In this document: positions 1-64,000 of the stretch, one piece after another
Numbering within the stretch: the first letter of the stretch is position 1
Layout: every line of letters begins with the position of its first letter
DNA from: Candidatus Bipolaricaulota bacterium
GTDB taxonomy: Bacteria > Bipolaricaulota > Bipolaricaulia > RBG-16-55-9
NCBI GenBank assembly: GCA_026982655.1
Contig: JALSGO010000165.1
Span: 35,032 to 99,031, forward strand
Reading direction: 5' to 3'
DNA: 64,000 bases
Translations under genes and position numbers: made by a program
The notes under the pieces: generated by a model
Told to the model about the DNA's origin: nothing
The model's database searches: none
What the model saw: only the letters and a program-made list of their open reading frames with translations

Positions 1-284
1 ATCTGGCGGTGTCCCCGCCGACGGCGGTACCGCTTCTTGGGTTTGTGCTTGAACACCCGGATCTTCTCGCCCTTGAGCTCCTCGGCGATCTCGGCCACCA
101 CGGCGGCCCCCTCGACGTAGGGGGTGCCCACCTTCACCTCGGAGCCGTCGCGCACGAGGAGCACCCGGTCGAACTCGACCCGTTCCCCGGGTCGGCGGTC
201 GGGGAGGCGCTCGATGAGAACGGCGCCGCCCTCCTCCACCCGGTACTGCTTCCCGCCCGTCTCGATGATGGCGTACTTTTCCAT
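1..284 (-). CDS. rplU: 50S ribosomal protein L21 (partial; the 3' end lies beyond the window start)
   Basis: The minus-strand frame gives [19 protein letters not shown]...[14 protein letters not shown], the classic L21 signature. ATG is at 284 with an AAGGA Shine-Dalgarno (SD) sequence upstream. The frame runs off the window edge with no stop. Confidence 0.8.
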
Positions 285-362
285 GATGACGTCCTTCGGT
301 GCTTGGGATTGGAACGCAATATCGTCTTTGCGCGCCTATTGTACGAGAGCGGGGCCGCGAGT

Positions 363-2018
363 TCAAGGACCTTTTGGCTCCTTCAAGCGGGCATAGGTCT
401 CTTGGACCGCCTCGATGTCGACCTTCTGCAGCAGCGGCTCCGGCTCCCCCAGGGCTCTCTCCCGGGGCTCGAAGCGCAGGACGTCCTCCAAGGTGGGGCT
501 CTCCAGCGCCAACACCCGATACGCCCGCTGCGAGAAGGAGGGGACGAAGGGCTCCAGGAGGACGCTTAAGGCTCTCACCAAGGCGTAGGCCGAGGCGATC
601 GCCTCGGGTTTTGAGGACTCCCACGGCTTCTCTCGCTGGACGTACTCGTTGCCCACCACCGCCAGGTCCCCCACCCGGCGCAGCGCCGGGGCGAGCGCTC
701 CCCCCTCTATCGTTTGTTGATAGTCCCGCACCGTCTCCTCGATCGCCCTTTGGATCTCCGGGGCGACGGGGACGCCGGGGACCTTCCCGTCGTAGCGGCG
801 GCGGGTGAGGGTGGCCACCCGGTGGATGAGGTTGGCGATGTTGTTCACCAAGACACCGTTTACGGCGTTATCCAAGTCCTCCCAGCTGAAGTCGATGTCG
901 CGGGTCTCGGGGCGGAACGAGAAGAGGTAGAAGCGCCAGCAGACGGCGGGCAACAACTCCAGGGCTTCATCCCCCCAGATCCCCACCCTCCGCGTCTTGG
1001 AGAACTGCGCCCCGCCGATCCAGTTCAGATACTCGGTAGCCGCGATCTGGTCGGGCAGGTGGTAGGGGTCCCCCGTCGCCAGCAGCTGGGCGGGGAAGAA
1101 GATCGTGTGGAAGGGGATGTTGTCCTTCCCCTGGGTGTAAACGTGCTTGACGCTCCCCTCGTCCTCGGGGAGCCAGTAGCGCTTCCAGCCCTCGGGGTCG
1201 CCCTTCTGCTCGAAGTGCTCGATGGTGGCGGAGACGTACCCCAAGGCCGCCTCTGCCCAGACGTATAACACCTTCCCCTCGGCCCCCTCGAAGGGCGCGG
1301 GGATGCCCCAGCGGAGATCGCGCGTCACCGCCCGGGGGCGCAGGCCCTCTCTCAAGAGGTTCTCCGTAAAATTCTGGACGTTGTCGCTGAACCGGCGTGA
1401 GGCGAGAAACTCCTTGAGCCTTCCCTCGAGCTTGGGCAGGTCCAAATACCAGTTGCGCGTCTGCCGGAAGACGATGCTCTTCCGGCTGCAGAGCCTGCAG
1501 ATGGGGTCCACGAGTTGCTCCGGCTCTAGGAGCGAGCCGCAGTCGTCGCATTGATTGCCGTAGGCGTTGGGCGAGCCGCAGTGGGGGCAGGTCCCCCGGA
1601 TGAAACGATCCGCCAGGAACAGCTGGTCGTTCGTACAATAGGCGCGTTCCTCGTCCTGGGGGAAGATGTAACCGTTCTTCTCGGCCTTCTCATAAACTTC
1701 CCGAACGAAGCGGTAGTGCGTGGGCGTCTCCGTGGTGGTGTAGTGCATGTCGATCTCAAAGCCCTCGAGGATCTGGAGGATCCGCCGGTGGACCCGCTCG
1801 GCGAGCTCCTTAGGGGAGAGGCCCTGTTGGATGGCCTCGTACTCGATGTGGGTGCCGTGCATATCCGACCCGCTCACGTGGAGGGCCTCGTCGCCTCGCA
1901 GGCGATAGTAACGCAGGAAGGCGTCGCCCGACAGCAGCGACCCGATCAGGTTCCCCAGGTGGGGAACCCCCGAGGCGTACGGCCACGCGCTGCAGATGAG
2001 AACTCGGCGGTTCAGCAG
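363..2018 (-). CDS. metG: methionyl-tRNA synthetase (short form, no C-terminal tRNA-binding domain)
   Basis: The class I aaRS HIGH-like motif (PHLGN) follows the N-terminal WPYASG. A CPHCG...CDDCG zinc knuckle and a KFSKT (KMSKS-like) motif are present. A GGGAGGGGGG SD precedes the conserved N-terminus, but no in-frame ATG/GTG/TTG lies between the SD and the conserved VLICSAWPY. The start at 2018 is therefore a guess (CTG). Confidence 0.8.
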   Translation of the reverse strand: MLNRRVLICSAWPYASGVPHLGNLIGSLLSGDAFLRYYRLRGDEALHVSGSDMHGTHIEYEAIQQGLSPKELAERVHRRILQILEGFEIDMHYTTTETPTHYRFVREVYEKAEKNGYIFPQDEERAYCTNDQLFLADRFIRGTCPHCGSPNAYGNQCDDCGSLLEPEQLVDPICRLCSRKSIVFRQTRNWYLDLPKLEGRLKEFLASRRFSDNVQNFTENLLREGLRPRAVTRDLRWGIPAPFEGAEGKVLYVWAEAALGYVSATIEHFEQKGDPEGWKRYWLPEDEGSVKHVYTQGKDNIPFHTIFFPAQLLATGDPYHLPDQIAATEYLNWIGGAQFSKTRRVGIWGDEALELLPAVCWRFYLFSFRPETRDIDFSWEDLDNAVNGVLVNNIANLIHRVATLTRRRYDGKVPGVPVAPEIQRAIEETVRDYQQTIEGGALAPALRRVGDLAVVGNEYVQREKPWESSKPEAIASAYALVRALSVLLEPFVPSFSQRAYRVLALESPTLEDVLRFEPRERALGEPEPLLQKVDIEAVQETYARLKEPKGP

Positions 2019-3190
2019 GACCCCCCTCCCAGTGCCTTCCGCAATCGTTCTAGGCCCTCTTCGATGCGCCTGCGGGCGGTCGCGTAGGAGAAGCGCAGAT
2101 GGCCCTCTCGGCCGAAGGCCGCCCCGGGCACCGTTACGACCCCCACCTCCTCCACGAGATGGGTTGCTAACTCCGCACAGCCGTTCATCCCTCTCTGCTC
2201 CAACACACCCGTAACGTTGGGGAACGCATAGAAGGCCCCCTTGGGCACGGGGCAGCGCACCCCCGGGATCTCGTTTAGTCCTTGTACCATCAGATCGCGG
2301 CGCTTCCGATACTCCTGGATCATCTCGTGAACGCACGCTTGGTCCCCCGTGAGCGCGGCGACCGCCGCCTTCTGCGCGATGGAGGTGGGGTTGGAGGTGG
2401 ACTGACTCTGGACCTTCTCCATCGCCTTGATGACCTCCGAGGGGCCGCAGGCCCAGCCGATCCGCCAGCCCGTCATCGCGTACGTCTTCGAGCAGGAGCC
2501 CGTCACGACCACGTTCTCCTTGCCGAACCGGGAGGCCGAGAGCGGGGGCTCCTCATAGACGAATCGATCGTAGCACTCGTCGGAGATCACGTAGAAGTCG
2601 CGGGCGCGGGCCAGCTCGACGATCGCCCGAAGCTCCGAGGGCGCGATCGTCGCCCCCGAGGGGTTGTTCGGGAAGTTCAAGATGATCGCCTTCGTGCGGG
2701 GGGTGAGGGCTCCCTCGACCTCGGAGGCCGTAAGCGCGAAGCCCGCCTCCTCTCGGGCCTCCAGGGGGACGAGCCGGGCCCCCGCGAGCTGGATCTGCGC
2801 CGGGTACGTCACCCAGTAGGGCGTCGGCAGGAGCACCTCGTCGCCGGGCTCGAAGAGGACCATCGCGATCTCGTACAGGGCGTGCTTGGAGCCGCAGGTG
2901 ATGATGACCTCGCTCTGAGGGTCGAACGAAGCCTCGTACTCCCGCTCGTAGTAGAGGGAGACGGCCTCCTTGAGTTCCGGGATCCCCCCGGCCGGGGTGT
3001 ACTTCGTGAAATCGGAGGCGATCGCCTCCCACCCCGCCCGCTTGACGTGCTCCGGGGTGGGGAAGTCCGGCTCCCCGATCCCGAAGTCCACCAAGTCTTT
3101 CCCCTGGGCCCGCAGCTCCGCAGCCCTCTTCATCACCACCAGGGTGGCCGACGGGGCCAGCCGCTGCACCCGATCCGTCACCGACGGCAT
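2012..3190 (-). CDS. class I/II (aspartate-type) PLP aminotransferase
   Basis: The SCSKTYAMTGWRIGW motif contains the PLP lysine, with the whole fold recognisable over its length. The start is trimmed to the ATG at 3190, which has a GGAGG SD. The ORF-track start at 3247 has no SD. Confidence 0.8.
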   Translation of the reverse strand: MPSVTDRVQRLAPSATLVVMKRAAELRAQGKDLVDFGIGEPDFPTPEHVKRAGWEAIASDFTKYTPAGGIPELKEAVSLYYEREYEASFDPQSEVIITCGSKHALYEIAMVLFEPGDEVLLPTPYWVTYPAQIQLAGARLVPLEAREEAGFALTASEVEGALTPRTKAIILNFPNNPSGATIAPSELRAIVELARARDFYVISDECYDRFVYEEPPLSASRFGKENVVVTGSCSKTYAMTGWRIGWACGPSEVIKAMEKVQSQSTSNPTSIAQKAAVAALTGDQACVHEMIQEYRKRRDLMVQGLNEIPGVRCPVPKGAFYAFPNVTGVLEQRGMNGCAELATHLVEEVGVVTVPGAAFGREGHLRFSYATARRRIEEGLERLRKALGGGSC

Positions 3191-3368
3191 GAAGGACCTC
3201 CTCGACGTTTCTCGTACGAGTCCAACCCGAAATTCCGCGTGTCGCACCCCTCCTCCCCCTGCAGGAGGAGGAATTGGCCTATTCTACCCTCCGTCCCCAT
3301 CAGAAACAACGCATCTACGGACGATCCGTTACCGTTGTCCTCAGGAAAGGGGACGAAGGTGACGGGTA

Positions 3369-3401
3369 CGACTTACGGAGGAGCGCAGAGCCCGCTATAG
3401 T
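3369..3401 (+). promoter_or_regulatory. putative sigma-70 promoter (TTACGG, 16 nt, TATAGT) for the secreted-protein gene
   Basis: -35-like and -10-like hexamers with 16-nt spacing sit about 40 nt upstream of the ATG at 3441. Confidence 0.3.
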
Positions 3402-3440
3402 GCCCTCGATCGACAGACCTACAAAAAGGAGGCCGATCGC

Positions 3441-4385
3441 ATGAAGATGCAGAGCTGGCTGGGTGTGCTCGTTTTCGGGGTCATTCTGGGAGCCTATGGG
3501 ATCCCCGCTCCGGCGCAGGGACCAACATGGGACGTAACGCTTTCTCTGAGCGTTCCCTTCGGCCTCGAGGGGATCGCGATGGAGGAGGCCTCGCTCTCGA
3601 CCACCGCCGCCACGGCGGTGGGGGACGTTCGACTGAAGGCCGTGGCCGTCTTTACGCTCATGGGGCTCTCCGGGGCCTCCGTGAGCGCGAAGACGACGGT
3701 GGAGGAGATCTCGGTCTCTGCGAAGGCCTCCTTCTCGATGGAGGGCTTCCGCTCCGCCCGGCTCTCGCTGAGTCGGACGTTCGATCCTTTTGGGCTTTCG
3801 CTCTCCCTCTCCGTGAACCCGCAGGGCTGGGAAAGCGCGACCTTCTCCGCGCAGACGCAAACGGAGGAAGGGGTCACGTTGAGTGGGAGCACCACGATCA
3901 CGCCCGCGGGCTTCTCCCAGAAAGTTCTGAGCCTGGGGCTTCGGGTGCAGGGGCTACAGCTCCAGCGCACCACGGTGCTCACCCCCCAAGGGCTCGCTCA
4001 GGAAACGTGGAGCCTCACCGCCCAAGTGGGCGATTACACCCTCTCCCGGACGACGGTCTACACCGCCGAGGGCTTCGGCAGCGAGACGATCTCGCTGGCC
4101 ACGACGATCCGAGACATCGATGTCTCTGCCTCGACCACGTTTGATAACACCGGTTTTGCCGGAGCCGACTTGGATCTCAGCGGCCTGCTCCTGGAGGGAG
4201 TCTCCTTCCGCAGCTCCACGAGCTTCGGGCCCGGAGGCTTTCAGGAGGAGACCCTCACCCTCAGCGGCTCGTTGGGAGAGCTCAACGGGGTCGGGACGTT
4301 CCGCTTCTCTCCCGAAGGCTTCACGGGAGGCAGGCTTGACCTTAGGAGCTCCTTCCAGATGGGCGGAGAAGCCAAGGAGCAGTAG
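3441..4385 (+). CDS. secreted beta-rich repeat protein (possible outer-membrane or surface protein)
   Basis: The N-terminal signal peptide is MKMQSWLGVLVFGVILGAYGIPAPAQG, with an AAAAAGGAGG SD upstream. The mature part is Ser/Thr/Gly-rich with repeated ...EGF.../...GF... beta-strand-like modules and alternating hydrophobic residues. Confidence 0.6.
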   Translation: MKMQSWLGVLVFGVILGAYGIPAPAQGPTWDVTLSLSVPFGLEGIAMEEASLSTTAATAVGDVRLKAVAVFTLMGLSGASVSAKTTVEEISVSAKASFSMEGFRSARLSLSRTFDPFGLSLSLSVNPQGWESATFSAQTQTEEGVTLSGSTTITPAGFSQKVLSLGLRVQGLQLQRTTVLTPQGLAQETWSLTAQVGDYTLSRTTVYTAEGFGSETISLATTIRDIDVSASTTFDNTGFAGADLDLSGLLLEGVSFRSSTSFGPGGFQEETLTLSGSLGELNGVGTFRFSPEGFTGGRLDLRSSFQMGGEAKEQ

Positions 4386-4415
4386 CCTGCGGAAGCGTCC
4401 TCCTCTGACTGAGGG

Positions 4416-6215
4416 TTAAGCCGTAAGCTCCTCCAAGCGCGCGACGTAGCGCTCCAGCACGCCGAAGGCCTGCTCGACGGGCTCCCGGGACGTGAGGTCG
4501 ACCCCGGCGCGCTTGAGCGCGTCCAAGGGGTAGAGCGAGCCGCCCGCTTTTAAGAACTCCAAATACCGCTCGGCGGCCCCGGGCTCGCCGGAGAGCACCC
4601 TCTCCGCCAGGGCGTGCGCCCCGGAGATGCCCGTCGCGTACTGATAGACGTAGAAGTTCGCATAGAGGTGGGTGGGGAACTGGGCCCAGGTGATCCCCAC
4701 CCGTTCCTCGTCCAGCTCGACCTCACCGCCGAAACCCTCCTCAAAGAGCTGGGCCATGAGCTCGATGAGCCCCTGGGCGGTGAGGGGCTCGCCCCGCCAG
4801 ACGCGCTCATGAATTTCGTGCTCGAAGCGGGCCAGCGCGGGCATAATGAAGAAGTAGCGGTGGAAGTTGGCCATCGCCTCTTCGAGGACGGCGATCTGGA
4901 ACTCGCGATCCTTCTGAGTCCTTAAGAGATAACCCCGCACGAGGGCCTGGTTGAAGTTGGAAGCCACCTCCGCCACGAAGATGGAGTAGCGCGAGTAGAC
5001 GAAGGGCTGCGTCTTCCAGGTGAAGTACGAGTGGAGCGAGTGCCCCAGCTCATGGGCCAGGGTGCTCAGACTAAAGAGGTCGTCGTTGTAGCTCATGAGG
5101 ATGAAGGGGTGCGTCCCCGGCGACCCAGAGGAGAAGGCCCCCATGCGCTTCCCCTTGTTGGGGTAGACGTCCACCCAGCGTTCTTCCCATACGCCCTTGC
5201 GTAGCGTTTGAACGTACTCTTCACCCAAGGGCGCAAGGCCCTCGCAGATCCACTCGACGGCCTGTTCGTAGGGCACCCGGGGCTGCTTGTCCGTAAGGGG
5301 CGCGCGGGCATCGTAGGGATAGAGCTTGTCGTAGCCCAGCGCCCGCTTGCGCAGCCGCCAGTAGCGGTGCCAGATGGGCAAGCTCTTGCGGTAGACCTCG
5401 ATGAGGTTGTGGAAGACCTCGACGGGAATGTGGTTCGGGTAGAGGGCGGCCTCCAAGGCCGAGGCGTAGCGGCGGGCCTTGGCCAAGAACACGTGTTGCT
5501 TGACCCCGGCGCTCAGACACGCCGCGGCGGTGTTCTTGAACTGCAAATAGGCGTCGGCGTAGTTCTCCCAGGCAGTGCGGCGCAGCTCCCGATCGGGGTC
5601 CGTTAAGAGCTTCCCGAGGGTCCCCTGGGCGATCTCGAACTCCTCGCCCTTGGAGTTGCAGGCGGGCTTGAACCGTAAGTCGGCGTCGGAGAGGATCCCG
5701 TGCACCGAAGCGGCGGTGCGGAACGGGTCCATCACTTGGCTCAAGAGCTCTTCGACCTCGGGGGAGCGCACGTGCGCTTGGCGTCTATACAGGCGGTCGA
5801 AGTAGTGCTCGTAGACGGCGAGCCGGGGCTCCTCCTGCATCCAGCGTTTCAGGGTGTCGAGCCCGATGCTCAGAATTTCCGGCTCGGCGAAGGCCCCGGC
5901 GGCCATCGCGCGGGCCATCAGCCCCCGGGCGCGGTCGTTCATCGCTGCGGCCGCTTGATCTTGGGTGTTGACGGTGTAGTGGAGCGTGGCGTAGACGAGC
6001 ACTTTGCCCACGCGCCGTCCGACGTCCTCGGCGGCCTCGAACCACTCCAACAGCGTTTGGGGGTCCTTTAAGCGCCCTTGGAACCGCCCGAGTTCAGGGA
6101 GCTTCCCCTCAACGTGTTGAATGTCCGCCTCCCAGGCGTCCCTCGAGGGGTAGACGCTCGTGGGGTCCCACTTGTACCGTTCGGGGATCTCGTGTCGTTC
6201 CCGGAGTTTTTGCAT
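4416..6215 (-). CDS. pepF: oligoendopeptidase F (M3B family)
   Basis: A HELGH zinc motif is present and M3 family similarity runs over about 600 aa. The start is trimmed to the ATG at 6215 ([11 protein letters not shown]), which has a GAGGAGGAAG SD. The upstream 210 codons of the track ORF are Arg/Gly/Pro junk. Confidence 0.85.
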
Positions 6216-6262
6216 AGCAGGCTTCCTCCTCTCGTCCTCTCGTGGGTTATCAAGCCGTCGGT

Positions 6263-7519
6263 TCAAGACGTCGCTTCCACGCGGGCCGTGCGAAGGTGGG
6301 GATTCCGCCAGGCGAGCACCCCGGCGAAGATACCCCAAATTCCCCCTAGGACGAATACGGGGCCCGGCCCCCAAAGATCCCCGAGCCAGCCGAAGAGCGC
6401 CGCGCCTAGGGGGGCCAACAAGTTGTTGACGGCCCCCAGGAACCCGAACGCCCGCCCCAGATAGCGCTCGGGAACGGTGGACTGAACCAGAGCCGTAAAG
6501 GGAGCATTTCCCCAAGCTTCGGCCACGCCGAGCGCGAGGAAGCAGAGCGCCGTCAAGGGAAGCCAGACCGAGAGCCCAACCCCTATGAGGGCGATCCCCA
6601 TGCCTACTAGGGACAGGATCCAGATCGGACCGGCTCCGAGGCGCTCGTTGACCCAACCCACCGTCAGGCCGCCCACGATGATCCCGCCCAGGAGGATCGC
6701 CTCCAGGAGGCCGTAGATTTCCGGGCCCCCTTGGAGGTTGCGCTGCACGATGGCCGGGACCAGCGCACCGATGGCCACCAAATTGACAACCAGAGCTACC
6801 ACCATCATCCCCCGAAAGACGGGAAAGACGTGGAGCACCTCCCACCCCTCTCGCAGGGATGACCTAAATCCCCGAAGGCCGGAATCGCCGGAATCTCTCC
6901 TCCCCTGACCGGAGGGGCTAGGCCGTATGTCCTCGGGCAGGGTGCGAACGCCGAGGGCCCCCAACAGGAAGGAGAGAGCATCCACCAGGAACGCCCACAG
7001 GGTTCCCACGGCGGCGATCACGATCCCGGCCAAGCCCTTACCGACGATCTCTGCGCCCGTCAACGTGCTGCTCAGGAGGCCGTGGGCGACGACTAAGTCG
7101 CCGCGCGCGATGATGCGGGGGAGGAAGGCCATCGCGGCTTGGGAGAAGAACTGCCCTAGGACTTGCAGGACGAAGACGGCTCCAAAGGCCAGCCAGGGGG
7201 TTAACATCCCCTTCCAGGCCGCCAGGGCAACGAGCGCGACAACCCCGGCCCGCCAAAGATCCGCGTGGATCATGATCCGACGACGATCCCAGCGGTCGAC
7301 CAGCGTACCGCTCACGAGGTTGATTAGGATGACCGCCACGCGGTTTGCGATGGTCACCCCGGCCGCGGCCAACGTTGAGCCGGTGCCGGTGTAGACCAGC
7401 CACAGGAGCGCCAGATCGAAGAAGGCATCCCCCAGCCGTGAGCCCCCTCGCGTGAGGAGGAAGACGGAGAAGGCTCGGTTCTTCAGCACACGCACATAGG
7501 ATTCAGCCTTGGTCCTCAT
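6263..7519 (-). CDS. MFS transporter
   Basis: The protein has about 12 predicted TM helices and an MFS-like GxLxDRxGRR motif ([11 protein letters not shown]). The start is trimmed to the ATG at 7519 (MRTKAESYV). The gene overlaps the thrC 3' end by 17 nt. Confidence 0.7.
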
Positions 7520-8738
7520 GGTCGCGTGAACGTCGAGCGGCAGCGTCGAGCACCGGCGGCTCCGGCCCCTCGATGAGGTCCACGTGCTTGAGCAGCGTGC
7601 CGGAGTTGAGCAGCACAACTCGCTCATCCCGCTGTAGAAAGCCCTCGCGGACGAGCTTGCGGACGACAGCCACCGTGGCTGCCCCCTCGGGCGACGCGAG
7701 AAGCCCTTCCGCGCGTGCCAGCTGCTTCATGCTCTCCAAAATCTCGCGGTCCGAGACGGCCACGGCGGTGCCCCCGCTCTCCCGAAGCACCCTCAAGATC
7801 AAGCGGTCGGCGAAGGGCTTCGGCACCCGCAGGCCCCCGGCGATCGTCCGCGCCCCCTCCCAGGGCTCCGCTTCGTCCCTGCCCTCATGGAAGGCTCTCA
7901 CGATGGGCGCGCAGCCCTCGGCCTGGACGGCGATCATCTGGGGGCGCTTTTCGCTGCGGAGCCACCCGAGCGCCCCCAGCTCCTCGAACGCCTTCCAGAA
8001 GCCCACCAGCCCCGTCCCCCCGCCCGTGGGGTAGACGATGGCGTCGGGGAGCTCCCACCGAAATTGCTCGGCCAGCTCCAGCCCCATCGTCTTCTTGCCC
8101 TCCAGACGATAGGGCTCCTTGAACGTCGAGACGTCGAACCAGCCGTGCTCCTCCCGACCCTGCTGCACGAGGCGTCCGGCGTCGCCGATCAAACCCTTCA
8201 CCCGAAAGACCCGAGCTCCTGCGGCCTGACAAACGCGCCGATTCGCCAAGGGCGCATCTTCAGGCAGGAAGACGAAGCACTCGAGCCCGGCGCGGGCGGC
8301 GTACGCACTTAACGCCTCCGCGGCGTTCCCCGCCGAGGGGATAGCCACTCTCTTGATCCCGAGCTCCACGCACTTCGAGACGGCCATCGCCAGGCCCCGG
8401 GCTTTAAAGGTCCCTGTGGGGAGGCGCGTCTCGTCCTTGAGCCACAGGTCCGTAAGCCCGAGGGCTTCGCCCAGGCGGGGCAGGGGCAACAGGGGAGTGA
8501 TCGTCTCGCCCAGGCTCACGATGTTCCGCTCGTCGAAGACGGGCAGGAGCTCCCGGTAGCGCCACATCGTCGCGGGACGCTCCTCCCATCGCTCCGGAGA
8601 GAAGGAGCGCCTTAGAGTCGCGAGGTCGTAGCGGGCGAGCAGGGGCTGTCCGCAGTCGGGGCAGGTCGTCTGCACCCTGCGGGGATCGCACGCCTGCCCG
8701 CAGGCGCTGCACTCGAGATGCGTAAAGTAGCTCTTCAT
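7503..8738 (-). CDS. thrC: threonine synthase
   Basis: The PLP-lysine motif FKARGLAMAVS is present, with an N-terminal Cys-rich MKSYFTHLECSACGQ...CPDCG and the full-length PLP fold type II. Confidence 0.85.
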   Translation of the reverse strand: MKSYFTHLECSACGQACDPRRVQTTCPDCGQPLLARYDLATLRRSFSPERWEERPATMWRYRELLPVFDERNIVSLGETITPLLPLPRLGEALGLTDLWLKDETRLPTGTFKARGLAMAVSKCVELGIKRVAIPSAGNAAEALSAYAARAGLECFVFLPEDAPLANRRVCQAAGARVFRVKGLIGDAGRLVQQGREEHGWFDVSTFKEPYRLEGKKTMGLELAEQFRWELPDAIVYPTGGGTGLVGFWKAFEELGALGWLRSEKRPQMIAVQAEGCAPIVRAFHEGRDEAEPWEGARTIAGGLRVPKPFADRLILRVLRESGGTAVAVSDREILESMKQLARAEGLLASPEGAATVAVVRKLVREGFLQRDERVVLLNSGTLLKHVDLIEGPEPPVLDAAARRSRDHEDQG

Positions 8739-9008
8739 CTACTCGAAACCGGGATCGTGGGAGGTGACGATGTGGGTGTTCGTGCTGAGCACCCCCTTGA
8801 TCTTTCCGATTTCATCCAGCACGATCTCCTCCAGGCGCTGAATGGACAGAAACGACGGGAGCTCCTCGACGCTGACCCGGGCGATGATGTCGTAATCCCC
8901 GAAGACGGTGTTCGCCCGGGCGACGTGCTCCTGCTTGCGCAGCTTCTCCACGACCTCCTTCGAGCGACCTCCTTCGCAGCGGATGAGCACATACGCTTGA
9001 ACGGCCAT
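8739..9008 (-). CDS. stand-alone Lrp/AsnC-type RAM (ligand-binding) domain protein, 89 aa
   Basis: Only the last 89 codons of the 430-aa track ORF look coding. The sequence MAVQAYVLIRCEGG...VFGDYDIIARVSVEEL matches the AsnC C-terminal domain pattern. ATG is at 9008 with a GAAGGAGG SD. Confidence 0.55.
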   Translation of the reverse strand: MAVQAYVLIRCEGGRSKEVVEKLRKQEHVARANTVFGDYDIIARVSVEELPSFLSIQRLEEIVLDEIGKIKGVLSTNTHIVTSHDPGFE

Positions 9009-9080
9009 CCGGTCCTCCTTCTCTTCCTCGGGAATGTGCCCTATCATACACGGCGGATCGGCTCGGGGAAAGGGACCGCT

Positions 9081-9983
9081 ATGCGCGAACGCGAGATGAT
9101 CCGGCTGCTGCAACGGAAGCTCCCCACGATCGGGGACGACGCCGCAGTGCTGCCCTTCGGGGAGACGCACTTGGTGCTCACCACGGACATGCTCTATCGG
9201 GGGAGCGATATCCCCGAAGGAGCGAGGCCGTGGGCGATCGGCTGGCGGGCCGTGGCCGTCTCGCTGAGCGATCTGGCCGCGATGGGTGCCCGGCCCCTGG
9301 GCGTGGTGCTCGCCCTGGGGGCGCCCCGCTTCGACTTCGAGCGCGGGCTTCTGGAGGGCGTTCTGGAGGGAGCGTTGGCCTGTTGCGACTCCGTGGACGC
9401 CCCTTACGTGGGCGGCGACCTCTCCGCGCACCGCGAGCTTACGCTGGTGAGCGCCGCCGTGGGCGAGGCCGAAAGGCCCGTCCTGCGGAAGGGGGCGCGG
9501 GTGGGCGACCTCGTGTGCGTCACGGGCGCCATGGGGCGCACCGCCGCCGCCTTGAAGCTCTTCGAGCGCGGGGACCGAGAGCGGGCCAACAGGTTGTTCG
9601 CGTTCCCGCCCCGGGTGCGCGAGGGGCGGGCGCTGGCCCCGTACGCCACGAGCCTGATCGACGTAAGCGACGGCTTGGCCCGCTCGCTCCACCTCTTGGG
9701 GGAGGCGGGCGAAGTGGGCTTTCGGGTGGAGTACGAGGCGATCCCCGTCGTGCCCGAAGTGGAGGAGCTGGCCCAAAGCGCCGAAGAACGGCGGGAGATG
9801 GCCCTCTTTTGGGGAGAGGACTTCGAGCTGCTCTTCACCCTGCCCCCCGGGTACCTTCGGCGAGCAGGGGAAGCCGTAGAGTTTGCGGTCATCGGGGAAG
9901 TCGTTCCCCCAAGCGAGGGCATCCGACTGGAGGAGGCACCGGGCAGGGCGAATCCCCTGGAGGACCGAGGCTATGAGCACTAA
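9081..9983 (+). CDS. thiL: thiamine-monophosphate kinase
   Basis: The N-terminus MREREMIRLLQRKLP is typical of ThiL. The AIR-synthase-related fold includes DAAVL...TTDMLY...DLAAMGA. The start is trimmed to the ATG at 9081. Confidence 0.8.
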   Translation: MREREMIRLLQRKLPTIGDDAAVLPFGETHLVLTTDMLYRGSDIPEGARPWAIGWRAVAVSLSDLAAMGARPLGVVLALGAPRFDFERGLLEGVLEGALACCDSVDAPYVGGDLSAHRELTLVSAAVGEAERPVLRKGARVGDLVCVTGAMGRTAAALKLFERGDRERANRLFAFPPRVREGRALAPYATSLIDVSDGLARSLHLLGEAGEVGFRVEYEAIPVVPEVEELAQSAEERREMALFWGEDFELLFTLPPGYLRRAGEAVEFAVIGEVVPPSEGIRLEEAPGRANPLEDRGYEH

Positions 9984-10133
9984 GCCCAAAGAGGGAGGGG
10001 AGGAGGTGAAGGGGAGGGCGGCTGCCAGCACGTGCGGGGGGTATTCCGCCCTCCCCTTGTGCGAAGGAGGGGAAGAGCTATCGCGGCATCTCGTCTCCCT
10101 TGCTCGGGAACCGCATCGGCATCCCCATCAGCA

Positions 10134-10637
10134 TCAGAGTCCCCATCCCATCAGGAGGGAGGCGAGCACCCGGCGGGAGAGCTCCGGGGTCCGATCCAGG
10201 ACGTACCAGAACGACCGCGGGTGGAAGGCCAGAAGCTCCACGGGCGTCTCGCTCACGTAGGAGGCGACCTGGGGCCCGCCGCTCACGATCGCCAAGCCCC
10301 CCAGAAGCGCCCCGGGGCCGAGGCGCGCCAGCGGCTTGCCCGCCTTTTGCACCCGCACGGTCCCCTCCACGATCACGAGGAACTCCCAGGAGTAGCTCCC
10401 CTCGGTGAGGATCTCTCGACCCGCTTCGACGTTCACGAGGTCGGCGTGCCGGGCGATCCGCTCCAGCTCTCGGGTGCTCAGTCCCCGAAAGAGCGGAACT
10501 CCTCTCAGGGTTTCGACCTTCTCGTCCGCACGCCCGCGCAGCGAGAGCGAGCGCCACATCCCCCGGCGCTCCTCCGCCCGCGGGCTCCGCTCCTTGCCGC
10601 TCTCTAGCCCCTGCTCCAAGACCATTTCTCCTTTCAT
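10134..10637 (-). CDS. single-domain cyclic-nucleotide-binding (cNMP) protein
   Basis: A Crp-type effector domain (FRGLSTRELERIA...GEGSYSWEFLVIVEGTVRV) is present with no HTH. A strong AAGGAAAGGAGAAG SD precedes the ATG at 10637. Confidence 0.7.
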   Translation of the reverse strand: MKGEMVLEQGLESGKERSPRAEERRGMWRSLSLRGRADEKVETLRGVPLFRGLSTRELERIARHADLVNVEAGREILTEGSYSWEFLVIVEGTVRVQKAGKPLARLGPGALLGGLAIVSGGPQVASYVSETPVELLAFHPRSFWYVLDRTPELSRRVLASLLMGWGL

Positions 10638-11200
10638 CTTCTCTTCTCCTTTCCTTTGCTTTCACTTCACTTATGGATCACGACGGACATCGCGTTCACG
10701 CTGCGCCCCTCGCTCCGGCCCCATAGGCGGGATCACGGCACAAAAGACCGCCCGACTTGAGCTCAGCTCAGGCCTTCTGCCTCAGCTCCGGGGCACGAGC
10801 GAAAGGACGATTACTGGATCTGGGTCTTCTGGGACTTCGTACAGATCGGGCCTCGCAGGCCCAGGACGATATGTCCCCATCCAGTGGGGCTCGGAAGGAC
10901 AAAGACCGAGGAAGGGGAATAAAGACAGAGGAGAGATCCGGGGGAACCGACAATCTGCGTAGTACCGTCTGACCGTCTGAACACCACAAGACTCCCCCTT
11001 TCGCAAGGATGTGGGGACTCATTATACCTGGGGAGGATGGGCTTGTCAAAAGGGGGAGACGACTCGTCGAATCTGCCCCCTGATGGTACAATCCGAAAGG
11101 TTGTACGGCATCGTGGGACGGCGCAGGGGTATCGATGGGGTCTCTGGGGGTTGCGGAAGCGACGCGTCCGAAGGGCGATGACCAAGAGAAAGGGGTGTCA

Positions 11201-13630
11201 ATGAAGGCCGACACCGGCCCGCTCCGGCGAGCGCGGCTCCGGGTGCGGGTCTACGGCGCGGTGCAAGGTGTAGGCTTCCGCCCCTTTGTCTACCGTCTGG
11301 CTCAGGAGCTGGGTCTGACCGGATACGTCCAAAACTCTGCCTCCGGTGTCACGCTGGAGGTGGAGGGCCCCTTGGACCGGCTGGAGGCGTTTCGGGAGCG
11401 GCTCATCACGGAAGCTCCCCCTAACGCTGTGATCCACCGCGTTGAGTGTGAGTCCTGTGCGGTCCGGGGGGATTCCCGCTTCGTCATCCGCGCCAGCGAT
11501 GCAGAGGGGGGACAGACCGCCTTTGTGCTCCCCGATGTGGCGACTTGCTCCGATTGCTTGCGGGAGATCTTCGATCCCTCGGACCGAAGGTATCGCTATC
11601 CCTTCACAAACTGCACGAACTGCGGACCCCGCTTCACGATCCTAGAGGCCTTGCCTTATGACCGTTCCAACACGACCATGAAGGCGTTCTCCATGTGCGC
11701 CGCCTGCCGCGAGGAGTATGAAGATCCCCGAAATCGCCGGTTCCATGCTCAACCGAATGCCTGCCCGGCGTGCGGTCCGCATGTGGAGCTTTGGGGGCCC
11801 GATGGGGTCCCGCTTGCCCGGGAGGACGAGGCCCTGCGGCAGACGGTGGAGGCCCTGCGCAGCGGGCAGATCGTGGCGGTGAAGGGGTTGGGGGGCTTCC
11901 ACCTCTGGGTGGACGCTCGGGACGGCCGAGCCGTGTCGGAGCTGCGACGGCGCAAACGGCGAGGAGAGAAACCGTTTGCCCTGTTATATCCCTCCCTTGC
12001 GGTCTTGGAAGCCCATGCCTACCTCTCCCCGCTGGAGGCCGATCTCCTCCAGTCCCCTGAAGCTCCGATCGTGTTGCTGCGACGCACGAGCCGCGGAGAG
12101 CGGGAGATCGCCTCCGAGCAGATCGCTCCCTATACCCCGTACTTGGGAGCGATGCTCCCCTACACCCCACTCCATCATCTGTTGCTCCACGATCTGGGGA
12201 CTCCCGTGGTGGCCACCAGCGGCAACCTCGCAGAGGAGCCCCTTTGCATTGACGAGAGGGAGGCGCAAGAGCGCTTAGCGGGCATCGCGGACCTGTTCCT
12301 CGTGCACAACCGGCCCATCGCTCGTCCTTGTGATGACTCTGTCGTGCGGGTCATTGGGGGACGGCCCGTCCTCCTGAGGAGGGCTCGAGGGTACGCTCCC
12401 CTGCCCCTCACCCTGCCGGAGGCGTGGCCCTTGCCCCCCGTCTTGAAGGGCTCCGGAGCGCTGCTGGCCGTCGGTGGACACCTCAAGAACACCGTGGCTC
12501 TGGCGATCGGACGCCACGTCTTTTTGAGCCAACACGTCGGCGACCTCGACACGGCCTTGACTCGACGAGCGTTCCTGCAGGCGATACGCGACCTGACCGC
12601 GCTCTACCGGCGTGAGCCGTCGGGCGTGATTTGCGATGCCCATCCGGATTACGCCTCCACCCAACACGCCCGTCGGCTTGGGAAACCTCTCCAGCGGGTG
12701 CAGCACCACGTAGCCCACGTATGGGGCTGCGTGGCGGAGCACGACGTGGAGCTCCCGGCGCTGGGTGTCGCGTGGGACGGGACGGGTTACGGGCCCGATG
12801 GGACCGTCTGGGGAGGAGAGTTCTTCGTCCTCACCCCTCCGGGGCGGGCGGAAAGGGTGGCTCACCTGCGACGCTTCCCTTTGCCGGGGGGCGAGCAAGC
12901 CGTCCGGGAGCCCCGTCGTGCTGCTCTGGGGCTGCTGTACGCCCTGTGGGGGGATCGGGCCTTCGCTCGTCGCGACATCCCTACGCTCCGGGCCTTCTCG
13001 CCTCCGGAGCTCGAGGTCCTCCGCGGAATGCTCCGCAAGCGGGTGCGCTGCCCGGAGACCTCCAGCGCCGGCCGGCTCTTCGACGCGGTGGCTTCCCTAG
13101 CAGGGGTCCGACAGCGCACGAGCTTTGAAGGCCAAGCGGCGGTCGAGCTGGAGCATCGGGCGGAGCAGGTCTCCGCGCTGGCTCCCGACCTTCCCGAGGA
13201 GAACCTGCCTCGCTGGGGCTTCGCCCTCCTCCGCCGGGGAGGGATGTGGACCGTCGACTGGGAACCTTTCGTGATAGCCCTCCTAGGGGATCCCGAACGC
13301 CCGTCGGGGGAGCGCCGACCGAGAGCGGAGGAGATCGCTTGGGCGTTCCATCGCGCGTGTGTAGAGGCCATAGTCACGCTGTCTCGACAGATCGGTCTTC
13401 CTCGGGTGGTGCTGAGCGGCGGGTGCTTTCAGAACCGCCTGCTCACGGAATGGAGCCTCCGACGGTTGAAGGAGGAGGGAATAGACGCCTTCGTCCCCGA
13501 GCGGGTTCCCCCCGGCGACGGGGGCCTAGCGCTGGGCCAAGTCGCGGCGGCGATCTGGCAACTCACCCAACTCCCGTCCCGGCGCGGAGGAGGAGAGGAT
13601 GTGCCTAGCCGTCCCCGGACGGATCGTTGA
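11201..13630 (+). CDS. hypF: [NiFe]-hydrogenase maturation carbamoyltransferase HypF
   Basis: An acylphosphatase domain (VQGVGFRPFVYRLA) is followed by two CxxC...CxxC zinc-finger pairs, YrdC-like and Kae1-like domains. The start is trimmed to the ATG at 11201, which has an SD. Confidence 0.9.
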   Translation: MKADTGPLRRARLRVRVYGAVQGVGFRPFVYRLAQELGLTGYVQNSASGVTLEVEGPLDRLEAFRERLITEAPPNAVIHRVECESCAVRGDSRFVIRASDAEGGQTAFVLPDVATCSDCLREIFDPSDRRYRYPFTNCTNCGPRFTILEALPYDRSNTTMKAFSMCAACREEYEDPRNRRFHAQPNACPACGPHVELWGPDGVPLAREDEALRQTVEALRSGQIVAVKGLGGFHLWVDARDGRAVSELRRRKRRGEKPFALLYPSLAVLEAHAYLSPLEADLLQSPEAPIVLLRRTSRGEREIASEQIAPYTPYLGAMLPYTPLHHLLLHDLGTPVVATSGNLAEEPLCIDEREAQERLAGIADLFLVHNRPIARPCDDSVVRVIGGRPVLLRRARGYAPLPLTLPEAWPLPPVLKGSGALLAVGGHLKNTVALAIGRHVFLSQHVGDLDTALTRRAFLQAIRDLTALYRREPSGVICDAHPDYASTQHARRLGKPLQRVQHHVAHVWGCVAEHDVELPALGVAWDGTGYGPDGTVWGGEFFVLTPPGRAERVAHLRRFPLPGGEQAVREPRRAALGLLYALWGDRAFARRDIPTLRAFSPPELEVLRGMLRKRVRCPETSSAGRLFDAVASLAGVRQRTSFEGQAAVELEHRAEQVSALAPDLPEENLPRWGFALLRRGGMWTVDWEPFVIALLGDPERPSGERRPRAEEIAWAFHRACVEAIVTLSRQIGLPRVVLSGGCFQNRLLTEWSLRRLKEEGIDAFVPERVPPGDGGLALGQVAAAIWQLTQLPSRRGGGEDVPSRPRTDR

Positions 13631-13865
13631 ACTCCAGGAGGAAGGGCCGTTGGCCCGGCAGGGGCGCGTCGACTTCGGCGGCCTCGTCAAGACCGTGAAC
13701 TTGACGCTTGTCCCCGAGGCGCGGGTTGGGGACTACGTCTTGGTCCACGTGGGGATTGCGATCAGCGTGGTGGACGAGCGCGAAGCCCGACGAGTCCTGG
13801 AGTTCCTCCAGCAAGAAGCTCCCGAAGATCTGGAAGAGCTTCGGATCCCCGAGGAGGGAGGCTGA
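13599..13865 (+). CDS. hypC: hydrogenase maturation factor HypC
   Basis: The invariant N-terminus MCLAVPGRIVE is present. A GGAGGAGAGG SD precedes the gene, which overlaps the hypF 3' end by 32 nt. Confidence 0.9.
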   Translation: MCLAVPGRIVELQEEGPLARQGRVDFGGLVKTVNLTLVPEARVGDYVLVHVGIAISVVDEREARRVLEFLQQEAPEDLEELRIPEEGG

Positions 13866-13871
13866 GCTGAG

Positions 13872-15002
13872 ATGCGGTTCCTAGAGGAGTACCGTGATCG
13901 GCGGTGGGCCCAACGCTACGCCCGCCTGATCGCCCGGACCGTAACCCGTCCCTGGACCCTCATGGAAGTTTGTGGAGGGCAGACGCACGCCATTGTGCGC
14001 TTTGGAATTGATGAACTCCTGCCCGACGAGATCACCCTGGTCCACGGACCGGGATGCCCGGTCTGCGTCACGCCCGTGGAGATCTTGGACAAGGCCCTGT
14101 ACCTCGCAGCCCAGCCGGGGGTGATCTTCTGCTCGTTCGGGGACATGTTGCGGGTGCCGGGCAGCCAAGGCGACCTCCTCCGCGTAAAAGCACAGGGCGC
14201 AGATGTGCGCATCGTATACTCTCCCTTGGACGCGGTCCGCTTGGCCCAGCGCTATCCCGATCGCGAGGTCGTCTTCTTCGCGGTGGGCTTCGAGACCACC
14301 GCGCCGGCGAATGCCTTGGCGGTGCGGCAGGCGCACGCCCTGGGGCTGAAGAACTTCTCGCTGCTGGTGGCCCACGTCCTCGTCCCTCCCGCGATGGAAG
14401 CGATCCTGCGTTCTCCGGCCAACCGGGTCCAAGGGTTCCTCGCCGCAGGTCACGTGTGCACCGTGATGGGCTACGAGGAATACCGCCCACTCGCCCGCCG
14501 CTACCGGGTGCCCATCGTCGTAACGGGCTTCGAGCCCCTAGACCTCCTCCAAGGGATCTATCTCTGTGTGCGGCAGTTGGAGGAAGAACGCTTCGAGGTG
14601 GAGAACCAGTATGCACGATCGGTACGGCCGAAGGGCAACCGAGAGGCCCAACGACTGATCCGGGAGGTCTTCGAGGTCGTGCCCCGGAAGTGGCGGGGCA
14701 TGGGGGAGCTGCCCCGGAGCGGCTTGGGGCTGCGCGCCCCCTATCGGCAATACGACGCCGAGCACAAGTTCGCGCTGTACAGCTCCGGCTCCGATGAGCC
14801 GGAGGACTGCATCGCCGGGCTTGTCCTTCAAGGGATCAAGAAGCCTCCGGACTGCCCCGCCTTTGGGACCCGTTGTACCCCGGAGCATCCCTTGGGAGCT
14901 CCCATGGTCTCCTCCGAGGGGGCTTGTGCGGCGTACTATCGCTACCGCCGCCGTCCGTCCGAAGGCCACGGGCGCCGGGAGGAGGTGTCTGCCTCCGAAT
15001 GA
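13872..15002 (+). CDS. hypD: hydrogenase maturation factor HypD
   Basis: HypD motifs CGGQTH and GPGCPVC plus C-terminal Cys clusters are present. Confidence 0.9.
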
Positions 15003-16066
15003 CGGAACGGGAAGCTCGATTCTCCTGCCCCCTTCCCCGGGACGACTCCCCCCACGTCTTGCTGGCCCACGGAGGGGGAGGTCGCCTGATGGGGCGGCTC
15101 CTCGAAGGGATCGTATCGGCGCTGGGCGGCCCGCCGCTTGAGCATCGCCACGATGGAGCCGTCCTGGCCCTCCCCCTGGAGGGAGGGGACCGAGCGGCGT
15201 TCACCACCGACTCCTATGTGGTGAGCCCCCTCTTCTTCCCCGGCGGCGACATCGGAAAGCTCGCCGTTTACGGAACGGTGAACGACTTGGCCATGTGCGG
15301 CGCGCGCCCGGCCTACCTGAGCGTGGGGATGATCCTGGAGGAAGGCCTGCCTTGGGAGACGCTCGAGCGCGTGGTGGAATCGCTGCGAGAGGCTGCCGAC
15401 CGAGCTGGGGTCTACATCGTGACCGGCGACACGAAGGTCGTGGACAAGGGAAAGGGCGACGGCCTGTTCCTCAACACCGCGGGCTTGGGGATCGTGCCGT
15501 CGGGCGTAGAGGTCCGTCCTTCGGAGGTCCGGCCGGGAGACGTCGTGCTGCTCAGCGGGGACTTGGGACGCCACGGGATCGCCATCCTCGCCACCCGGGA
15601 AGGGCTGGAGTTCGAGACCGCCATCGAGAGCGACTGCGCTCCGCTGCACGAGCCGGTCCTCCGGCTCCTAGCCGAAGGGGTCGAGGTGCACTGCATGCGC
15701 GATCTGACCCGGGGAGGACTGGCCAGCGCGTTGCTGGAGATCGCGCAAAGCACTCAACTGCACATCGAGATCGAGGAGACCGCGATCCCCGTGCGGCCCG
15801 AGGTCCAGGCTGCCTGCGAGCTGCTGGGCCTCGATCCCCTCTATGTGGCGAACGAGGGGCGCTGGGTCACCTTCGTGCCCGAGGGGGAAGCGGAGCGCGC
15901 GTTGACCCTCTTAAGGGACTACCCCGTAAGCGCGGAAGCCTGCGCGATCGGTCGCGTCCTGCCCGCCTCGGAGGCCCTCGGCGGGCTCGTGACGCTGCGC
16001 ACCGCGATCGGGACAACCCGAACGGTGGACTGGCTAAGCGGCGAGCAGCTTCCCCGCATCTGCTAG
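14999..16066 (+). CDS. hypE: hydrogenase maturation factor HypE
   Basis: A PurM-like fold with a C-terminal PRIC is present. The start is trimmed to the ATG at 14999 (ATGA overlap with the hypD stop), which has a GGAGGAGG SD. Confidence 0.9.
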
Positions 16067-16086
16067 GGGGGGCCTTCATCCCCCCC
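16066..16086 (+). terminator. GC hairpin (GGGGGGG-CCTTCAT-CCCCCCC) directly after the hypE stop, with no U-tract
   Basis: A perfect 7-bp G/C stem starts in the TAG stop codon. The lack of a T-run makes intrinsic termination uncertain. Confidence 0.3.
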
Positions 16087-16153
16087 AGGTGCAATGACTC
16101 CCTTCGCGCTCTATACTGACCCCTCAGAGGGATAGGCGACCACAGAGGAGGCG

Positions 16154-17221
16154 TTGCCCATGTTCTACGCCGTCGTGCTCGCGGGGGGAAGCGGGACGCG
16201 CTTTTGGCCCAAAAGCCGCAAAGATCAGCCCAAACAGCTCTTGGACATCATCGGGACCAGCCCCCTGATCGCCCAGACCTTGGAACGCCTCGAGGGCCTG
16301 TTCACCCGGGAGCGCGTCCTGGTGGTCACCCAAGCCCGGCAGCTCGAGGGGGTCCGCAGGCACATCGACCTCCCGGAGGAGAACCTCCTCGGGGAACCCT
16401 ACTCCCGCAACACGGCGGCGGCCATCGGGTTGGCCGCCCTCGAGCTGAAGCGCCGCGAGGGCGAAGAGGCCGTCTTCGCCGTCCTCCCCTCCGATCACTA
16501 CATCGACGACCTCGACGCCTTCTTAAAGACGCTGCTCTTGGCCAAGGAGGTCGCCCGGATGGGCTTTCTGGTCACCATCGGCATCCGGCCCCGCTACCCC
16601 GAGACGGGCTACGGCTACCTCGAGCTGGGCGAGCCCCTCTTGGACCTGGGCTTCCAGGGCATCTATCACGTGAAGCGCTTCGTGGAGAAGCCCGACCTCC
16701 CCACCGCCGCCCGCTACGTCGAGCAGGGGACCTTCCTCTGGAACAGCGGGACGTTCGTCTGGCAGGTCCAGACCCTGCTGGAGGCAATCGCCCGCCACCT
16801 CCCCGATCTCCACCGGGGACTCCAGCGGATCGAGCAGGCGGACCACGACCCCGACGAGATCGAGCGCATCTACAAGGACCTCCCCGACATCAGCATCGAC
16901 TACGGGGTGATGGAGAAGGCGGACAACTGCGCCGTGGTCATCGGGGACTACGGCTGGAGCGACGTGGGCTCCTGGTCGGCTCTGGCCGAACTCCTGGAGA
17001 AGGACGAACGGGGGAACGTCCGGCGGGGCGAGGTCGTGGCGGTGGACTGCTCCAACTCCGTCTTGTACAGCGACGACGGGCTCATCGGCGCCTTGGGCCT
17101 GCGGGACATGGTCGTCGTATACTCCGGCGGGGCCGTCTTGGTCTGCCCCGTGGAGCGCTCCCAGGACGTCCGCAAAGTGGTGGAGAAGCTCAAGGAGCTG
17201 GGAAAGGAACGGTATCTCTAG
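16154..17221 (+). CDS. manC: mannose-1-phosphate guanylyltransferase (GDP-mannose pyrophosphorylase), no isomerase domain
   Basis: The N-terminus MFYAVVLAGGSGTRFWPKSR carries the nucleotidyltransferase G-loop. The C-terminal left-handed beta-helix region and a GAGGAGG SD are also present. Confidence 0.85.
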   Translation: MPMFYAVVLAGGSGTRFWPKSRKDQPKQLLDIIGTSPLIAQTLERLEGLFTRERVLVVTQARQLEGVRRHIDLPEENLLGEPYSRNTAAAIGLAALELKRREGEEAVFAVLPSDHYIDDLDAFLKTLLLAKEVARMGFLVTIGIRPRYPETGYGYLELGEPLLDLGFQGIYHVKRFVEKPDLPTAARYVEQGTFLWNSGTFVWQVQTLLEAIARHLPDLHRGLQRIEQADHDPDEIERIYKDLPDISIDYGVMEKADNCAVVIGDYGWSDVGSWSALAELLEKDERGNVRRGEVVAVDCSNSVLYSDDGLIGALGLRDMVVVYSGGAVLVCPVERSQDVRKVVEKLKELGKERYL

Positions 17222-17230
17222 CTCAAACCC

Positions 17231-19594
17231 ATGAAGCCAGGGGGGAAGCCGCGTTCGGCCCGTTGGGTGCGGAGGATCGCCTTCATCGGCGATTACCCCC
17301 CGCGCCGCTGCGGGATCGCGGCGTTTACCCACGACCTCTGCGAGGCGATCGCGGAGCAGTACCCCGACATCGACTGCTTCGCCGTCGCCGTCACGGACCG
17401 CGAGGAGGGGTACGACTATCCCCCCCGAGTCCGCTTCGAGATCCCCGAGGAGAACCTGGCCTCCTATCGACGGGCCGCGGAGTTCCTCAACACCAACCAC
17501 GTCGATCGGGTCTGCGTCCAGCACGAGTACGGCATCTACGGCGGCCCGGAGGGGCGCTACCTCTTGGCCCTCTTACACGAGCTGCACATGCCCACCGTCA
17601 CCACCCTCCACACGATCCTCAAGGAGCCCAACCCCGAGCAGCGGCACGTGCTCGAGGAGCTGGCCCGCCTCTCGGATCGCCTGGTGACCCTCAGCCGCAA
17701 GGGGGCCGAATTCCTCACGGAGATCTACGGGGTCCCCCCGGAGAAGATCGACCCCATCCCCCACGGCATCCCCGACATGCCCTTCGTGGACCCCAACTTC
17801 TACAAGGACCAGTTCGGGGTCGAGGGGCGCACCGTCTTGCTGACCTTCGGCCTCCTCTCCCGGAACAAGGGGATCGAATACGTATTGGACGCGCTCCCTG
17901 CGATCGTGAAGCGCCACCCCGAGGTGGTGTACATCGTGCTCGGCCCCACCCATCCCGGCGTGGTCCGCCACGAGGGGGAGGTCTACCGCCGCTCCCTCGA
18001 GGAGCGCGTCGCGAAGCTCCGCCTCGAGGAGCACGTGATCTTCGACGCCCGCTTCGTGAGCTTAGAGGAGCTGATCGCCTACATCGGGGCCGCCGATGTC
18101 TATATCACGCCCTACCCCAACAAGGAGCAGATCTCCTCGGGGACGCTCTCCTACGCCCTGGGGGCGGGCAAGGCGATCGTCTCGACCCCCTATTGGTACG
18201 CCGAGGAGCTGCTGGCCGACGGGCGCGGCGTGCTGGTGCCCTTCCGCGACTCGGAGGCCCTCGCCGAGGCCGTCTGTGAGCTTTTGGAGAACGAGACGGA
18301 GCGGCACGCGATGCGCAAGCGCGCGTATCTCTTCGGTCGGGAGATGATCTGGCCCAAGGTGGCCCAACGGTATCTGGAGAGCTTCAAGCGGGCGCTGGAG
18401 GAGCGGCTGCGGTCGCCTCGGCCTCGGGTCTCTTTGAGAACCCCAAGCTCCCGGGAGCTTCCGCCCCTCAAGCTCGACCACCTCCTGCGCCTCACGGACG
18501 ACACGGGCCTGCTGCAGCACGCCTCCTTTGGGGTTCCCCACTACCAAGAGGGCTACACCACGGACGACAACGCGCGGGCCCTCTTGCTGGCGGTCACCCT
18601 GGAGCAGCTGGGCGAGCCCTCGGGGAACGCGCAGCACGCGCAAGGGGTTCAAGCCCGCGTCCGGGAGCTGGCCCCTCGGTATTTGGCCTTCCTGCGCTAC
18701 GCCTTTGACCCGGGGACGGGCCGCTTTCGGAACGTCTTGGGGTATGACCGTCGCTGGCGGGAGGAGGTCGGGTCCGAGGACAGCCACGGACGGGCGCTCT
18801 GGGCGCTGGGGGCCGTGCTCCACCGCTCGCACCGCCACGATCTTCGGGGCCTGGCGGCCTGGCTCTTCGAGGGGGCCCTCCCCGCGGCCCTTGAGCTCAA
18901 GAGCCCTCGGGCGTGGGCCTTCGGTCTGCTGGGGCTGTGGGAGTACCTCCAAGCGTTCCCCGGGAGCCGCGAGGCCCTGCGCGCCGCCCAGGAGCTGGGC
19001 GAGCGGCTCTTTAAGCTTTACGAGAGGAACGCATCGAAGGAGTGGCCCTGGTTCGAAGATCAACTCACGTACGACAACGCGACGCTCCCCCACGGGCTGC
19101 TGCTCGCCGGGGAGGTCCTCAAGCGCTCGGAGATGAGGGACGCGGCACTCGAAGCCCTGGAGTGGCTGGTGGGCGTTCAAAAGGCCGAGGAGGGGCATTT
19201 TGTCCCCATCGGCAATCGGGGGTTCTACCCGCGGGGGGGCGAGCGGGCGCGCTTCGATCAGCAGCCCATCGAAGCTTATGCAACCGTGGCCGCGGCCCTG
19301 ACGGCCCACCGGCTCACGGGGAAGGGACGGTGGCACGAGGAGGCCCACCGGGCGTTTGAGTGGTTCTTGGGGCGAAACGACCTGGGCCTGCCGCTGTACG
19401 ACCCGCAGACGGGGGGCTGCCGGGATGGGCTTCAGCCCGACGGCGTCAACGAGAACCAGGGGGCCGAGTCGACGTTGGCGTTTCTCCTCTCGCGGGTGGA
19501 GCTGGCACGACACGAGGACACTCATCGCCTGGCGCTCGTGGACGCACGCGTACAACCCTCTAACGGGAACGGGAACGGAAAGGGGGAAGACTAG
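17231..19594 (+). CDS. two-domain protein with an N-terminal GT4 glycosyltransferase and a C-terminal (alpha/alpha)6 glycosidase-like domain
   Basis: The first roughly 390 aa have a GT-B/GT4 fold (EX7E-like ...FGLSMVE-type motif near ...SSGTLSYALGAGKAIV). The last roughly 390 aa resemble six-hairpin glycosidase or debranching-enzyme C-terminal domains (DDNARALLLAV...). The ATG at 17231 lacks a clear SD, so the start is uncertain. Confidence 0.65.
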   Translation: MKPGGKPRSARWVRRIAFIGDYPPRRCGIAAFTHDLCEAIAEQYPDIDCFAVAVTDREEGYDYPPRVRFEIPEENLASYRRAAEFLNTNHVDRVCVQHEYGIYGGPEGRYLLALLHELHMPTVTTLHTILKEPNPEQRHVLEELARLSDRLVTLSRKGAEFLTEIYGVPPEKIDPIPHGIPDMPFVDPNFYKDQFGVEGRTVLLTFGLLSRNKGIEYVLDALPAIVKRHPEVVYIVLGPTHPGVVRHEGEVYRRSLEERVAKLRLEEHVIFDARFVSLEELIAYIGAADVYITPYPNKEQISSGTLSYALGAGKAIVSTPYWYAEELLADGRGVLVPFRDSEALAEAVCELLENETERHAMRKRAYLFGREMIWPKVAQRYLESFKRALEERLRSPRPRVSLRTPSSRELPPLKLDHLLRLTDDTGLLQHASFGVPHYQEGYTTDDNARALLLAVTLEQLGEPSGNAQHAQGVQARVRELAPRYLAFLRYAFDPGTGRFRNVLGYDRRWREEVGSEDSHGRALWALGAVLHRSHRHDLRGLAAWLFEGALPAALELKSPRAWAFGLLGLWEYLQAFPGSREALRAAQELGERLFKLYERNASKEWPWFEDQLTYDNATLPHGLLLAGEVLKRSEMRDAALEALEWLVGVQKAEEGHFVPIGNRGFYPRGGERARFDQQPIEAYATVAAALTAHRLTGKGRWHEEAHRAFEWFLGRNDLGLPLYDPQTGGCRDGLQPDGVNENQGAESTLAFLLSRVELARHEDTHRLALVDARVQPSNGNGNGKGED

Positions 19595-20796
19595 TGGCTG
19601 CAGTGCTCATCATCCCGGAGCGGAACGAGGGAGAAGCGCCCCTCTTCGTGGCGGAGCAGGGGTTGCGGGCGCAGCCCATCAAGGCCGTCTTCCTCGTCGA
19701 CGGCTGGTCCTCCGACGACACGTTCGTGAAGCTCTCGCGCGCGATCCCGGAGATGCAGCTGCGCCATCCCAACCGTCGCATCGAGCTCTTTCGGAGCTAT
19801 CTTAGGGCCACGGGCAAGGGGGGCGCGATGGTGACGGGGCTCCAGCGCGCCTTGGCCGCCGGATACGATCCGATCGTCTTTTTAGACGGGGACATCCAAT
19901 CCGTGACCCCGCGTTGGTGTGAGCTCCTCCTGGAGGCGCTCCACGAGCAGGGGGCCGCGATGGCCCGGGGGTACTTCGACCGCAGCCCCTTGGACGCCCA
20001 GATCACCCGCCACGTCACCCGGCCCCTGATGGCCCTCTACTTCCCCGAGGGACGCCGCATCCAACAGCCCTTAGGGGGAGAACTCGCCCTGACCGCGGAG
20101 CTGGCCCGCTTCTTGCTCGAGGGCCAGATGATCGACCCGCCCCATCACTGGGGGATCGACACCTTCTTCACTGTGAACACCGTGGTGGAGGGCTTCCCCG
20201 TCGTGGAGGTCTACCTCACCCAGAAGACCCACAAGCCCAAGAGCCTGACGCAGCTGCGGCAGATGTTCATCGAGTGCTTCGACGAGATGTGCCGCCAGAT
20301 CGACTTCCACGGGCGGCTGGAGCGGGTCCCCGAGCTGGGGGAGATCTCCGTCACCGTGGTGCGCCCGGAGCGCCCGCCTGAGCGGGTGGGGCAAGACGTC
20401 CGGACCCTGCAGTACGTCAAGCTCGAGGAGCAGCGGGAGCGCTTCTTCACCTTCGTGCGGGGGCTGCGCCACCCTCAGGAGCGGCTGGAGGAGCTGGAGG
20501 TCTCCCCCGAGCTGCGGGCGTTGGTGCTCGCGCTCTTCGACCCCGAGCAGTTCGAGAAGCGCAGCTCCGAACTCAACCCCGAGACGTGGGTTCCCCTTCT
20601 GGATCAGCTGGCCCGCGGGTACATCCGGCGGAACTACCACGTAGTGTATCACGACGTCCTCTTCGCCTGCTGGCAGCTGCGGGCCCTGGCGTTCGCCCAC
20701 CACGAAGCCGAAAGCTTTGAGAAGGCCGAAGAGGCCACGGAACGTCAAGCCCAGTACGCCTACGAGTACGGGGAGCGGTATCGTGCTTCTCGCTGA
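19594..20796 (+). CDS. GT78-like glycosyltransferase, putative mannosylglycerate synthase homologue
   Basis: A DxD-like FLDGDIQ motif is present. The motifs ...IQQPLGGELAL... and ...WGIDTFFTVNT... match my recollection of Rhodothermus-type mannosylglycerate synthase (about 400 aa). The GTG start at 19594 overlaps the upstream stop and has an AAAGGGGGAAG SD. Confidence 0.55.
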   Translation: MAAVLIIPERNEGEAPLFVAEQGLRAQPIKAVFLVDGWSSDDTFVKLSRAIPEMQLRHPNRRIELFRSYLRATGKGGAMVTGLQRALAAGYDPIVFLDGDIQSVTPRWCELLLEALHEQGAAMARGYFDRSPLDAQITRHVTRPLMALYFPEGRRIQQPLGGELALTAELARFLLEGQMIDPPHHWGIDTFFTVNTVVEGFPVVEVYLTQKTHKPKSLTQLRQMFIECFDEMCRQIDFHGRLERVPELGEISVTVVRPERPPERVGQDVRTLQYVKLEEQRERFFTFVRGLRHPQERLEELEVSPELRALVLALFDPEQFEKRSSELNPETWVPLLDQLARGYIRRNYHVVYHDVLFACWQLRALAFAHHEAESFEKAEEATERQAQYAYEYGERYRASR

Positions 20797-20799
20797 AGA

Positions 20800-21033
20800 A
20801 TGGCCGAACCCTATCCTCCGCTGCCGGACGGCAGGGAATTTGACCCCGAAGAGTGGGAGCCGATAGCGGAACATACCGAACCCGCCCGCGGAAGGCACAA
20901 GCGCGGATGGAGCATTCAAACCGTATATCGCCACAAGCGTACCGGAGAGATCGTCACTCGACATCGGATTGAGAAAGCGGGTAAGATCGTCCATGACCAC
21001 TTTCGGCCCGGAGGTGCGAAGACTCGACCATGA
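20800..21033 (+). CDS. hypothetical 77-aa basic protein
   Basis: The ATG lies 3 nt after the upstream stop and the gene ends in an ATGA overlap with the next ORF. Codon usage matches its neighbours. No recognisable family. Confidence 0.45.
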   Translation: MAEPYPPLPDGREFDPEEWEPIAEHTEPARGRHKRGWSIQTVYRHKRTGEIVTRHRIEKAGKIVHDHFRPGGAKTRP

Positions 21034-21326
21034 GCCCTACGCCCAAGCTCCCGACGATCGACGAGCTGAAGCACGAGGTCCTTGAGGTGCTCGCCAACGA
21101 TTATGAAGACCTGGAGCAGCTGAGGGACCTCTTGGGCAAAGTCCCTTCCCAGCGATTGCGGGAGGCCCTCTGGGAGCTCATTCAAGAGGGCTTGGTGGAG
21201 TGCCTGAGGCCCTCGAGGACGGCCCTGCATCCCGTGTCGAACCCGAACCCTTCGGAGCTTGCTACCTATTGGTTCGCACTGACCGAGGAGGGCGAACGGC
21301 GCTTAGAACCGTCTTCTCAGCCCTAG
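21030..21326 (+). CDS. hypothetical 98-aa protein with winged-helix-like features
   Basis: It is translationally coupled by an ATGA overlap. The helical N-terminus and the C-terminal ...ATYWFALTEEGERRL resemble a winged HTH (wHTH) wing. Confidence 0.45.
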   Translation: MSPTPKLPTIDELKHEVLEVLANDYEDLEQLRDLLGKVPSQRLREALWELIQEGLVECLRPSRTALHPVSNPNPSELATYWFALTEEGERRLEPSSQP

Positions 21327-21352
21327 CGTTTGATCTCGTTGCAAGCAGGTCC

Positions 21353-22366
21353 ATGCGCATCGGGATGCTGGCGCCCATCGCCTGGCGGGTCCCGCCCCGG
21401 CACTACGGCCCCTGGGAGCGGGTCGTCTCCCTCCTCACGGAGGGGCTCGTCGAGCGCGGGGTAGAGGTCACGCTGTTCGCCACCGCCGACTCCCTCACCC
21501 GAGCGCGGCTGGTGGCCGTCTGCCCCCGCCCCTACGAGGAGGATCCCGAGATCGACCCCAAGGTCTGGGAGGGGCTCCACATCGCGGAGGCCTTCGAGCG
21601 CGCCCGCGCCGGGGAGTTCGACCTCTTGCACAACCACTTCGACTTCCTGCCCCTCACGTACAGCGGTCTGGTGGACATCCCCGTGCTCACCACGATCCAC
21701 GGCTTCTCCTCGGAGAAGATCCTGCCCGTCTACGAGAAGTACAACGGACAGGTCTATTACGTCTCGATCAGCCACGCCGACCGCCACCCGAAGCTCGACT
21801 ACGTCGCCACGGTCTATCACGGCATCCCCGTCGAGGAGTTCACCCTGCGCCGCGAGCGCGGGGACTATCTGCTCTTCTTCGGGAGGATTCATCCCGACAA
21901 GGGGGCTGCGGAGGCCATCGAGGTCGCCCGGCGCTCCGGGAGGAGGCTGGTGATCGCGGGCATCGTCCAAGACGAGAAGTACTTCGAGGAGCGGGTGAAG
22001 CCTCATCTCAACGGAAACATTGAGTACATAGGCTCCGTCGGGGGTCGGGAGCGGGACAAACTCCTCGGGGGCGCGTACGCTCTACTGCACCTCATCAACT
22101 TTGACGAACCCTTCGGGCTCAGCATGGTGGAGGCGATGGCCTGCGGCACGCCCGTGATCGCCCGCCCGCGCGGGGCGGTCCCCGAGGTCGTAAGAGACGG
22201 GGAGACCGGCTTCCTCGTCCACACGGTGGACGAGGCCGTCGAGGTCCTCCCCCGGGTGGCGCAGCTCGACCGCGGGAGGATCCGCCGACACGTGGAGGAG
22301 CGCTTCCGCGCCGAGCGGATGGTGGAGGACTACCTCCGGGTCTACCGGCAGATCCTGGGCTCATGA
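21353..22366 (+). CDS. GT4 family glycosyltransferase
   Basis: A GT-B fold with the EX7E region (DEPFGLSMVEAMACGTPV) is present. The start is trimmed to the ATG at 21353 (MRIGMLAP). The ORF-track GTG at 21200 would add 51 non-homologous residues. Confidence 0.8.
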   Translation: MRIGMLAPIAWRVPPRHYGPWERVVSLLTEGLVERGVEVTLFATADSLTRARLVAVCPRPYEEDPEIDPKVWEGLHIAEAFERARAGEFDLLHNHFDFLPLTYSGLVDIPVLTTIHGFSSEKILPVYEKYNGQVYYVSISHADRHPKLDYVATVYHGIPVEEFTLRRERGDYLLFFGRIHPDKGAAEAIEVARRSGRRLVIAGIVQDEKYFEERVKPHLNGNIEYIGSVGGRERDKLLGGAYALLHLINFDEPFGLSMVEAMACGTPVIARPRGAVPEVVRDGETGFLVHTVDEAVEVLPRVAQLDRGRIRRHVEERFRAERMVEDYLRVYRQILGS

Positions 22367-23580
22367 CGGAGTTCGTCCTGGGGATCAACTACTGGCCCAT
22401 CTCGAGCGCGATGGGCTGGTGGAAGCGCTTTCCGCCGGAGGAGGTGGAGCGGGACTTCGCCCGCATTCGGAGCGCGGGATTGGAGATCGTACGCATCTTC
22501 TTGCTGTGGGAAGACTTTCAGCCCGCCCCTCAGGAGATCTCCGAAGGAGCCCTTCATCGTCTTCAGACGACGGCCCATATCGCGAGCGCTCACGGGCTGA
22601 AACTGCTGATCACGCTCTTTACGGGTCACATGAGCGGGGCCAATTGGCTCCCCGCGTGGGCCCTCTCCTCCCGATCGGGGGCGGGGGCAAACGCCTCGCA
22701 GCGATTTCCGACGATCTCGCAGGGGCGCGTCGGGGATGCCCTTCCCCGCAACTGGTACACGGACGAGGAGGTACAGCGAGCACAGGAAGTCCTGGCCGAG
22801 CGCGTGGGCGAGGAGCTGAAAGACCACCCCGCCGTCTGGGCCTGGGACCTGGGGAACGAGAACTCGAACGTCTGCGTGCCGCCCTCGCGGGAGCTGGGGC
22901 TGCGATGGCTTAAGCGCATGGCCGGGGCGCTCCGCCGCGCGGGCGCGCGGCAGCCCCTCACGCTGGGACTGCACATGGAAGACTTAGAAGAGGACCGCCG
23001 TCTGGGCCCCGCCGAGGCGGCTCCAGTCTGCGATTTCCTCTCCATGCACGGGTACCCGGTGTACGTCTCCTGGGCCGACGGCCCCAAGGACCCCTGGGTG
23101 CTCCCCTTCTTGGGGATGATCACCCACTGGCTCGGCGGCGGAAAGCCCGTCTTGTTCGAGGAGTTCGGGGCACCCACCCGACTTCCCTCCGAGGTTCCTA
23201 CCGAATCGCTCCCCGTACCCCTTCTTACCGAGGAGGAGGCAGCAGGGCTCATCGCACAGGCCCTCACGCTCTTGAGGCGCTTTGGGATGGTGGGCGCGCT
23301 CCTCTGGTGCTACGGGGACTACGATCCCGCCCTCCGGCACGATCCCCCCTTCGATCGCGCGCCCCACGAGCTGCGCTTCGGACTCTGGCGCGCCGACGGC
23401 TCGGAGAAGCCCGCCGTGGGCGTCGTCCGCCGCTTCGCCCAAACCCCCTCCCGGAACCGCGAACCCGAGGGAGGCCCGGACACGGGTTGGATTGACATCC
23501 CGCCCGAGAGGTTTTATACAGATCCCCGTGCGCATCTCGTGCGCCTCTACCGGCGCTTCCGGGAGCGCTTTTCGTCTTGA
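22363..23580 (+). CDS. GH-A clan TIM-barrel glycoside hydrolase (GH5/GH113-like, possible beta-mannanase)
   Basis: GINYWP, WDLGNENS (acid/base Glu) and VLFEEFG (nucleophile Glu) motifs are present. The gene has an ATGA overlap with the upstream GT4. Confidence 0.65.
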   Translation: MTEFVLGINYWPISSAMGWWKRFPPEEVERDFARIRSAGLEIVRIFLLWEDFQPAPQEISEGALHRLQTTAHIASAHGLKLLITLFTGHMSGANWLPAWALSSRSGAGANASQRFPTISQGRVGDALPRNWYTDEEVQRAQEVLAERVGEELKDHPAVWAWDLGNENSNVCVPPSRELGLRWLKRMAGALRRAGARQPLTLGLHMEDLEEDRRLGPAEAAPVCDFLSMHGYPVYVSWADGPKDPWVLPFLGMITHWLGGGKPVLFEEFGAPTRLPSEVPTESLPVPLLTEEEAAGLIAQALTLLRRFGMVGALLWCYGDYDPALRHDPPFDRAPHELRFGLWRADGSEKPAVGVVRRFAQTPSRNREPEGGPDTGWIDIPPERFYTDPRAHLVRLYRRFRERFSS

Positions 23581-23616
23581 GCCAAACCACGAGCACCGGA
23601 GACGAGGAGGCCGAGG

Positions 23617-24597
23617 ATGAGGACCACCACGAATCGCCGTTATGAGACGCTCTTTCACCGCCACGAGCGAAATCCCATCCTGACGGCGGCGGACTGGCCC
23701 TATCCCGTCAACTCCGTCTTCAACGCCGGGGCGACCCTCCTGCCCGACGGCACCACGCTCCTGTTGTGTCGGGTGGAGGACCGCCGCGGCCACTCCCACC
23801 TCTGCGCCGCCCGCTCCCGAAACGGGGTGGACGGCTGGAAGATCGACCCCGAGCCCACCCTCCTGCCCGACCCCGAACGCCACCCCGAGGAGCTGTGGGG
23901 CATCGAAGACCCCCGGATCACCTACGTGCCCGAGCTGGAGAAGTACGCCGTGGTGTACACGGCCTACTCCCGCAGCGGTCCCGCGGTCGCGCTGGCTTTG
24001 ACCCAAGACTTTCGACACTTCGAGCGCTGCGGCGTGATCATGCCCCCGGAGGACAAGGACGCCGCTTTGCTGCCGCGGCGCATCCGGGATCGCTGGGCGC
24101 TCATCCACCGGCCTGTGGGCCCGATGGGGGCCCACATCTGGGTTTCGTACTCGCCGGACCTCACCCACTGGGGGGAGCAGAAGCTCGTGCTGGAGACCCG
24201 CCGCGGCGGGTGGTGGGACTCCGAGCGCATCGGCTTGAGCCCGCCGCCCCTCGAGACCCCCGAAGGGTGGCTCATCATCTACCACGGCGTCCGGCGGACG
24301 GTCTCGGGGGCCATCTACCGCCTGGGATTGGCGCTGTTGGACCTTGAGAAGCCCGAGAAATGCTTATTGCGCAGCGACGACTGGGTCTTCGGCCCCGAGG
24401 AGCCCTACGAGCGCTTCGGGGACGTGAACAACGTGGTGTTCCCCTGCGGCTACGTCCTCGAGCCCGACGGCGACACCCTGCGGCTCTACTACGGCGCGGC
24501 GGACACCTGCATCGCGCTGGCTACCGGAAGCGTCCGGGCGCTCTTGGGGTGGCTCAAGCGCCACGGTCGGGAGCCGGTGATCCCTCCGGCCCTTTGA
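23617..24597 (+). CDS. GH130 family beta-mannoside phosphorylase/hydrolase
   Basis: NPIL...NSVFNAGA...GIEDPRITYV...IIYHGV motifs are characteristic of GH130 five-bladed propeller enzymes. Confidence 0.8.
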   Translation: MRTTTNRRYETLFHRHERNPILTAADWPYPVNSVFNAGATLLPDGTTLLLCRVEDRRGHSHLCAARSRNGVDGWKIDPEPTLLPDPERHPEELWGIEDPRITYVPELEKYAVVYTAYSRSGPAVALALTQDFRHFERCGVIMPPEDKDAALLPRRIRDRWALIHRPVGPMGAHIWVSYSPDLTHWGEQKLVLETRRGGWWDSERIGLSPPPLETPEGWLIIYHGVRRTVSGAIYRLGLALLDLEKPEKCLLRSDDWVFGPEEPYERFGDVNNVVFPCGYVLEPDGDTLRLYYGAADTCIALATGSVRALLGWLKRHGREPVIPPAL

Positions 24598-25438
24598 GAT
24601 CCCGGAGCCGGTGGATCGCCAGCAGCAAAACCCCTACCGCGAGGAGGACGACGGGCCAGGGATACAGCCCCATCACCACGTCCATAGGGGTGACGCCGGG
24701 CTCGGCCTGCCAATAGGCCGCCTCCACGGTGCTCCAGAGGTTGTTCAACGCGTGGGCGACGATGGCGGGATACAGGCTTCCCGTGCGCACCACGAGCCAC
24801 GCCAGCCAGAGGCCCGCAGGGAACGTGAGGAGCACGTGCAAAGGGTCGATGTGCATAAGGGCGAAGAGCAGGGCGCTTAAGCCCATGGCCGCGGCGGGGG
24901 AGTACCGGGAGCGGAAGCCCGCCAGGATGAGCCCGCGGAAGGCCAGTTCCTCGCTGACCCCCGGACCTACGCTCACGGCCAAGGCGTACACGAGAAAGCT
25001 TCCCAGGCCCGTGAAGCGAGAGAGCCGCACGAGCTCTTGGAGGTTCTCGGAGGCGAGCTCCGGCGCGATCCGCAGGAGCAGGGCTCCGAGCTGGGCCACC
25101 ACCACCCCGAGGGCGATCATCCCTATCGGGCCCCACCAATACGCCGTCCGGGGGGCCGGACGGAGGTAGAGCGCCTCCCGATACGGGAAGCGTCCCATGC
25201 TCGCGAACGCCAGAGTAGCCCCTACGCTCACCAGCGCTTGGAGGGCGATGAGTAGCGCGTTCGTCACTTGGGAGTCCGCCTCCAGCGGGATGCCCAGCAG
25301 CTCCGACAAGAACACCAAAGCGAAGGCGGACAGGAAAAGCACCCCGATGAGGACGAAGAAGAACCCCACCGCGTGACGGGGCTGGGGGAGGCGGGTCTCC
25401 GTCACCTTACGATCGTCCTCCGGAAGCCGAGGCGTCAT
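24554..25438 (-). CDS. CPBP family intramembrane metalloprotease (CAAX protease/Abi)
   Basis: EELAFRG and HALNN motifs are present within multiple TM helices. The start is trimmed to the ATG at 25438, which has an AAGGAG SD. Confidence 0.7.
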   Translation of the reverse strand: MTPRLPEDDRKVTETRLPQPRHAVGFFFVLIGVLFLSAFALVFLSELLGIPLEADSQVTNALLIALQALVSVGATLAFASMGRFPYREALYLRPAPRTAYWWGPIGMIALGVVVAQLGALLLRIAPELASENLQELVRLSRFTGLGSFLVYALAVSVGPGVSEELAFRGLILAGFRSRYSPAAAMGLSALLFALMHIDPLHVLLTFPAGLWLAWLVVRTGSLYPAIVAHALNNLWSTVEAAYWQAEPGVTPMDVVMGLYPWPVVLLAVGVLLLAIHRLRDLKGPEGSPAPDRGA

Positions 25439-25502
25439 CGCATTTCCACTCCTTGGGGGCGAGGCCCTAGATCCATGGGCGTGTTGTCCCTTATGATTAA
25501 GA

Positions 25503-26381
25503 ATGGGCATGACCTTGCGCAAGAGCGGGTTGCGGGTTGGACTGGGTCTGCTGGCGCTCGTGCTGTTGGCGATGGGGCTTTCGAACCTCACGCTCCAGCC
25601 GGGCCACCCCTTCGCCGTCGGGGGAGCTCCGCCCGAGGCTGGAGAAACAAAGCCCGTAACGCCCTGGACGCCCGATCTCAGCGAGCTGGGGAAGGTTCTG
25701 CTGGCCGTGCTCATCTGGGTCCTCTTCCCTGCTTCGGTGATCTATTTTCTCATCTCGCCGGAGGCCCGACGGCGCGTGCTACGCGATCTGCTCTGGGTCG
25801 TGGGCACGATGGTCGTGCTCTACTTCTTCATGAGGGGGTTCGCCCGCCGGCACCTCGGGGGGGAGTCCGCCGTCGAGACCCCTGGGGAGGTCTTGCCTCC
25901 CGTCCCGCCGGAGTTCGTCGTCTCGCCGGGGGAGTGGATCACGCATCCGCCGGAGTGGCTCGTCCTCCTGGTGAGCCTGCTCTTTCTGGGCGGGCTCTCC
26001 TTAGGGATCTTCCTCCTCTGGCGGGCGCTCCGCCCCGCGCCGCAGACCGAACCGCTCCCTCGGCTGGCGGAGGAGGCCGAAAGCGCTCTCAGGGAGCTGC
26101 GGGCCGGTGGGGATCTGCGCGACGTCGTGCTGCGGTGCTACCGCGAGATGGCCCGCGTTCTCCAAGAGGAGCGGGGCCTGCGCCGCCCGAGGGCGATGAC
26201 CCCGCGGGAGTTCGAGCGCCGCCTCCGGGAAGCGGGCTTGGCCGAGCGGCCCGTAAGCCGACTCACCCGGCTCTTCGAGCGCGTCCGCTATGGAGGGCAC
26301 CGCCCGGATGCCCGCGAGGAACGGGAGGCCCAAGAGTGCCTCGAGGAGATCGCCGCCGCCTGCCGGAGGGGATCCTCTTGA
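25503..26381 (+). CDS. DUF4129 domain membrane protein
   Basis: An N-terminal signal/TM segment and three TM segments precede a C-terminal MTPREFERRL...LFERVRYGGHRPD motif typical of DUF4129. Confidence 0.6.
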   Translation: MGMTLRKSGLRVGLGLLALVLLAMGLSNLTLQPGHPFAVGGAPPEAGETKPVTPWTPDLSELGKVLLAVLIWVLFPASVIYFLISPEARRRVLRDLLWVVGTMVVLYFFMRGFARRHLGGESAVETPGEVLPPVPPEFVVSPGEWITHPPEWLVLLVSLLFLGGLSLGIFLLWRALRPAPQTEPLPRLAEEAESALRELRAGGDLRDVVLRCYREMARVLQEERGLRRPRAMTPREFERRLREAGLAERPVSRLTRLFERVRYGGHRPDAREEREAQECLEEIAAACRRGSS

Positions 26382-26998
26382 CGCTGTCCCACGTCAACGA
26401 ACGATCCAGCGCTCGCGCGCGAATCGCGCTGCTCCTCCTCCCCGTGGTCTTGGCGCTTGTATTCCGGGACTTCTTCCGTGAGTCGCTGGTGGTGCCCTTG
26501 TTGTACGTCCTCTGGCTCGGGTACGAGTACGTGCGGAGCCTGCCGCAGGCGGCGCTGTGGGGCCTCTTCTTGTTCTTGGGGTTGGTGTGGATCCTGCGCA
26601 GCGGACTACGAGTCCCCGTAAGGCGGAAACGCAAGAGGCCGGAGGAAGAGGAGCCGCCGGGACGGGTGGAGGCGTGGCGCGAGCGGGTGCGTCTGGCCCG
26701 CCGCAGCCGCGGGGGGTACGGGGAGCGCTACTTCGCGAACCACCTGACCAAGCTGGCCCTTCAGGTCCTGGCCGACCGCCGTCGGGTCGAGCCGCAGCGG
26801 CTGCGGCAGGCGCTCTCTCGGGGACGCCCCCATCCGGAACTCGACCTCCCCGACGAGGCGGTCCGGGTGGTGTTGACGGGACTCTCCCGTCCGCCGGAGC
26901 GGCCCTCCCACGGTGCCTTAGATCCGGAGCCGCTCCTGCGGGTGCTCGAAGAGGAGCTGCGCATCCTGCCTTCGGACGGGAGGAGTCAAGCGGGATGA
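26378..26998 (+). CDS. hypothetical membrane protein (2-3 TM helices plus Arg-rich tail), translationally coupled
   Basis: The TTG start overlaps the upstream TGA, and the stop overlaps the moxR ATG (ATGA). It is the last part of the 576-aa track ORF, whose upstream part is shadow. Confidence 0.45.
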   Translation: MTLSHVNERSSARARIALLLLPVVLALVFRDFFRESLVVPLLYVLWLGYEYVRSLPQAALWGLFLFLGLVWILRSGLRVPVRRKRKRPEEEEPPGRVEAWRERVRLARRSRGGYGERYFANHLTKLALQVLADRRRVEPQRLRQALSRGRPHPELDLPDEAVRVVLTGLSRPPERPSHGALDPEPLLRVLEEELRILPSDGRSQAG

Positions 26999-27969
26999 CG
27001 GTGGGCGTGCGGGAAGTCTCCGAGATCGGGCGGCGGGTCCTTGCGGAGGTGGAGCGGGCCATCGTGGGCAAGCGCGCGCTCCTCGAGCAGATCCTGGCCG
27101 CGGCGCTCGCCGGAGGGCACGTGCTCTTAGAGGACTATCCGGGCTTGGCCAAGACGCTCACCGCCAAGAGCTTCGCCGCCGCCCTGGGGCTCCGCTTTAA
27201 GCGCATTCAGTTTACGCCCGATCTCCTGCCCGGAGACATCACGGGCGGCTACGTCTACGATCGCGCGGAGGGGAAGTTCGTGCTCCGCCGCGGGCCGATC
27301 TTCGCCCACCTCGTCTTGGCCGATGAGATCAACCGGGCCTCCCCCAAGACCCAGTCCGCGCTCTTAGAAGCGATGCAGGAGCTCCAGGTCACTTTAGAGG
27401 GGGAGACGCTGAAGCTCCCGGAGCCGTTCATCGTGCTGGCTACCCAGAACCCCATCGAGTACGAGGGGACCTTTCCCCTGCCGGAGGCCCAGCTCGACCG
27501 CTTTCTGGTAAAACTGTCCGTAGGCTACCCCTCTCCTCAAGAAGAGCAGGAGATCCTGCGCCGCCGCCGGGAGCGGCGGACCGAAGAGGCGCAGCTGCAA
27601 AGGGTGACGGACGCCGAGGAGTTCCTGGCGATGCGAAAGAGCTTGGAGGACGTCTACGTCCACCCCGATATCGAGGGTTACATCGTGGAACTCGTCCACG
27701 AGACGCGCCGGGACCCGCGGGTGGCCGTGGGCGCAAGCCCCCGAGGGTCGCTCGCGCTTTTGAAGTTGGCCCGCGCCCGGGCTGCCTTAGAGGGCCGCGA
27801 TTACGTGCTCCCCGACGACGTGAAGGCGTTCGCCGTGCCCGCCCTCTCTCATCGGCTTATCTTGGAGCCGGACCTGTGGATGAAGCGCCGCGCGGCGGAG
27901 GAGATCGTCGAATCGCTCCTCGAGCGGGTCCCTGTGCCCGTGATCGAGGACGAGGGAGAGAGCCCTTAA
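26995..27969 (+). CDS. MoxR-family AAA+ ATPase
   Basis: Walker A (DYPGLAKT), Walker B (LVLADEINRA), sensor motifs and a MoxR C-terminal helical lid are present. The start is trimmed to the ATG at 26995. Confidence 0.85.
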   Translation: MTVGVREVSEIGRRVLAEVERAIVGKRALLEQILAAALAGGHVLLEDYPGLAKTLTAKSFAAALGLRFKRIQFTPDLLPGDITGGYVYDRAEGKFVLRRGPIFAHLVLADEINRASPKTQSALLEAMQELQVTLEGETLKLPEPFIVLATQNPIEYEGTFPLPEAQLDRFLVKLSVGYPSPQEEQEILRRRRERRTEEAQLQRVTDAEEFLAMRKSLEDVYVHPDIEGYIVELVHETRRDPRVAVGASPRGSLALLKLARARAALEGRDYVLPDDVKAFAVPALSHRLILEPDLWMKRRAAEEIVESLLERVPVPVIEDEGESP

Positions 27970-28064
27970 CCCTGATTTTGAGCTATGAGATGGATGCGCT
28001 CGGTACGGGGAGCGCAGGAGGTGTGGGCACAGATATAGGCCTAGGGAAGGGTGGGAAACGACGT

Positions 28065-28853
28065 ATGGCTCAAGGGAGGGGTCGCTATCTGGAAGCCGGC
28101 TTGAGATCATCGGGGACCGCGGTCGTCTTCCTGCACGGGCTCTTCGGAAGCCCCGACAACTGGCGACCCGTGATGGACGCTCTGGCCGATGGATATTACT
28201 GCCTCGCGCCTCCGTTCCCCATTGACCATCGGCCCCACCGCCGCCCGCAGGACTTCCGCTCGATCCACCAGCTCACCGACGGGATACGAGAGCTCTTCGA
28301 GGAGATGAGGTTGGAGCGGGCCGTCCTCTGCGGGAACTCCTTAGGAGGACAGGTCGCGATCGACTTCTGCCTCCGTTACCCCGAGCGGGCCGAGGGGCTC
28401 GTCCTCACCGGGAGCGCCGGACTCTTCGAGCGGAACCTAAGCGGGGGAGAACTCCCCAAGGTGACCCGGGAGTTCATCCGGGAGAAGGCCCGCGAGATCT
28501 TCTACGATCCCGACCCCATCGTCACGGAGGAGATGATTGCCGACGTCCAGAGGATGCTCTCGGATCGGCAGTACGTGCGCTTTCTGCTCCGGGTGGCCAA
28601 GGCCACCCGGAACTACAACGTGCGCGAGGCGCTCGCGAAGCTCCGGCTGCCCACGCTGGTCCTCTGGGGACGGGACGATCGGATCACCCCGCCGTCGGTG
28701 GCCCGCGAGTTCTATGAGCGCCTGCCGCACGCCCGGCTCGTGTTCTTGGAACGCTGCGGCCACTCCCCGCCCATCGAGAGGCCGCGGGCCTTCAGCCGCG
28801 CGCTGCGGGCTTTCCTGCAAACCTTACGAACAACCCCTGGCGAGCCCCGTTGA
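28065..28853 (+). CDS. alpha/beta-fold hydrolase
   Basis: The oxyanion-hole motif HGLFGS and the nucleophile elbow GNSLGG are present, with catalytic Asp and His near the C-terminus. The start is trimmed to the ATG at 28065. Confidence 0.7.
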   Translation: MAQGRGRYLEAGLRSSGTAVVFLHGLFGSPDNWRPVMDALADGYYCLAPPFPIDHRPHRRPQDFRSIHQLTDGIRELFEEMRLERAVLCGNSLGGQVAIDFCLRYPERAEGLVLTGSAGLFERNLSGGELPKVTREFIREKAREIFYDPDPIVTEEMIADVQRMLSDRQYVRFLLRVAKATRNYNVREALAKLRLPTLVLWGRDDRITPPSVAREFYERLPHARLVFLERCGHSPPIERPRAFSRALRAFLQTLRTTPGEPR

Positions 28854-28882
28854 CCTCCTCGTAGGCCTCGTGGTATAAACTA
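28851..28882 (+). promoter_or_regulatory. putative sigma-70 promoter (TTGACC, 17 nt, TATAAA)
   Basis: A near-consensus -35/-10 pair lies about 50 nt upstream of the ORF at 28931. Confidence 0.35.
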
Positions 28883-28930
28883 GGGCATCTCAAACCCGTC
28901 GGAACGAAGGGTATCGTGTGAGGCATCGCC

Positions 28931-29287
28931 ATGACCGACATCCAGACGCAACCGGACGCGCTCCTCGACGTGGAGGCGGAGATCCTCCGCCATCTGTGGT
29001 ATGAGGGAAAGGCCACGCCCACGGCGCTGTCCGAGGCCCTCGGCCCGGAGCGGGACCTCTCCCTGCTCCACGAGGGCATTGAAGACTTGGCCGCCCGCGG
29101 GCTGATCTTCGAGTTCATCATGGCCCCCCAAGCGGGGGAGGAGTCGATCTACTGCCTCACCCGGCGGGCCCACCGGCGCATCCAAGAGGCGCTCCGGGGG
29201 TACAACCGCTACCGGCTGCGGGGGTTCTGGGACGCCCTGCGCTACGAGCAGAAGCTGCTGCGCACCGTCTTCCAGCTCGATTCTTGA
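28931..29287 (+). CDS. hypothetical 118-aa protein (possible winged-helix)
   Basis: Codon usage is consistent with its neighbours and a promoter-like element lies upstream. No family assignment was possible. Confidence 0.45.
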   Translation: MTDIQTQPDALLDVEAEILRHLWYEGKATPTALSEALGPERDLSLLHEGIEDLAARGLIFEFIMAPQAGEESIYCLTRRAHRRIQEALRGYNRYRLRGFWDALRYEQKLLRTVFQLDS

Positions 29288-29336
29288 CAGGGATCCGGAT
29301 CCTTCCGGTAAAATAAAAAAGGACCATCGAAAACGA

Positions 29337-30521
29337 ATGAGCCGCTCCTCTCCGCCCCCTCCCGACGGAAAGGCGCTCTCCGCGGAGCTGCTCTCCTGGT
29401 ACGCACATCATAAGCGGAGGCTCCCCTGGCGGGACCACCCCGATCCCTATCGCATCTGGATCTCGGAGGTCATGCTCCAGCAGACGCGCGTGGCCTCCGT
29501 AGAGCCCTACTACGAGCGCTTTTTGAAGGAATTTCCCACGGTCGAGGCGCTGGCCCGCGCGCCCTTGGACCGGGTGCTCAAGCTCTGGGAGGGCTTAGGG
29601 TATTACAGCCGCGCTCGGAACCTCCACCGGGCCGCCCGAGTCGTGGTCGAGCGCCACGGGGGCCGCCTTCCCGCCCAGAAAGACGAGCTGTTGAAGCTCC
29701 CGGGGATCGGGCGCTACACCGCCGCGGCCATCCTCAGCTTGGCCTTCGAGCAAGACGAGGTCGTCCTCGACGGGAACGTCCGCCGGGTGGCCAGCCGGGT
29801 GCTCGCGGTGCGGGAGGACCCCCGCAAAGCCTCGGTGGAGCGACAGCTGGAGGAAGCTTTGAAAGGTTGGCTCCCCCCGGGCCGGGCGCGGGACTTCAAC
29901 CAGGCGCTCATGGAGCTGGGCTCCTTGATCTGCCTCCCCAAAGCCCCTCGGTGCTCGATCTGCCCCATCGCGGAGCGCTGCCGGGCGAGGGCCCTGGGGC
30001 TCCAGGGGGAGATCCCCCGGCGGGCGAGGCGACGTCCCCTGCCCCACAAGGACGTCGCCGTGGGGCTCCTGCAGAAGGGGGGCAAGCTGCTCATCGTAAG
30101 GCGTCCCCCTCAGGGGCTGCTCGGCGGGCTGTGGGACCTCCCCCAAGCGCCGTACGCGTACGAGGGCTCCCCTCGGGAGGCCCTACAGCGGGCTTTCCGG
30201 GAACTGGGAATTTCAACGGATGTCGGGGAGGAGTTGACCCGCGTGGAGCACGGGTACTCCCACTTTCGCGTGACCCTGCACGTCTTTCGCTGCGCCCTCC
30301 AAGACGGCGCGGATCCCGCTCCCCCCCTCAAGCCCGAGGGCGAATGGGCTTGGGTCCGCCCGCGGGAACTCCCGCGCTACGCCTTCCCCAAGGGGGCGCA
30401 GAAGGTCTTTTCCGCGCTCGGGCTCTCTGGGCTAGATCCCGATCAAGAACGGGAAGAGGAACAGAAGCAGCAGGATTTGCAGCAGGAAGAGCAGGAATCC
30501 CGAGAGCGGCGGCGGGCTTGA
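29337..30521 (+). CDS. mutY: A/G-specific adenine DNA glycosylase
   Basis: A HhH-GPD domain (LPGIGRYTAAAIL) and a 4Fe-4S loop (CSICPIAERC) are followed by a C-terminal NUDIX-like domain. A roughly 34-aa acidic low-complexity tail is unusual. Confidence 0.85.
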   Translation: MSRSSPPPPDGKALSAELLSWYAHHKRRLPWRDHPDPYRIWISEVMLQQTRVASVEPYYERFLKEFPTVEALARAPLDRVLKLWEGLGYYSRARNLHRAARVVVERHGGRLPAQKDELLKLPGIGRYTAAAILSLAFEQDEVVLDGNVRRVASRVLAVREDPRKASVERQLEEALKGWLPPGRARDFNQALMELGSLICLPKAPRCSICPIAERCRARALGLQGEIPRRARRRPLPHKDVAVGLLQKGGKLLIVRRPPQGLLGGLWDLPQAPYAYEGSPREALQRAFRELGISTDVGEELTRVEHGYSHFRVTLHVFRCALQDGADPAPPLKPEGEWAWVRPRELPRYAFPKGAQKVFSALGLSGLDPDQEREEEQKQQDLQQEEQESRERRRA

Positions 30522-31085
30522 CTCCCCCGGGACGGATCGGGTGGGGTCGGGCCCTTGGGGCGAGAGGGTGGTGCGGAATTCGCCGCGGTAGCGGATCTCG
30601 AAGGGTCGGCCCTCGTCCACCCCCATGGGAAGCAGGAGGACCCCGGCGCTCACCGCGTTCGCCTCCAAGTTCCCCGGCCTGAAGTCCTCCGTGATGGGGT
30701 GGATCCGGTCGTCTCCCAGGAGGTAGACGACGCCGTCTTGGGCGAAGGAGATCTCCAGGGGGCTGAAGTACGAGGTGCGGGTGGGGACCACCAGGGCCAG
30801 AAGCGCCCGCCGGTCCACGTAAGGGGCGATCGCCTCTTTGAGGTCGGGCTTAAGGTCGCTTTGCAGGACCTCCTCCGTGATGTAGACGAAGGCGATCAAG
30901 AACTGATCGGAGCCGTCGGTCACGAACAGCGTGGCCAACAGCTGGGGATCGATCCCGGTCTTCTCGCTGATCTGCTGCTTGGCCCACTCCTCGAGGGCGG
31001 ATTGGGCCGAGGTCTCCGCGCTCAGCAGGCCCAGCAAGAGCAACACACCTAGGGCAACGAGCGCCCCGGTCCTTCGGCGAACCAT
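30432..31085 (-). CDS. secreted/membrane-anchored hypothetical protein
   Basis: A signal peptide (MVRRRTGALVALGVLLLLGLLSAETSAQS) and an AAAGGAGGG SD are present. The hydrophobic C-terminal tail is encoded antisense to the mutY tail. Confidence 0.5.
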   Translation of the reverse strand: MVRRRTGALVALGVLLLLGLLSAETSAQSALEEWAKQQISEKTGIDPQLLATLFVTDGSDQFLIAFVYITEEVLQSDLKPDLKEAIAPYVDRRALLALVVPTRTSYFSPLEISFAQDGVVYLLGDDRIHPITEDFRPGNLEANAVSAGVLLLPMGVDEGRPFEIRYRGEFRTTLSPQGPDPTRSVPGESSPPPLSGFLLFLLQILLLLFLFPFLIGI

Positions 31086-31124
31086 TGAACCCTCCTTTGG
31101 GCCTTCCTGGTAAGGGTTAAGGGC

Positions 31125-31214
31125 TTAGACGCCCACGAGGAAGGCGAACAGCACGGCGAGGAAGACGAACCAGAACGCGAAGAGGAGGAGCAACGTAGCG
31201 TCCACCACGACCAT
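31125..31214 (-). CDS. candidate 29-aa hydrophobic micro-protein (MVVVDATLLLLFAFWFVFLAVLFAFLVGV)
   Basis: The ATG is preceded by a GGGGAAAGGGGGTG SD and an upstream TATATAAT box. It codes for a single TM helix. It is too short for the ORF track and is unverified. Confidence 0.3.
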   Translation of the reverse strand: MVVVDATLLLLFAFWFVFLAVLFAFLVGV

Positions 31215-31272
31215 CTGCAGCACCCCCTTTCCCCTGTTTCCCAAAGATTATATACATCGTCTTCTCACAGCG

Positions 31273-33639
31273 CTAGTCGCACTCGGAGAAGCCGCAGTCC
31301 CCGCAGACGTAGCAGCCGTTGGTGAACATCAACAACCCCCCGCAGCTGGGGCAGAGCTCCGCCTCGCGCTTCGGCTCGTGACCATTGGTGGCCACCTCGG
31401 GATGCGGCTTTCCGGTCCCGGTGGGTTTGACCTCCACCTCCTCCAGGAGGGCCAGCTGCTCGCCGCCTTTCAAATACTCTTCCATCGCCTTGGCGATCGC
31501 GTCCGGGACGGAGAAGACGACCTTGCCGTCTTCCTGGACCACGGGCCGCAGGCCCCGGATGAGCGAGAGCTCGTCGATCACCGCCGTGGGCTTCACCCCG
31601 GAGCGCAGGGCCAGCGAGATCAGGCGCCCGATGGCTTCCGTAAAGGCCATCGCCGACGACCCCGATTTGCCCAGGTTGGCGAAGACCTCGACCATGCCCT
31701 TCTCATCGGCGTTGATTGTCACATAGAGGTTGCCCATCTCCGTCTTCATGCGGTAGGTCCGCCCGGAGACGACCTTGGGACGGGGGCGCGGGGTGCGGGT
31801 GGCCCGCACCGTCTCTTGTTCTTGGGCCCTGGCCTTCCCCTCCGTGAGGAGGATCCCCTCCCGCGAGCCCTCGCGGTAGACGGTGATCCCCTTACATCCC
31901 AGCTTCCACCCCAAGAAGTAGATCTTGGCCACCTCCTCGGGGGTGATCTCCTCGGGGAGGTTGACCGTGGAGCTGATCGCGTGGTCGATGTGCTTCTGGA
32001 TGGTCGCCTGCATCCTCACCCGGAACTCGGGGGTGATCTCGTGGGCCGTCACAAACGTGGGCGGCAGCTCCTTCTCGCTCTTGAGGTTGAACTTCCGCAA
32101 ATATTGGCGCACCAGGGGGTGGTAGACGTCGAACTCGTCCTTGCTTAAGGATTTGGACTTGCGCACGTACTTCAAAGCGAAGATGGGCTCGATCCCCGAG
32201 GTGCAGCCCGCCAGCACCGAGCCCGATCCCACGGGCGGGACCGTGAGCAGCGCGGCGTTGCGCAGGCCGTGTTCCTTGATGCGCTTGAGCACCTTCTTGT
32301 CGAGCCTCTGCACGAACGGGTTCTTGAGGTGTTTCTTAAGGTCGAAGGCGGGGAAGGTCCCCTTCTCCCGGGCTAGGTTGACGCTCTCGTCGTAGACGAC
32401 ATTCTTGATGCGCTCAAAGAGCTTGTCCGTGAACTCGACGGCCTCCTCGGTGTCGTACTTGAGCCCGAGCTGGATGAGCATGTCGCCGAAGCCCGTAAAG
32501 CCCACGCCGATGCGGCGGGACCACAACGACGCTTCCCGCTGCTGGGGTAGGGGGTGCTTGTCCGCGTTGTAGTCCAGGACGTTGTCGAGGAAGCGGGTGG
32601 CGTAGCGCAGCGCCTTCTCGAGGTGGGGCCAGTCCACCTTCGCATCGGGCTCGAAGGGGTCCTTGACGAACTTGGCCAAGTTGATGTTTCCCAGACAGCA
32701 GCAGCCGTAGGGCTCCAGCGGGATCTCCGAGCACGGGTTGGTGGTGATCACTTCCATGCCGTTGTACTCCGTGGTGGACTCCCGCTTGATCGTGTCCCAG
32801 AAGAGGAGCCCCGGCTCGGCGGAGGCCCAGGCGTTATAGATGAGCTTCTCCCAGAGCTTGCGGGCGTCCACCGTGCGCTCGAAGCGCCCGATGACCTCGT
32901 TCTCGTAGCGCAGCGTGAATTTTTCGCCCTTCTGGACGGCCTCCATGAACTCGTCCGTAAGGCGCACGCTGATGTTGGCGTACTTTACCTTCTGCCGGGC
33001 CGGATCGTTCTTGACCTCGATGAACTCTTCCACGTCGGGGTGGTCGACGGCGATGGTGATCATCAGCGCCCCGCGCCGCCCGGCTTGGCCGATGGTGCCC
33101 GTGGTCATCGAGAAGAGGTCCATGAACGAGACGGAGCCCGTAGAGTACAGAGCGGAGTTGTTGACGGGCGCGCCCTTGGGCCTTAGGATCGAGATGTCTG
33201 TCCCCACGCCGCCGCCCAGGGAGTACGTTCGGGCCGCCTCCTTACACCACTCGAAGATCCCCTCGATGCTGTCTTCTTTAATGGGGATCACGTAGCAGTT
33301 CAGGAGGGTGGCGCGGCGGGGCTGGCCGGCGCCGAACAGGATGCGCCCGCCGGGGATGAACTTGAAATCTTTGAGCAACCAGTGGAACTTCTCCCGCCAG
33401 GCCTTTTGCGCGGCCTTCGTCGCCTCCACGGACGCGATCTCGCGGGCCAAACGCTTCCACATCTCCTCCGGCGTCTTCTCCACCACCCGCCCCTCGCGGT
33501 CGCGCAGGGCGTACTTGTCCCAGAAGACCCGGATGCGGAGCTCATCCCCCTCGAAGAACTCCACCGTCTCCGGGGCCACCCCACCGGTGTCCCGGCCTTC
33601 GAGTTCGCGTCTCCGGTTCGCCGAGGTGCGATGTGCCAT
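31273..33639 (-). CDS. nrdJ: class II (adenosylcobalamin-dependent) ribonucleoside reductase
   Basis: The thiyl-radical loop TNPCSEIPL and class II RNR 10-stranded barrel motifs are present. The C-terminal CPSCGG...CYVCGDCG zinc ribbon is also present. Confidence 0.9.
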   Translation of the reverse strand: MAHRTSANRRRELEGRDTGGVAPETVEFFEGDELRIRVFWDKYALRDREGRVVEKTPEEMWKRLAREIASVEATKAAQKAWREKFHWLLKDFKFIPGGRILFGAGQPRRATLLNCYVIPIKEDSIEGIFEWCKEAARTYSLGGGVGTDISILRPKGAPVNNSALYSTGSVSFMDLFSMTTGTIGQAGRRGALMITIAVDHPDVEEFIEVKNDPARQKVKYANISVRLTDEFMEAVQKGEKFTLRYENEVIGRFERTVDARKLWEKLIYNAWASAEPGLLFWDTIKRESTTEYNGMEVITTNPCSEIPLEPYGCCCLGNINLAKFVKDPFEPDAKVDWPHLEKALRYATRFLDNVLDYNADKHPLPQQREASLWSRRIGVGFTGFGDMLIQLGLKYDTEEAVEFTDKLFERIKNVVYDESVNLAREKGTFPAFDLKKHLKNPFVQRLDKKVLKRIKEHGLRNAALLTVPPVGSGSVLAGCTSGIEPIFALKYVRKSKSLSKDEFDVYHPLVRQYLRKFNLKSEKELPPTFVTAHEITPEFRVRMQATIQKHIDHAISSTVNLPEEITPEEVAKIYFLGWKLGCKGITVYREGSREGILLTEGKARAQEQETVRATRTPRPRPKVVSGRTYRMKTEMGNLYVTINADEKGMVEVFANLGKSGSSAMAFTEAIGRLISLALRSGVKPTAVIDELSLIRGLRPVVQEDGKVVFSVPDAIAKAMEEYLKGGEQLALLEEVEVKPTGTGKPHPEVATNGHEPKREAELCPSCGGLLMFTNGCYVCGDCGFSECD

Positions 33640-33929
33640 GGACCTTCGAATCCTCCTTTATGCGAATACCAGTTTGCCGTCGTTGCGCCGCCGCTGCCGG
33701 ATCGGACTGCGAGGTTGGGATAGTCAAAGCCTACGCTGCGATGCCCCAGCCGGGTGGATGGGAATCCCAAGCGGCGAAAAAGGGTTGATCGCTCTCTCTC
33801 CATTGTAAAAAATCCGACTTCGTAGGTCTGTGATCCGGGGCACCCCCGACCGCGTTCCAGGGTAGGCACCCTCAGGGGGGGAGGTCAACCCCGACAGCGG
33901 TCACTCCGTGGGATCTTCCGGGAGAATCT

Positions 33930-34610
33930 TCAGAAGGAATGGCTCTCTCCCGGTTGGAGGACGACCACCCGGGCGGACGTCCGTCCCTCCACCTGCTCCT
34001 TGAACTTCTTGGGGTCTTGTCGAATCAGATCGAAGGTGTTGTAGTGGATGGGGATCACTTCCTTGGGCCGGAGGAGCTCCACGGCCACCGCGGCGTCCTC
34101 CGGGTCCATGGTGAAGTGGCTCCCGATGGGGAGAAGAGCCAGGTCTATCCCTTTCTTGCCGATCAGCTCCATGTCCCCGAAGAGGGCCGTATCCCCGGCG
34201 TGGTAAACCGTCTTGCCGTCCCGGGTCGTGAAGAGGATCCCGCAGGCCTGTCCCATGTACTGCCCGTCCAGGCTGGAGCTGTGGAAGGCTTGCACGAACT
34301 GGACCGTGCCGAAGTCGAATGCCTTCTTCCCCCCGGTGTTCATCCCCACCCCCTTGGGCGCGCCCTGGGACTGGCAGTAGCTGGCCAGCTCGAAGGTGGC
34401 CACGATGGGGCACTTTACCCGTCGGGCGATCTCCACGGCGTCGCCCACGTGGTCGAAGTGGCCGTGGGTGAGCAGGATCGCGTTCGGCCGAAAGTCCTCG
34501 GGCTTCCGCTTGGCGACCGGGTTTTGGGAGATGAAGGGGTCGATCAGGACGGAGTAGCCTTCGCTTTCGATCTCAACGGCCGCGTGGCCGATGAAGGTGA
34601 TCTTCGCCAT
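33930..34610 (-). CDS. metallo-beta-lactamase-fold hydrolase (UPF0173 family)
   Basis: The THGHFDH metal-binding motif is present. The start is trimmed to the ATG at 34610 (MAKITFIGHAA), which has a GAAGGAGG SD. Confidence 0.75.
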   Translation of the reverse strand: MAKITFIGHAAVEIESEGYSVLIDPFISQNPVAKRKPEDFRPNAILLTHGHFDHVGDAVEIARRVKCPIVATFELASYCQSQGAPKGVGMNTGGKKAFDFGTVQFVQAFHSSSLDGQYMGQACGILFTTRDGKTVYHAGDTALFGDMELIGKKGIDLALLPIGSHFTMDPEDAAVAVELLRPKEVIPIHYNTFDLIRQDPKKFKEQVEGRTSARVVVLQPGESHSF

Positions 34611-34670
34611 CTGGGGCCTCCTTCTCTCTTGCTTGCGTGCGTTGCAGGCTGCAGCGGTCGGGTGATAGGG

Positions 34671-34748
34671 TGGTCGGGACGGCCGGATTTGAACCGGCGA
34701 CCTCTGGCCCCCCATGCCAGCGCGCTATCCAGGCTGCGCCACGTCCCG
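34671..34748 (-). tRNA. tRNA-Pro(GGG)
   Basis: The cloverleaf was folded by hand. The acceptor is CGGGACG/CGTCCCG, the anticodon stem is CTGGC/GCCAG with loop ATGGGGG, the T-loop is TTCAAAT and the 3' CCA is encoded. Confidence 0.8.
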
Positions 34749-34762
34749 AGAGGTCCTCTTGT

Positions 34763-34790
34763 TTATAACAGCTTTCCGGAGGCCTTGCAA
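34763..34790 (-). promoter_or_regulatory. putative promoter (TTGCAA, 16 nt, TATAAA) driving tRNA-Pro(GGG) and the MBL hydrolase
   Basis: The hexamers lie on the minus strand about 15 nt upstream of the tRNA 5' end. Confidence 0.35.
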
Positions 34791-34982
34791 CCGGGTTGCC
34801 GATGCGGGGCGTATCGAAAAGCGTGCGTCTTTCCTTATAATGAGGCTCGCCGACGCGGTGCCCTAGAGCAAGCGTGCGGACGACGGGAGAGGGGACTCCT
34901 CAAGAGGAGACCGTACCGTATCGAAGCCGTTCGAGGACACCGGCTTGATCAACACAACAAACAACAAGGAGGAGATCGGACG

Positions 34983-36599
34983 ATGAAACGATGGATGATC
35001 TGGCCCGTAATGGCGGGGATCGCCCTTCTCGTTGGGCTCGCCTGGGCTTTCCTGTCTCCCGGGGGCCTCTTCGGCGGCGTGGGCGGGAGCCCTGCGGCGG
35101 GCCCGGACCGGGCTGTGAGCACGATGCCTTCGCCCCCACCGGAACCCGAGGTCCGGTGGGCCCAAGCTCCCCCCGCTACGGAAGCCCCGCCCGCACCGGG
35201 ACGCCGCCCGGAGGACTTGTTGGCCTCGCTCTCCCGGGAGGACCTCCAAGCGCTGATCGTGGCGGCGGGCCAGGAGGCGATCAAGACGGCCATCGAGCGG
35301 GTGGCCCCGTCCGTCGTGAGGATCGAGGTCATTCGTCGAGGGGCTTCGCCCTTGGCCCGCTTCTTTGACGACCCGATGTTCCGTTGGTTCTTCGACATCC
35401 CCGAGGAGCAGCCGCGTCAGACCTCGCTGGGGTCGGGCTTCTTCGTCGCCTATCAGGGGCAGAAGTTCATCCTCACCAACAACCACGTGGTGGCGGGCGC
35501 CGAGACCATCCGTGTGGTGCCGCCCGACCTCCGAGAGCTGGAAGCCGAGGTGGTCGGCGCGGACGAGAAACTGGATATCGCCGTGCTGCGCGTCGTGGGC
35601 GGACCGGTGGAGGACCTGCCCGCGGTGGAGCTGGGCGACTCCGACGCCCTGGAGATCGGCGACTGGGTGATAGCCATCGGGAACCCCTTTGGTCTGGACT
35701 ATACGGTGACGGCGGGGATCGTGAGCGCCCTGAACCGGGACATCCGCCGGCCGGACGGTTCGGGGTACTTCGAGGACATGATCCAGACGGATGCGGCCAT
35801 CAACCCGGGCAACTCCGGTGGCCCCTTGGTGGACGCCCAAGGCCGCGTAGTAGGGATCAACACCGCGATCGTGGCCGGTGCGGGCGGAGGGTCCCTGGGG
35901 CTGGGCTTCGCCACGCCCATCAATCCGGTAAAACGGGTGCTCGACCAACTGATCACCCAAGGAAAGGTCACCCGAGCGTGGCTTGGGGTCTACATCGCAG
36001 AGACGACCCCTCGGGTGGCCGAGTACCTCAAGATCGAACCCTACAGCGGGGTGCTGGTCAACGACGTCGTCCCTAACGGCCCCTCCCACGGAGTCCTGCA
36101 GCCGGAGGACGTCATCGTGAGCGTGAACGGAGAGCCCACCCCTAGGATCCGGGACCTCCAGAACGCCATTCAATATCGAACGCCCGGGGAGCGGGTCACC
36201 CTCGAGGTGCTGCGGAAGGGGGAGCGCCTCGCCGTAGAGGTCACGCTGGGCGAACGCCCCTCCGAGGAGGAGCTCTCTCAGATGCCGCCTCCGGGAGCTC
36301 CCGAGCAGGAGGAGCCGAAGCAGGCCTTTGGGCTTACGGTCCGGCCCAACTCCCCCGAGCTGGCCCGACGGCTCGGGTTGCGTACCGACCAAGGCATGGT
36401 CATCATGGAAGTCGAGCCGGGCAGCCCGGCGGACTTCGCGCGGCTTCGGCCGGGCGAGGTCATCCTCTCGATCAACAACCGGCCGATACGCTCCGTGGAC
36501 GAATGGAACGAGGCCGTCACGGAGGCGGAGGAGGAGAGCTTGGTGGCCCTGCGGGTGCTCCGCGGCCAGGTCCAACGCCTAGTGATCCTCTCCCCGTAG
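34983..36599 (+). CDS. degP: periplasmic serine endoprotease DegP/HtrA
   Basis: A signal/TM N-terminus and a trypsin-like domain with GNSGGPL are followed by two PDZ domains. The start is trimmed to the ATG at 34983, which has a GGAGGAG SD. Confidence 0.85.
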   Translation: MKRWMIWPVMAGIALLVGLAWAFLSPGGLFGGVGGSPAAGPDRAVSTMPSPPPEPEVRWAQAPPATEAPPAPGRRPEDLLASLSREDLQALIVAAGQEAIKTAIERVAPSVVRIEVIRRGASPLARFFDDPMFRWFFDIPEEQPRQTSLGSGFFVAYQGQKFILTNNHVVAGAETIRVVPPDLRELEAEVVGADEKLDIAVLRVVGGPVEDLPAVELGDSDALEIGDWVIAIGNPFGLDYTVTAGIVSALNRDIRRPDGSGYFEDMIQTDAAINPGNSGGPLVDAQGRVVGINTAIVAGAGGGSLGLGFATPINPVKRVLDQLITQGKVTRAWLGVYIAETTPRVAEYLKIEPYSGVLVNDVVPNGPSHGVLQPEDVIVSVNGEPTPRIRDLQNAIQYRTPGERVTLEVLRKGERLAVEVTLGERPSEEELSQMPPPGAPEQEEPKQAFGLTVRPNSPELARRLGLRTDQGMVIMEVEPGSPADFARLRPGEVILSINNRPIRSVDEWNEAVTEAEEESLVALRVLRGQVQRLVILSP

Positions 36600-36654
36600 G
36601 GGTTGCCAGAGGGAGCGGGGCCGGTTAGAATAGCAGCGTCTAAAGGCAGGATCT

Positions 36655-36729
36655 CGGGGAGTGGCGCAGCCTGGTTAGCGCGCAGCGTTCGGGACGCTGA
36701 GGTCGCCGGTTCGAATCCGGCCTCCCCGA
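36655..36729 (+). tRNA. tRNA-Pro(CGG)
   Basis: The acceptor is CGGGGAG/CTCCCCG, the anticodon loop is TTCGGGA and the T-loop is TTCGAAT. The CCA is not fully encoded. Confidence 0.8.
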
Positions 36730-36736
36730 CCCGAAA

Positions 36737-37387
36737 TTACGCTGAGGCGTTGATCCACCAGACGAAGGCGGCCACGAGGGCCAAAGCGAGCAGAATCCCC
36801 AGGAGGTCTACGGCCGAGAGCCTCCGTTCTTGGAAGGGGCGTACGCCGGGGGTCGACTCCTCCTCTAAGACCTGGATGATCTCCTGAATGCCTCGGACCA
36901 TTCCCTCTTCGAAGGCCCCCCGCTCGAAGGCCGGGAGGATCGACCGCTCGAGGATCTGCGCGAGTCGCTCGTCGGGGAGCACCCCCTTGAGCCCCTCGCT
37001 CGTGGAGAGCATCACCTGCCCGTCCTCCACGGCGACCAAGAAGATCAACGTCCGGAGCTGGGGGTCCTCCTTGTTCAGCCCCCAGCTCTCCCAGACGCGC
37101 CGGATGTACTTCTTGAGGGGCAGCGGCTCGGTAAACGGGACCGTGAGCACGTAGATCCGGACGCCGCGCTCCTCCTCGACACGGGCGAGGGCCCGGTTGA
37201 GCCCCGCCTCCACCTCGTCCCTGAGGACTTGAGCCCGGTCCACGACGTACGCCGTCCGCTCGGGGATGACCACCTCCGCGGCTTCTCCCTCTTGGTCCCC
37301 TTGTGCCCCTGCCGACACCGCCCCGCCCGCGAGGAGCCCGACCAATCCGATCCAGACCGCAAGCCATCCACGTCGTCGACGTCGCAC
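36737..37387 (-). CDS. TPM-domain protein (TLP18.3/Psb32-like phosphatase fold)
   Basis: A signal peptide and a TPM-like core (YVVDRAQVL...RIYVLTV) are followed by a C-terminal TM helix. A GTG start at 37387 with a G-rich SD is suggested. Confidence 0.6.
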   Translation of the reverse strand: MRRRRRGWLAVWIGLVGLLAGGAVSAGAQGDQEGEAAEVVIPERTAYVVDRAQVLRDEVEAGLNRALARVEEERGVRIYVLTVPFTEPLPLKKYIRRVWESWGLNKEDPQLRTLIFLVAVEDGQVMLSTSEGLKGVLPDERLAQILERSILPAFERGAFEEGMVRGIQEIIQVLEEESTPGVRPFQERRLSAVDLLGILLALALVAAFVWWINASA

Positions 37388-37523
37388 GAGCGAATCCCCC
37401 CCTTGATGCACGTGATCGGATGTGAGCGCGAACGGCTGCGAGGGTAGCACAGCTTCCCCTACGGCGCAAACCCTCCGGGGTTTGACGGAGACGGGAGGGA
37501 CCGCTAGAATACGTAGTACCTGT

Positions 37524-37597
37524 GCGGATGTAGCTCAATGGTAGAGCACCGGCCTTCCAAGCCGGAGACGCGGGTTCGATTCCCGTCATCCGCTCCA
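37524..37597 (+). tRNA. tRNA-Gly(TCC)
   Basis: The hand-folded cloverleaf has anticodon loop CTTCCAA and an encoded CCA. Confidence 0.85.
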
Positions 37598-37626
37598 GTG
37601 ACCGGTGATATGCGCTTAGAAAGCGC

Positions 37627-37702
37627 GCGCCCGTAGCTCAATCGGAAGAGCAGCGGCCTTCTAAGCCGCAGGTTGCAGGTTCGAGCCCTGCCGGGCGTAC
37701 CA
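37627..37702 (+). tRNA. tRNA-Arg(TCT)
   Basis: The anticodon loop is CTTCTAA and the CCA is encoded. Confidence 0.85.
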
Positions 37703-37709
37703 TCCGCGT

Positions 37710-37782
37710 GAGGGACGTAGCTCAAGGGCAGAGCACCGGCCTGTGGAGCCGGGCGTTGCGGGTTCGAGTCCCGTCGTCCCTC
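37710..37782 (+). tRNA. tRNA-His(GTG)
   Basis: The anticodon loop is CTGTGGA. The extra G at position -1 pairing with discriminator C is characteristic of tRNA-His. Confidence 0.85.
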
Positions 37783-37791
37783 CCCGCGCGT

Positions 37792-37867
37792 GCGCCCGTA
37801 GCTCAATCGGAAGAGCAGCGGCCTTCGGAGCCGCGGGTTGGGGGTTCGAGTCCCTCCGGGCGTACCA
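37792..37867 (+). tRNA. tRNA-Arg(TCG)
   Basis: The anticodon loop is CTTCGGA and the CCA is encoded. The body is near-identical to the Arg(TCT) gene apart from the anticodon and T-arm. Confidence 0.8.
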
Positions 37868-37869
37868 GG

Positions 37870-37951
<82 letters not shown>

Positions 37952-37966
37952 CCCCTCGCTTGCCCC

Positions 37967-37994
37967 TTGACAAGGGACGCCTAAAGCGTATAAT
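37967..37994 (+). promoter_or_regulatory. consensus sigma-70 promoter (TTGACA, 16 nt, TATAAT) for tRNA-Gly(GCC)
   Basis: Perfect -35 and -10 hexamers lie about 16 nt upstream of the tRNA 5' end. Confidence 0.6.
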
Positions 37995-38010
37995 CCTTAG
38001 CGGGAGACGA

Positions 38011-38086
38011 GCGGGCGTAGCTCAGTTGGTAGAGCGTTGGCTTGCCATGCCAAAGGTCGCGGGTTCAAGTCCCGTCGCCCGCTCCA
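38011..38086 (+). tRNA. tRNA-Gly(GCC)
   Basis: The anticodon loop is TTGCCAT and the CCA is encoded. Confidence 0.85.
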
Positions 38087-38094
38087 ATCTTTTT

Positions 38095-38505
38095 TCACCA
38101 CCCCGAGGGCAATCCCCAACATCCCGGCGTGATCAGCTCCACCGAGTTCCCATCGGGGTCTCGGAAGTAGAGCGAACGACCGCCCCGCGGCCAACGCTGC
38201 TCCTGCTCCACCTCAATCCCGTGCGCCTGTAGGCGTTCTCTCCATCCTTCCAATGCGTCCGCAGGCACGCCGAGAGCCACGTGCCCCGGGCCGTGAGCCC
38301 CATGCGGGGGGACGCTCCCTCCGCCCTGTAGGGTGGCTTCCGGTCGGAAGATCAAGAGCATGCTCTCCCCTACGCGGAAGAAGAGGTGTCTCCCTGGCTC
38401 TTTGTCCACCAGAGGAAGTCCCAGGACGCCGCGATAGAAGGACTCCGCCCGCTCCAGGTCCTCTGCGTACAGGGCAGCTTCCACCAGATGGCGAATCGGT
38501 TCCAT
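38095..38505 (-). CDS. VOC (glyoxalase/bleomycin-resistance) family protein
   Basis: Paired beta-alpha-beta-beta-beta modules carry the metal ligands His and Glu (HVALGV...ELITP). Confidence 0.7.
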   Translation of the reverse strand: MEPIRHLVEAALYAEDLERAESFYRGVLGLPLVDKEPGRHLFFRVGESMLLIFRPEATLQGGGSVPPHGAHGPGHVALGVPADALEGWRERLQAHGIEVEQEQRWPRGGRSLYFRDPDGNSVELITPGCWGLPSGW

Positions 38506-38636
38506 TGCAGACCCTCCCGCAGCCGTCCATAATAGACCCGGTCATGCGTCCGATCAACACGAGAACCTCTCCCGCCTCGAGCCGCCGACCGAGGAGGCGC
38601 TCGACCTCGGCTCGAGACCGCCCCCCCGGAGGAGGG

Positions 38637-39566
38637 ATGCGCACCGTAGACGCAGCCCTGGTAGGCGTCGTCCTCATCTGGGGAGCGAACTTCGTGATCA
38701 TGAAGCAGGCTTTCGAAGCGATCTCGCCTTGGGCGTTCAACGCGGTGCGTCTGACCCTGGCTGCCGGGTTGCTCCTGGGAGTCCTCCGGGCTCGGGAGGG
38801 CTGGCCCGTCCTCTCCCGGCAAGACGTCCTCAAGCTCATCGGGCTCGGGATCGTAGGGAACACCCTGTACCAGATCCCGTTCGTTGTGGGGCTTAACCTG
38901 ACGACCCCGGCGAACTCGGCGCTGATCCTGGCTACCATTCCCGTCTGGTCGGCGCTGCTGGCCTGGGCCCTGCGGTGGGAGAGGGTCACCCCACGCATGT
39001 GGGGGGGCATCGCGCTCTCCTTCGTAGGGGTCGGCCTGGTCACGGTGGCCTCCCCCAACGGCTTCTCCCTGCGCAGTACCGGCTTCGTAGGCGACCTCTT
39101 GACGTTGCTGGCCGCCGCCTGTTGGGCCGGATATACCGTCTTCTCCAAAGACCTCCTACGGCGCTACTCGCCCCTGCAAGTCAGCGCTCTCGCCCTCCTA
39201 CCGGGGGTCCTGGCCCTATGGATCCCCTCCTTGCCCCACGTCGCAGGCACGGACTGGCTGCGGGTGCCCTGGTGGGCCTGGATGGCCCTGCTGTACTCCG
39301 CCGTCTTCCCCATCGCGGTTGCCTACGTCCTCTGGGCCACGGCGGTGCAGCGGGTGGGGGCAGCCCGCACCGCGATCTATAACAACCTCGTCCCCGTGGT
39401 GACGTTTGGGCTCGCCTACCTCGCGTTCCGACAACCGGTTTCGTCCTGGCAGCTCGTCGGTGGGGCCGTCGTACTCCTCGGGGTTTGGCTCACGGCGATT
39501 TCCTCTTCTTCTCCGCCCTCCCTCTCTTCGGATCCCGCTCCGTCGTCGGCCCGGGGGCGTGGTTGA
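38637..39566 (+). CDS. EamA/DMT superfamily transporter
   Basis: Ten TM helices and duplicated EamA domains are present. The start is trimmed to the ATG at 38637. Confidence 0.7.
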   Translation: MRTVDAALVGVVLIWGANFVIMKQAFEAISPWAFNAVRLTLAAGLLLGVLRAREGWPVLSRQDVLKLIGLGIVGNTLYQIPFVVGLNLTTPANSALILATIPVWSALLAWALRWERVTPRMWGGIALSFVGVGLVTVASPNGFSLRSTGFVGDLLTLLAAACWAGYTVFSKDLLRRYSPLQVSALALLPGVLALWIPSLPHVAGTDWLRVPWWAWMALLYSAVFPIAVAYVLWATAVQRVGAARTAIYNNLVPVVTFGLAYLAFRQPVSSWQLVGGAVVLLGVWLTAISSSSPPSLSSDPAPSSARGRG

Positions 39567-39611
39567 TCCCCTTGCGGGGGTCTGGTATAGTGAAATTCAG
39601 GGGAATTCGCG

Positions 39612-40355
39612 ATGCTACGGAAGTTGCGGGCGATCTTCTTCAGTGGCCTTCTGGTCGTCCTCCCTTTGGGGCTGACCTTCTACCTCCTTCTGCTCCTCTA
39701 CAAGCTGATCGAGGGGTGGTTGGGCTCGGGCGGCTACATCGGGGGGCTCATCCGCACCACCTTCGGGCGGGGGCTTCCCGAGCCCGCGATCAACGCCTTG
39801 AGCATCCTCCTTACGCTGTTGATCATCCTCCTAGTAGGGGCGCTCGTGCGGATGTACGGCGGGCGCTTGGTATACCACCAGGTGGAACGTCTCCTGTTGA
39901 CCATCCCCGTGTTGCGCAAGATCTATGCGACCGTAAAACAGCTCACGGACGCCGTGTTCAACCGGGACATGAGCGCGTTCAAGCGCGTGGTGTTGGTCGA
40001 GTACCCGAGCAAGGGGCTCTACATGGTGGGCTTCGTGACCAACCCGCGGGTGCCCGGCATCGAGGAGGTGGTCGGCGACCGACTCATCTCGGTCTTCATC
40101 ATGAGCCCCCCCAACCCCTTCACCGGGGTGTGGCTGATCGTGCCCGAGCGGGATGTGGTCTATCTGGATCACATCACCGTAGAGGAAGGGTTCCGCATGG
40201 TGCTCTCCATGGGGATCTCGGTCCCCACGGAGGTGGCCGAGCGCTTGAGAGGACGGACGCGATCGGAGGAATCGAAGCGGACTCCGATCCTCTCACCCCC
40301 TGCCGCCCCCGACCCGGAGCACGCCCCGCCTCGGGACGGGGCCGAGGAGGTGTAA
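39612..40355 (+). CDS. DUF502 family membrane protein
   Basis: The N-terminus is typical of DUF502 (FFSGLLVVLPLGLTFYLL). Confidence 0.65.
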   Translation: MLRKLRAIFFSGLLVVLPLGLTFYLLLLLYKLIEGWLGSGGYIGGLIRTTFGRGLPEPAINALSILLTLLIILLVGALVRMYGGRLVYHQVERLLLTIPVLRKIYATVKQLTDAVFNRDMSAFKRVVLVEYPSKGLYMVGFVTNPRVPGIEEVVGDRLISVFIMSPPNPFTGVWLIVPERDVVYLDHITVEEGFRMVLSMGISVPTEVAERLRGRTRSEESKRTPILSPPAAPDPEHAPPRDGAEEV

Positions 40356-40364
40356 ACCGACGGA

Positions 40365-41273
40365 ATGGCCCTCTTTCGCAAGCAGTACTTCAAGGTGGAG
40401 TTGGACGAGAAGCGGCGCGAGGAGGACGCGCTCTGGCTGAAGTGCAAGGCGTGCGGGCAGCTTGTCTACAAGAAACGGGTGGAGCAGAACAAGAGCATAT
40501 GCCCTAAGTGTGGGGAGTATTTCTTCCTCACCGCCCGCGAGCGCATCAAGTTGCTCGTCGATGAGGGGTCCTTCGAGGACATCTCTAAGCCCATTGTGGC
40601 CCGGGACCCCTTGAACTTCGTGGGGGCTAAGCCCTACGTCCAAAGCCTTCAGGAAGCGCAGGAAGCCACCGGGCTGCTCAACGAGATCATCGTGGGGCGG
40701 GCCGCCATCGAGGGGATCCCGGTCATCCTGGCGGTCATGGACTTCCGCTTCATCGGCGGGAGCATGGGGAGCGTCATGGGGGAGCAGATCGCCCACGGGA
40801 TCCGCACGGCTGCTCAGGAGCGCTGCCCCTTCATCTTGGTGTCTGCCACGGGCGGCGCTCGAATGCAGGAGGGCATCTTAAGCCTCATGCAGATGGCCAA
40901 GACCGCCTCCGCGCGCCATCTCTTGGAGGAGGCTCAGGTCCCCTTCATCTCCGTGATGACCTATCCGACCACCGCAGGGGTAGAGGCGAGCATCGCCAGC
41001 TTGGGCGATGTCACCCTTGCCGAGCGCGGAGCGCTGATCGGGTTTACGGGGCAGCGGGTGATCCAACAGACCCTGGGCCAGGAGCTGCCGCCGGAGTTTC
41101 AGACGGATCGCTTCGCTCTGGAGCACGGCATCGTCGACGCCGTAGTCCGCCGTCAGGATCTACGGGCGGAGATCGCCCGCATCTTGCGGTTTTTCCGCGT
41201 TGCAGCCTCCTCTTCGGCGTCTCCGCCTGCGGATTCCACGCGGACGAGGTCGACAAGGAGGCTACGGTCATGA
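40365..41273 (+). CDS. accD: acetyl-CoA carboxylase carboxyltransferase beta subunit
   Basis: An N-terminal CxxC...CxxC zinc ribbon and a crotonase-fold CT domain are present. Confidence 0.85.
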   Translation: MALFRKQYFKVELDEKRREEDALWLKCKACGQLVYKKRVEQNKSICPKCGEYFFLTARERIKLLVDEGSFEDISKPIVARDPLNFVGAKPYVQSLQEAQEATGLLNEIIVGRAAIEGIPVILAVMDFRFIGGSMGSVMGEQIAHGIRTAAQERCPFILVSATGGARMQEGILSLMQMAKTASARHLLEEAQVPFISVMTYPTTAGVEASIASLGDVTLAERGALIGFTGQRVIQQTLGQELPPEFQTDRFALEHGIVDAVVRRQDLRAEIARILRFFRVAASSSASPPADSTRTRSTRRLRS

Positions 41274-42388
41274 AGGAGAAGCCCTCCATCCGCGCTCTGG
41301 AACGCAAGATCGCGGAGCTCAAAGAGCTCAGCCGGCTGGACGGCATCGACCTCTCGGAGGAGATCGCCCGGCTGGAGGAGAAGCTTCGGGGCCTGCGTTC
41401 CGCCGCCGAGGGGGCCTCGGCCCTTACCGTCCCCTCCGAGACCGGGGACCGTTCGGAGGGAGCGATCGACGACTGGGAAAGGGTGAAGTTGGCCCGCCAC
41501 CCTCAGCGGCCCTACACGCTCGACTACGTGGAGAGGCTGATGGAGGACTTCTACGAGCTGCGAGGGGACCGACTCTACGGCGATGACCCGGCGATGGTCG
41601 CCGGTCTGGCGCGCTTTGAGGGCCGCACCGTCGTGGTCGTCGGCCACCAGAAGGGGCGTACGTTGGAAGAGAACCAGCGGAGGAACTTCGGGATGCCCCA
41701 CCCCGAGGGATACCGGAAGGCCCTGCGAGTGATGAAGCTCGCGGAGCGCTTTGGCTTTCCCATCCTCTCGTTCGTGGACACCGCCGGGGCCTATCCCGGG
41801 ATCGGGGCGGAGGAGCGTCACATCGGCGGAGCGCTTGCCCAGAACATCTATGAGATGTTCCGGCTTCGGGTCCCTATCGTGGTGACCGTCATCGGGGAGG
41901 GGGGAAGCGGTGGAGCGCTGGGCATCGGGGTGGGGGATCGCGTCCTCATGTTGGAGAATGCCATCTACTCCGTGATCAGCCCCGAGGGCTGCGCGGCCAT
42001 CCTGTGGCGGGATCGTGCCAAGGCTCCGGAGGCCGCGCGGGCCCTGAAGCTTACGGCACCCCATCTGCTCGAGTTGGGCGTGATCGACGAGGTCGTGCCG
42101 GAACCCCCCGGGGGAGCCCACACGGATCCCGACCGGGCGGCGGAGCGGTTGCGTTCGGCTCTGCAGCGTCACTTGGAAGCGGTGGAATCCCTGGATCCCG
42201 ACGAGCGGATCGCCGCGCGGCATCGGAAGTTTCAATCCATAGGGATATACGAGGAACTTCCGGCGGCGGGGTCTCAAGAGGCCTCCGCGGTAGGGAAGGG
42301 AAGGTCCGGGCGCGGGCGCCGACAGACAGCCACAGGGATCCAGCGCCCTGCGGCTGCGAAGCCGAAGTCAGATGGGCGAAAGGGGTGA
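41270..42388 (+). CDS. accA: acetyl-CoA carboxylase carboxyltransferase alpha subunit
   Basis: The AccA fold is present and the gene has an ATGA overlap with accD. The C-terminal roughly 40-aa basic tail is non-canonical. Confidence 0.85.
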   Translation: MKEKPSIRALERKIAELKELSRLDGIDLSEEIARLEEKLRGLRSAAEGASALTVPSETGDRSEGAIDDWERVKLARHPQRPYTLDYVERLMEDFYELRGDRLYGDDPAMVAGLARFEGRTVVVVGHQKGRTLEENQRRNFGMPHPEGYRKALRVMKLAERFGFPILSFVDTAGAYPGIGAEERHIGGALAQNIYEMFRLRVPIVVTVIGEGGSGGALGIGVGDRVLMLENAIYSVISPEGCAAILWRDRAKAPEAARALKLTAPHLLELGVIDEVVPEPPGGAHTDPDRAAERLRSALQRHLEAVESLDPDERIAARHRKFQSIGIYEELPAAGSQEASAVGKGRSGRGRRQTATGIQRPAAAKPKSDGRKG

Positions 42389-42394
42389 TGCGCG

Positions 42395-43159
42395 GTGGCA
42401 CCTCCTCCCTCCTCCCCCTTGGAGGACCGAGGCCCAACCCCTCCGGGGCGGACGACGTGCTACGGGGAGTGCTCCTGGCTCTTCACGGATTTAGGACGGG
42501 AAGCGCGGGCGCGGCTGGCCCGGATGAGTCGAACGCTGCAGTTCGGACGGCGCGAGGTCATCTTCCACGAAGGCGAGCCCGCGTACGGGCTCTATATCGT
42601 CTGCAAGGGGAAGGTGAAGCTGGCCAAGCACTCGCTCAAGGGGAAGAAGCAGATCCTCAAGCTCCTCGGCCCGGGGGAGATCCTCGGCGAAAAGACGCTC
42701 TTTGACCGGGAGGTCTACACGGCCTACGCCGAGACCCTAGAGGAGACGGAACTCCACTTCATCCAACGGGAGCCTTTTGTGGAGTTCCTCCGGGAACATC
42801 CCGAGGTAGCACTGCGCCTGATCGAAAAGCTCTCTCGCGAGCTTAAGGCGTTCCAGGGCAAGCTGATGGAGGCTTCCTACGAGGGAAGCTTGGAGCGTCT
42901 GGCCCGGCTGCTCCTCCTCATAGGGAACAAATACGGCCGCGAGACGGAGAAGGGGCTGGACATCGGGGTCCGTCTGAGCCGCCAGGAGCTGGCGGAGATG
43001 GCGGGCATCTCCACCGAGACGGCGATCCGGGTTCTATCCCGAATGAAACAGCGCGGCTTGCTGGCCCTTGAGGGATCCAAGATCTACCTCCTCGATCGAG
43101 AGGGGCTTGAGGAGCTTGCGGATCCGCTCCTGGTGCCCCTTAAGGAGAACCTGCTCTGA
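42395..43159 (+). CDS. Crp/Fnr-family transcriptional regulator
   Basis: A cNMP-binding beta-roll is followed by a C-terminal HTH (RQELAEMAGISTETAIRVLSRM). The N-terminus carries a Cys pair (CYGEC). The start at GTG 42395 is uncertain. Confidence 0.7.
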   Translation: MAPPPSSPLEDRGPTPPGRTTCYGECSWLFTDLGREARARLARMSRTLQFGRREVIFHEGEPAYGLYIVCKGKVKLAKHSLKGKKQILKLLGPGEILGEKTLFDREVYTAYAETLEETELHFIQREPFVEFLREHPEVALRLIEKLSRELKAFQGKLMEASYEGSLERLARLLLLIGNKYGRETEKGLDIGVRLSRQELAEMAGISTETAIRVLSRMKQRGLLALEGSKIYLLDREGLEELADPLLVPLKENLL

Positions 43160-43165
43160 CCTCCC

Positions 43166-43891
43166 ATGAGGGAACGGAGGGTGGCGTTGGGGTTGGTCCT
43201 GACGGTGAGCGTCCTGGCGGCGGTCGTGCTGTTGACGGTCGCCTTTCGCATCAAGCAGCAGCGTTGGGAAGGGGCTCAAGGGGTCGCAGGTCCGCCCCCG
43301 CCTGCAGCGGCCGAGGCTCACCCTGCGGGGGAATCCGGTGGCGAGCCGGCAAGGGAAGGCCTCCCCCGCCTGGACGGGCAGATCTCCAAGGGGGAGTACC
43401 GCTATCGCTATTTCGACGAGCGGATCCACGCCTCCCTCTATTGGACCATCGACGAGGAGGCGGGGGTCATCTACCTGGGACTGGTGAGCCCGGCCTCCGG
43501 CTGGGTGGCTCTCTCGCTGGCCCCCACCGGCCCCCGCATGAAGGGCGGGGACATCCTCATCGGATACGTCAAGGACGGACAGGTCTTCGCCCGCGACGAC
43601 TACGCCCACGAGGTGGTCAGCCACACCGCAGACGGAGAGCTCAGCCCCGAAGCCGGGGACGATATCCTGGGGAAGGCCGGCTCTTCCGGGCCGGCCGGCA
43701 CGGTTCTCGAGCTGATGCGGCCTCTGGTGGCCTCCGATGCCTATGACAAGCCGATCCTAAAGGACCGGATGCGTGCCCAGATCGCCTACTCCGAGGTCGC
43801 GGACTTCGAGAGCTATCACGTAGCGCGCACGTCCATCGAGATCAACTTCTACACCGGGGAGGTCTTTCCCACCCCCCCGGAGGAGGAGTAG
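43166..43891 (+). CDS. DOMON-domain membrane-anchored protein
   Basis: An N-terminal TM helix is followed by a DOMON-like beta-sandwich signature (GWVALSLAP...MKGGDILIGYV). Confidence 0.55.
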   Translation: MRERRVALGLVLTVSVLAAVVLLTVAFRIKQQRWEGAQGVAGPPPPAAAEAHPAGESGGEPAREGLPRLDGQISKGEYRYRYFDERIHASLYWTIDEEAGVIYLGLVSPASGWVALSLAPTGPRMKGGDILIGYVKDGQVFARDDYAHEVVSHTADGELSPEAGDDILGKAGSSGPAGTVLELMRPLVASDAYDKPILKDRMRAQIAYSEVADFESYHVARTSIEINFYTGEVFPTPPEEE

Positions 43892-43904
43892 GAGCAAGAC
43901 GGGG

Positions 43905-44837
43905 ATGATCCTGCGAAGTGCGATCTTGCATCTCGCACAGAACGCCCGAATCCGACGTTGGATGTCGACCGTTCCGGCCGCTCGGCGGGCCGCTCGACGC
44001 TTCGTGGCCGGGGAGGAGCTCCCGGAGGCGATCGAGGTCGTGAGGGCCTTGAACGCCCAAGGCCTGCGAGCCACGATCGACCACCTCGGGGAGAACACCC
44101 GCTCCCCCGAGGAGGCCATCCGAGCTGCGCGGGAGTACCTGCGCATCCTGGACGCGATTGACGAACACCGACTCTGTGCGAACGTCTCGCTGAAGCCGAC
44201 CCAGATGGGACTCGATGTCGATGAGGAGCTCTGCTATGCGAACGTCCGCCGCATCGTCCAGCACGCCAAGGAGAAGGGGAAGTGCGTGTGGATCGACATG
44301 GAGAGCTCGGCGTATACGGACCGTACGCTCACGCTCTACGAACGCTTGCGCCGGGCGGGGCAGGACAACGTGGGCGTGGCGATTCAAGCCTATCTTTACC
44401 GAAGCGAGAGGGATGTGGAGCGTCTGAAGGAGCAGGGGGCGAGGATACGACTGTGCAAGGGGGCCTATGCGGAGCCTCCCGACGTCGCCTTCCCCCGCAA
44501 GCGCGACGTCGACCGAAACTTCCGGAGACTCCTGGAGAAGCTGTGGAGCCCGGAAGCGCGCGCCTGCGGGGTCTACGTCGCCGTGGCCACGCACGATCCC
44601 CAGATCCTGGCGTGGGCTCAGGGGTTCATCCGCGCGCATAAGATCCCCGGCGAGACCTTCGAGTTCCAGATGCTTTACGGGATCCGAAGGGACCTGCAAC
44701 GACGGCTCGCGGAGGCAGGGTATCGCGTCCGGGTCTACGTCTCCTACGGTCGGGAGTGGTATCCATACTTCATGCGCCGCCTGGCGGAGCGCCCGGCGAA
44801 TCTGGGGTTCCTGCTGCGCCATCTGCTGCGGGCTTGA
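43905..44837 (+). CDS. monofunctional proline dehydrogenase (about 310 aa)
   Basis: It resembles small bacterial PRODHs with an FAD (beta/alpha)8 barrel. Motifs VAVATHDP and FQMLYGIR are present. Confidence 0.8.
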   Translation: MILRSAILHLAQNARIRRWMSTVPAARRAARRFVAGEELPEAIEVVRALNAQGLRATIDHLGENTRSPEEAIRAAREYLRILDAIDEHRLCANVSLKPTQMGLDVDEELCYANVRRIVQHAKEKGKCVWIDMESSAYTDRTLTLYERLRRAGQDNVGVAIQAYLYRSERDVERLKEQGARIRLCKGAYAEPPDVAFPRKRDVDRNFRRLLEKLWSPEARACGVYVAVATHDPQILAWAQGFIRAHKIPGETFEFQMLYGIRRDLQRRLAEAGYRVRVYVSYGREWYPYFMRRLAERPANLGFLLRHLLRA

Positions 44838-44860
44838 GGCGTTCGATGAGGCTGGAGACG

Positions 44861-44903
44861 AAAAGAGCGACCGGAGGCCCGCAGGGCCTCCGGTCGCTCT
44901 TGG
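44861..44903. terminator. bidirectional intrinsic terminator (16-bp perfect stem)
   Basis: AGAGCGACCGGAGGCC-cgca-GGGCCTCCGGTCGCTCT is followed by TTTTC on the minus strand. On the plus strand only TTGGG follows. It sits between convergent genes. Confidence 0.6.
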
Positions 44904-45081
44904 GCTAAGACCCCCTACGCTCTGCTTGCCGCCAAAGGGGTGATCCTAGCTCGTTCTCACCGTTGGGTTCACCGTCCCGTTGACCTCACCCTAGGAGGTC
45001 GCCTGTCTTCTCTGTGGTTCCGTCTGTTCGGTTCGCGTTCTCACGGCCCTAGGGGTGTTGTGCGCAGGTAACGGATTAGAC

Positions 45082-46509
45082 TTAGAAGAGGAAGGCCACG
45101 GCGATCCCGGCCAAGCCGGCGAGCAGGGCCACGATGGCCAACCCTTGAGCGGCGTCCGCACGCGCCTGGGCTTCCTTGATCTGGCGTGCGGCGATCTGGG
45201 CCTGCTCCGCGGTGGCTTCCTCGATCTGGAGACGGATCTCCTCGGAGCTGGGAACACGCGGTAGGGCCGCGAGGACCTCTGCGCGGACCTCTTCCTTGAG
45301 GGTCTCGATGGTGGCCAGCCCTTCTTCTAAGCTCTGTTGGAGACCCTGCATGGCCTGTCGGTTGCTCTCCAGCTCGAGGAGGACCTCGGCGAGCTTGGCC
45401 TCCAGTCGCTCGACGCGCTTCTGGAGTTGTGCCACCTGGGGGGACTCCTGCGGTTCGCGCCGGAGTTGCTCTTGGAGCTGCTCCTGCAGTTGATCCAGGG
45501 CGGCACGGAGGGCTTGGATCTGGGAGGCGTTCTCCTCCGATCGCTTGCCCATCTCGGTGATCTGACGTGCGTTTACCTGGATCTGGGAGTTGAGCTGCTG
45601 GAGCTGCTCGGCCAGGCTCTGAATGCGGGGATGGATCTCCCGCATCTGCTGCATGGCGTCTTGGATCTGCGCCGTTCGGGCTTGCAAACCCTCGATACGG
45701 GCGTCGATCTCCGCGATCTTCGCCTGCAGCTGGGCGGTGGTGTTGGCCAGGCTCTCGACCTGGTCGAGTTGGTCCCGCACGGCCCCGATTTGCGCCTCGA
45801 GGTCCTCCAGGCGCGCGGAGAGCGAGCCGATCTGGGAATCGAGCCGGGCCGACAGCCCCTCCAGGCCCGTCTGCAGACCGCGGGTGTTGCTCTCCAGCTG
45901 TGAAGAGAGCCCCTCCAGGCCCGTCTGCAGACCGGCGAGGAAGCCGCGCAGCTGCTCGCGCTCGGACCGGGCCACATCCAGCTGACCAAAGATCGTTCCC
46001 AAGTTCTCCTGGAACGTCTGGACGACGATGAGCGCGTTCTCCACCGACTCTTGGAGCTTGGCGATGCTGAGCTCGTTGGTCTGGATGCGGTTGGAGAGGG
46101 CCTCCACATCGGCGTCGAGGCGCTCGTTCAGCGCCCGGACCGAGCTCTTGAGGGCCTGGACCCTCTCCGGGAGTTCGCGGAGCACGGCGACTTCGTCCGC
46201 CAGCTGCGCGACCGTTCCGGAGAGCTTCTTGATCTCGAAGGTGTTGTCCTTGGCCACCCGCTCGGCGGCGAAGAGTCGAGGACGGAAGTTCTCCAAGTCG
46301 GAGACGACGTCCTCCGACACCCGCTGCACCTGCAGGGTGAGCGACTTGACCAAGGACTCCAAACCGTCTACCGTGGCCTCCAGCTGCGCCAACTGCTCCT
46401 TCAGGGCCGCCGTCTCGTCCGCGTAGGCAGAGCTGATGAGGGTAAAGCCCAAGAGAGTGACAAGCAGCGAGGCCAAAGCCGTCCGCTTGTACGCTTTGCG
46501 TATGCGCAT
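45082..46509 (-). CDS. membrane-anchored long coiled-coil protein with internal repeats
   Basis: An N-terminal signal/TM segment and a C-terminal TM (LAIVALLAGLAGIAVAFLF) flank heptad-rich repeats such as LQTGLEGLSSQLESN. A 26-nt direct DNA repeat lies inside. Confidence 0.65.
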   Translation of the reverse strand: MRIRKAYKRTALASLLVTLLGFTLISSAYADETAALKEQLAQLEATVDGLESLVKSLTLQVQRVSEDVVSDLENFRPRLFAAERVAKDNTFEIKKLSGTVAQLADEVAVLRELPERVQALKSSVRALNERLDADVEALSNRIQTNELSIAKLQESVENALIVVQTFQENLGTIFGQLDVARSEREQLRGFLAGLQTGLEGLSSQLESNTRGLQTGLEGLSARLDSQIGSLSARLEDLEAQIGAVRDQLDQVESLANTTAQLQAKIAEIDARIEGLQARTAQIQDAMQQMREIHPRIQSLAEQLQQLNSQIQVNARQITEMGKRSEENASQIQALRAALDQLQEQLQEQLRREPQESPQVAQLQKRVERLEAKLAEVLLELESNRQAMQGLQQSLEEGLATIETLKEEVRAEVLAALPRVPSSEEIRLQIEEATAEQAQIAARQIKEAQARADAAQGLAIVALLAGLAGIAVAFLF

Positions 46510-46762
46510 GTGTCTTATCCCCCCTTTAGCGTTGTCCTGATTCTAAGCGGCTTTTTAGGGGGTATCAGTAATCGAAGTCACGCTCGCGATCGGACATCGG
46601 AGCCACAGGGAGAGGGGTCCCGCTGTACGGGGGATATTTGGCCTGTGGGGGCCCGGCCCCTAGGGAAAGGGCGGGGAGGTCCTGCGAAAGGCAACTACGG
46701 GCCTCTGAGCAGGACTTCAAGGATGTGCGCTTCTGCAGGGGAATTATGCCCGTTTCGCGGCG

Positions 46763-46795
46763 AGGAGTCCGTTAATATTTCTTAACGGACTCCTC
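46763..46795. repeat. perfect 14-bp inverted repeat overlapping the CoA-transferase stop codon
   Basis: GAGGAGTCCGTTAA-tattt-cTTAACGGACTCCTC. No U-tract follows on either strand. Confidence 0.4.
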
Positions 46796-48004
46796 GACTC
46801 GAAGGACCCCCCGCTCCCGAAGCGCCTCGATCCGGGCATCGTCGTAGCCCAGCTCTTGTAAGATCTCTCGGGTGTGCTCCCCCAAACCCGGCGGATGGCG
46901 ACGCAACCGGGGCGGCGTCCTCTCCAGCTTTAGGGGGGAGCCAAGGATGGAGAGCTCCCCGATCGTCGGGTGCTCCACCGTGCCCATCATCCCCCGGGCC
47001 CGAAGCGGGGGGAGACCCCAGATGGCGGCCAAATCGTTCACCGGCGTGGCCGGGACGTCATGCTCGTTCAAGATCTCGAGCCATTCCTCAAGGGGCTTCC
47101 GGCGGAAGACCTCCACAAGCAGGCGCTCCAGTTCCTCACGGTGCTTCACGCGGGCTGCGTTGTCCACAAAGCGCGGGTCATCCGTCCACTCCGGGTGCCC
47201 CAGCGCCCGACAGAAGCGCTCCCAGATCGCCGGGCTCCCGACAGCGACCACGAGATGCTTCTCGTCTTGAGCCGGGAAGGCTTGATAGGGCACGATCGTC
47301 GGGTGGCGGGAGCCGAGGCGCCGCGGGGGCTCCCCCGTGGCCCAGTAGTACTGGGCCATGTAGGTGAGGGAAGCCACGCCGCAGTCGAGCATGGCCAGGT
47401 CGATCCGCTGTCCGCGGCCCGTGCGCTCCCGCGCCCAGAGGGCCGCCAGCACGGCCTGGACGGCGTAGTGAGCCGTAAAGAGGTCGACGATGGCGACCCC
47501 GATGCGCACCGGCTCTCCCCCCTCCTCGCCCGTGATGCTCATCCAGCCCGATTCCGCTTGTAAGGCAATGTCGTACGCGGGCCGCTCCGCCCAGGGGCTT
47601 TGACGTCCGTAGCCCGTGATCGAGCACCAGATCAGCCTTGGGTTCCTCGGAGTCAAAGCCTCGTAGTCCAGCCCCAGTCGCTCGAGGGCGCCCGGTCGAA
47701 AGTTCTCGATGACGACGTCGCTGCGCTCGGCGAGCTTTCGAAAGATCTCTTGGCCTTCCGGGGCCTTTAGGTTCAAGGCTACGCTGCGCTTGTTGCGGTT
47801 GACGCTCAGATAATACGCGCTTTCGCCCTTCACGAACGGCGGACCCCAAGCCCGGGTCTGATCGCCCCCGTCGGGGTGCTCCAGCTTGATAACATCGGCC
47901 CCCAGGTCGCCGAGCATCATGGCCGCGTATGGCCCCGCCAGCACCCGCGAGGCGTCCAACACCCGCACACCCGCCAGCGGTGGTTCTTGCCGTCGATCAG
48001 CCAT
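46772..48004 (-). CDS. family III CoA-transferase (CaiB/BaiF)
   Basis: The N-terminal motif LAGVRVLDASRVLAGPYAAMMLGDLGADVIKLE is typical, and the full-length interlocked-dimer fold is present. Confidence 0.8.
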   Translation of the reverse strand: MADRRQEPPLAGVRVLDASRVLAGPYAAMMLGDLGADVIKLEHPDGGDQTRAWGPPFVKGESAYYLSVNRNKRSVALNLKAPEGQEIFRKLAERSDVVIENFRPGALERLGLDYEALTPRNPRLIWCSITGYGRQSPWAERPAYDIALQAESGWMSITGEEGGEPVRIGVAIVDLFTAHYAVQAVLAALWARERTGRGQRIDLAMLDCGVASLTYMAQYYWATGEPPRRLGSRHPTIVPYQAFPAQDEKHLVVAVGSPAIWERFCRALGHPEWTDDPRFVDNAARVKHREELERLLVEVFRRKPLEEWLEILNEHDVPATPVNDLAAIWGLPPLRARGMMGTVEHPTIGELSILGSPLKLERTPPRLRRHPPGLGEHTREILQELGYDDARIEALRERGVLRVEESVKKY

Positions 48005-48434
48005 CGGCCGTCGCCTCGCTCTCGCTTTCGGCCTCCAAGAGGACGGCGATCGCTTCCACCTCGACGAGCATGGCCGGGTCGACGAGCGCCCGGACCCCGA
48101 CCATGGTTAGAGCGGGACGGACGTCCCCGAAGGCCTCCGCGTGCGCCCGACCGTACTCCTCCCAGCGCGAGATGTCCGTGACGTACATCCGCGTGCACAC
48201 CACATCTTGGAGGGAGGCCCCGGCCTGCTCCAGCGCCCGTTGCACTTTCTGCAAAGCGTAGCGCGTCTGGGCGTAGGCGTCGTCCCCGCCCACCACGCGG
48301 CCCTGCTCATCCGTAGCCGTCGTCCCCGCCACGAACACCCAAGGCCCTACGCGCACCGCCCGGGAATAACCCACCACGGGCTCCCACGGCGTCCCCGACG
48401 AGATCTTTAGGCGCCTCTCGGTCATCGCGCCCAC
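47997..48434 (-). CDS. RidA/YjgF family enamine/imine deaminase
   Basis: A chorismate-mutase-like trimer fold is present. The start may be at the second ATG. Confidence 0.75.
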   Translation of the reverse strand: MGAMTERRLKISSGTPWEPVVGYSRAVRVGPWVFVAGTTATDEQGRVVGGDDAYAQTRYALQKVQRALEQAGASLQDVVCTRMYVTDISRWEEYGRAHAEAFGDVRPALTMVGVRALVDPAMLVEVEAIAVLLEAESESEATADG

Positions 48435-49891
48435 TCCTCTCGATGCGGATCGTGAAGGCCCACCGGGCGCTTTCGGTACTCGCCCTGGGGCTCCCCCACG
48501 ACGTCCCCCTCCCGCATCACCACGCGGCCCCGCAGCACGGTGTGCGTCGGCCAGCCCCGCAGGCGCATCCCCTCAAAGGGCGTAAAGTCCTGAGAGGAGC
48601 GGAGGACCTCGGGGGTCACGATCTGTTCCCGCTCCAGGTCGACGAGGGTAAGGTCGGCGTCGCTCCCGACGGCGAGCGTCCCCTTACGCGGATAGAGCCC
48701 GAACGCGCGGGCCGGATTGGCGCTCACCAGCTCCGCAATCCGTGTGAGGGAGAGGCCTCTCTGCCGCCCTTCGGAGAGCAGATACGGGTAGAGGAGGGCC
48801 GTCCCGCCGAAGCCGGGGAGCGCTTTCCAGAGGTCTTCTCCCTTCTGTTCCTCGAAGCAGCAGGCGTGGTCGCTGACGATCGTATCGACGTCGCCGCGCA
48901 GGACCGCCTCCCAAAGGGCTTGGCGGTCTTCCTCGGAGCGGATCGGCGGGTTTACCTTGCCCCGCAGCCCGCCCGCGGCCGTCTCGTAGGTGAGCGCCAG
49001 GTGGTGCACCGTCGTCTCCAGGCGGATGTCGAGGTGGGGGTAATCTCGCTTGGCCTCCGCCGCTGCTTCGACGGCCTCGCGGCTGCTTAAGTGGAGCAAA
49101 TTCAAGGGACAACGGGTGACGTCTCCCAAGAGCACGGCTTCGGCCATGGAGAGGCGCTCCGTGAGCGGCGGGCGCGCTCGATGATAGCCCTCCAGAGTGT
49201 GGAGCCCTAGGCGCTTGACCTCGTCGATGAAGACCCGGATGAGCTCCGCGTGCTCGCAGTGGAGGCTGAGCGAGACCCGCCCGTGGTGCCCGTACGCGCG
49301 GGCCGCTTCGGCCACCCGCTGCATGAGCAAGTACAGGTGCCCTAGATCGTAGTGCTCGGCCAGGGTGTAGTCGCTTCCGCGGGTGGAGTCGGCCGTAAGA
49401 TTTAACCCCTTGTAGAACATGTAGTACTTGAAGGAGCCGACGCCCTGCTCGCGGACGAGCCAGTCTACCTCCCCAAGCTGCTCGGACGTCATGATCGCGA
49501 TGTGGTAGCCGTAGTCGGTGTACGCGTGCCCTCGAGTGATGCGCAGCACCTCGGGGAAGATGTCGCGATAGGGACCGCTCTTGTTGAGATAATGATGCCC
49601 CGTGCGGAAGTAGCTGATCACGGTGGTGACCCCGCCCACGAGCGCCGAGGCCGTCTCGCTCAGAGCATCTTCGGCCAATGATCGGTAAATCCCCAGGTGG
49701 AAATGGGAGTCCACAGCTCCGGGGAGGACGACCTTTCCGCGGGCGTCGAGCACCTCTTCGGCTTGGGAGGAGTCGATCCGTTCGTCCAGGGCGACGACCC
49801 TCCCGTTGCGGATCCCGATGTCGCAGCGGAGCGGCCCTACGTACGGGAGAATCACTGTCCCCCCTAACACCGCCAAATCGTAGCGTCTCAC
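48422..49891 (-). CDS. cyclic amidohydrolase (hydantoinase/dihydropyrimidinase/allantoinase superfamily)
   Basis: The HxH metal motif (PGAVDSHFH) and amidohydrolase barrel are present. The start is trimmed to the GTG at 49891, which has a GAGGAGGG SD. The upstream 180 codons are Arg/Gly/Pro junk. Confidence 0.75.
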   Translation of the reverse strand: MRRYDLAVLGGTVILPYVGPLRCDIGIRNGRVVALDERIDSSQAEEVLDARGKVVLPGAVDSHFHLGIYRSLAEDALSETASALVGGVTTVISYFRTGHHYLNKSGPYRDIFPEVLRITRGHAYTDYGYHIAIMTSEQLGEVDWLVREQGVGSFKYYMFYKGLNLTADSTRGSDYTLAEHYDLGHLYLLMQRVAEAARAYGHHGRVSLSLHCEHAELIRVFIDEVKRLGLHTLEGYHRARPPLTERLSMAEAVLLGDVTRCPLNLLHLSSREAVEAAAEAKRDYPHLDIRLETTVHHLALTYETAAGGLRGKVNPPIRSEEDRQALWEAVLRGDVDTIVSDHACCFEEQKGEDLWKALPGFGGTALLYPYLLSEGRQRGLSLTRIAELVSANPARAFGLYPRKGTLAVGSDADLTLVDLEREQIVTPEVLRSSQDFTPFEGMRLRGWPTHTVLRGRVVMREGDVVGEPQGEYRKRPVGLHDPHREEWAR

Positions 49892-49926
49892 GCTGAGTTT
49901 CCCTCCTCGTTTGGATCTTACGTGCG

Positions 49927-50451
49927 TTACGTCCGCAGGCGTTCCCCGCGGCGCAGCAGCTCCAAGAGCCCTCCGGCCTTCATGAGCTGCCGGACGAAGG
50001 GCGGGAGCGGCTCGGCCTGCAACTCTTCCCCCGTCGTGAGGTTGCGAACGCGGCCGATGAGGGGCTCGACCTCCAGCTCGTCGCCGTCCCGGACGGCCTT
50101 TGTGATCCCGGTACAGACCAGCACGGGATAGCCCAGGTTGATCGCGTTGCGGAAGAAGAGCCGCGAGAAGGACTCCGCCAAGACGCAGGCCACGCCCAGC
50201 TCCTTGAGCACCCGCGCGGCCGGACGGCTTGATCCGCATCCGAAATTTACGCCCGCGACGACCAGGTCTCCCGGCTTCACGTGCTCGGCGAACTCCGGTC
50301 GGATCGCTCGGAAGACGAAGCGCTTGATCTCCTCCTCGGGGACCTTCCCGTACATCGTCTCGCTCGGCAGGATGAGGTCCGTGTTGATGTGGTCCCCGAA
50401 GACCCACGCCCGCCCGCGATACCGCCACGCCGTCTCGCTCTCCTCGCTCAT
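49927..50451 (-). CDS. aconitase-family dehydratase small subunit (LeuD-like)
   Basis: It matches the LeuD swivel domain (...GDNIDTD-like HINTDLI). Confidence 0.8.
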   Translation of the reverse strand: MSEESETAWRYRGRAWVFGDHINTDLILPSETMYGKVPEEEIKRFVFRAIRPEFAEHVKPGDLVVAGVNFGCGSSRPAARVLKELGVACVLAESFSRLFFRNAINLGYPVLVCTGITKAVRDGDELEVEPLIGRVRNLTTGEELQAEPLPPFVRQLMKAGGLLELLRRGERLRT

Positions 50452-50485
50452 CGAGTCCCCTCCTCTCCCCCTATTTTCGTTGGCG

Positions 50486-51763
50486 TCACAGAAGGTACTT
50501 CCTCGGGTCGGCGATGTACCCTTCCAGGGCCGAGGCGGCCACGGTGGCCGCTGAGGCCAAATAGATCTGGGCCTTGGGGCTCCCCATTCGCCCTCGGTAG
50601 TTGCGGTTCTGCGAGGCGATGCAGACCTCGCCGTCCCCCAACAACCCTAAGTGGAACCCCGGACAGGCCCCGCAGTCGGCGTGGGTGATCACGGCCCCCG
50701 CCTCCGCCAGCACCTGCAAAATCCCCTGCTTGAGGGCTTCTTCGTACACGGATTGCGAGGCGGGAGTTACCAACAACCGCGTGTCGGGATGGATCCGTCG
50801 TCCCCTCAGGATGCGGGCCGCCACCTCCAGGTCTTCCAAGCGGGCGTTCGTGCACGACCCCAAGAAGGCCTGGTCGATCTTCACGTTCTCGGTCTCCAGG
50901 GCGCTTACGGGCTGTACGTTGCCCACGTCGTGAGGACAGGCGACCATCGGTTCCAGCCGGGAGACGTCCATCTCGATCACCCGCTCATAGTGGGCGTCGG
51001 GGTCGGGCCCTATGGGCTCCAAGGTCTCCCGCTCCCCCTCGGGAACCCGGGCGCGTACGTACTCCAGCACGACCTCGTCCGGCGGCTGGAGGGCGAACTT
51101 CGCCCCCAACTCAACGCCCATATTGGAGAGCACGATGCGGCTCTCCAAGCTCATCTCGCGAAGGGCCGGACCGTCCCACTCCAGGGACTTATAGAGCGCG
51201 ACGTCCTCCCCATACGTCCCCGCGATATACAGGACGACGTCCTTGGAGGAGACTCCCGGAGGGAGTTCTCCCTCCAGGAGGATTCGGAGAGATTCCGGGA
51301 CGCGGAACCACGTCTCCCCGTAGGCGAGTACGTAGGGGGTCTCCACGTTGATCCCGCAGGCGGCAGCCCCCAGCGCCCCGGCGGTGCAGGTGTGCGAGTC
51401 CGCGCCGACGACGAGCTCGCCAGGCCGGGCAAACCCCTCCTCCAAAAAGACCTGGTGGCAGATGCCGCGGCCCACCTCGTAGACGTAGCGCAGGCCCAGC
51501 TCTTTGACGAGCTTTCGGGCCTCAGCGAAGGCGTTGGCCGCGCTCACCGTGGGGGGTGGGGCCACGTGGTCGAAGACGACCACCACCCGCTCCGGGTCCC
51601 AAACGCGCCCTCCGGCCTGCTGGGCGAACGTTGCGAACCGCCAGCCCGTCATCAGCAGGCGATCCACCCGGGCGATCACCAAGTCGCCGGGGCGCACCCG
51701 CTCCCGGCCCGAGGCCCGTGCCAGGATCTTCTCGGCCATCGTCATGCCTGGGTGCGTGCTCAT
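50486..51763 (-). CDS. aconitase-family dehydratase large subunit (LeuC-like)
   Basis: The Fe-S ligand region (CTNARLEDL / ADCGACPG) is present, with LeuC/HacA-type similarity throughout. Confidence 0.8.
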   Translation of the reverse strand: MSTHPGMTMAEKILARASGRERVRPGDLVIARVDRLLMTGWRFATFAQQAGGRVWDPERVVVVFDHVAPPPTVSAANAFAEARKLVKELGLRYVYEVGRGICHQVFLEEGFARPGELVVGADSHTCTAGALGAAACGINVETPYVLAYGETWFRVPESLRILLEGELPPGVSSKDVVLYIAGTYGEDVALYKSLEWDGPALREMSLESRIVLSNMGVELGAKFALQPPDEVVLEYVRARVPEGERETLEPIGPDPDAHYERVIEMDVSRLEPMVACPHDVGNVQPVSALETENVKIDQAFLGSCTNARLEDLEVAARILRGRRIHPDTRLLVTPASQSVYEEALKQGILQVLAEAGAVITHADCGACPGFHLGLLGDGEVCIASQNRNYRGRMGSPKAQIYLASAATVAASALEGYIADPRKYLL

Positions 51764-52722
51764 TGGCCCCTCCTCGCTCCCTCTCTCTCGGGGGAGTCTT
51801 CATCTCGTCCGACTTGCATCTGTTGCCGAGCCTGCCGACGGAAGCCCTCCTCCCGCTCTTGCAGCTCGGGAAGCTCCGTGATCTCATCGCGGTCGTGGAA
51901 CGTAATCAGCTCTTCCAGGAGGTCCAGGGAGGTGCCCCGCTCCAGGAGGTGGCGGTAGACGCGGGCCATCGTCTTGGCCGCGGCCCGCAGCGCCGTGTTC
52001 GCATGCACCACCACCCGATAGCCGAAGCGCTCGAATTCCCTCAGCGGGAGGAACGGCGTCTTGCCGCCCTCCGGGAGGTTGACGAGAAGGGGCGCAGGGA
52101 TCTCTCGGGGGATACGGGCCAGCTCCTCCCAACTGCGTGGGGCTTCGATGAACACGAGATCCGCTCCCGCTTCCGCAAAGGCCCGTCCGCGCCGCAGGGC
52201 TTCCTCCAGGCCGTGGGTGGCCCGCGCGTCCGTACGGGCGATGATCAGGACGTTCTCGTCCTCGCGGGCGTCGAGAGCCGCATAGAGCTTGGCCAGCATC
52301 TCCTCCAAGGGGATGACGCGCTTCCCCTCGAAGTGGCCGCAGCGTTTGGGGAAGACCTGGTCCTCCAGCTGGATCGCAGACGCTCCGGCCCGCTCGAACG
52401 CTCGCACGGTCCGCACGACGTTCAGGGGACCGCCGTAGCCGGTGTCCGCGTCGGCTATGACGGGCACCTGGACCACATCGACGATTTGGGCCAAGCGCTC
52501 CCGCATCTCGTTGAACGCTAGGAGCCCGATGTCCGGTACCCCCATGCTGGAGGCGACCCCGGAGCCCGAGAGGTAGACGGCCTCGGCCCCGGCCCGCTCG
52601 GCTAAGCGGGCGCTCAGCCCGTCGTAGACGCCCGGCACGAGCAGAATCTTCCCGTCTTGCACGCGCGCCCGCAACCGGGCGTTCCGCTCCCGTTGTCGAA
52701 GGGGATGGATCATCTCGCTCAC
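51760..52722 (-). CDS. isocitrate-lyase/PEP-mutase family C-C lyase (methylisocitrate-lyase-like)
   Basis: PrpB-like motifs (GVYDGLSARL, IADADTGYG, KRCGH) and a C-terminal acidic tail are present. Confidence 0.75.
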   Translation of the reverse strand: MSEMIHPLRQRERNARLRARVQDGKILLVPGVYDGLSARLAERAGAEAVYLSGSGVASSMGVPDIGLLAFNEMRERLAQIVDVVQVPVIADADTGYGGPLNVVRTVRAFERAGASAIQLEDQVFPKRCGHFEGKRVIPLEEMLAKLYAALDAREDENVLIIARTDARATHGLEEALRRGRAFAEAGADLVFIEAPRSWEELARIPREIPAPLLVNLPEGGKTPFLPLREFERFGYRVVVHANTALRAAAKTMARVYRHLLERGTSLDLLEELITFHDRDEITELPELQEREEGFRRQARQQMQVGRDEDSPEREGARRGQ

Positions 52723-53432
52723 CCTCCTACGTAGGCGCGCTTGACCCGCTCGTCCTCTCGAAGGGTCTCGATCGGCCCTTCGAGGACGATCCGTCCGTTC
52801 TCCAGTACGTATCCCCGCTCGGCGACGGCAAACGCCACGTGGACGTTCTGCTCCACGAGTAGAACGCTTATCCCCTGCCGGTGGAGCTGCCCGATGGCCT
52901 CGGTGACCTCGTCCACGAGATAGGGAGCCAAGCCCATGGTCGGCTCGTCGAAGAGGAGCAGCTTGGGCCGGGACATGAGCGCTCGTCCGATGGCGAGCAT
53001 CTGCTGTTCGCCGCCGCTTAGGTTCCCCGCCCGCTGGTGCCGCCGCTCCCGCAATCGAGGGAAGAGCGCGTAGACCCGCTCGATGTCCGCTGCGATCTCC
53101 GGATCGTCTCGTGTGAAGGCTCCCATCTCGAGGTTCTCGAGCACCGTCATCTCGGGGAAGAGCTGCCGCCCCTCGGGGCAGTGGGCGATCCCCAAGCGCA
53201 CGATGGCCGCCGGGGAGAGGCGCGCAAGGTCCCCTCCCCCAAACCGGATGCGACCCGAGCGCGGGCGCAGCAGCCCCGAGATTGCCCGTAGCGTCGTCGT
53301 CTTGCCCGCGCCGTTGGCCCCCAACAGCGCGATCAGCTCCCCCGGCCCGACGCGCAGGGAGATCCCCTGCAGCGCGGGAACCCGACCGTAGCAGACCGAA
53401 ACGTCCTCGAGCAGGAGCTCACATCCGCTCAT
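52719..53432 (-). CDS. livF: branched-chain-type ABC transporter ATPase
   Basis: Walker A (GANGAGKTT), signature (LSGGEQQ) and Walker B motifs are present. Confidence 0.85.
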   Translation of the reverse strand: MSGCELLLEDVSVCYGRVPALQGISLRVGPGELIALLGANGAGKTTTLRAISGLLRPRSGRIRFGGGDLARLSPAAIVRLGIAHCPEGRQLFPEMTVLENLEMGAFTRDDPEIAADIERVYALFPRLRERRHQRAGNLSGGEQQMLAIGRALMSRPKLLLFDEPTMGLAPYLVDEVTEAIGQLHRQGISVLLVEQNVHVAFAVAERGYVLENGRIVLEGPIETLREDERVKRAYVGG

Positions 53433-55317
53433 GGGTGGACTCCCTCCGTCCTTCCGCCTCTCGCTCCCGCCGTCGCTGCCGGGAGCGGCCCAAGTAGACC
53501 TCGATGACCCGGGGATCGTCCTTCACCTCGTCGGGTCGGCCCTCGACGAGCTTCTCGCCGTGGTGGAGCACCACCAAGCGATCGCAGTGGCGAACTAGGG
53601 TTTCCATATGGTGATCCACCAGGAGCACGGTGATTCCCAGCTCCCGAAGGCGGTGGAGGAGCGTCATGCACCGCTCGGCCTCCGCCGGACTCATGCCCGC
53701 GAAGGGCTCATCCAGCAGGAGCAGCTTCGGTTTCGCCCCTAGAGCGATCGCGATCTCCAGCACGCGCTGCTCTCCGTAGGGCAGGTCGGCCGCAGCCTTG
53801 TGACGGGAGCCCTGAAGCCCGGATAGACACAGGATGGCCTCTGTGCGCCCCTCGACATTCGCAGGGTGCAGATGGCATCCGATCCGCACGTTCTGTTCGA
53901 CGGTGAGCCGGGGGAACACTTTGGTGTTCTGGAAGGTGCGCACGATTCCCAAGCGGGCGCGCTCGTGGGGTGCCCGGCGGGTGATCTCCTGCCCCTGGAA
54001 GAGGACCCGGCCTGATGTAGGCCGCAAGAACCCTGTAATGATGTTGAAGAGGGTCGTCTTGCCCGCGCCGTTCGGGCCCACAAGGCCGACGATCTCCCCC
54101 GGGCGAACGTCGAAGCTAACCTCCGCCACGGCCCGGAAGCCCCCAAAGTCCTTTACGACTTGCTCCACCCGCAACAGGGCCGTCCCCTTCTCCGCCGGTG
54201 GATCCTGCGAGGAAGAGGACAAAAGAGCGTTCAGGTTGGGATCGGAACGGGAGGGGGTTAGCTCCGGTGTCGCTTCCCCCGGAGGAGCGTTCGGGACACC
54301 TGCCGGGCTCCTCTCGGGAGTGAGGAGCCCGGAGGCGACGGCGGGAGCAAGGCGGGTTCGCAAACGCCGGAGTCCCCCCACAAGGCCCTGCGGCAGGAAG
54401 GCGATCGTTAGGATGAGGAGCACGCCGAAAAGGATTTCCGAAAAGGCGGGGTGCACCTGCCGGGTCAGCTCGTTGAGGAGAGTGAGGAACGCGGGCCCTA
54501 AAATCGGCCCTAAGGTGGAACCCGCGCCTCCCACCAAGTTCATCACGAAGAGGTCAAACGACTCGCGAAAGGTGAAGCTCTCCGGGCTGATAAACGTCAC
54601 ATAGTGGGCGAACAACGAGCCCGTCATCCCCGCGATCCCCGCGCTCAGGGCGAACACCGCGACCTTGTAGCGATGGGTGGGGATTCCCACAGCTTGCGCA
54701 AGGTCCTCGTCCTCGCGGATGGCGATAAGGGCTTCTCCGAAGCGGGAGCGCACGAGCCGCTCCTTGGTCCACAGCACGAGGAGGGCGAGCGCCAGGACCA
54801 GATAGTAATACCCCAGCTTGTCGCGGAAGGGGTTGAACGTGTAGGCAAGCACCCCCGGGATCTCCACCGAGGCGAAGGGAATGCCGGGGATCCCGTGGGG
54901 ACCGCGGGTAAGGCCGCTCAGCACGTTCATCAAGATGGTGATCACGATCCCCGCGATGAAGGTGACGACCACGAAGTAGTGGCCGCGCAGCCGGAGGGCC
55001 GGGTACCCCAGCGCGAGGCCACACGCCCACGCGACCCCGCCCGCCAAGAGCAGCGCTCCTAGGAACGGAAAACCGGCTTTGACGAGCAGCGCGGAGGTAT
55101 AGGCCCCGATCCCCCAGAATCCCGCGTGCGCGAGAGAAAGCAGCCCCGTATACCCGATGAGAAGGTCCAAGCTGGCCACCAAGGCGACGTTCATGGCGAT
55201 GAGCACCAGCAAGTGGCGCTCCAGGGTCGTGGGGAAGATGTGGGGAAGGGCGAGCGCTCCTAAGAGACTCGCTCCTATGAGCACGATGCGCAGGCCCTTT
55301 GCGCTCCAGCGCCTCAC
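53419..55317 (-). CDS. fused ABC permease-ATPase (LivM-LivG)
   Basis: An N-terminal LivM-type permease with about 8 TM helices is followed by a Pro/Ser-rich linker of about 70 aa and a LivG-type ATPase (GPNGAGKTT, YGEQR). The start is trimmed to the GTG at 55317 (GTGA overlap with livH, GGAGGGGG SD). Confidence 0.75.
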   Translation of the reverse strand: MRRWSAKGLRIVLIGASLLGALALPHIFPTTLERHLLVLIAMNVALVASLDLLIGYTGLLSLAHAGFWGIGAYTSALLVKAGFPFLGALLLAGGVAWACGLALGYPALRLRGHYFVVVTFIAGIVITILMNVLSGLTRGPHGIPGIPFASVEIPGVLAYTFNPFRDKLGYYYLVLALALLVLWTKERLVRSRFGEALIAIREDEDLAQAVGIPTHRYKVAVFALSAGIAGMTGSLFAHYVTFISPESFTFRESFDLFVMNLVGGAGSTLGPILGPAFLTLLNELTRQVHPAFSEILFGVLLILTIAFLPQGLVGGLRRLRTRLAPAVASGLLTPERSPAGVPNAPPGEATPELTPSRSDPNLNALLSSSSQDPPAEKGTALLRVEQVVKDFGGFRAVAEVSFDVRPGEIVGLVGPNGAGKTTLFNIITGFLRPTSGRVLFQGQEITRRAPHERARLGIVRTFQNTKVFPRLTVEQNVRIGCHLHPANVEGRTEAILCLSGLQGSRHKAAADLPYGEQRVLEIAIALGAKPKLLLLDEPFAGMSPAEAERCMTLLHRLRELGITVLLVDHHMETLVRHCDRLVVLHHGEKLVEGRPDEVKDDPRVIEVYLGRSRQRRREREAEGRRESTHERM

Positions 55318-56192
55318 GCGGTTCGCCCCCCTCCGCCGAAGAGCCCCTGCGGGCGCACCAGCAGAATTGCGATCATGAGTCCGAAGGCAACGAGGTCGCT
55401 GTACTGGGCCGCGGTGAAGGCAGCCACCAGCGTCTCCGTAAGGCCGATGATGAGCGCGCCTACAAGGGCCCCCTTGATGCTGCCCATGCCGCCGAAGATC
55501 ACGATGGCGAACGACTTCAGGATGATGATCCCTCCGATGGTCGGGTTGAACGCCCGCGTCGGGGAGACCAGCGCGCCCGCGATCCCCGCAAGGGCTGCCG
55601 CCAAGGTGAAGGTGAGGAGGGCGACCTTGTGCATCTCCACCCCGACCAGCGCGGCGGCGTCGCGGTTTTGAGACATGGCCCGCAGGGCCTTCCCCATCTT
55701 CGTACGCTGAAGGAAGAGCCACACAGCCCCCAAGAGCAGCCCGGTCATCCCGATCGTAAAGACTTGATGGTAGGTGAGGACCGCACCCCCGAGGGCGAGC
55801 TTGGCGTGACCGAACGGCGAGGGGAGCAGCCGAAAATCGGCTCCGAACCTGAAGATCGCCGCATTCTCCAGGATGAGCAAGATCCCCAAGGCCGCGATGA
55901 ACGTCGTCGCCCCGCCTACCCGATGGAGCGGCCGGTAGACCAACAGATAGTTGAGCACCCCGATCGCGGCCATGCCCAGTCCTGCCAGTCCCAGGGAGAG
56001 GAAATAGGGCAATCCTAGAAGCTGAGAGGCGTAGAACGCAACGTAGGCTCCCAGCATGTAGAGGGCTCCCTGGGCAAAGTCGGCAATGTCCATCACCCCG
56101 AAGATCAGGGTGAGTCCCAGGGCTACGAGGGCGTAGACGCTGCTGTTGAACAGCCCCAGCAGTACGGCTTGCACGAGGATGTCAAGGTCCAT
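55314..56192 (-). CDS. livH: branched-chain-type ABC transporter permease
   Basis: A LivH-like permease with 8 TM helices is present. The start is trimmed to the ATG at 56192. Confidence 0.8.
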   Translation of the reverse strand: MDLDILVQAVLLGLFNSSVYALVALGLTLIFGVMDIADFAQGALYMLGAYVAFYASQLLGLPYFLSLGLAGLGMAAIGVLNYLLVYRPLHRVGGATTFIAALGILLILENAAIFRFGADFRLLPSPFGHAKLALGGAVLTYHQVFTIGMTGLLLGAVWLFLQRTKMGKALRAMSQNRDAAALVGVEMHKVALLTFTLAAALAGIAGALVSPTRAFNPTIGGIIILKSFAIVIFGGMGSIKGALVGALIIGLTETLVAAFTAAQYSDLVAFGLMIAILLVRPQGLFGGGGRTA

Positions 56193-56338
56193 GATCTCAA
56201 CCGTCCACTGTACTCCCGACGGCTCTTTTGCCCAACCCGGCTCTTGACAGATGTATGATGTCTGTGATACGATCACAAGCATAAACGATGACCGCCTCCC
56301 CCGCAAGAGGCAACTCAAGGAAAAAGGAGGTCTTCGGT

Positions 56339-57625
56339 ATGGCATCCAAGGAGAGGGGATCCTCCCAGGGAGGGATGAGTCGCCGGGGGTTCCTCAAGCT
56401 CGCAGGCGTCGGGCTGGTCGGGGTAAGCCTGGGGACGGGATGGAGCCGCACGGGATGGTCCCAACTGCCGGATACGATTCGTATCGGGGCGATGTTTCCG
56501 CTCAACCTTGCCGAGGGGGCCCAGGCCCAAGAGGGGGCGGAGCTGGCCGTCCGGCTCATCAACGAGGCCGGTGGCATAGCCGGGCAGACACAGATCGAGC
56601 TGGTGACCGTGGACGACAAGTGCAGCGGCTCGGAGGCCACCAAGGTGGCCAACGACCTCATTTCGCAGGGCGTGCAGTTCGTGATCGGGAACTTCTGCAG
56701 CGGGGCGGCGCTGGCCACGCAGCCGATCCTCGCCGCCGCCGGCATCCCCCAGATCCTCTGGGCGTTCGCCACGGACCTTACCGGAGCGTCCCGGGAGGAA
56801 AACAACGCCATCCTCTCCGTGCGGTTGGGCCCGCAGGCCAAGATCGAGATGGCCCCTCTGGCCAAGTACGCTGTCGTCGCAAACGGCCACAAGCGCTTCT
56901 TCGCCTTCGCGCAGGACACGGGCTTCGGCCGCTCTATGGTCGAGGCGTTCCGCCAGACGTTGGAGGGCTTGGGCGGCGAGTTCGTCGAGGAGCCGCAGTT
57001 CTTTCCCATCTTCCAGCTGGGGGCCATCGGGCCGCTGATCACCGCGGCCAAGGCCTCGGGCGCCGAGGCCGTCCTCGGCATCGGGCTTGCCCCCGAGGAG
57101 ATCGAGATGGTGACCCAATTCAACACCCAGGGGCTGCGCGAGGCAGGCATGACGTTCTACGGGACGGACTTGCTGAACGACACCGCCTTCCAAGAGGCCG
57201 TCCCCGACTCGGAGAAGGACGGGATCTACTTCCCCTGGGTCTACGACAACGGGGACTCCCCTCGGACCTTCGATCGAGCGGAGCCGGAGCCCGGCGCGCG
57301 GAGGATGGACGAGGCCTTCCGCACGCACTTCGGAAGGCCCGCCGTGCGCAACAACGGCTGGGGCTGGGGGAGCATCGAGCTGATCCGTCAGTCCATCGAG
57401 CAACTCGGGAGCGCGGTCCCCACAGCCGTCGCGGAATACTGGCTCCAAGGGGCAACCGAGGCGACCACGGGACCCACCTTTGAACTTCCCTTCGGGAACT
57501 ACGGATTCCTGATCTGTGGGCAGGCCAACATGCGCACCGGGGTAGGGACGTATCGTGAGGGGGTGCGCACCCTGGTAGCCGATCGAGACTTCGGGAACGA
57601 CGTGGTGATCGACCTGTGTTCCTAG
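56339..57625 (+). CDS. livK: ABC transporter periplasmic substrate-binding protein (Leu/Ile/Val-binding family) with Tat-like signal
   Basis: A perfect AAAAAGGAGG SD and an SRRGFLKLAGVG twin-arginine signal are present, with a type I periplasmic-binding-protein fold. Confidence 0.8.
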   Translation: MASKERGSSQGGMSRRGFLKLAGVGLVGVSLGTGWSRTGWSQLPDTIRIGAMFPLNLAEGAQAQEGAELAVRLINEAGGIAGQTQIELVTVDDKCSGSEATKVANDLISQGVQFVIGNFCSGAALATQPILAAAGIPQILWAFATDLTGASREENNAILSVRLGPQAKIEMAPLAKYAVVANGHKRFFAFAQDTGFGRSMVEAFRQTLEGLGGEFVEEPQFFPIFQLGAIGPLITAAKASGAEAVLGIGLAPEEIEMVTQFNTQGLREAGMTFYGTDLLNDTAFQEAVPDSEKDGIYFPWVYDNGDSPRTFDRAEPEPGARRMDEAFRTHFGRPAVRNNGWGWGSIELIRQSIEQLGSAVPTAVAEYWLQGATEATTGPTFELPFGNYGFLICGQANMRTGVGTYREGVRTLVADRDFGNDVVIDLCS

Positions 57626-57725
57626 CCCTGTCAAGGAGCGGGATTTCCTCTCTTTGCCCATCCCTTGATCGCCCGTTGAGAGGCGGATAGACGCACCTGG
57701 ACAGGGAGGCCTAGGGCCTACGGGG

Positions 57726-57769
57726 AACAAGAGGGGAGAAGTCTCCTTCTCCCCTCTTGTTCTTTGCTT
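57726..57769 (+). terminator. intrinsic terminator after livK
   Basis: AACAAGAGGGGAGAAG-tct-CCTTCTCCCCTCTTGTT is followed by CTTTGCTT. Confidence 0.65.
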
Positions 57770-57812
57770 CCTCCGGCCGGGTGGACGGAGCCCTCTTCCC
57801 TCGGCTTCCGAC

Positions 57813-57844
57813 ATTTTGTCGGTCTTTCGAAGATCTGTGATAAT
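57813..57844 (+). promoter_or_regulatory. putative promoter for the GntR gene with extended -10 (TTGTCG, 17 nt, TGTGATAAT)
   Basis: The hexamers lie about 30 nt upstream of the ATG at 57876. Confidence 0.35.
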
Positions 57845-57875
57845 AGTCTTACCAGAGCGAGGAGAGACGATCGGC

Positions 57876-58619
57876 ATGCGCGAGGAACGAACACCCTTCC
57901 GGCAGTTCACGGGCAAGAGCAAGAGAGACTACGTGATCGAGCAGATCCAAGGAGCCATTCTCGGGGGCATCTACCGCCCCGGAGATCGGCTCCCCTCGGA
58001 GGGGGAACTGGCCCGCCAGTTGGGGGTGAGCCGGACCACGATTCGGGAGGCCTTGAGCGCTCTGGAGCTCCTGGGGATTGTGGAGATCCTCCACGGCGAA
58101 GGGACCTACGTGCGCAAGGCGGTCCGTCTGCCCAAGGAGGAACCGGAGTTCTTGGAGCATCTCGAGGAGGGGAGTGGGTTTCGGGACGCACTGGAGGTGC
58201 GCAAGGCCCTGGATGAGCTGACGGCCTGCCTGGCGGTGGAGCGGGCCACCGACGAGGAACTCGATCACCTCCGTCGACTCGTGCGTCAGATGGAGGAAGC
58301 CGTCGCCCGGCGGGAGTACGAACGCTATCTCGATGCCAACATGAGGTTTCACCTGCTCTTGGCGGAGGCGGCCCGCAATGCGATCCTGGTGCGGCTGACG
58401 CACTACATGGTGCGGGTGATGGAGCTCCTCCAAGAGAAGAGGCTGGAGTACTATCTGCAGGATCCGTCCCGTGCTCAGGAGACCCTCGGGGCACATCAGC
58501 GTCTCCTGGCCGCCTTGGAGGCGAGGGACCGGGACGCGACGCGGGAAGCGATGCGCGCACACTACGACGTCGTCCTGGAGAAGCTCCGCTCCCTCGAGAG
58601 CGAGGGGGACGGAGATTAG
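57876..58619 (+). CDS. GntR-family transcriptional regulator (FadR/FCD subfamily)
   Basis: An N-terminal wHTH (LPSEGELARQLGVSRTTIREAL) and a C-terminal all-helical FCD domain are present. The start is trimmed to the ATG at 57876, which has a GAGGAG SD. Confidence 0.8.
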   Translation: MREERTPFRQFTGKSKRDYVIEQIQGAILGGIYRPGDRLPSEGELARQLGVSRTTIREALSALELLGIVEILHGEGTYVRKAVRLPKEEPEFLEHLEEGSGFRDALEVRKALDELTACLAVERATDEELDHLRRLVRQMEEAVARREYERYLDANMRFHLLLAEAARNAILVRLTHYMVRVMELLQEKRLEYYLQDPSRAQETLGAHQRLLAALEARDRDATREAMRAHYDVVLEKLRSLESEGDGD

Positions 58620-58620
58620 A

Positions 58621-59520
58621 TTAGATCTCGATCCGGTCCTCCACCGGGTTCTCGAGCCGCCCGTGCTCGTGGAAGTAGATCATCGTCGTCTGGATGGAGC
58701 GGTGCCGCGCCGCCGTCTGCGCTTCTAAGAGGGAGGCTCCGCCCTCGATGGCCAGCGTGACGAAGCTGTGCCGGAGGGAGTGGGGCGAGGTCCGGTCCGT
58801 CTTGACCCCGGCCCGCTTCATGTAGTGCGTCACCCGTCTGCGGATGTGGCGGGTGCTCAGACGCCCCTCTTCCGTGTGGGTGCCCACTTTGGTGAACAGG
58901 GGTGCCTCCGGCGGTACCTCCCCCCGACGGCTCAGGTACTCCAGCAGGGCGCGCTCGGTGGGCTCGGCCAGCACCACGAACTCGTCACGCTCATCTCGTC
59001 CCTTGCCCCAGATGTGCAGGATCTTGCGGCCCTGACGGGTGTCCAGGTCTCCCACGTTCGCCCGGTGGATCTCGATAATCCGCAGTCCGTTGCGCACCAT
59101 CAGGGTGATCATCGCATAATCCCGCAACCCCAGCTCCGTGCTCCGGTCGATCACCTCGAAGAGCCGGCGCAGCTCCGTGCGGGTGAGATCCCGCTTCAGG
59201 TGCCCCCGGGGTCGGCGCAGGCCCTTGATCCCCTCCACGGGGTTGCGCTCCGCCAGCCCCTCGGCCACGGCGAACTGGAAGAAGCGTCGGAGCGCGACCC
59301 AGTAGGTGAGCACGGTGTTGGCTGCCCGATGCGTCCGCAGCCACTCGCGGTAGGCCTTGAGCGTCTCCGGGGTGAGCGGGGGCGGCGGGGAGCCCTGCTC
59401 CCGCCACCAGCGGGTGAAGGTCTTGAGCGCCTCCCGGTACGTGCGGGCCGTGCTGGGGGAGACGTCGATCTGCTGCAGGAACCTCTCACAGGCCTCCGGC
59501 CACGACACCCACGACACCAT
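58621..59520 (-). CDS. tyrosine site-specific recombinase (XerC/XerD-like integrase)
   Basis: The catalytic R...HxxR...Y region is present (LRHSFVTLAIEGG...IQTTMIYFH). The start is trimmed to the ATG at 59520, which has a GGGGGAGGAGAGG SD. Confidence 0.8.
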   Translation of the reverse strand: MVSWVSWPEACERFLQQIDVSPSTARTYREALKTFTRWWREQGSPPPPLTPETLKAYREWLRTHRAANTVLTYWVALRRFFQFAVAEGLAERNPVEGIKGLRRPRGHLKRDLTRTELRRLFEVIDRSTELGLRDYAMITLMVRNGLRIIEIHRANVGDLDTRQGRKILHIWGKGRDERDEFVVLAEPTERALLEYLSRRGEVPPEAPLFTKVGTHTEEGRLSTRHIRRRVTHYMKRAGVKTDRTSPHSLRHSFVTLAIEGGASLLEAQTAARHRSIQTTMIYFHEHGRLENPVEDRIEI

Positions 59521-59727
59521 GGACGGGTCGCCTCTCCTCCCCCAGTCCTTTTGAGGAAGGATTGTACGAGAAACGAGGGATCTCGGCAAGCCGAGCAGGA
59601 AGGGGTGAACCCACGGGATGCCGGGGTGTGACCAACTTCACGCCTCCCGTTGACAGACCTCCTCCCCCCCGCGACGGGATGCCCGTTACAGTGAGGCACA
59701 GTCTATGCCCAAGGAGGAGGCAGATCT

Positions 59728-60666
59728 ATGAACAAGCAGCTACGACAGGTTCTTACGGCGATCTTCCTCACCGGCATGCTGCTCCTCCCGGTCCGCGCCG
59801 GGACGGCAGAGGATGTCGAACTCGCGAAGAAGGTGGAGGAGCTGGCGAGCAACGTCCAGGAACTGGAGGGGCTGGTCAAGGACCTCGCCTTCCAACTCCA
59901 ACAGACGCAGGCCATATCCTCTATCGTCAAGGAGGTCTCCTTCGAGCTCAAGAAGCTCGAGAGTAGCGTACGGGATCTCCAGATGATGGACGAGAAGGTC
60001 GAAGCCCTCCAACCCCGCCTCCTCACGCTCGAGGGGACGATTCAGGGCTTGGCCGCGAGCACCAACGAGAAGTTCAGCATGTTCCAAGGGCGGGTCTTCG
60101 ACCTAGAGACCTCCGTCCAGGGATTGGACGCCCGCCTCCAGACCGTCGAGGGCAAGATCCGTGAGCTCTTCGCCCTGGAGGACCGAGTCCAGGCGACGGA
60201 ACAGCGCCTCCGCGAGCTGGAGGCCCGGGTTGCTCAACTGGCCCAGATGCCGGGACGGGCCCCCCAGAAGAAGGACGGCAAGGAAGGCGAGCGCCTCCTC
60301 GCGGAGGTCCAGAGAAGGATCGATGCGCTCCGGATGGAACTGGCCGGTCAGCTCTATGACCTCTCGGCCGAGGTGGAGGCTCTCCGAGCCGGGCTGGCGG
60401 CGCTCCCGCTGGACGAGTTGCAGGGGCAAATCGAAGAGCTGGCCACCCAGATGGACCGAAACCGCAGTCGCATCACCTCCCTGGAAGTCGAGAAGGCCGA
60501 AGCCGAGGAGATCGACGCGCTGCGCGCCCGCATCGCTCAGATGGAGCAGCAGCTCCAGGAACGGATCGAGGAGGCCCAAGCGAAGGCTCAGACGAACATG
60601 ATCCTCGCCGGTCTAGGCATCGCCGTGGGGCTTACGGCCCTGGCCAGCATCTTTGGCGTCTTCTGA
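59728..60666 (+). CDS. membrane-anchored coiled-coil protein (paralogue of 45082..46509)
   Basis: A signal peptide and a C-terminal TM (MILAGLGIAVGLTALASIFGVF) flank Glu/Leu/Gln-rich heptad repeats. Confidence 0.65.
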   Translation: MNKQLRQVLTAIFLTGMLLLPVRAGTAEDVELAKKVEELASNVQELEGLVKDLAFQLQQTQAISSIVKEVSFELKKLESSVRDLQMMDEKVEALQPRLLTLEGTIQGLAASTNEKFSMFQGRVFDLETSVQGLDARLQTVEGKIRELFALEDRVQATEQRLRELEARVAQLAQMPGRAPQKKDGKEGERLLAEVQRRIDALRMELAGQLYDLSAEVEALRAGLAALPLDELQGQIEELATQMDRNRSRITSLEVEKAEAEEIDALRARIAQMEQQLQERIEEAQAKAQTNMILAGLGIAVGLTALASIFGVF

Positions 60667-60730
60667 TGGGTGTAGAGAGGCACCCGCGAGGATAGATAAG
60701 AGGCTTCCTCCAAGGAACCACCCGAGACAA

Positions 60731-60768
60731 CCCTCCCGGTTGGCCTCCTCGCCGGGAGGGTTTTCTAT
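60731..60768 (+). terminator. intrinsic terminator
   Basis: CCCTCCCGG-ttggcctcctcg-CCGGGAGGG is followed by TTTTCT. Confidence 0.65.
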
Positions 60769-60794
60769 ATGTGGAGTTTCGGCCCACTGTAGAC

Positions 60795-63623
60795 TCACTT
60801 TCGTCCACAGCAGTGCTTGTATTTCTTCCCCGAACCGCAGGGGCAAGGCTCGTTCCGGCCGACCTTCTGCACGTGGCGGGGCTTGGGCTTAGCTGCGGTC
60901 GCCGCGGCCACGGCCGCGGTCGCGGGCACAAGCCCCGTCCCCTCCGCTGCCCCCGGGGAGGCGGCGGAAGAGGAAGCCGAGAAGGCGTCCACGCTCTCGT
61001 GCTCGTAGCGCAGCCCACCCAGCCCGGAGGAGGTAGCTCCCACGCCCACGCCGACGCCGACGCCGGCGCCCACCGGCGCCGCCTCCAGTCGAATGACGGG
61101 CTTCACCAAGTAGTGGATGATCTGCTCCTCCACGCGGGCGAGCATCTCCTGGAACAAGCGGAAGGACTCCCGGGTGAACTCCACCAGGGGATCCCGCCCC
61201 TGGTAGGCCCGCCAGCCGATCCCCTCCCGCAGATCGTCCAGGGCGTAGAGGTGCTGCCGCCAGTTCTCGTCGATGAGGTTGAGGATCATCCAGCGGGCTA
61301 CGCGGTGGAACTGGCCCCCTAAGCGCTCGACCTGTGCGCGGTAGTTCGCCTCCATCAGCCCGCGGATCCGCTCCCGCAGGTCGGACAGGGAGAGACCCTC
61401 GGTGTCCTGAAGCTCCTCCTCGAACTTGACGTTCTGGAAGCTTCGCAGCTCCTTTTGTAGCCCCTCCAGGTCCCACTCGTAGGGGCGGTTCTCGTCGGGA
61501 CAGTAGCGCTCCAGGAGCGTGTCCGTATAGCTCTCGAACAGCTCCGTCATGTACTCGTCGAGGTCGGCTTGGACCGCTTGGGGGTCCTCATTCCGCCCCA
61601 GCAGGAAGCGGTTGCGCAGCGCGTAGATCGCCTCGCGCTGGCGGGCCATCACCGCGTCGTATTCCAAAAGCCTCTTGCGGATCGAGAAGTTGTGGGCCTC
61701 GACCCGCTGCTGGGCGGTGCGGATCGCCTTGGTGAGCATCTGGTGTTCGATCCCCTGCCCCTCCTCCAGCCCTTTCAGCGCCCACTGGACGAGCTTCTGG
61801 TCCCCGAAGAGCCGGAAGAGGTCGTCCTCCAACGAGACGAAGAACTGGGAGGAGCCGGGGTCCCCCTGGCGTCCGGCCCGCCCCCGGAGCTGGTCGTCGA
61901 TGCGTCTCGATTCGTGCCGCTGGGCCCCGATGACGTGGAGACCCCCCAGCTGGACGACCTCCTCGTGCTCTTTGGCGCACTCCTCGCGCTTCTTCTCCAG
62001 AATCGTTTCGTAGCGCCTCTCCCACTCGGCGCGAGCCTTTTCGTACTCCGGCTCGGTCTGGAAGTCGCGGGGGTCGGGAGGGGAGCCCGCCTCCTCCCGC
62101 GCGAGGAACTCGGGGTTGCCGCCCAGGAGGATGTCGACGCCGCGCCCGGCCATGTTCGTCGCGACCGTCACCGCCCCCTTGCGCCCCGCCTGGGCGATGA
62201 TCATCGCCTCCTTCTCGTGGTGCTTGGCGTTCAAGACGTTATGAGGAATGCCGCGGCGCTTGAGGAGCTTGCTCAGGTGCTCGGAGCGCTCGATGGAGTT
62301 CGTCCCGATGAGCACGGGTCGGCCCTCCTTGTGGAGGCGCTCGATCTCCTCCGCGATGGCCTGCATCTTCTCCTTCTCCGTGCGGAACAGGACGTCGGGG
62401 AGGTCCTGCCGGATCATCGGCTTGTGGGTGGGGATCACCACCACGTCGAGGCCGTAGATCTCCTTGAATTCCTCCTCTTCCGTGGCCGCGGTCCCCGTCA
62501 TCCCCGCCAGACCCTTGTACAGCCGGAAGTAGTGCTGCAGGGTGACCTGGGCCAGGGTCTGGGTCTCGCGCCGGATCTCCAGGCCCTCCTTCGCCTCGAC
62601 GGCCTGGTGGAGCCCGTCGCTCCAGCGGCGGTCGGGCATCAGCCGCCCGGTGAACTCGTCGACGATGACGACCCGCCCGTCCTTGACGATGTAGTCCACG
62701 TCGCGGTGGTACAGATGAAGGGCCCGCAGGGCCAGCTCGATGTGGTGGAGGAGCTCGACGTGCTGCGGGGCGAAGATGTTCTCCACCCCCAACAGCTTCT
62801 CCGCCTTCTTGATCCCCTCCTCCGTGAGGTGGACCCGCCGGGATTTCTCGTCGATCTCGAAGTCCTCGTCCTTGCGGAAGCGGCGGGCCAGCTTGGCGAA
62901 CTGCTTGTAGAGCCGGGCGGTCTCCTCCGTGGAGCCCGAGATGATCAAGGGGGTGCGCGCCTCGTCGATGAGGATGTTGTCGATCTCGTCCACGATCGCG
63001 TAATCCAGCCCCGTCTGGACCCGCTGCTCCCAGGAGATCGCCAAGTTGTCCCTTAGGTAGTCGAACCCGAACTGGGTGTTCGTCCCGTAGATGATGTCGC
63101 ACTCGTACGCCCGCTTGCGCTCCTCCACGCCCATGTCCTCCTGGAGGAGGCCGACTCTCAGCCCCAGAAACTCGTAGATGGGTCCCATCCACTCCCGGTC
63201 GCGCTTGGCCAGGTAGTCGTTGACCGTGACGACGTGGACCTTGCCCACCAAGGCGTTGAGGTAGGCGGGCATCGTGGCCACAAGCGTCTTGCCCTCGCCC
63301 GTCTTCATCTCGGCGATCCTTCGCTGGTGCAGGACGATACCCCCGAGCACTTGGACGTCGTAGGGCCTAAGCCCCACCACCCGGGCGGCGACCTCCCGGA
63401 CCACGGCGAAGGCCTCCGGGAGCAGATCGTCGAGCGTTTCGCCTTGGGTAAGTCTCTGCCGGAACTCTTGGGTCTTGGCCCGAAGCTTCTCGTCGGAGAG
63501 GCGCTTCATCTCGTCGGCGTAGGCGTTGACGGCCTCCAAGAGGGGTTGCAGGCGCTTTAAGCGCTGCTCGTTCGTCTCGCCGAAGATGCGATCCACCGTG
63601 CGTTTGATGATCTCGAGCACCAT
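60795..63623 (-). CDS. secA: preprotein translocase ATPase SecA
   Basis: DEAD-like motor motifs are present throughout, with a C-terminal CPCGSGKKYKHCCG zinc finger. A (Gly-Val)n low-complexity linker lies near the C-terminus. Confidence 0.9.
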   Translation of the reverse strand: MVLEIIKRTVDRIFGETNEQRLKRLQPLLEAVNAYADEMKRLSDEKLRAKTQEFRQRLTQGETLDDLLPEAFAVVREVAARVVGLRPYDVQVLGGIVLHQRRIAEMKTGEGKTLVATMPAYLNALVGKVHVVTVNDYLAKRDREWMGPIYEFLGLRVGLLQEDMGVEERKRAYECDIIYGTNTQFGFDYLRDNLAISWEQRVQTGLDYAIVDEIDNILIDEARTPLIISGSTEETARLYKQFAKLARRFRKDEDFEIDEKSRRVHLTEEGIKKAEKLLGVENIFAPQHVELLHHIELALRALHLYHRDVDYIVKDGRVVIVDEFTGRLMPDRRWSDGLHQAVEAKEGLEIRRETQTLAQVTLQHYFRLYKGLAGMTGTAATEEEEFKEIYGLDVVVIPTHKPMIRQDLPDVLFRTEKEKMQAIAEEIERLHKEGRPVLIGTNSIERSEHLSKLLKRRGIPHNVLNAKHHEKEAMIIAQAGRKGAVTVATNMAGRGVDILLGGNPEFLAREEAGSPPDPRDFQTEPEYEKARAEWERRYETILEKKREECAKEHEEVVQLGGLHVIGAQRHESRRIDDQLRGRAGRQGDPGSSQFFVSLEDDLFRLFGDQKLVQWALKGLEEGQGIEHQMLTKAIRTAQQRVEAHNFSIRKRLLEYDAVMARQREAIYALRNRFLLGRNEDPQAVQADLDEYMTELFESYTDTLLERYCPDENRPYEWDLEGLQKELRSFQNVKFEEELQDTEGLSLSDLRERIRGLMEANYRAQVERLGGQFHRVARWMILNLIDENWRQHLYALDDLREGIGWRAYQGRDPLVEFTRESFRLFQEMLARVEEQIIHYLVKPVIRLEAAPVGAGVGVGVGVGATSSGLGGLRYEHESVDAFSASSSAASPGAAEGTGLVPATAAVAAATAAKPKPRHVQKVGRNEPCPCGSGKKYKHCCGRK

Positions 63624-63689
63624 AAGGGCGATCTCCTCCTCGCGTGCGACGAGATGATTCTAGGGCCGTCCGCGGGGAATCACAAGCAC

Positions 63690-64000
63690 CTAAGGGCTCT
63701 CGGAGGAGAGGCGACGCAGCGCCTGTTCGAGTTCGTCCTTGAGCTCGCGGAGGTTCTCGCGCTCCGCGGTCCAGCGGGCGTAGTCGTCCAAGGGCACCTC
63801 GCGGCCCGGCCGGAGCCTGCGGTCGAGCGTTTGGAGTTTGCGGTTTACGAGGGTCAAAGCGCGTCGGAGCGTCTCCTCTGCCCGTTGGCGTTCCCCCTGG
63901 GCGAGGTAAAGCTGGGCCACCGCCACAAGGAGCCTCTCCTCGTTGGGGTACTCCCGGACGAGTTCCTCCAGCTGGGGGAGGGCCGCTTCCGGCCCCTCGA
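63690..64000 (-). CDS. hypothetical TPR-like helical protein (partial; the 5' end lies beyond the window)
   Basis: The open frame continues past the window end (…EGPEAALPQLEELVREYPNEERLLVAVAQLYLAQGERQRAEETLRRAL…). Confidence 0.4.
   Translation of the reverse strand, partial: EGPEAALPQLEELVREYPNEERLLVAVAQLYLAQGERQRAEETLRRALTLVNRKLQTLDRRLRPGREVPLDDYARWTAERENLRELKDELEQALRRLSSESP

What the first reader, a model, noticed from the sequence alone, without database searches (positions are those of the whole stretch)
16154..24597. Eight-gene translationally coupled mannoside operon mixing synthesis (ManC, GT78, two GT4) with breakdown enzymes (GH5-like, GH130)
The genes run manC, GT4 fused to a six-hairpin glycosidase domain, a GT78 mannosylglycerate-synthase-like enzyme, two small ORFs, a GT4, a GH-A clan hydrolase and a GH130 phosphorylase. 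Gaps between them are 0 to about 30 nt and several junctions are ATGA or TAGTG overlaps, so this is one transcription unit. GDP-mannose production next to a GT78 enzyme suggests a mannosylglycerate-type compatible solute. The extra GT4s and the fused glycosidase domain suggest further decoration, for example a mannosyl-glycosyl-glycerate or an oligomannoside. A GH5-like enzyme and an inverting GH130 beta-mannoside phosphorylase in the same operon is unusual. It may give turnover or recycling, or point to a beta-mannoside product. No phosphatase of the two-step MpgS/MpgP route is present. It sits directly after hypFCDE with a hairpin but no U-tract between them.
Basis: partly seen in the sequence, partly recalled or inferred. 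Interest (0 to 1): 0.75.

Follow-up and report, generated by a model that had tools for sequence, protein, structure and literature searches.

The report
Mannosylglycerate genes grafted onto mannoside module
A tightly packed sugar-gene cluster in an uncultured Bipolaricaulota bacterium joins a mannosylglycerate-synthase-type enzyme and a GDP-mannose-making enzyme to a widespread but unstudied enzyme set that probably builds and recycles a mannose-containing compound inside the cell.

Summary
The cluster is real. Seven co-directional genes at 16160-24597 have gaps of -4 to +36 nt, and an eighth ORF (20800-21033) is doubtful. Order and content are conserved in related Bipolaricaulota contigs.

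Most domain calls hold: ManC, a GT78/MGS-like enzyme, two GT4s, a GH5_18-like hydrolase and a GH130. The fused C-terminal domain is an (alpha/alpha)6 barrel, but it is not GDE_C. Its closest structure is the uncharacterised YPO2471, followed by GH76 and AGE-type barrels.

New context:
- GT4-barrel + GH130 is a conserved pair (59 of 62 metagenome loci). GT4b and the GH5-like gene join it occasionally. None of those loci carries manC or GT78.
- The GT78-like gene belongs to a small family otherwise found beside sugar ABC transporters, MGH1-like mannosylglycerate hydrolase, glycerate kinase or CN-hydrolase. MGS catalytic and glycerate-binding residues are conserved, so a mannosylglycerate link is well supported.
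- GT4b is 47% identical to glucosylsucrose synthase, which elongates a compatible solute.
- The GH130 carries the beta-1,2 phosphorylase residue signature.

Mixing synthesis and breakdown genes is therefore typical of this module, and Thermoanaerobacter has a precedent. The product, the reaction direction and co-transcription remain untested.

The parts
16066..16086 (+). G7-loop7-C7 hairpin directly after the hypE stop codon, with no U tract. It marks the upstream border of the cluster.
   Evidence: Sequence and RNA fold. The terminator scan found no excess of sites. L063 carries the same cluster without hyp genes upstream, so the cluster does not depend on hyp.
16160..17221 (+). manC: mannose-1-phosphate guanylyltransferase (353 aa) without the phosphomannose-isomerase domain.
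   Evidence: PF00483 at 141.7 bits and PF22640 at 65 bits. TIGR01479 matches only positions 2-350 of 467 (331 bits, below the cut-off of 373), so the PMI half is missing. GGAGG lies 8-9 nt before the ATG at 16160. The public gene call is 353 aa.
17231..19594 (+). GT4x: a GT4 glycosyltransferase (about residues 1-400) fused to an (alpha/alpha)6-barrel domain (about residues 415-775) of an uncharacterised family.
19594..20796 (+). GT78-like, mannosylglycerate-synthase-type GT-A glycosyltransferase (400 aa). Its start overlaps the GT4x stop (TAGTG).
   Evidence: PF21969 MGS_GT at 96.1 bits (cut-off 27). R. marinus MGS 2bo4/2y4j at E 5e-26, 35% identity over 257 aa. Catalytic, metal, donor and glycerate-binding residues are conserved and invariant in 34 homologues. 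Family context is ABC transporter, MGH1-like GH, glycerate kinase and CN_hydrolase.
20800..21033 (+). s1: doubtful 77-aa ORF. It is more likely a 233-nt non-coding spacer, which holds a promoter-like match at 20958-20987 and the s2 Shine-Dalgarno sequence.
   Evidence: GC3 is 0.59 and the stretch is 59% GC. The ORF is not called in L001 and has no counterpart in L063 apart from the last ~14 codons around the GGAGGTG ribosome-binding site. There is no Pfam hit and no Rfam hit.
21030..21326 (+). s2: conserved 98-aa protein of unknown function.
   Evidence: It is 48% identical to the 97-aa ORF at the same place in L063. Only 14 representatives were found among 1.84 billion proteins, all but one 84-98 aa long. 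It is predicted to be helical, but the model is poor (pLDDT 64) and gave no fold match. DUF5805 scores below threshold.
21353..22366 (+). GT4b: small GT4 (337 aa) of the glucosylsucrose-synthase (TeGSS, alpha-1,2-glycosyltransferase) type.
   Evidence: PDB 7fg9/8x3q (TeGSS) at E 4e-85, 47% identity over 333 aa. TeGSS Y18, R179, K184 and E256 are conserved as Y18, R178, K183 and E252; W10 is not conserved. Orthologues at 63-74% lie between GT4x and GH130 in L064, L065 and L120, and directly after GT4x in L068 (where no GH130 was detected). In L147 the 69% orthologue lies beside GT4x on the opposite strand.
22363..23580 (+). GH-A: cytoplasmic clan GH-A hydrolase (405 aa), GH5_18-like beta-mannosidase type. 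Its start overlaps the GT4b stop (ATGA).
   Evidence: Best PDB matches are 7bob (E 1.7e-17), BlGH5_18, BlMan5B and the C. acnes exo-beta-1,4-mannosidase. The acid/base pair N165-E166 and the nucleophile E267 align with those structures. Pfam Cellulase and GH42 score below threshold. The gene is absent from L063 but is coupled to GT4b in L147.
23617..24597 (+). GH130 mannoside phosphorylase (326 aa) with the residue signature predicted for beta-1,2 linkages.
   Evidence: PF04041 at 190.9 bits. The proton donor is D98 and the phosphate-binding residues are R165 and H223. The +1 subsite residues R52, E97, K147 and D296 give the 'R-E-K-D' beta-1,2 pattern of Li et al. 2020. This signature is almost invariant in the 62 aligned GH130 sequences (the window's plus 61 module-linked ones). 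The 3' end overlaps a convergent Rce1-like gene.

Best explanation
This is a cytoplasmic operon built around the GDP-mannose / mannose-1-phosphate pool, in a Bipolaricaulota (Acetothermia) genome. It is a mosaic of two units.

Unit 1 is a recurrent, uncharacterised module. Its core is the GT4-(alpha/alpha)6 fusion plus a beta-1,2-type GH130 phosphorylase. A glucosylsucrose-synthase-like GT4 and a GH5_18-like beta-mannosidase are occasional extras. The core pair occurs without the other genes in many loci, and homologues of the fusion carry names from several bacterial phyla.

Unit 2 is lineage-specific. It consists of manC plus a mannosylglycerate-synthase-type GT78 enzyme with a small conserved ORF. 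The GT78 gene was recruited from a mannosylglycerate uptake/turnover locus and inserted between the module's genes.

Proposed working (all inferred):
1. ManC turns Man-1-P and GTP into GDP-Man.
2. The GT78 enzyme transfers mannose from GDP-Man to D-glycerate, giving alpha-mannosylglycerate in one step, without a phosphatase.
3. The GT4 enzymes add alpha-linked hexoses to a small acceptor, much as TeGSS elongates sucrose. I put the chance that the acceptor is mannosylglycerate at about 40%.
4. The GH130 adds beta-1,2-mannose from Man-1-P or, with phosphate, removes it and regenerates Man-1-P. ManC can then re-activate that Man-1-P without spending ATP on a hexokinase step.
5. The GH5-like enzyme trims beta-mannosides by hydrolysis.

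The net effect is a make-and-recycle loop for an intracellular mannose-based solute or reserve oligosaccharide.

Shown here: gene order, family identities, conserved catalytic and binding residues, and genomic contexts. Inferred: substrates, product, reaction direction and co-transcription.
For: - Tight co-directional packing with overlapping stop/start codons, and synteny in L063, L002 and L003.
- GT78-like protein: Pfam MGS_GT is above threshold and MGS is the best PDB hit. Residues for ribose, metal, the K-D-D network and the glycerate carboxylate are invariant.
- Relatives at 29-70% identity sit next to glycerate kinase, MGH1-like GH and CUT1 ABC transporters. In L003, glycerate kinase directly follows GT78 inside the manC-GT4x-GT78 cluster.
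- In an NJ tree, the cluster-type GT78 clade nests inside the transporter-linked clade.
- GT4x is followed by GH130 in 52 of 62 loci (59 of 62 have one anywhere in the locus). No other partner is widely shared. The four-gene set recurs in L147.
- GT4b is 47% identical to TeGSS. That enzyme elongates a stress solute and is encoded next to the solute's synthase.
- The GH130 has the phosphorylase and beta-1,2 signature. Enzymes of this type can also use GDP-Man weakly.
- By inspection of the N-termini, GT4x, GH-A and GH130 have no signal peptide.
- Precedent for ManC+GT4+GH5+GH130 as a Man-1-P/GDP-Man loop comes from Thermoanaerobacter X-514.
Against: - No enzyme was assayed, and no transcript or metabolite data exist.
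- The module occurs without manC or GT78 in all 80 scanned loci, so mannosylglycerate cannot be its general substrate.
- Retaining GT4 and GT78 enzymes make alpha links, while GH130 and GH5_18-type enzymes act on beta-mannosides. The 'breakdown' enzymes therefore cannot simply undo what the GTs make.
- Most relatives of the GT78 protein lie in loci that look like uptake and catabolism (transporter, hydrolase, glycerate kinase). This fits degradation at least as well as synthesis.
- The guanine-contacting Q66 of MGS aligns with Glu, so the donor nucleotide is not established.
- The GT4b donor could be UDP-Glc rather than GDP-Man.
- NCBIfam equivalog cut-offs for beta-1,2-mannobiose phosphorylases are not reached (190-211 bits against 450-550).
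- A 233-nt spacer containing a promoter-like match may split transcription.
Confidence: 0.45

Rival explanations
1. The cluster works in the salvage or catabolic direction. Mannosides taken up or released in the cell are broken down: beta-mannosides by GH5-like hydrolysis and GH130 phosphorolysis, and mannosylglycerate by the GT78 enzyme running backwards (mannosylglycerate + GDP gives GDP-Man + glycerate), as proposed for TreT on trehalose or sucrose synthase on sucrose. ManC links GDP-Man and Man-1-P, possibly yielding GTP with PPi. The GT4s merely consume the salvaged GDP-Man.
For: - The Thermoanaerobacter X-514 cluster with the same enzyme types was interpreted as a phosphorylase-fed GDP-mannose salvage pathway.
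- Relatives of the GT78 protein are embedded in transporter, MGH1-like hydrolase and glycerate-kinase loci with overlapping reading frames.
- L003 has glycerate kinase directly after GT78.
- Bipolaricaulota are described as energy-limited acetogens (titles and abstracts listed), for which ATP-sparing routes would pay.
- The TreT and sucrose-synthase analogies rest on my own knowledge.
Against: - The 64-kb window holds no CUT1 transporter, no glycerate kinase and no MGH1-like hydrolase.
- None of the proteins has a secretion signal, and no uptake system is linked.
- Three glycosyltransferases in one operon is a lot for a purely degradative route.
- GT4b's closest characterised relative is biosynthetic.
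- Reversal of a GT-A mannosyltransferase on mannosylglycerate has not been shown.
Confidence: 0.25
2. All genes serve one pathway that makes a decorated mannosylglycerate compatible solute de novo, such as hexosyl-mannosylglycerate or an oligomannosyl-glycerate. The hydrolase and the phosphorylase serve only to turn that solute over.
For: - The MGS-type residues and the glycerate context of the family.
- manC lies directly upstream.
- GT4b is homologous to an enzyme that elongates a compatible solute and sits next to the solute's synthase.
- The gene order is conserved in L063.
Against: - GT4x, GT4b, GH-A and GH130 form a module that exists without GT78 or manC in many lineages. Their primary substrate is therefore something else.
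- GH130 and GH5_18-type enzymes act on beta-mannosides, and no enzyme here is known to make such links except possibly the GH130 itself.
- GH-A is missing from the otherwise identical L063 cluster.
Confidence: 0.2
3. The glycosyltransferases build a cell-envelope or protein-linked mannose-containing glycan, with GDP-Man supplied by ManC. The GH130 and the GH5-like enzyme are unrelated neighbours or only trim precursors.
For: GT4 enzymes and ManC are common in envelope glycan clusters. Public annotations call the GT4x relatives 'glycosyltransferase involved in cell wall biosynthesis'. NCBIfam gives only weak similarities to EPS and LPS GT4s.
Against: - The cluster has no flippase, polymerase, lipid-carrier-priming transferase or membrane protein.
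- The near-obligate GT4x-GH130 pairing and the soluble, signal-less proteins point to cytoplasmic small-molecule chemistry.
- The GT78 family is tied to glycerate.
- GT4b's nearest characterised relative acts on a soluble sugar.
Confidence: 0.07

Closest known systems
Thermoanaerobacter sp. X-514 cluster Teth514_1785-1796 (Chiku et al. 2014, PMC4264767)
   Same: A unidirectional cluster that combines ManC, a GT4 mannosyltransferase, a GH5 beta-glycosidase and GH130 beta-1,2-mannoside phosphorylases. It was interpreted as feeding Man-1-P from phosphorolysis into GDP-mannose.
   Different: That cluster has a five-gene ABC transporter and two GH130 genes. It has no GT78 enzyme, no GT4-(alpha/alpha)6 fusion and no TeGSS-like GT4. 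The window has no transporter.
Rhodothermus marinus mannosylglycerate synthase, GT78 (PDB 2BO4, 2Y4J)
   Same: It is the best PDB match, at 35% identity over the GT-A domain. The two proteins have the same overall length (about 400 aa). The DXD motif, the metal-binding His, the K-D-D network and the glycerate-carboxylate contacts I138/T139 are conserved.
   Different: The C-terminal ~130 residues do not align. PF21967, the second Pfam domain listed with MGS_GT for the weakest hit of the search (P0108), is not detected. Q66 (guanine contact) aligns with Glu. The window protein belongs to a separate small clade of uncultured bacteria and archaea (108 clusters found), whose genes usually sit in transporter, hydrolase and glycerate-kinase loci.
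Thermosynechococcus SPS/GSS pair tll1590-tll1591 (glucosylsucrose synthase TeGSS, PDB 7FG9; PMC9909042)
   Same: GT4b is 47% identical to TeGSS over its full length and keeps its catalytic residues. As in that system, the elongating GT4 lies close to the gene for the synthase of a small stress solute.
   Different: The acceptor is unlikely to be sucrose: the stacking residue W10 is not conserved and no SPS is present. The donor may be GDP-Man rather than UDP-Glc. Neither could be tested here.
Mycobacterial methylmannose-polysaccharide system ManT (GT4) + MmpH ((alpha/alpha)6 hydrolase) (PMC9883506)
   Different: Here the two activities would sit on one polypeptide. There are no methyltransferases. 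MmpH is not the closest fold match. Catalytic residues could not be superposed.
Leishmania mannogen cycle (GT108 mannosyltransferase/phosphorylases, related to GH130)
   Same: The concept is the same: an intracellular beta-1,2-mannoside is built from GDP-Man or Man-1-P and mobilised by phosphorolysis. Bacterial beta-1,2 GH130 enzymes can show dual phosphorylase and GDP-Man transferase activity.
   Different: No beta-1,2-mannan is known from these bacteria. The partner proteins (GT4 fusion, TeGSS-like GT4) have no counterpart in Leishmania. The comparison is an analogy only.
Mannosylglycerate hydrolase (MGH1-like, GH63) / glycerate kinase turnover loci
   Same: The nearest paralogues of the window's GT78 gene are translationally coupled to an MGH1-like GH and to glycerate kinase, behind a CUT1 ABC transporter (L145, L146, L056).
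   Different: The window cluster has none of these genes. The fused (alpha/alpha)6 domain shows no sequence relation to the MGH1-like GH (hhalign probability 0.3).

Membership tests
GT78 / mannosylglycerate synthase | Match to the MGS GT domain model above the curated threshold | tested here: met
   PF21969 scores 96.1 bits against a cut-off of 27. Generic GT2 scores only 25.2 bits. MGS structures are the best PDB hits at E 5e-26.
GT78 / mannosylglycerate synthase | DXD motif and His that bind the metal, and the K76-D100-D192 network | tested here: met
   D98-G-D100, H213, K75 and D189 are present. All are invariant in 34 homologues except H213, which is at least 90% conserved. Residue roles are taken from PMC2581804.
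GT78 / mannosylglycerate synthase | Glycerate-carboxylate contacts (I138 main chain, T139 side chain) | tested here: met
   I137-T138 are invariant in the family. R130 aligns with MGS R131; its role is from my own knowledge.
GT78 / mannosylglycerate synthase | Guanine-specific contact Q66 (GDP-sugar preference) | tested here: inconclusive
   The aligned residue is Glu, in a gapped region of the alignment. The adjacent manC is only circumstantial evidence for GDP-Man.
GT78 / mannosylglycerate synthase | C-terminal MGS-specific domain | tested here: not met
   PF21967 was not detected. It is the second Pfam domain listed alongside MGS_GT for the weakest hit, P0108. The alignment to MGS ends near residue 269.
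GT78 / mannosylglycerate synthase | Catalyses GDP-Man + D-glycerate to give mannosylglycerate | not testable with these tools
   This needs an enzyme assay. Context with glycerate kinase and MGH1-like GH in relatives is supportive.
GH130 mannoside phosphorylase, beta-1,2 type | GH130 domain, the proton-donor Asp and the phosphate-binding Arg/His pair | tested here: met
   PF04041 scores 190.9 bits. D98, R165 and H223 align with UhgbMP D104, R168 and H231.
GH130 mannoside phosphorylase, beta-1,2 type | +1 subsite signature R-E-K-D (beta-1,4 is R-Y-R-D; beta-1,3 is R-E-R-D) as defined by Li et al. 2020 | tested here: met
   R52, E97, K147 and D296 are present. In the 62-sequence alignment (the window's GH130 plus 61 module-linked ones), 61 have K at this position. 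This key is a published prediction rule, not an assay.
GH130 mannoside phosphorylase, beta-1,2 type | Reaches the curated equivalog score for a characterised beta-1,2-mannobiose phosphorylase | tested here: not met
   NF050092 scores 211 bits against 550, and NF052550 scores 189.8 against 450. The best PDB matches by score are beta-1,4 enzymes: TM1225 (37% identity), RaMP2 and UhgbMP.
GH5 subfamily 18 beta-mannosidase | Sequence membership (family model or full-length similarity) | tested here: inconclusive
   Pfam Cellulase scores 17.8 bits, below the cut-off of 23.5. Similarity to GH5_18 structures is strong only over residues 5-105 (E 1e-17 to 1e-9) and weaker over the rest. No dbCAN subfamily models were available.
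GH5 subfamily 18 beta-mannosidase | Clan GH-A catalytic pair (Asn-Glu acid/base and Glu nucleophile) | tested here: met
   N165-E166 lie in the motif GNEN. E267 in FEEFG aligns with QEFG of 7bob and QEVG of BlGH5_18.
Glucosylsucrose-synthase-type GT4 (TeGSS) | Full-length homology and catalytic residues Y18, R179, K184 and E256 | tested here: met
   E 4e-85, 47% identity over 333 aa. Y18, R178, K183 and E252 are conserved.
Glucosylsucrose-synthase-type GT4 (TeGSS) | Sucrose acceptor contact W10; UDP-Glc donor | tested here: not met
   W10 aligns with Ala (Trp is at position 11). The uridine loop I230-D234 differs (IGSVG). The window has no SPS.
Thermoanaerobacter-type GDP-mannose salvage cluster | Co-directional ManC + GT4 + GH5 + GH130 | tested here: met
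   Searches compared.
Thermoanaerobacter-type GDP-mannose salvage cluster | Linked ABC importer for the mannoside substrate | tested here: not met
   tblastn with the CUT1 solute-binding, permease and MalK proteins found only a generic ABC ATPase at 52.7-54.2 kb. The Pfam calls for genes flanking the cluster list no transporter.

The most novel reading that the evidence does not exclude
The GT4-(alpha/alpha)6 fusion plus beta-1,2-type GH130 pair, with an optional TeGSS-like GT4 and a GH5_18-like beta-mannosidase, is a so far unrecognised bacterial system spanning several phyla. It builds an intracellular mannose oligosaccharide or glycoside from nucleotide sugar and mobilises it by phosphorolysis, making it a bacterial counterpart of the Leishmania mannogen cycle. 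In Bipolaricaulota the system has been coupled to a mannosylglycerate synthase, so that mannosylglycerate primes the product. That would be a new class of compatible solute or reserve (oligomannosyl- or hexosyl-mannosylglycerate). A side reading is also not excluded: the transporter-linked GT78-like enzymes may run in reverse as mannosylglycerate:GDP mannosyltransferases, for energy-saving catabolism.
Probability: 0.2. Interest if true: 0.8.

Novelty: new variant of a known kind. Interest (0 to 1): 0.55.

Why it matters
1. It points to a highly conserved, abundant and apparently unstudied gene pair. The listed top 120 homologues of the fusion are 60-90% identical, and their public names span Chloroflexota, Planctomycetota, Verrucomicrobiota, Acidobacteriota, Sumerlaeota, Rhodothermus and Bipolaricaulota. 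Its chemistry (a retaining GT fused to a glycosidase-like barrel, next to an inverting mannoside phosphorylase) is not explained by any characterised pathway.

2. It defines a small clade of GT78-like enzymes in uncultured anaerobic bacteria and archaea. These are tied to mannosylglycerate uptake, hydrolysis and glycerate kinase. This extends the known range of mannosylglycerate metabolism and raises the question of whether these enzymes are reversible.

3. It gives concrete, cheap enzyme assays that would settle what stress solute or reserve sugar Bipolaricaulota make. The first cultured member of this phylum was reported only in a 2025 preprint.

Tried and rejected
MGS_GT scores 96 bits against 25 for GT2, and MGS is the best PDB hit.
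- s1 as a real gene is judged doubtful.
- The function of s2 stays unknown. Pfam gave only a sub-threshold DUF5805 match, the single-sequence AF2 model was poor (pLDDT 64), and Foldseek found nothing with E below 1. The exhaustive search found only 14 relatives.
- Rfam on the cluster, including the 233-nt spacer, found nothing.
- The terminator and promoter scan showed no clear excess over shuffles (promoter-like 2 against 0.7 +/- 0.8; terminator-like 7 against 4.5 +/- 2.3), so it gives no argument for or against one transcript.
- A search of the window for glycerate kinase, a CUT1 transporter, MGH1-like GH or a second GT78 copy found none.
- A search for further conserved partners of GT4x-GH130 in 83 loci found none beyond a lineage-restricted Crp-like regulator in 19 loci.
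- Full-text literature searches for GH130 together with GT4, and for mannosylglycerate in Bipolaricaulota, found no description of this module or clade.
- I could not superpose the fused domain on the GH76 or MmpH catalytic residues, because model coordinates and residue-level structural alignments are not exposed by the tools.

Full report
OBSERVATION. The window is about 66% G+C. Between 16154 and 24597 there is an unbroken series of + strand ORFs. Start and stop inspection, together with the gene calls of an identical public contig (ENA ERZ27262642 k141_481478, locus L001), gives the following:
- manC, 16160-17221
- a 787-aa protein, 17231-19594
- a 400-aa protein, 19594-20796
- a 77-aa ORF, 20800-21033
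- a 98-aa ORF, 21030-21326
- a 337-aa protein, 21353-22366
- a 405-aa protein, 22363-23580
- a 326-aa protein, 23617-24597

The gaps are 9, -1 (TAGTG), 3, -4 (ATGA), 26, -4 (ATGA) and 36 nt. hypF, hypC, hypD and hypE lie upstream. A G7-loop7-C7 hairpin (16066-16086) follows the hypE stop and has no U tract. A convergent Rce1-like gene overlaps the 3' end of the last gene.

One correction concerns the 77-aa ORF. Its GC3 is 0.59, against 0.79-0.93 for its neighbours. It is not called in L001 and is absent from the syntenic relative L063. I treat it as a 233-nt spacer of 59% GC, which holds one promoter-like match and no Rfam match.

WHOSE GENOME. The closest genomic relatives of the GT78-like gene and its left neighbours are Candidatus Bipolaricaulota MAGs (L002 and L003, at 75-94% amino-acid identity for manC, GT4x and GT78). 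A JGI metagenome contig (L063) carries manC-GT4x-GT78-s2-GT4b-GH130, followed by the same Rce1-like, DUF4129 and MoxR genes as in the window. It has different genes upstream and no GH5-like gene. The cluster is therefore conserved in this lineage, is independent of the hyp genes, and has a variable GH5-like member. The rest of the window is housekeeping (MetRS, aminotransferase, peptidases, ribonucleotide reductase, a tRNA array). It contains no sugar transporter, glycerate kinase or second GT78 copy.

THE INDIVIDUAL PROTEINS.

ManC has the nucleotidyltransferase and beta-helix domains but lacks the isomerase half of the bifunctional enzymes.

It matches Pfam MGS_GT at 96 bits (cut-off 27), against 25 bits for generic GT2. 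Its best solved relatives are the Rhodothermus marinus mannosylglycerate synthase structures (E 5e-26, 35% identity over 257 residues). I took residue roles from the GpgS/MGS comparison in PMC2581804. The ribose contact E11, the K76-D100-D192 network, the metal ligands D102 and H217, L163, W189 and the glycerate-carboxylate contacts I138/T139 are present as E12, K75, D98, D189, D100, H213, L160, W186 and I137/T138. All of them are invariant or nearly so in 34 homologues. Two features are not shared: the guanine contact Q66 (Glu here, in a gapped stretch of the alignment) and the C-terminal third of MGS.

The 337-aa GT4 (GT4b) gave an unexpectedly specific match. It is 47% identical over its whole length (E 4e-85) to glucosylsucrose synthase TeGSS (tll1591) and keeps its catalytic Y18, R179, K184 and E256. 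TeGSS adds alpha-1,2-glucose units to sucrose, a stress solute, and is encoded beside the sucrose-phosphate synthase gene.

The 405-aa protein is a clan GH-A enzyme. Its best solved relatives are GH5_18-type beta-mannosidases and a beta-mannanase. The acid/base pair N165-E166 and the nucleophile E267 are in place, and it has no signal peptide. Pfam GH5 and GH42 models score below threshold.

The GH130 protein has the proton donor D98 and the phosphate-binding pair R165/H223, so it is a phosphorylase rather than a hydrolase. By score it is closest to beta-1,4 enzymes (TM1225, 37% identity). By the +1-subsite key of Li et al. 2020 (beta-1,4 is R-Y-R-D, beta-1,3 is R-E-R-D, beta-1,2 is R-E-K-D) it reads R52-E97-K147-D296, which predicts beta-1,2. 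It does not reach the NCBIfam equivalog cut-offs for characterised beta-1,2-mannobiose phosphorylases. Ladeveze et al. 2025 report that beta-1,2 and beta-1,3 GH130 phosphorylases can also use GDP-mannose weakly.

THE FUSED DOMAIN. The N-terminal half of the 787-aa protein is GT4. Its best solved relative is PimA, a GDP-Man enzyme, but at only E 3e-9. The C-terminal half gave no Pfam hit. An AlphaFold model built on 36 homologues (pLDDT 85.7, pTM 0.87) is an (alpha/alpha)6 barrel.

The family has invariant acidic residues (D445/D446, E609, D676, D732, E746), as expected for a glycosidase-type active site. I could not superpose them on known catalytic residues.

FIRST COMPARATIVE RESULT: A CONSERVED MODULE. 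The 120 listed full-length homologues of the fusion protein are 60-90% identical. Named sources are Chloroflexota, Caldilineae, Anaerolineae, Acidobacteriota, Planctomycetota, Verrucomicrobiota, Sumerlaeota and Rhodothermus marinus and R. profundi. All are annotated only as GT4.

In three sampled genomes, a GH130 gene follows the fusion gene directly in a Thermoguttaceae genome and a Chloroflexi genome, but not in R. marinus. A metagenome scan returned 80 loci. Of the 62 with at least 1.2 kb of sequence after the fusion gene, 52 have a GH130 orthologue (67-76% identical to the window's) within 400 nt, and 59 have one somewhere in the locus. Four loci have a GT4b orthologue directly after GT4x; in three of them (L064, L065, L120) it lies between GT4x and GH130. 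None of the 80 has manC, the GT78-like gene, s2 or the GH5-like gene.

Clustering all flanking ORFs of 83 loci found no other widely shared partner. The next most frequent family, a Crp-like regulator, occurs in 19 loci. A Logan contig (L147) has GH130 and GT4x on one strand and, divergently, GT4b and a GH5-like gene overlapping by 4 nt exactly as in the window. Identities to the window proteins are 77, 63-68, 69 and 54%.

It also has a published parallel in Thermoanaerobacter sp. X-514. There, ManC, a GT4, a GH5 and two GH130 beta-1,2-mannoside phosphorylases lie in one cluster with an ABC transporter, and the cluster was interpreted as a phosphorylase-fed GDP-mannose pathway. I found no paper describing the GT4-barrel/GH130 pair itself.

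SECOND COMPARATIVE RESULT: THE GT78-LIKE FAMILY. This family is small. The search found 108 clusters. In genomes it occurs in Bipolaricaulota, Anaerolineae, Methanomassiliicoccales and Thermoplasmata, Woesearchaeota, Nitrososphaerales and a deltaproteobacterium. Outside the window's immediate clade the gene is almost never near GT4 or GH130; the one exception is L028, described below. Instead it sits as follows:
- beside a CUT1-type ABC transporter (solute-binding protein, two permeases, MalK) in L004/L056, L005-L007, L009, L042, L043 and L057-L059;
- with glycerate kinase (PF02595 or the MOFRL type) in L056, L057 and L043;
- with a carbon-nitrogen hydrolase in L005, L008, L009, L011 and L058.

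In L145 and L146, the closest paralogues (68-70% identity), the order is transporter, then an MGH1-like mannosylglycerate-hydrolase-family GH, then GT78-like, then glycerate kinase, with overlapping reading frames. In L003, glycerate kinase (PF02595, E 1.6e-83) directly follows GT78 inside a manC-GT4x-GT78 cluster.

A neighbour-joining tree places the cluster-type genes (window, L002, L003, L063) as a young clade inside the transporter-linked clade. One Bipolaricaulota MAG carries both types on different contigs (L002 and L004).

Taken with the conserved glycerate-binding residues, this makes mannosylglycerate (or a very similar glycosyl-glycerate) the most likely substrate or product of the family. 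I put that at about 0.75. It also shows that the window's copy was recruited from a mannosylglycerate uptake/turnover locus into the module. The context of the relatives does not say in which direction the enzyme runs.

HOW IT MOST LIKELY WORKS. I read the cluster as a mosaic that shares one metabolite pool.
1. ManC interconverts Man-1-P and GDP-Man.
2. The GT78-type enzyme links GDP-Man and D-glycerate to mannosylglycerate in one step, which fits the absence of any phosphatase.
3. GT4b, by analogy with TeGSS, elongates a small soluble acceptor with alpha-linked hexose. The GT4 half of the fusion does something similar, and its barrel trims or rearranges the product. ManT and MmpH do this as separate proteins on mycobacterial methylmannose polysaccharide.
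4. The GH130 adds or phosphorolytically removes beta-1,2-mannose and returns Man-1-P to ManC.
5. The GH5-like enzyme hydrolyses beta-mannosides.

All these proteins lack export signals, so the chemistry is cytoplasmic. The module's independence from GT78 in 80 loci argues that mannosylglycerate is not its general substrate. The insertion of GT78 between the module's own genes in four Bipolaricaulota contigs argues for a functional link in this lineage.

The main rival is the catabolic or salvage direction, with the GT78 enzyme reversed in the manner of TreT or sucrose synthase (an analogy from my own knowledge). It is favoured by the context of the relatives and by the Thermoanaerobacter model. 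It is disfavoured by the lack of any transporter, hydrolase or glycerate kinase in the window and by the number of transferases. An envelope-glycan role is unlikely, since there are no membrane or lipid-carrier components. One problem remains for every reading: the transferases are retaining (alpha) enzymes, while the two 'breakdown' enzymes belong to families specific for beta-mannosides. The module must therefore either contain a beta-mannoside-forming step (the GH130 itself running in the synthetic direction) or act on two different linkages of a mixed product.

VERDICT. The cluster is a new variant of known kinds (mannosylglycerate synthase, TeGSS-type elongation, and the GH130/ManC Man-1-P loop).

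Noticed in passing
L005, L008, L009, L011, L058, L059 (for example L058:7171-7992): In several Anaerolineae, Thermoplasmata and Bipolaricaulia loci, a carbon-nitrogen hydrolase (PF00795, E 9.5e-54) lies immediately upstream of the GT78-like gene, behind a sugar ABC transporter. Rhodothermus marinus is known to accumulate mannosylglyceramide, the amide of mannosylglycerate (my own knowledge). An amidase acting on such a compound would fit this arrangement, but it was not tested.
   Followed up: partly
L145:10421-13320 and L146:10388-13279; window 11135-16066: In L145 and L146 the MGH1-like GH / GT78-like / glycerate-kinase genes are followed directly by [NiFe]-hydrogenase small and large subunit genes and a HycI protease gene. 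In the window the cluster follows hypFCDE. The mannosylglycerate genes and the hydrogenase genes may share an old chromosomal neighbourhood in this lineage.
   Followed up: no
L028:10001-18823 (Nitrososphaerales archaeon MAG): An archaeal locus combines a GT78-like gene (38% identity, partial match), a GH130 (37%, Pfam E 8e-66), a GT4 resembling the N-terminal half of GT4x (36%, without the barrel domain), two ABC permeases and a MalK-type ATPase. This may be an independent association of the same enzyme types.
   Followed up: partly
L060:9001-11325 (Rhodothermus marinus CP001807): The model organism for mannosylglycerate synthase carries a 65%-identical orthologue of the GT4-(alpha/alpha)6 fusion. 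It stands alone, next to an OsmC gene and with no GH130 nearby. A cultured, genetically tractable host for studying the fusion protein therefore exists.
   Followed up: no
window 36655-38083 (+) and 34674-34748 (-): Seven tRNA genes lie on the + strand, six of them packed between 37524 and 38083. One further tRNA lies on the - strand.
   Followed up: no
window 20797-21029: A 233-nt stretch between GT78 and s2 has lower G+C (59%). It is missing from the syntenic L063, where the gap is 56 nt. It holds a sigma-70-like match (TCGACA-18-TAAGAT, 20958-20987) about 40 nt before the s2 start. It may be an inserted spacer with an internal promoter.
   Followed up: partly
window 24554-24597: The GH130 gene and the convergent Rce1-like (CPBP protease family) gene on the - strand overlap by 44 nt at their 3' ends. 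The same pair of neighbours is conserved in L063.
   Followed up: no
L144:2269-3096 and 8001-9182: The distant (32% identity) Thermoplasmatales branch of the GT78-like family stands alone, without transporter or kinase genes. In the one contig inspected it lies about 5 kb from an MscS-type mechanosensitive channel gene.
   Followed up: no

Follow-up and report, generated by a model that had tools for sequence, protein, structure and literature searches.

A GT4 glycosyltransferase fused to a six-hairpin domain of an uncharacterised family is found beside GH130 in many bacterial phyla

In the window (the whole 64,000-nucleotide stretch of Candidatus Bipolaricaulota DNA analysed here), positions 17231..19594 of the forward strand encode a 787-residue protein in which a GT4 glycosyltransferase is joined to an (alpha/alpha)6 domain, and the ORF list, the translation and full-length homologues support this frame as a real ORF. 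Two long frames that overlap it, 16204..18279 (+) and 18062..19555 (-), were set aside as high-GC artefacts, homology backing the 787-residue frame. The GT4 (GT-B) domain spans residues ~15-395 (17273..18415, +) and the six-hairpin domain, here called the barrel, residues ~413-775 (18467..19555, +). Between them lies a variable linker (residues ~396-412; 18416..18466, +), with low pLDDT at residues 400-405 and a mean top-residue frequency of 0.50, compared to 0.71-0.76 in the two flanking domains. Averaged over 76 orthologues, identity is 62% in the GT4 domain and 58% in the barrel, which suggests that the two are under equally strong selection and that both are likely functional.

From a manC-type gene to a GH130 gene, the surrounding cluster reads in a single direction, with stops and starts overlapping or nearly touching. 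The manC-type mannose-1-phosphate guanylyltransferase gene (16154..17221, +; Pfam NTP_transferase and ManC_GMP_beta-helix) ends 9 nt before the ATG of the fusion, and a GT78-like (mannosylglycerate-synthase-like) glycosyltransferase gene (19594..20796, +; Pfam MGS_GT, E 3e-27; PDB 2BO4, E 5.7e-26) begins at a GTG that overlaps the fusion stop codon by 1 nt. Next come a second, stand-alone GT4 gene (21353..22366, +; Pfam Glycos_transf_1, E 2.3e-24), whose start, judging from the translation, is probably Met52 of ORF 21200..22366, and, through an ATGA overlap, a gene for a GH5-like (beta-mannosidase/mannanase-like) protein that has no signal peptide (22363..23580, +). The latter matches PDB entries for an endo-beta-mannanase (7BOB, E 1.7e-17) and for GH5_18 beta-mannosidases over its first ~100 residues only, and its Pfam GH5 and GH42 scores are slightly below the cut-offs. 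The last gene, of the GH130 beta-mannoside phosphorylase type, lies at 23617..24597 (+; Pfam Glyco_hydro_130, PF04041, E 3.5e-56; PDB TM1225, E 2.7e-57). Inspection by eye of the fusion and the other cluster proteins did not reveal N-terminal signal sequences, and a promoter and terminator scan of 15900..25200 was uninformative. The fusion has the features of a real two-domain carbohydrate-active enzyme that is putatively cytoplasmic.

The N-terminal half exceeded the Pfam cut-offs for Glyco_transf_4 (54.4 bits; cut-off 28.5) and Glycos_transf_1 (71 bits; cut-off 26.4) and has the GT-B fold with two Rossmann domains; NCBIfam matches to the fusion were confined to this region and far below cut-offs. 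In PimA, phosphate is bound by the G-R...K-G motif, and the EX7E Glu pair is in contact with the sugar and the ribose of the donor. Neither motif was found intact in the GT4 half when it was aligned with PimA: position 299 takes the place of the first Glu (Ala in 57 of 77 orthologues), Tyr308 (present in 75 of the 77) that of the second, and Gly207/Leu208 that of PimA Arg196. Of the PimA-type motifs, just Lys213 (PimA K202) and Glu326 are retained, and an invariant T-H-P motif and Lys314 have been gained family-wide. Given the missing Glu pair and Arg, the donor of the GT4 domain may be other than an ordinary NDP-sugar.

For the C-terminal half, structure prediction confidently gave an (alpha/alpha)6 barrel (pLDDT 94.5) whose twelve predicted helices form an inner and an outer barrel of six. 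It showed significant sequence and structure similarity over the entire domain to YPO2471 of Yersinia pestis (PDB 7TEM), a structural-genomics entry for a stand-alone protein that is named exported and has no GT4 domain. Both proteins have D445/D446, R449, R521, Y614, N616, D732, N742 and E746, but D676, Q678, E681 and C730 are found in the fused family and not in YPO2471. Across phyla, conservation reaches at least 97% at about 70 of 348 barrel positions. Several carboxylates at the end that canonically holds the active site are among them, and the invariant residues are located at the N-terminal end of every second helix, which is where the active sites of six-hairpin enzymes lie. D445/D446, D676, D732 and E746, together with Trp, Asn and Arg residues, would form a conserved acidic pocket. 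An earlier note, made from this DNA alone, had described a GT4 joined to a debranching-enzyme or six-hairpin hydrolase domain in a poorly characterised type of enzyme. Its GT4 assignment and six-hairpin fold are borne out, the latter by structure prediction; the debranching-type label is not, since Pfam returned no family match in this half at E up to 10 (GDE_C/GH63 and GlcNAc_2-epim included) and GDE_C and GH63 were not among its closest structural neighbours. Neither did NCBIfam match anything within residues 400-787, and literature searches on the fusion, on YPO2471/7TEM, on GH130 with a glycosyltransferase in Acidobacteria and on mannosylglucosylglycerate with GH130 found nothing on the family, in keeping with its description as poorly characterised.

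The fusion is nevertheless not the rarity that the earlier note implied. Clustering at 50% identity leaves more than 5,000 clusters with the C-terminal domain, and the full-length fusion occurs, at 53-69% identity, in at least 586 species of many phyla, among them Acidobacteriota, Chloroflexota, Verrucomicrobiota, Planctomycetota, Bacteroidota and Leptospira. Its closest relative is in a Chloroflexota metagenome-assembled genome (69% identity), and the window protein is nothing unusual within this very large family. We fetched 80 related loci, all with full-length fusion homologues at 53-69% identity to the window protein, and GH130 lay beside the fusion in 75 of them, mostly as the next gene; four of the five others are cut contigs. 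In 62 loci the GH130 next to the fusion is an orthologue (47-85% identity); in the other 13 it is a more distant, long form, so that the pairing holds even with a longer, different GH130 subtype. In one locus (L012) GT4, barrel and GH130 form a single ORF of 1,075 residues, and in another (L082) they are three separate adjacent genes. Apart from GH130, the 80 loci have no conserved neighbour. Homologues of manC and of the GT78-like gene were found in none, which rules out either as a conserved partner and leaves the functional link to them that the earlier note had drawn without backing; they, like the GH5-like gene, are local accessory genes. The second GT4 is an occasional one, with homologues (72% and 64% identity) between fusion and GH130 in two loci (L019 and L034).

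The window GH130 matches its family model, and its catalytic Asp and the basic residues at its phosphate site are in place. Conservation among 60 partners is 98% or more at E97, D98, R100, K147, R165, H223 and Y234 and complete at D98, R100, K147 and R165, and alignment to UhgbMP equates D98 with D104, R165 with R168, H223 with H231 and Y234 with Y242. With the NCBIfam equivalog models the window GH130 stayed under the cut-offs, scoring 211 (cut-off 550) and 190 (cut-off 450). E97 and K147 align with E136 and K184 of Uhgb_MS, a determinant of beta-1,2/1,3 specificity in GH130 (PMC12814180), and the partner is hence probably specific for beta-1,2 or beta-1,3 linkages.

The near-constant pairing with GH130 points to an undescribed cytoplasmic pathway for mannose sugars. 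Our leading interpretation, held tentatively and at somewhat less than even confidence, is that GT4, barrel and GH130 constitute a cytoplasmic module for making and recycling an intracellular glycan that contains mannose. The GT4 domain would extend a small acceptor or a growing glycan by a hexose in alpha linkage. This hexose would most likely be mannose, with GDP-mannose as its donor and, here, the adjacent ManC as the source of GDP-mannose; since manC is not a conserved neighbour, the idea of this donor has its whole basis in the window and in the link to GH130. The barrel would hold the same glycan in its acidic pocket and cleave or rearrange it, for instance by trimming, primer generation or transglycosylation. 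GH130 would reversibly add or remove beta-mannose, probably beta-1,2- or beta-1,3-linked, via phosphate and mannose-1-phosphate. Because a retaining GT4 makes alpha-linkages and GH130 acts on beta-mannosides, the two cannot simply make and break the same linkage; mannose might instead circulate between glycan, mannose-1-phosphate and GDP-mannose without loss. The net role would be the making and energy-saving turnover of an intracellular mannose oligosaccharide or glycoside, as a reserve or stress protectant, in a module that the window organism may have enlarged with manC, the mannosylglycerate-synthase-like transferase, the second GT4 and the GH5-like beta-mannosidase.

Among the alternatives, the barrel could be a sugar 2-epimerase or isomerase of the AGE type, interconverting gluco and manno forms at the reducing end of a disaccharide that GH130 phosphorolyses or synthesises, by analogy with the pair of cellobiose 2-epimerase and mannosylglucose phosphorylase in mannan catabolism. 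We consider this unlikely. Besides the unmatched GlcNAc_2-epim model, sequence kinship was not detectable between the barrel and the AGE superfamily (cellobiose 2-epimerase, N-acylglucosamine 2-epimerase, mannose isomerase, YihS): with hhalign the domain profile reached a probability of 3% against Escherichia coli YihS and of 32% against a 111-sequence YihS-family profile, the latter with the alignment shifted in register by a hairpin, and we did not accept this as evidence of homology. By helix order, as distinct from superposition, the YihS histidines H176, H248 and H383 appear to correspond to R560, Y614/N616 and N742/E746, none of them His, and the invariant barrel histidines, H417 and H430, are away from the positions that match the AGE catalytic ones. 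An exported name for the closest homologue, YPO2471, would also be odd for a sugar epimerase.

Alternatively, and improbably in our view, the barrel is non-catalytic, with a glycan-binding, oligomerisation or regulatory role in which it presents the acceptor to GT4 or docks GH130. A specific binding site would show a conserved pocket equally well, and the orientation of GT4 relative to the barrel is uncertain in the full-length model (pTM 0.58). The strong conservation described above, with carboxylates at the active-site end, argues against such a role, as does the use of the domain on its own (in exported YPO2471 and as the separate gene of L082) or joined elsewhere to other catalytic domains.

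There is a low probability, too, that the GT4 domain acts as a retaining phosphorylase, in the manner of the GT4 trehalose phosphorylases, sharing alpha-mannose-1-phosphate with the inverting GH130 and so interconverting alpha- and beta-mannosides without nucleotide sugars. Retaining phosphorylases are known in GT4 (PMC8950772), and the loss of the EX7E Glu pair and Arg with Lys213 kept and T-H-P and Lys314 gained, as well as the absence of manC as a conserved neighbour, would fit. Very improbable is a debranching or GH63-like hydrolase that trims the product of GT4 and GT78 on an acceptor of the mannosylglycerate type, even with manC, the fusion and the mannosylglycerate-synthase-like gene tightly aligned in the window, a six-hairpin fold that is common in GH63 and debranching enzymes, and GH130-GT81 fusions in CAZy that tie GH130 to glycosylglycerate-type glycosyltransferases (PMC7660257).

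A cytoplasmic module of GT4, barrel and GH130 that builds and recycles a mannose-containing glycan remains our preferred reading, and the pairing offers a concrete, testable hypothesis of a mannoside pathway in abundant environmental bacteria. The module occurs in hundreds of species from soils, sediments and hot springs, spread over more than a dozen phyla. The barrel family is large, yet has no Pfam or NCBIfam model or assigned activity, and the annotation "glycosyl transferase family 1" conceals half of the fusion protein. If catalytic, the barrel would found a new CAZy family, and the fusion with GH130 could be an enzyme source for the synthesis of beta-mannosides, which is chemically difficult.

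The triad has parallels in known systems. The cyclic beta-1,2-glucan synthase Cgs combines GT84, an (alpha/alpha)6 cyclisation domain and a GH94 phosphorylase. Like the triad, it thus unites a transferase, a six-hairpin domain and an inverting phosphorylase, which in the triad, too, are sometimes one polypeptide, as in L012, and the Cgs cyclisation domain (8WY1) turned up when the barrel was compared with six-hairpin structures. On Cgs-like logic the triad might be an unrecognised machine that makes and sizes an intracellular reserve of beta-mannan or mannoside, similar to Leishmania mannogen or cyclic, with the barrel as a new family of glycoside hydrolases or transglycosylases and a perhaps non-nucleotide donor for GT4, a speculation to which we assign little probability. 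Other six-hairpin proteins, the alpha-1,6-mannanases of GH76, GH9 and MmpH, share the fold of the barrel at sequence identities of just 7-15%. In the mycobacterial methylmannose-polysaccharide system, ManT (GT4) and the (alpha/alpha)6 hydrolase MmpH recycle intracellular mannan (PMC9883506), but they are separate proteins with methyltransferases rather than GH130 as partners, and are not the closest structural relatives of the two fused domains. In Thermoanaerobacter sp. X-514, manC, GT4, GH5 and two GH130 genes for beta-1,2-mannoside phosphorylases are clustered (Teth514_1785-1790; PMC4264767), and the order manC-GT4-hypothetical protein there resembles manC-GT4-barrel in the window; that cluster has an ABC importer and was interpreted as one for catabolic salvage (PMC4264767).

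The fusion belongs to a huge yet uncharacterised family of multi-domain carbohydrate-active enzymes that join a glycosyltransferase to a six-hairpin domain and probably work with a phosphorylase. ORF listing and translation of the window place it at exactly 17231..19594 (+), 787 codons from ATG to TAG. Judged from its sequence, the first 390 residues are a GT4-type GT-B glycosyltransferase, both halves of which are found there by Pfam well over the gathering cut-offs: Glyco_transf_4 at residues 28-180 (E 2e-14) and Glycos_transf_1 at 197-366 (E 1.1e-19). The full-length AlphaFold model (pLDDT 83, pTM 0.58) has a GT-B domain, a low-confidence linker near residues 400-405 and a helical domain, and the C-terminal 387 residues, modelled on their own from an alignment of greater diversity (pLDDT 94.5, pTM 0.92), are predicted to form eleven long helices and a short one in an (alpha/alpha)6 barrel pattern. 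ORF, Pfam and structure model thus agree with an earlier note that had placed a GT4 joined to a C-terminal helical domain here, and the six-hairpin fold it had proposed is present in the isolated model. Long ORFs overlapping the fusion in other frames were rejected as the usual by-product of 66% G+C, with thousands of homologues backing the 787-aa frame. The 90%-identity cluster of the protein includes 814-aa members, 27 residues longer, a form ruled out in the window, where the manC stop codon, TAG, lies in frame 9 nt 5' of the start codon at 17231.

The fusion is flanked, as previously described, by a manC-type gene (16154..17221), which ends 9 nt upstream, and by a mannosylglycerate-synthase-like (GT78-like) gene (19594..20796; MGS_GT E 3e-27, PDB 2BO4 E 5.7e-26), which begins on the final base of the fusion stop codon. 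Downstream on the same strand lie a stand-alone GT4, probably starting at ATG 21353 rather than GTG 21200, a GH5-like protein with an N-terminus similar to beta-mannanases and GH5_18 beta-mannosidases, and a GH130 gene (23617..24597). manC and the other mannose-related genes are tightly packed and co-directional, and the sole sizeable gap in the row from manC to GH130 is filled by two mutually overlapping small ORFs (+) of 77 aa (20800..21033) and 98 aa (21030..21326; weak DUF5805 match, E 0.0024). Directly upstream of manC is a complete hydrogenase-maturation set, hypF-hypC-hypD-hypE (11135..16066, +); 3' of GH130 are unrelated housekeeping genes, and an Rce1-like CPBP membrane protease gene (24554..25714, -) is convergent with GH130, overlapping its 3' end by 44 nt.

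Window neighbour genes were searched by tblastn against 80 loci from other genomes that carry the fusion. No match to manC, the GT78-like, GH5-like or hyp genes was found across these loci, and the second GT4 matched in two; GH130 matched in 75. A functional link to manC and the GT78-like gene, as previously proposed, is thus not supported; the conserved partner is GH130. In 62 loci GH130 is 47-85% identical to the window copy and in nearly all of them directly downstream of the fusion; the other 13, chiefly Verrucomicrobiota, have another kind of GH130 instead, ~485 aa long (for example, L072:10294-11745), whose N-terminal ~250 residues matched no Pfam family and which keeps the same Glu/Lys signature as the window GH130. 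This Verrucomicrobiota-type gene lies just 3' of the fusion in loci L042, L051, L062, L069, L071, L072, L074, L075, L077 and L078. Four of the five loci lacking a GH130 match stop at or shortly past the fusion, leaving L061 as the only true exception. At L012:7974-11201 a single 1,075-aa ORF comprises GT4, six-hairpin domain and GH130 as a natural triple fusion (reported multimodular GH130s in CAZy are GH130-GT81 and GH130-GH130 only; PMC7660257), and at L082:865-4127 the module is split into three adjacent genes (GT4, 391 aa; six-hairpin domain, 351 aa; GH130, 324 aa). Around the fusion, every other gene family turns up in 17 loci at most; the recurrent minor neighbours (Crp/Fnr, LuxR-type response regulators, a sensor kinase, OmpA, GroEL) might point to a regulon for stress or persistence. 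Given this near-constant GH130, its occasional fusion or splitting, and the conservation of nothing else, the functional unit is GT4, barrel and GH130. The window locus, with three extra genes between fusion and GH130 and manC in front, is unusual.

The C-terminal half as query retrieved at least 6,208 proteins at E <= 1e-3 from a 90%-clustered database and 5,100 clusters from a 50%-clustered library, 1,187 of these at E <= 1e-30. Most complete matches are ~745-800 aa long with the barrel at ~400-750, and hence are the same fusion; at least 586 species have a relative (one genome scanned per species). In the best 80 loci the full-length fusion is 53-69% identical, and their hosts span Chloroflexota, Acidobacteriota, Bacteroidota/Ignavibacteria, Verrucomicrobiota, Planctomycetota, Myxococcota, Elusimicrobia, Fibrobacteria, Zixibacteria, KSB1, Leptospira, some Alphaproteobacteria and one Promethearchaeota MAG. 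With homologues this numerous and widespread, the window fusion is nothing out of the ordinary within its large, unstudied family. The Promethearchaeota contig (L077; MBAA01000113.1, assigned to the Lokiarchaeon CR_4 MAG) encodes the whole fusion, at 53% identity, together with a GH130 of the long type; the module there was either acquired laterally or binned wrongly. The barrel also appears N-terminally joined to other domains, a GFO/IDH/MocA oxidoreductase in one protein (P0150) and an alpha/beta-hydrolase esterase domain in another (P0153), each a candidate fusion or gene-call merge.

In the GT4 domain (17231..18415), R25-x-C27-G28-I29, T240-H241-P242 and K314 are invariant in the family, and both EX7E glutamates (Ala/Glu299-Gln300...Tyr308 instead) and the Arg of G-R...K-G (Leu208, in motif region 207-208) are missing family-wide; the donor substrate may be unusual. 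The window GH130 is nearest overall to TM1225 and other GH130_2 beta-1,4-mannoside phosphorylases (E 2.7e-57) and keeps the catalytic Asp (D98) and equivalents of UhgbMP R168, H231 and Y242. Linkage specificity is reported to be set by two residues (PMC12814180), which are Tyr/Arg in beta-1,4 enzymes and E136/K184 in the beta-1,2 enzyme Uhgb_MS; the window GH130 has Glu97/Lys147 there, in alignment with the Uhgb_MS pair. Since Lys147 is strictly invariant and Glu97 present in 59 of 60 partner GH130s, long type included, and the best, sub-threshold NCBIfam matches are beta-mannobiose phosphorylase models, one explicitly beta-1,2, the partner is expected to be a beta-1,2 or beta-1,3 mannoside phosphorylase. 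Phosphorylases of this kind also gave weak GDP-mannose-dependent transferase activity in that study (PMC12814180).

In the proposed pathway the GT4 would transfer a hexose, probably mannose supplied by GDP-Man, in alpha linkage to an acceptor; the barrel would cut or rearrange the resulting glycan; and GH130 would attach or remove beta-mannose through Man-1-P, which ManC could turn back into GDP-Man, so that an intracellular mannose-containing glycan or glycoside would be made and turned over at low cost. No signal sequence was seen on inspection of the module translations, so a cytoplasmic location is likely. One weak point of this pathway is that no single bond can be acted on by both a retaining GT4 and a GH130 specific for beta linkages; another is the atypical GT4 donor site. 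The earlier interpretation holds for the fold and the build-and-process idea, and fails for the specific family and the functional partner. Broad distribution, very tight GH130 linkage and a directly testable hypothesis make the family worth attention.

The barrel itself is not of the GDE_C/GH63-like type once proposed: residues 400-787 had no Pfam match at E up to 10, NCBIfam matches to the fusion were confined to the GT4 part and far under cut-offs, and every method gave as the nearest solved structure PDB 7TEM (profile E 2.3e-12, Foldseek E 9e-15), a structural-genomics entry for "putative exported protein YPO2471" of Yersinia pestis, on which we found no paper. This domain, absent from Pfam and NCBIfam, is represented solely by one unannotated crystal structure. 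The barrel has a conserved acidic pocket and is on the same chain as the GT4; hydrolase/transglycosylase is rated its likeliest chemistry. An AGE-type epimerase is a serious rival, but the barrel has no PF07221 match, hhalign gave a probability of 3% against YihS and only 32% against a 111-sequence YihS-family profile, with the alignment off by one hairpin, and the YihS catalytic His positions would correspond, by helix order, to R560, Y614/N616 and N742/E746. The hydrolase/transglycosylase reading draws on a set of residues whose conservation in 77 full-length orthologues is 97% or higher and which cluster at the N-termini of alternate helices: D445, D446, R449, R521, R560, W605, W607, Y614, N616, D676, Q677, Q678, E681, W711, N716, D732, N742 and E746. 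The Asp pair (D445, D446), D732, N742 and E746 are common to the GT-less, exported YPO2471. These helix-end residues and shared core favour a glycosidase-like site, as does the layout of an early Asp pair and late Glu, reminiscent of both GH9 and MmpH, in the latter of which D47, D50 and E262 were picked for mutagenesis (PMC9883506).

Follow-up and report, generated by a model that had tools for sequence, protein, structure and literature searches.

Two very small, overlapping open reading frames (ORFs) lie inside a glycosyltransferase operon in the window analysed here, a single stretch of DNA of 64 kb. Their location raises the question of whether they serve the carbohydrate pathway that surrounds them or constitute something of a different kind. 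A previous sequence-only reading considered that they could be a regulator pair, a chaperone or specificity factor for the glycosyltransferases, or a small toxin–antitoxin-like cassette inserted into the operon. The two frames and their junction are located as follows.

20800–21033, plus strand: ORF1, 77 amino acids (aa), ATG start, predicted toxin.
21030–21326, plus strand: ORF2, 98 aa, ATG start, predicted immunity or antitoxin protein.
21030–21033, plus strand: ATGA, the overlapping stop of ORF1 and start of ORF2, consistent with translational coupling.

This arrangement agrees with the earlier description of the locus, including the ATGA overlap. The ATG of ORF1 lies 3 nt past the TGA (positions 20794–20796) of a 400-aa MGS_GT-like (GT78-type) glycosyltransferase, which matches the mannosylglycerate-synthase glycosyltransferase domain (PF21969, E = 3e-27). 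Likewise, the stop of ORF2 is separated by 26 intergenic bases from the ATG of a GT4 gene at position 21353, which corresponds to the 27 nt reported earlier when counted as start minus stop. The genes of the cluster are ordered as ManC (GDP-mannose), a 787-aa GT4 fusion, the MGS-like glycosyltransferase, ORF1–ORF2, GT4, a 405-aa protein with weak GH5/GH42 likeness and GH130.

ORF1 and ORF2 are real genes under purifying selection. Seven pairwise comparisons with the Nei–Gojobori method yielded dN/dS values of 0.07–0.18 for ORF1 and 0.10–0.49 for ORF2, and these low values, together with the adjacency kept in all loci examined, identify both frames as more than chance ORFs. The closest homologues of ORF1 share 72% (P0001) and 68% (P0002) identity with it, and a homologue of ORF2 (P0004) shares 72%. 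A profile built from four ORF2 sequences recovers 43 proteins of roughly 90–108 aa, none of which carries a Pfam domain. At each locus fetched for an ORF2 homologue, tblastn searches and inspection of open frames reveal an ORF1 homologue that abuts it upstream on the same strand. Moreover, the ATGA overlap is kept in seven of eight distinct pairs, the exception (L004) having an overlap of 19 nt.

These paired loci are spread over about eight unrelated genomic contexts. Linkage to glycosyltransferases is observed only in the window, of which L002 and L003 are copies, and in one close relative (L004/L005), wherein ORF1 is 84% and ORF2 72% identical and the flanking genes are the same. Conservation of the pair in a syntenic cluster, which the sequence-only reading took as a mark of real genes, is thus seen in L004/L005. 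The co-occurrence of homologues with glycosyltransferase genes, which that reading proposed to check, extends no further than this, as the contexts elsewhere are unrelated. For example, the pair in L001 is located in a four-gene block beside a tyrosine integrase, RHH proteins and a D5-type primase–helicase, and this block is about 90% identical over roughly 1.4 kb to a locus in a Salinibacter metagenome-assembled genome (MAG; L019). In a Binatia MAG, the pair resides beside a type I restriction HsdR gene, VapBC and a DUF1016/YhcG nuclease-like gene, and in Candidatus Fraserbacteria it lies between an adenylosuccinate-lyase-like gene and an S9 peptidase gene whose start overlaps the ORF2 stop.

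More divergent pairs follow the same pattern. At L022/L023, the pair adjoins Rrf2 and Crp regulators, and in L022 the ORF1 homologue (P0046) is 55% identical while its partner matches ORF2 with an hhalign probability of 99.8%. At L021, between SecD-like and aminotransferase genes, the order is reversed, such that an ORF2-like gene (hhalign 99.5%) is followed after a 26-nt gap by an ORF1-like gene (P0047, 39% identity). Furthermore, a Deltaproteobacteria MAG (L018) carries an intact ORF2 beside an ORF1 that is cut down to its C-terminal 44 codons. None of the stand-alone pair loci has an adjacent Rhs gene. This distribution over unrelated contexts demonstrates that the pair is a mobile two-gene module independent of glycosyltransferases, rather than a pathway accessory.

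The composition of the cassette also sets it apart from the operon. The codon usage of both ORFs had been described as neighbour-like, a claim that fails on inspection of GC content at third codon positions (GC3): values are 0.59 for ORF1 and 0.79 for ORF2, compared with 0.82–0.93 in six surrounding operon genes. Indeed, across 2,160 windows of 77 codons taken from those genes, GC3 averages 0.90 and never falls below 0.727. Overall GC content similarly drops to 0.587 over positions 20700–21150, versus roughly 0.67 in the flanks. Between the window and L004, the dS value of ORF1 (0.76) is similar to those of the flanking genes (0.42–0.72), indicating that the insertion is not recent and predates the split between these two lineages. 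The persistently low GC3 of ORF1 would reflect either slow amelioration or selection of low-GC3 codons, for example for low toxin translation. Direct and inverted repeats that could mark an insertion amount to short, chance-level matches, and a search of metagenome contigs with the 400-aa glycosyltransferase as query returned no relative with an empty site or a further syntenic operon. Because no such empty-site relative was found between the two glycosyltransferase genes, we infer the insertion of the cassette into the operon from composition and context only.

The public gene callers that were checked all overlook ORF1. The exact ORF1 sequence is absent from a collection of 15 billion proteins, and thus was never called as a gene. 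The ENA, JGI and NCBI records for L004, for the Fraserbacteria loci and for the contig from which the window is taken leave it uncalled, and the annotation of the Binatia locus has a minus-strand ORF instead. Genes of the ORF1 type are regularly missed or swapped for a spurious opposite-strand call because they are short, lack a Shine–Dalgarno (SD) sequence and may start with TTG, which exposes a systematic annotation gap for such toxin genes.

To what kind of protein does ORF1 belong? A profile made from ORF1, P0001 and P0002 was used for an exhaustive search of 1.84 billion representative proteins, which yielded 111 matches at E ≤ 1e-3, including seven with E ≤ 1e-10. In 109 of 112 sequences, the matched domain reaches the C terminus or stops just a few residues short of it (median distance 0). 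Among the carriers, 12 exceed 400 aa and 69 are 110–400 aa in length, and the large ones are RHS_repeat/DUF6531/YD-shell proteins of 858–2,551 aa. Examples with RHS_repeat/DUF6531 architecture are P0070 (2,075 aa), P0081 (2,551 aa), P0098 (1,430 aa), P0104 and P0105, and RHS signatures are also present in the carrier fragments P0053, P0054, P0055 and P0123. The C termini of RHS-repeat proteins match the ORF1 profile with E values from 3e-12 to 1e-5 (hmmsearch against the whole library of 1.84e9 proteins). The diagnostic layout of a polymorphic-toxin ‘warhead’ consists of a variable domain, small in size, that forms the very C terminus of an Rhs protein and has a small gene behind it (Zhang et al. 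2012, PMC3482391). Judged by this homology, ORF1 appears to be an Rhs C-terminal toxin domain in free-standing form, one that lacks a Pfam description: comparison of 30 ORF1-family members with Pfam, including its Tox/Ntox set, gave no family match at E ≤ 1, and a Pfam scan of the tails of 9 + 10 larger carriers gave no assignment.

Residues that define the domain are well preserved in the window protein, which is basic, as had been noted (pI 9.6). In window numbering, the near-invariant positions of the family are W19 (88%), E27 (88%), G36 (89%), S38 (96%), H55 (98%), G61 (86%) and R69 (94%), and R54, H65 and H67 are frequent; all of these residues are present in window ORF1, which carries R at family position 35, where 84% of members have G. 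Homologues also keep their own start and an N-terminal extension of the form M(S)YPPLPDG.FDP.EW. An AlphaFold2 model based on a 30-sequence alignment predicts a four-stranded antiparallel sheet (pLDDT 83) formed by residues 19–28, 36–45, 51–59 and 62–70.

This architecture invites comparison with small all-beta toxins that are also linked to Rhs proteins. Tox-ColE3, Ntox24 and Ntox37 are predicted RNase domains, and conserved residues ‘E, [KR], Hx[DH]’ have been described for Ntox37 (PMC3482391). The ORF1 core is similarly all-beta and about 55–60 aa long, and its E ... R-H ... H-x-H-x-R pattern resembles the residue sets of these three families. By analogy, the likeness of its E/S/H/R set to those of predicted metal-independent RNases may serve as a lead and does not amount to membership. 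That ORF1 acts as a metal-independent RNase by using E27, H55 and R69, with or without S38, is a guess that we hold tentatively and judge somewhat less probable than its contrary.

ORF2 was previously described as winged helix-turn-helix (wHTH)-like, and this description holds at the level of the fold. An AlphaFold2 model built from 42 sequences predicts a PadR/MarR-like winged helix with a C-terminal helix–strand–helix extension (pLDDT 89). The resemblance to PadR, MarR and HxlR transcription factors ends with this shared fold, as ORF2 exhibits only 13–27% identity to such proteins and lies outside their Pfam sequence families. Its best Pfam matches all fall below their cut-offs (DUF5805, 18.7 bits versus 28.5; GMT-wHTH, 16.4 versus 27; GntR, 13.4 versus 27), none of 42 family members matches a Pfam wHTH model above the gathering threshold, and ORF2 has no match to an Imm family. 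Two motifs instead define the family, LAND[YF]E where helix 1 ends and [YF]WF[AG]L[TS]..GE near the C terminus; these invariants (LAND[YF]E and WF.L..G) probably do not occupy the DNA-contact positions of the PadR, MarR and HxlR families. Other conserved residues include helix 3 positions that are hydrophobic rather than basic.

The charge of ORF2 is also unusual for a regulator. The protein has a pI of 4.7 and a net charge of −8, and values across the family range from 4.0 to 5.2 and from −5 to −15, respectively. ORF2 is thus too acidic to be an obvious DNA-binding regulator. Because the family is uniformly very acidic, without an obvious basic surface for reading DNA, autoregulation of the operon by ORF2 is doubtful. 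No obvious promoter belonging to the cassette itself is present upstream of ORF1.

Genes that follow Rhs carriers of the ORF1 domain point to another role for this fold. An 83-aa gene located 3 nt after the Rhs gene encoding P0112 matches the ORF2 family (hhalign 96.4%, E = 1.4e-9), as does a 123-aa gene that overlaps the stop of the 2,551-aa Rhs protein P0081 by ATGA (hhalign 80.6%, E = 1.3e-5). Both downstream partners carry the motifs LADD[FI]E and WF.L. Because close and distant homologues alike are linked to ORF1-type domains, the ORF2 family may best be described as the immunity family of the ORF1-type toxin domain, built on a wHTH scaffold. The link is not universal among Rhs carriers, since a 166-aa gene after P0098 was rejected as an ORF2 homologue (hhalign probability 0.07%). 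An unrelated partner after an Rhs carrier is common for polymorphic toxins.

Signals for expression are distributed unequally between the two genes. Two candidate elements, both inside ORF1, are relevant.

21009–21015, plus strand: GGAGGTG, an SD-like motif for ORF2, 14 nt upstream of its ATG.
20958–20987, plus strand: TCGACA-18-TAAGAT, a sigma-70-like promoter match upstream of ORF2.

The SD-like motif is made by the Gly-Gly codons of the conserved ...FRPGGAK tail of ORF1, and GGAGG is present upstream of ORF2 in all ten of the loci compared, with a spacing of 8–14 nt in homologues. No comparable motif precedes the ORF1 start in these ten loci, and in the Fraserbacteria loci L009 and L012 this start is TTG. 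Given that ORF1 lacks an SD sequence and begins with TTG in some homologues, while ORF2 combines a conserved GGAGG with ATGA coupling, expression of the cassette appears biased towards the antidote. The sigma-70-like site (one found versus 0.1 expected in shuffled sequences) may constitute an internal promoter for transcription of ORF2 only, as judged from its consensus match alone. No terminator-like site was detected within or beside the cassette, which lies on the same strand as its neighbours in gaps of 3 nt and 26 nt, so it is probably transcribed by read-through from the operon.

Considered together, these results make it likely that ORF1–ORF2 is a horizontally acquired, self-contained toxin–immunity cassette that behaves like a type II toxin–antitoxin (TA) module. 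The homology of ORF1 to Rhs tips and the mobility of the pair favour this option among those proposed by the sequence-only reading, which did not anticipate the Rhs homology or the acidity of ORF2. If this model is correct, ORF1 would be a cytoplasmic toxin, a stand-alone form of the all-beta ‘warhead’ that otherwise resides at the C terminus of Rhs (YD-repeat) proteins. ORF2, made in excess, would neutralize it by direct binding. Loss of the cassette, or failure of the ORF2 supply, would then free the toxin, which most likely would attack RNA. The toxicity of ORF1, its neutralization through ORF2 binding and its biochemical activity are all predicted here. Candidate roles for the cassette are selfish addiction, anti-phage abortive infection and protection from the Rhs toxins of neighbouring cells. 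Several asymmetries support this model, as they form a pattern typical of a toxin and its antidote. ORF1 is more conserved than ORF2 (68–84% versus 36–67% identity), the charges are complementary in that ORF1 is basic or neutral and ORF2 strongly acidic, only ORF2 has an SD motif, and the decayed toxin in L018 persists beside an intact antidote.

Two known types of system provide the closest parallels. As in Rhs/YD-repeat polymorphic toxin systems (PMC3482391), the toxin gene comes first and is tightly coupled to the immunity gene, such that ORF2 overlaps the ORF1 stop just as ORF2-family genes follow P0112 and P0081; ORF1 itself is homologous to the extreme C-terminal domain of RHS-repeat proteins, including bona fide polymorphic toxins. 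The difference is that the domain forms the C-terminal end of a larger protein in such homologues, whereas window ORF1 comprises this 77-aa domain alone, without an RHS shell, PAAR or other trafficking part. Given this and the absence of RHS/YD repeats or Rhs genes anywhere in the 64-kb window, ORF1 cannot be delivered to other cells. C-terminal domains of polymorphic toxins (BECR RNases, RES, Ntox24 and Doc) also serve as small stand-alone toxins of type II TA systems (Zhang et al. 2012, PMC3482391). The pair shares with type II TA modules (RES–Xre, Ntox24 TA, RelE/BECR and Doc, and the toxin-first HigBA, HicAB and MqsRA) an organization in which two small genes overlap, run in the same direction and recur as a coupled pair in unrelated contexts. 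Further similarities are a partner with a wHTH fold, a toxin more conserved than its antidote, variable gene order, patchy dispersal over phyla, mobile elements and defence islands, and one decayed toxin beside an intact antidote. In contrast to such modules, ORF1–ORF2 resembles no described TA family in sequence or profile searches, its ORF2 is uniformly very acidic and the toxicity of ORF1 is a prediction. Indeed, searches of Pfam, NCBIfam, PHROGs, PADLOC and PDB sequences with both proteins and their family alignments returned no above-threshold match to a described toxin, TA or defence family. Literature searches with the family sequence motifs returned unrelated coincidences only, and nothing specific was found on wHTH immunity proteins of Rhs toxins.

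Other explanations must be weighed against this model. High-GC DNA yields many long spurious ORFs, dozens of which overlap real genes in the list for this window, and ORF1 is unannotated in public records, as might be expected if the two frames had arisen by chance in a high-GC genome. However, such frames would not exhibit purifying selection, homologous proteins in different phyla that are as little as 39% identical and still keep their partner, or confident AlphaFold2 folds for both products; the conserved paired loci and the dN/dS values refute this reading, to which we assign next to no probability. Almost as improbable is the view that the pair serves the mannosyl-glycoside glycosyltransferase cluster, whether as a wHTH regulator with a basic co-factor or as a chaperone or specificity factor. 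Its appeal lies in the PadR/MarR-like fold of ORF2 and in the tight embedding (gaps of 3 nt and 26 nt), which persists in L004/L005 with the same flanks. Nevertheless, all other homologous pairs lack a glycosyltransferase neighbour and the codon usage is foreign to the operon, findings that count against both the regulator pair and the chaperone or specificity factor proposed earlier. Moreover, ORF2 is strongly acidic with a hydrophobic, not basic, pattern of helix 3 conservation, and the relatives of ORF1 are Rhs toxin tips.

A different possibility retains the toxin ancestry and gives the active part to ORF2 alone, which would be selected as an orphan immunity protein against Rhs toxins delivered by neighbours. 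ORF1 would then be a silent or poorly translated orphan cassette, left over from an Rhs locus or available for recombination into one. Stand-alone toxin cassettes are recognized in polymorphic toxin loci (PMC3482391), and this possibility would accommodate the missing SD sequence and occasional TTG start of ORF1, its omission by the NCBI, JGI and ENA gene callers and the truncated ORF1 beside an intact ORF2 in L018. We nonetheless consider it quite unlikely, because purifying selection is stronger on ORF1 than on ORF2 (dN/dS of about 0.1) with all near-invariant residues kept, ORF1 has its own conserved start and N-terminal extension, the 64-kb window contains no RHS/YD repeats and no Rhs gene adjoins the stand-alone loci. 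Many TA modules act as abortive-infection systems, and a role of this kind, in which ORF1, set free or activated upon phage infection, would kill the cell or stop its growth, is compatible with the toxin–immunity cassette. The pair in the Binatia MAG, beside HsdR, VapBC and a DUF1016/YhcG nuclease-like gene, and the pair in L001, cargo of an integrase/primase element, would fit this role. These are the only two contexts in its favour, however, as most others are housekeeping operons rather than defence islands, and none of 5,027 PADLOC models matches. Abortive infection is thus an unlikely main function, though one that deserves some weight.

Returning to the toxin–immunity cassette, two further proposals extend it, and we regard this combination as a long shot. 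The cassette might have been co-opted as a growth switch coupled to the operon. On this reading, the dosage of toxin and antidote would depend on how strongly the glycoside-synthesis operon is transcribed and translated, with ORF1 reached by termination–reinitiation 3 nt after the glycosyltransferase stop. The basis for this proposal is that the cassette is kept at an identical intergenic position of the GDP-mannose/MGS-like glycosyltransferase/GT4/GH130 operon at dS values of about 0.4–0.8, has no promoter of its own and has persistently non-adapted codons. If true, the synthesis of a compatible solute or mannoside would be tied to growth arrest. Separately, the ORF1 domain might represent a biochemically new class of all-beta Rhs effectors of about 55 residues, in which case it would have no structural relative among solved toxins.

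The findings define two families that are absent from the profile libraries searched, namely a toxin domain with 111 matches in 1.84 billion representative proteins and a winged-helix immunity family with more than 40 members. The kind of system is already known, that of toxin–immunity or type II TA-like modules derived from polymorphic toxins. ORF1 and ORF2 should consequently not be counted in the carbohydrate pathway of the glycosyltransferase operon. The 77-aa predicted toxin with its four candidate catalytic residues and the 98-aa predicted antidote provide a concrete and inexpensive experimental target. More broadly, these families connect polymorphic toxins of the Rhs type with TA-like modules that stand alone in little-studied phyla, represented by Fraserbacteria, Binatia, Salinibacter and Bipolaricaulota-type MAGs.

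Public gene calling systematically misses the toxin gene (ORF1) of the cassette, as seen at the following loci:

20800-21033 (+), ORF1 in the window
9768-10004 in L002, a copy of the window locus
5783-5977 in L007

ORF1 is uncalled on the window's own contig in the ENA, NCBI and JGI records, and its sequence was not found in a collection of 15 billion proteins. At a Binatia locus, gene callers instead place a 64-aa opposite-strand ORF over the toxin gene.

ORF1 also contains, upstream of the immunity gene (ORF2), a σ70-like promoter match (20958-20987, TCGACA-18-TAAGAT), which is the sole such match between positions 19500 and 22500, where 0.1 is expected by chance. Judged by its sequence, this site may serve as an internal promoter from which the immunity gene is transcribed.

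The synonymous divergence of the cassette between the window and the close relative L004 is the same as that of the flanking genes, with a dS value of 0.76 for the cassette (window 20800-21033 versus L004 480-728) and values of 0.42-0.72 for its neighbours. GC3 in ORF1 (0.59 in the window and 0.71 in L004) nonetheless stays well under that of host genes (0.81-0.93) in both organisms. Either amelioration has not occurred, or selection favours low-GC3 codons in the toxin gene.

Other features of the surrounding window are as follows:

~11100-16150, hypF, hypC, hypD and hypE (hydrogenase maturation; placed from L002 106-5037), directly upstream of the GDP-mannose/glycosyltransferase cluster
17231-19594, a 787-aa protein in which a GT4 domain occupies residues ~28-366 at the N-terminal end and the C-terminal half (~400 aa) has no Pfam match; the stop of its gene overlaps the start of the MGS-like glycosyltransferase gene (19594)
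22363-23580, a 405-aa protein encoded between the GT4 and GH130 genes, with only borderline glycoside-hydrolase matches (GH42, 20.9 bits, cut-off 21; GH5, 17.8 bits, cut-off 23.5)
34671-34748 and 36654-38086, eight tRNA genes, six of which are closely clustered at 37524-38086 (Gly-TCC, Arg-TCT, His-GTG, Arg-TCG, Leu-TAG and Gly-GCC); the remaining two are tRNA-Pro

Possibly, the 405-aa protein is a divergent TIM-barrel glycosidase belonging to the mannoside cluster.

Salinibacter-type contigs carry the pair within a four-gene block (L001 2486-3805 and L019 5241-6557) whose two copies share ~90% identity across ~1.4 kb. The block additionally encodes a 173/174-aa protein with a weakly MerR/excisionase-like N-terminus and, on the opposite strand, a Cys-rich 91-aa product. 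Downstream of the block in L001 lie genes for a tyrosine integrase, two RHH proteins and a D5-type primase-helicase, along with an RNase H-like (RVT_3) gene. Therefore, the L001 block and its neighbours constitute a small integrative element or satellite-like replicon.

A Deltaproteobacteria MAG (L018, JACQEL010001012.1; 583-717) carries a degenerate version of the cassette, in which the toxin frame stays open only over its final 44 codons, next to an intact ORF2 homologue (714-1016). Toxin-antidote pairs usually decay in this way. A distant pair (L021 3084-3649) carries the genes in reversed order, wherein an ORF2-like 98-aa gene is followed, after a 26-nt gap, by an ORF1-like gene for the 80-aa protein P0047.

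The toxin domain of ORF1 is likewise borne at the C terminus of the Rhs protein P0098, whose gene is directly followed, with an ATGA overlap, by a gene for a 166-aa protein (L020 4554-5054). This protein is unrelated to ORF2 and has no Pfam match; possibly, it represents a second, independent immunity family for the ORF1-type toxin domain.
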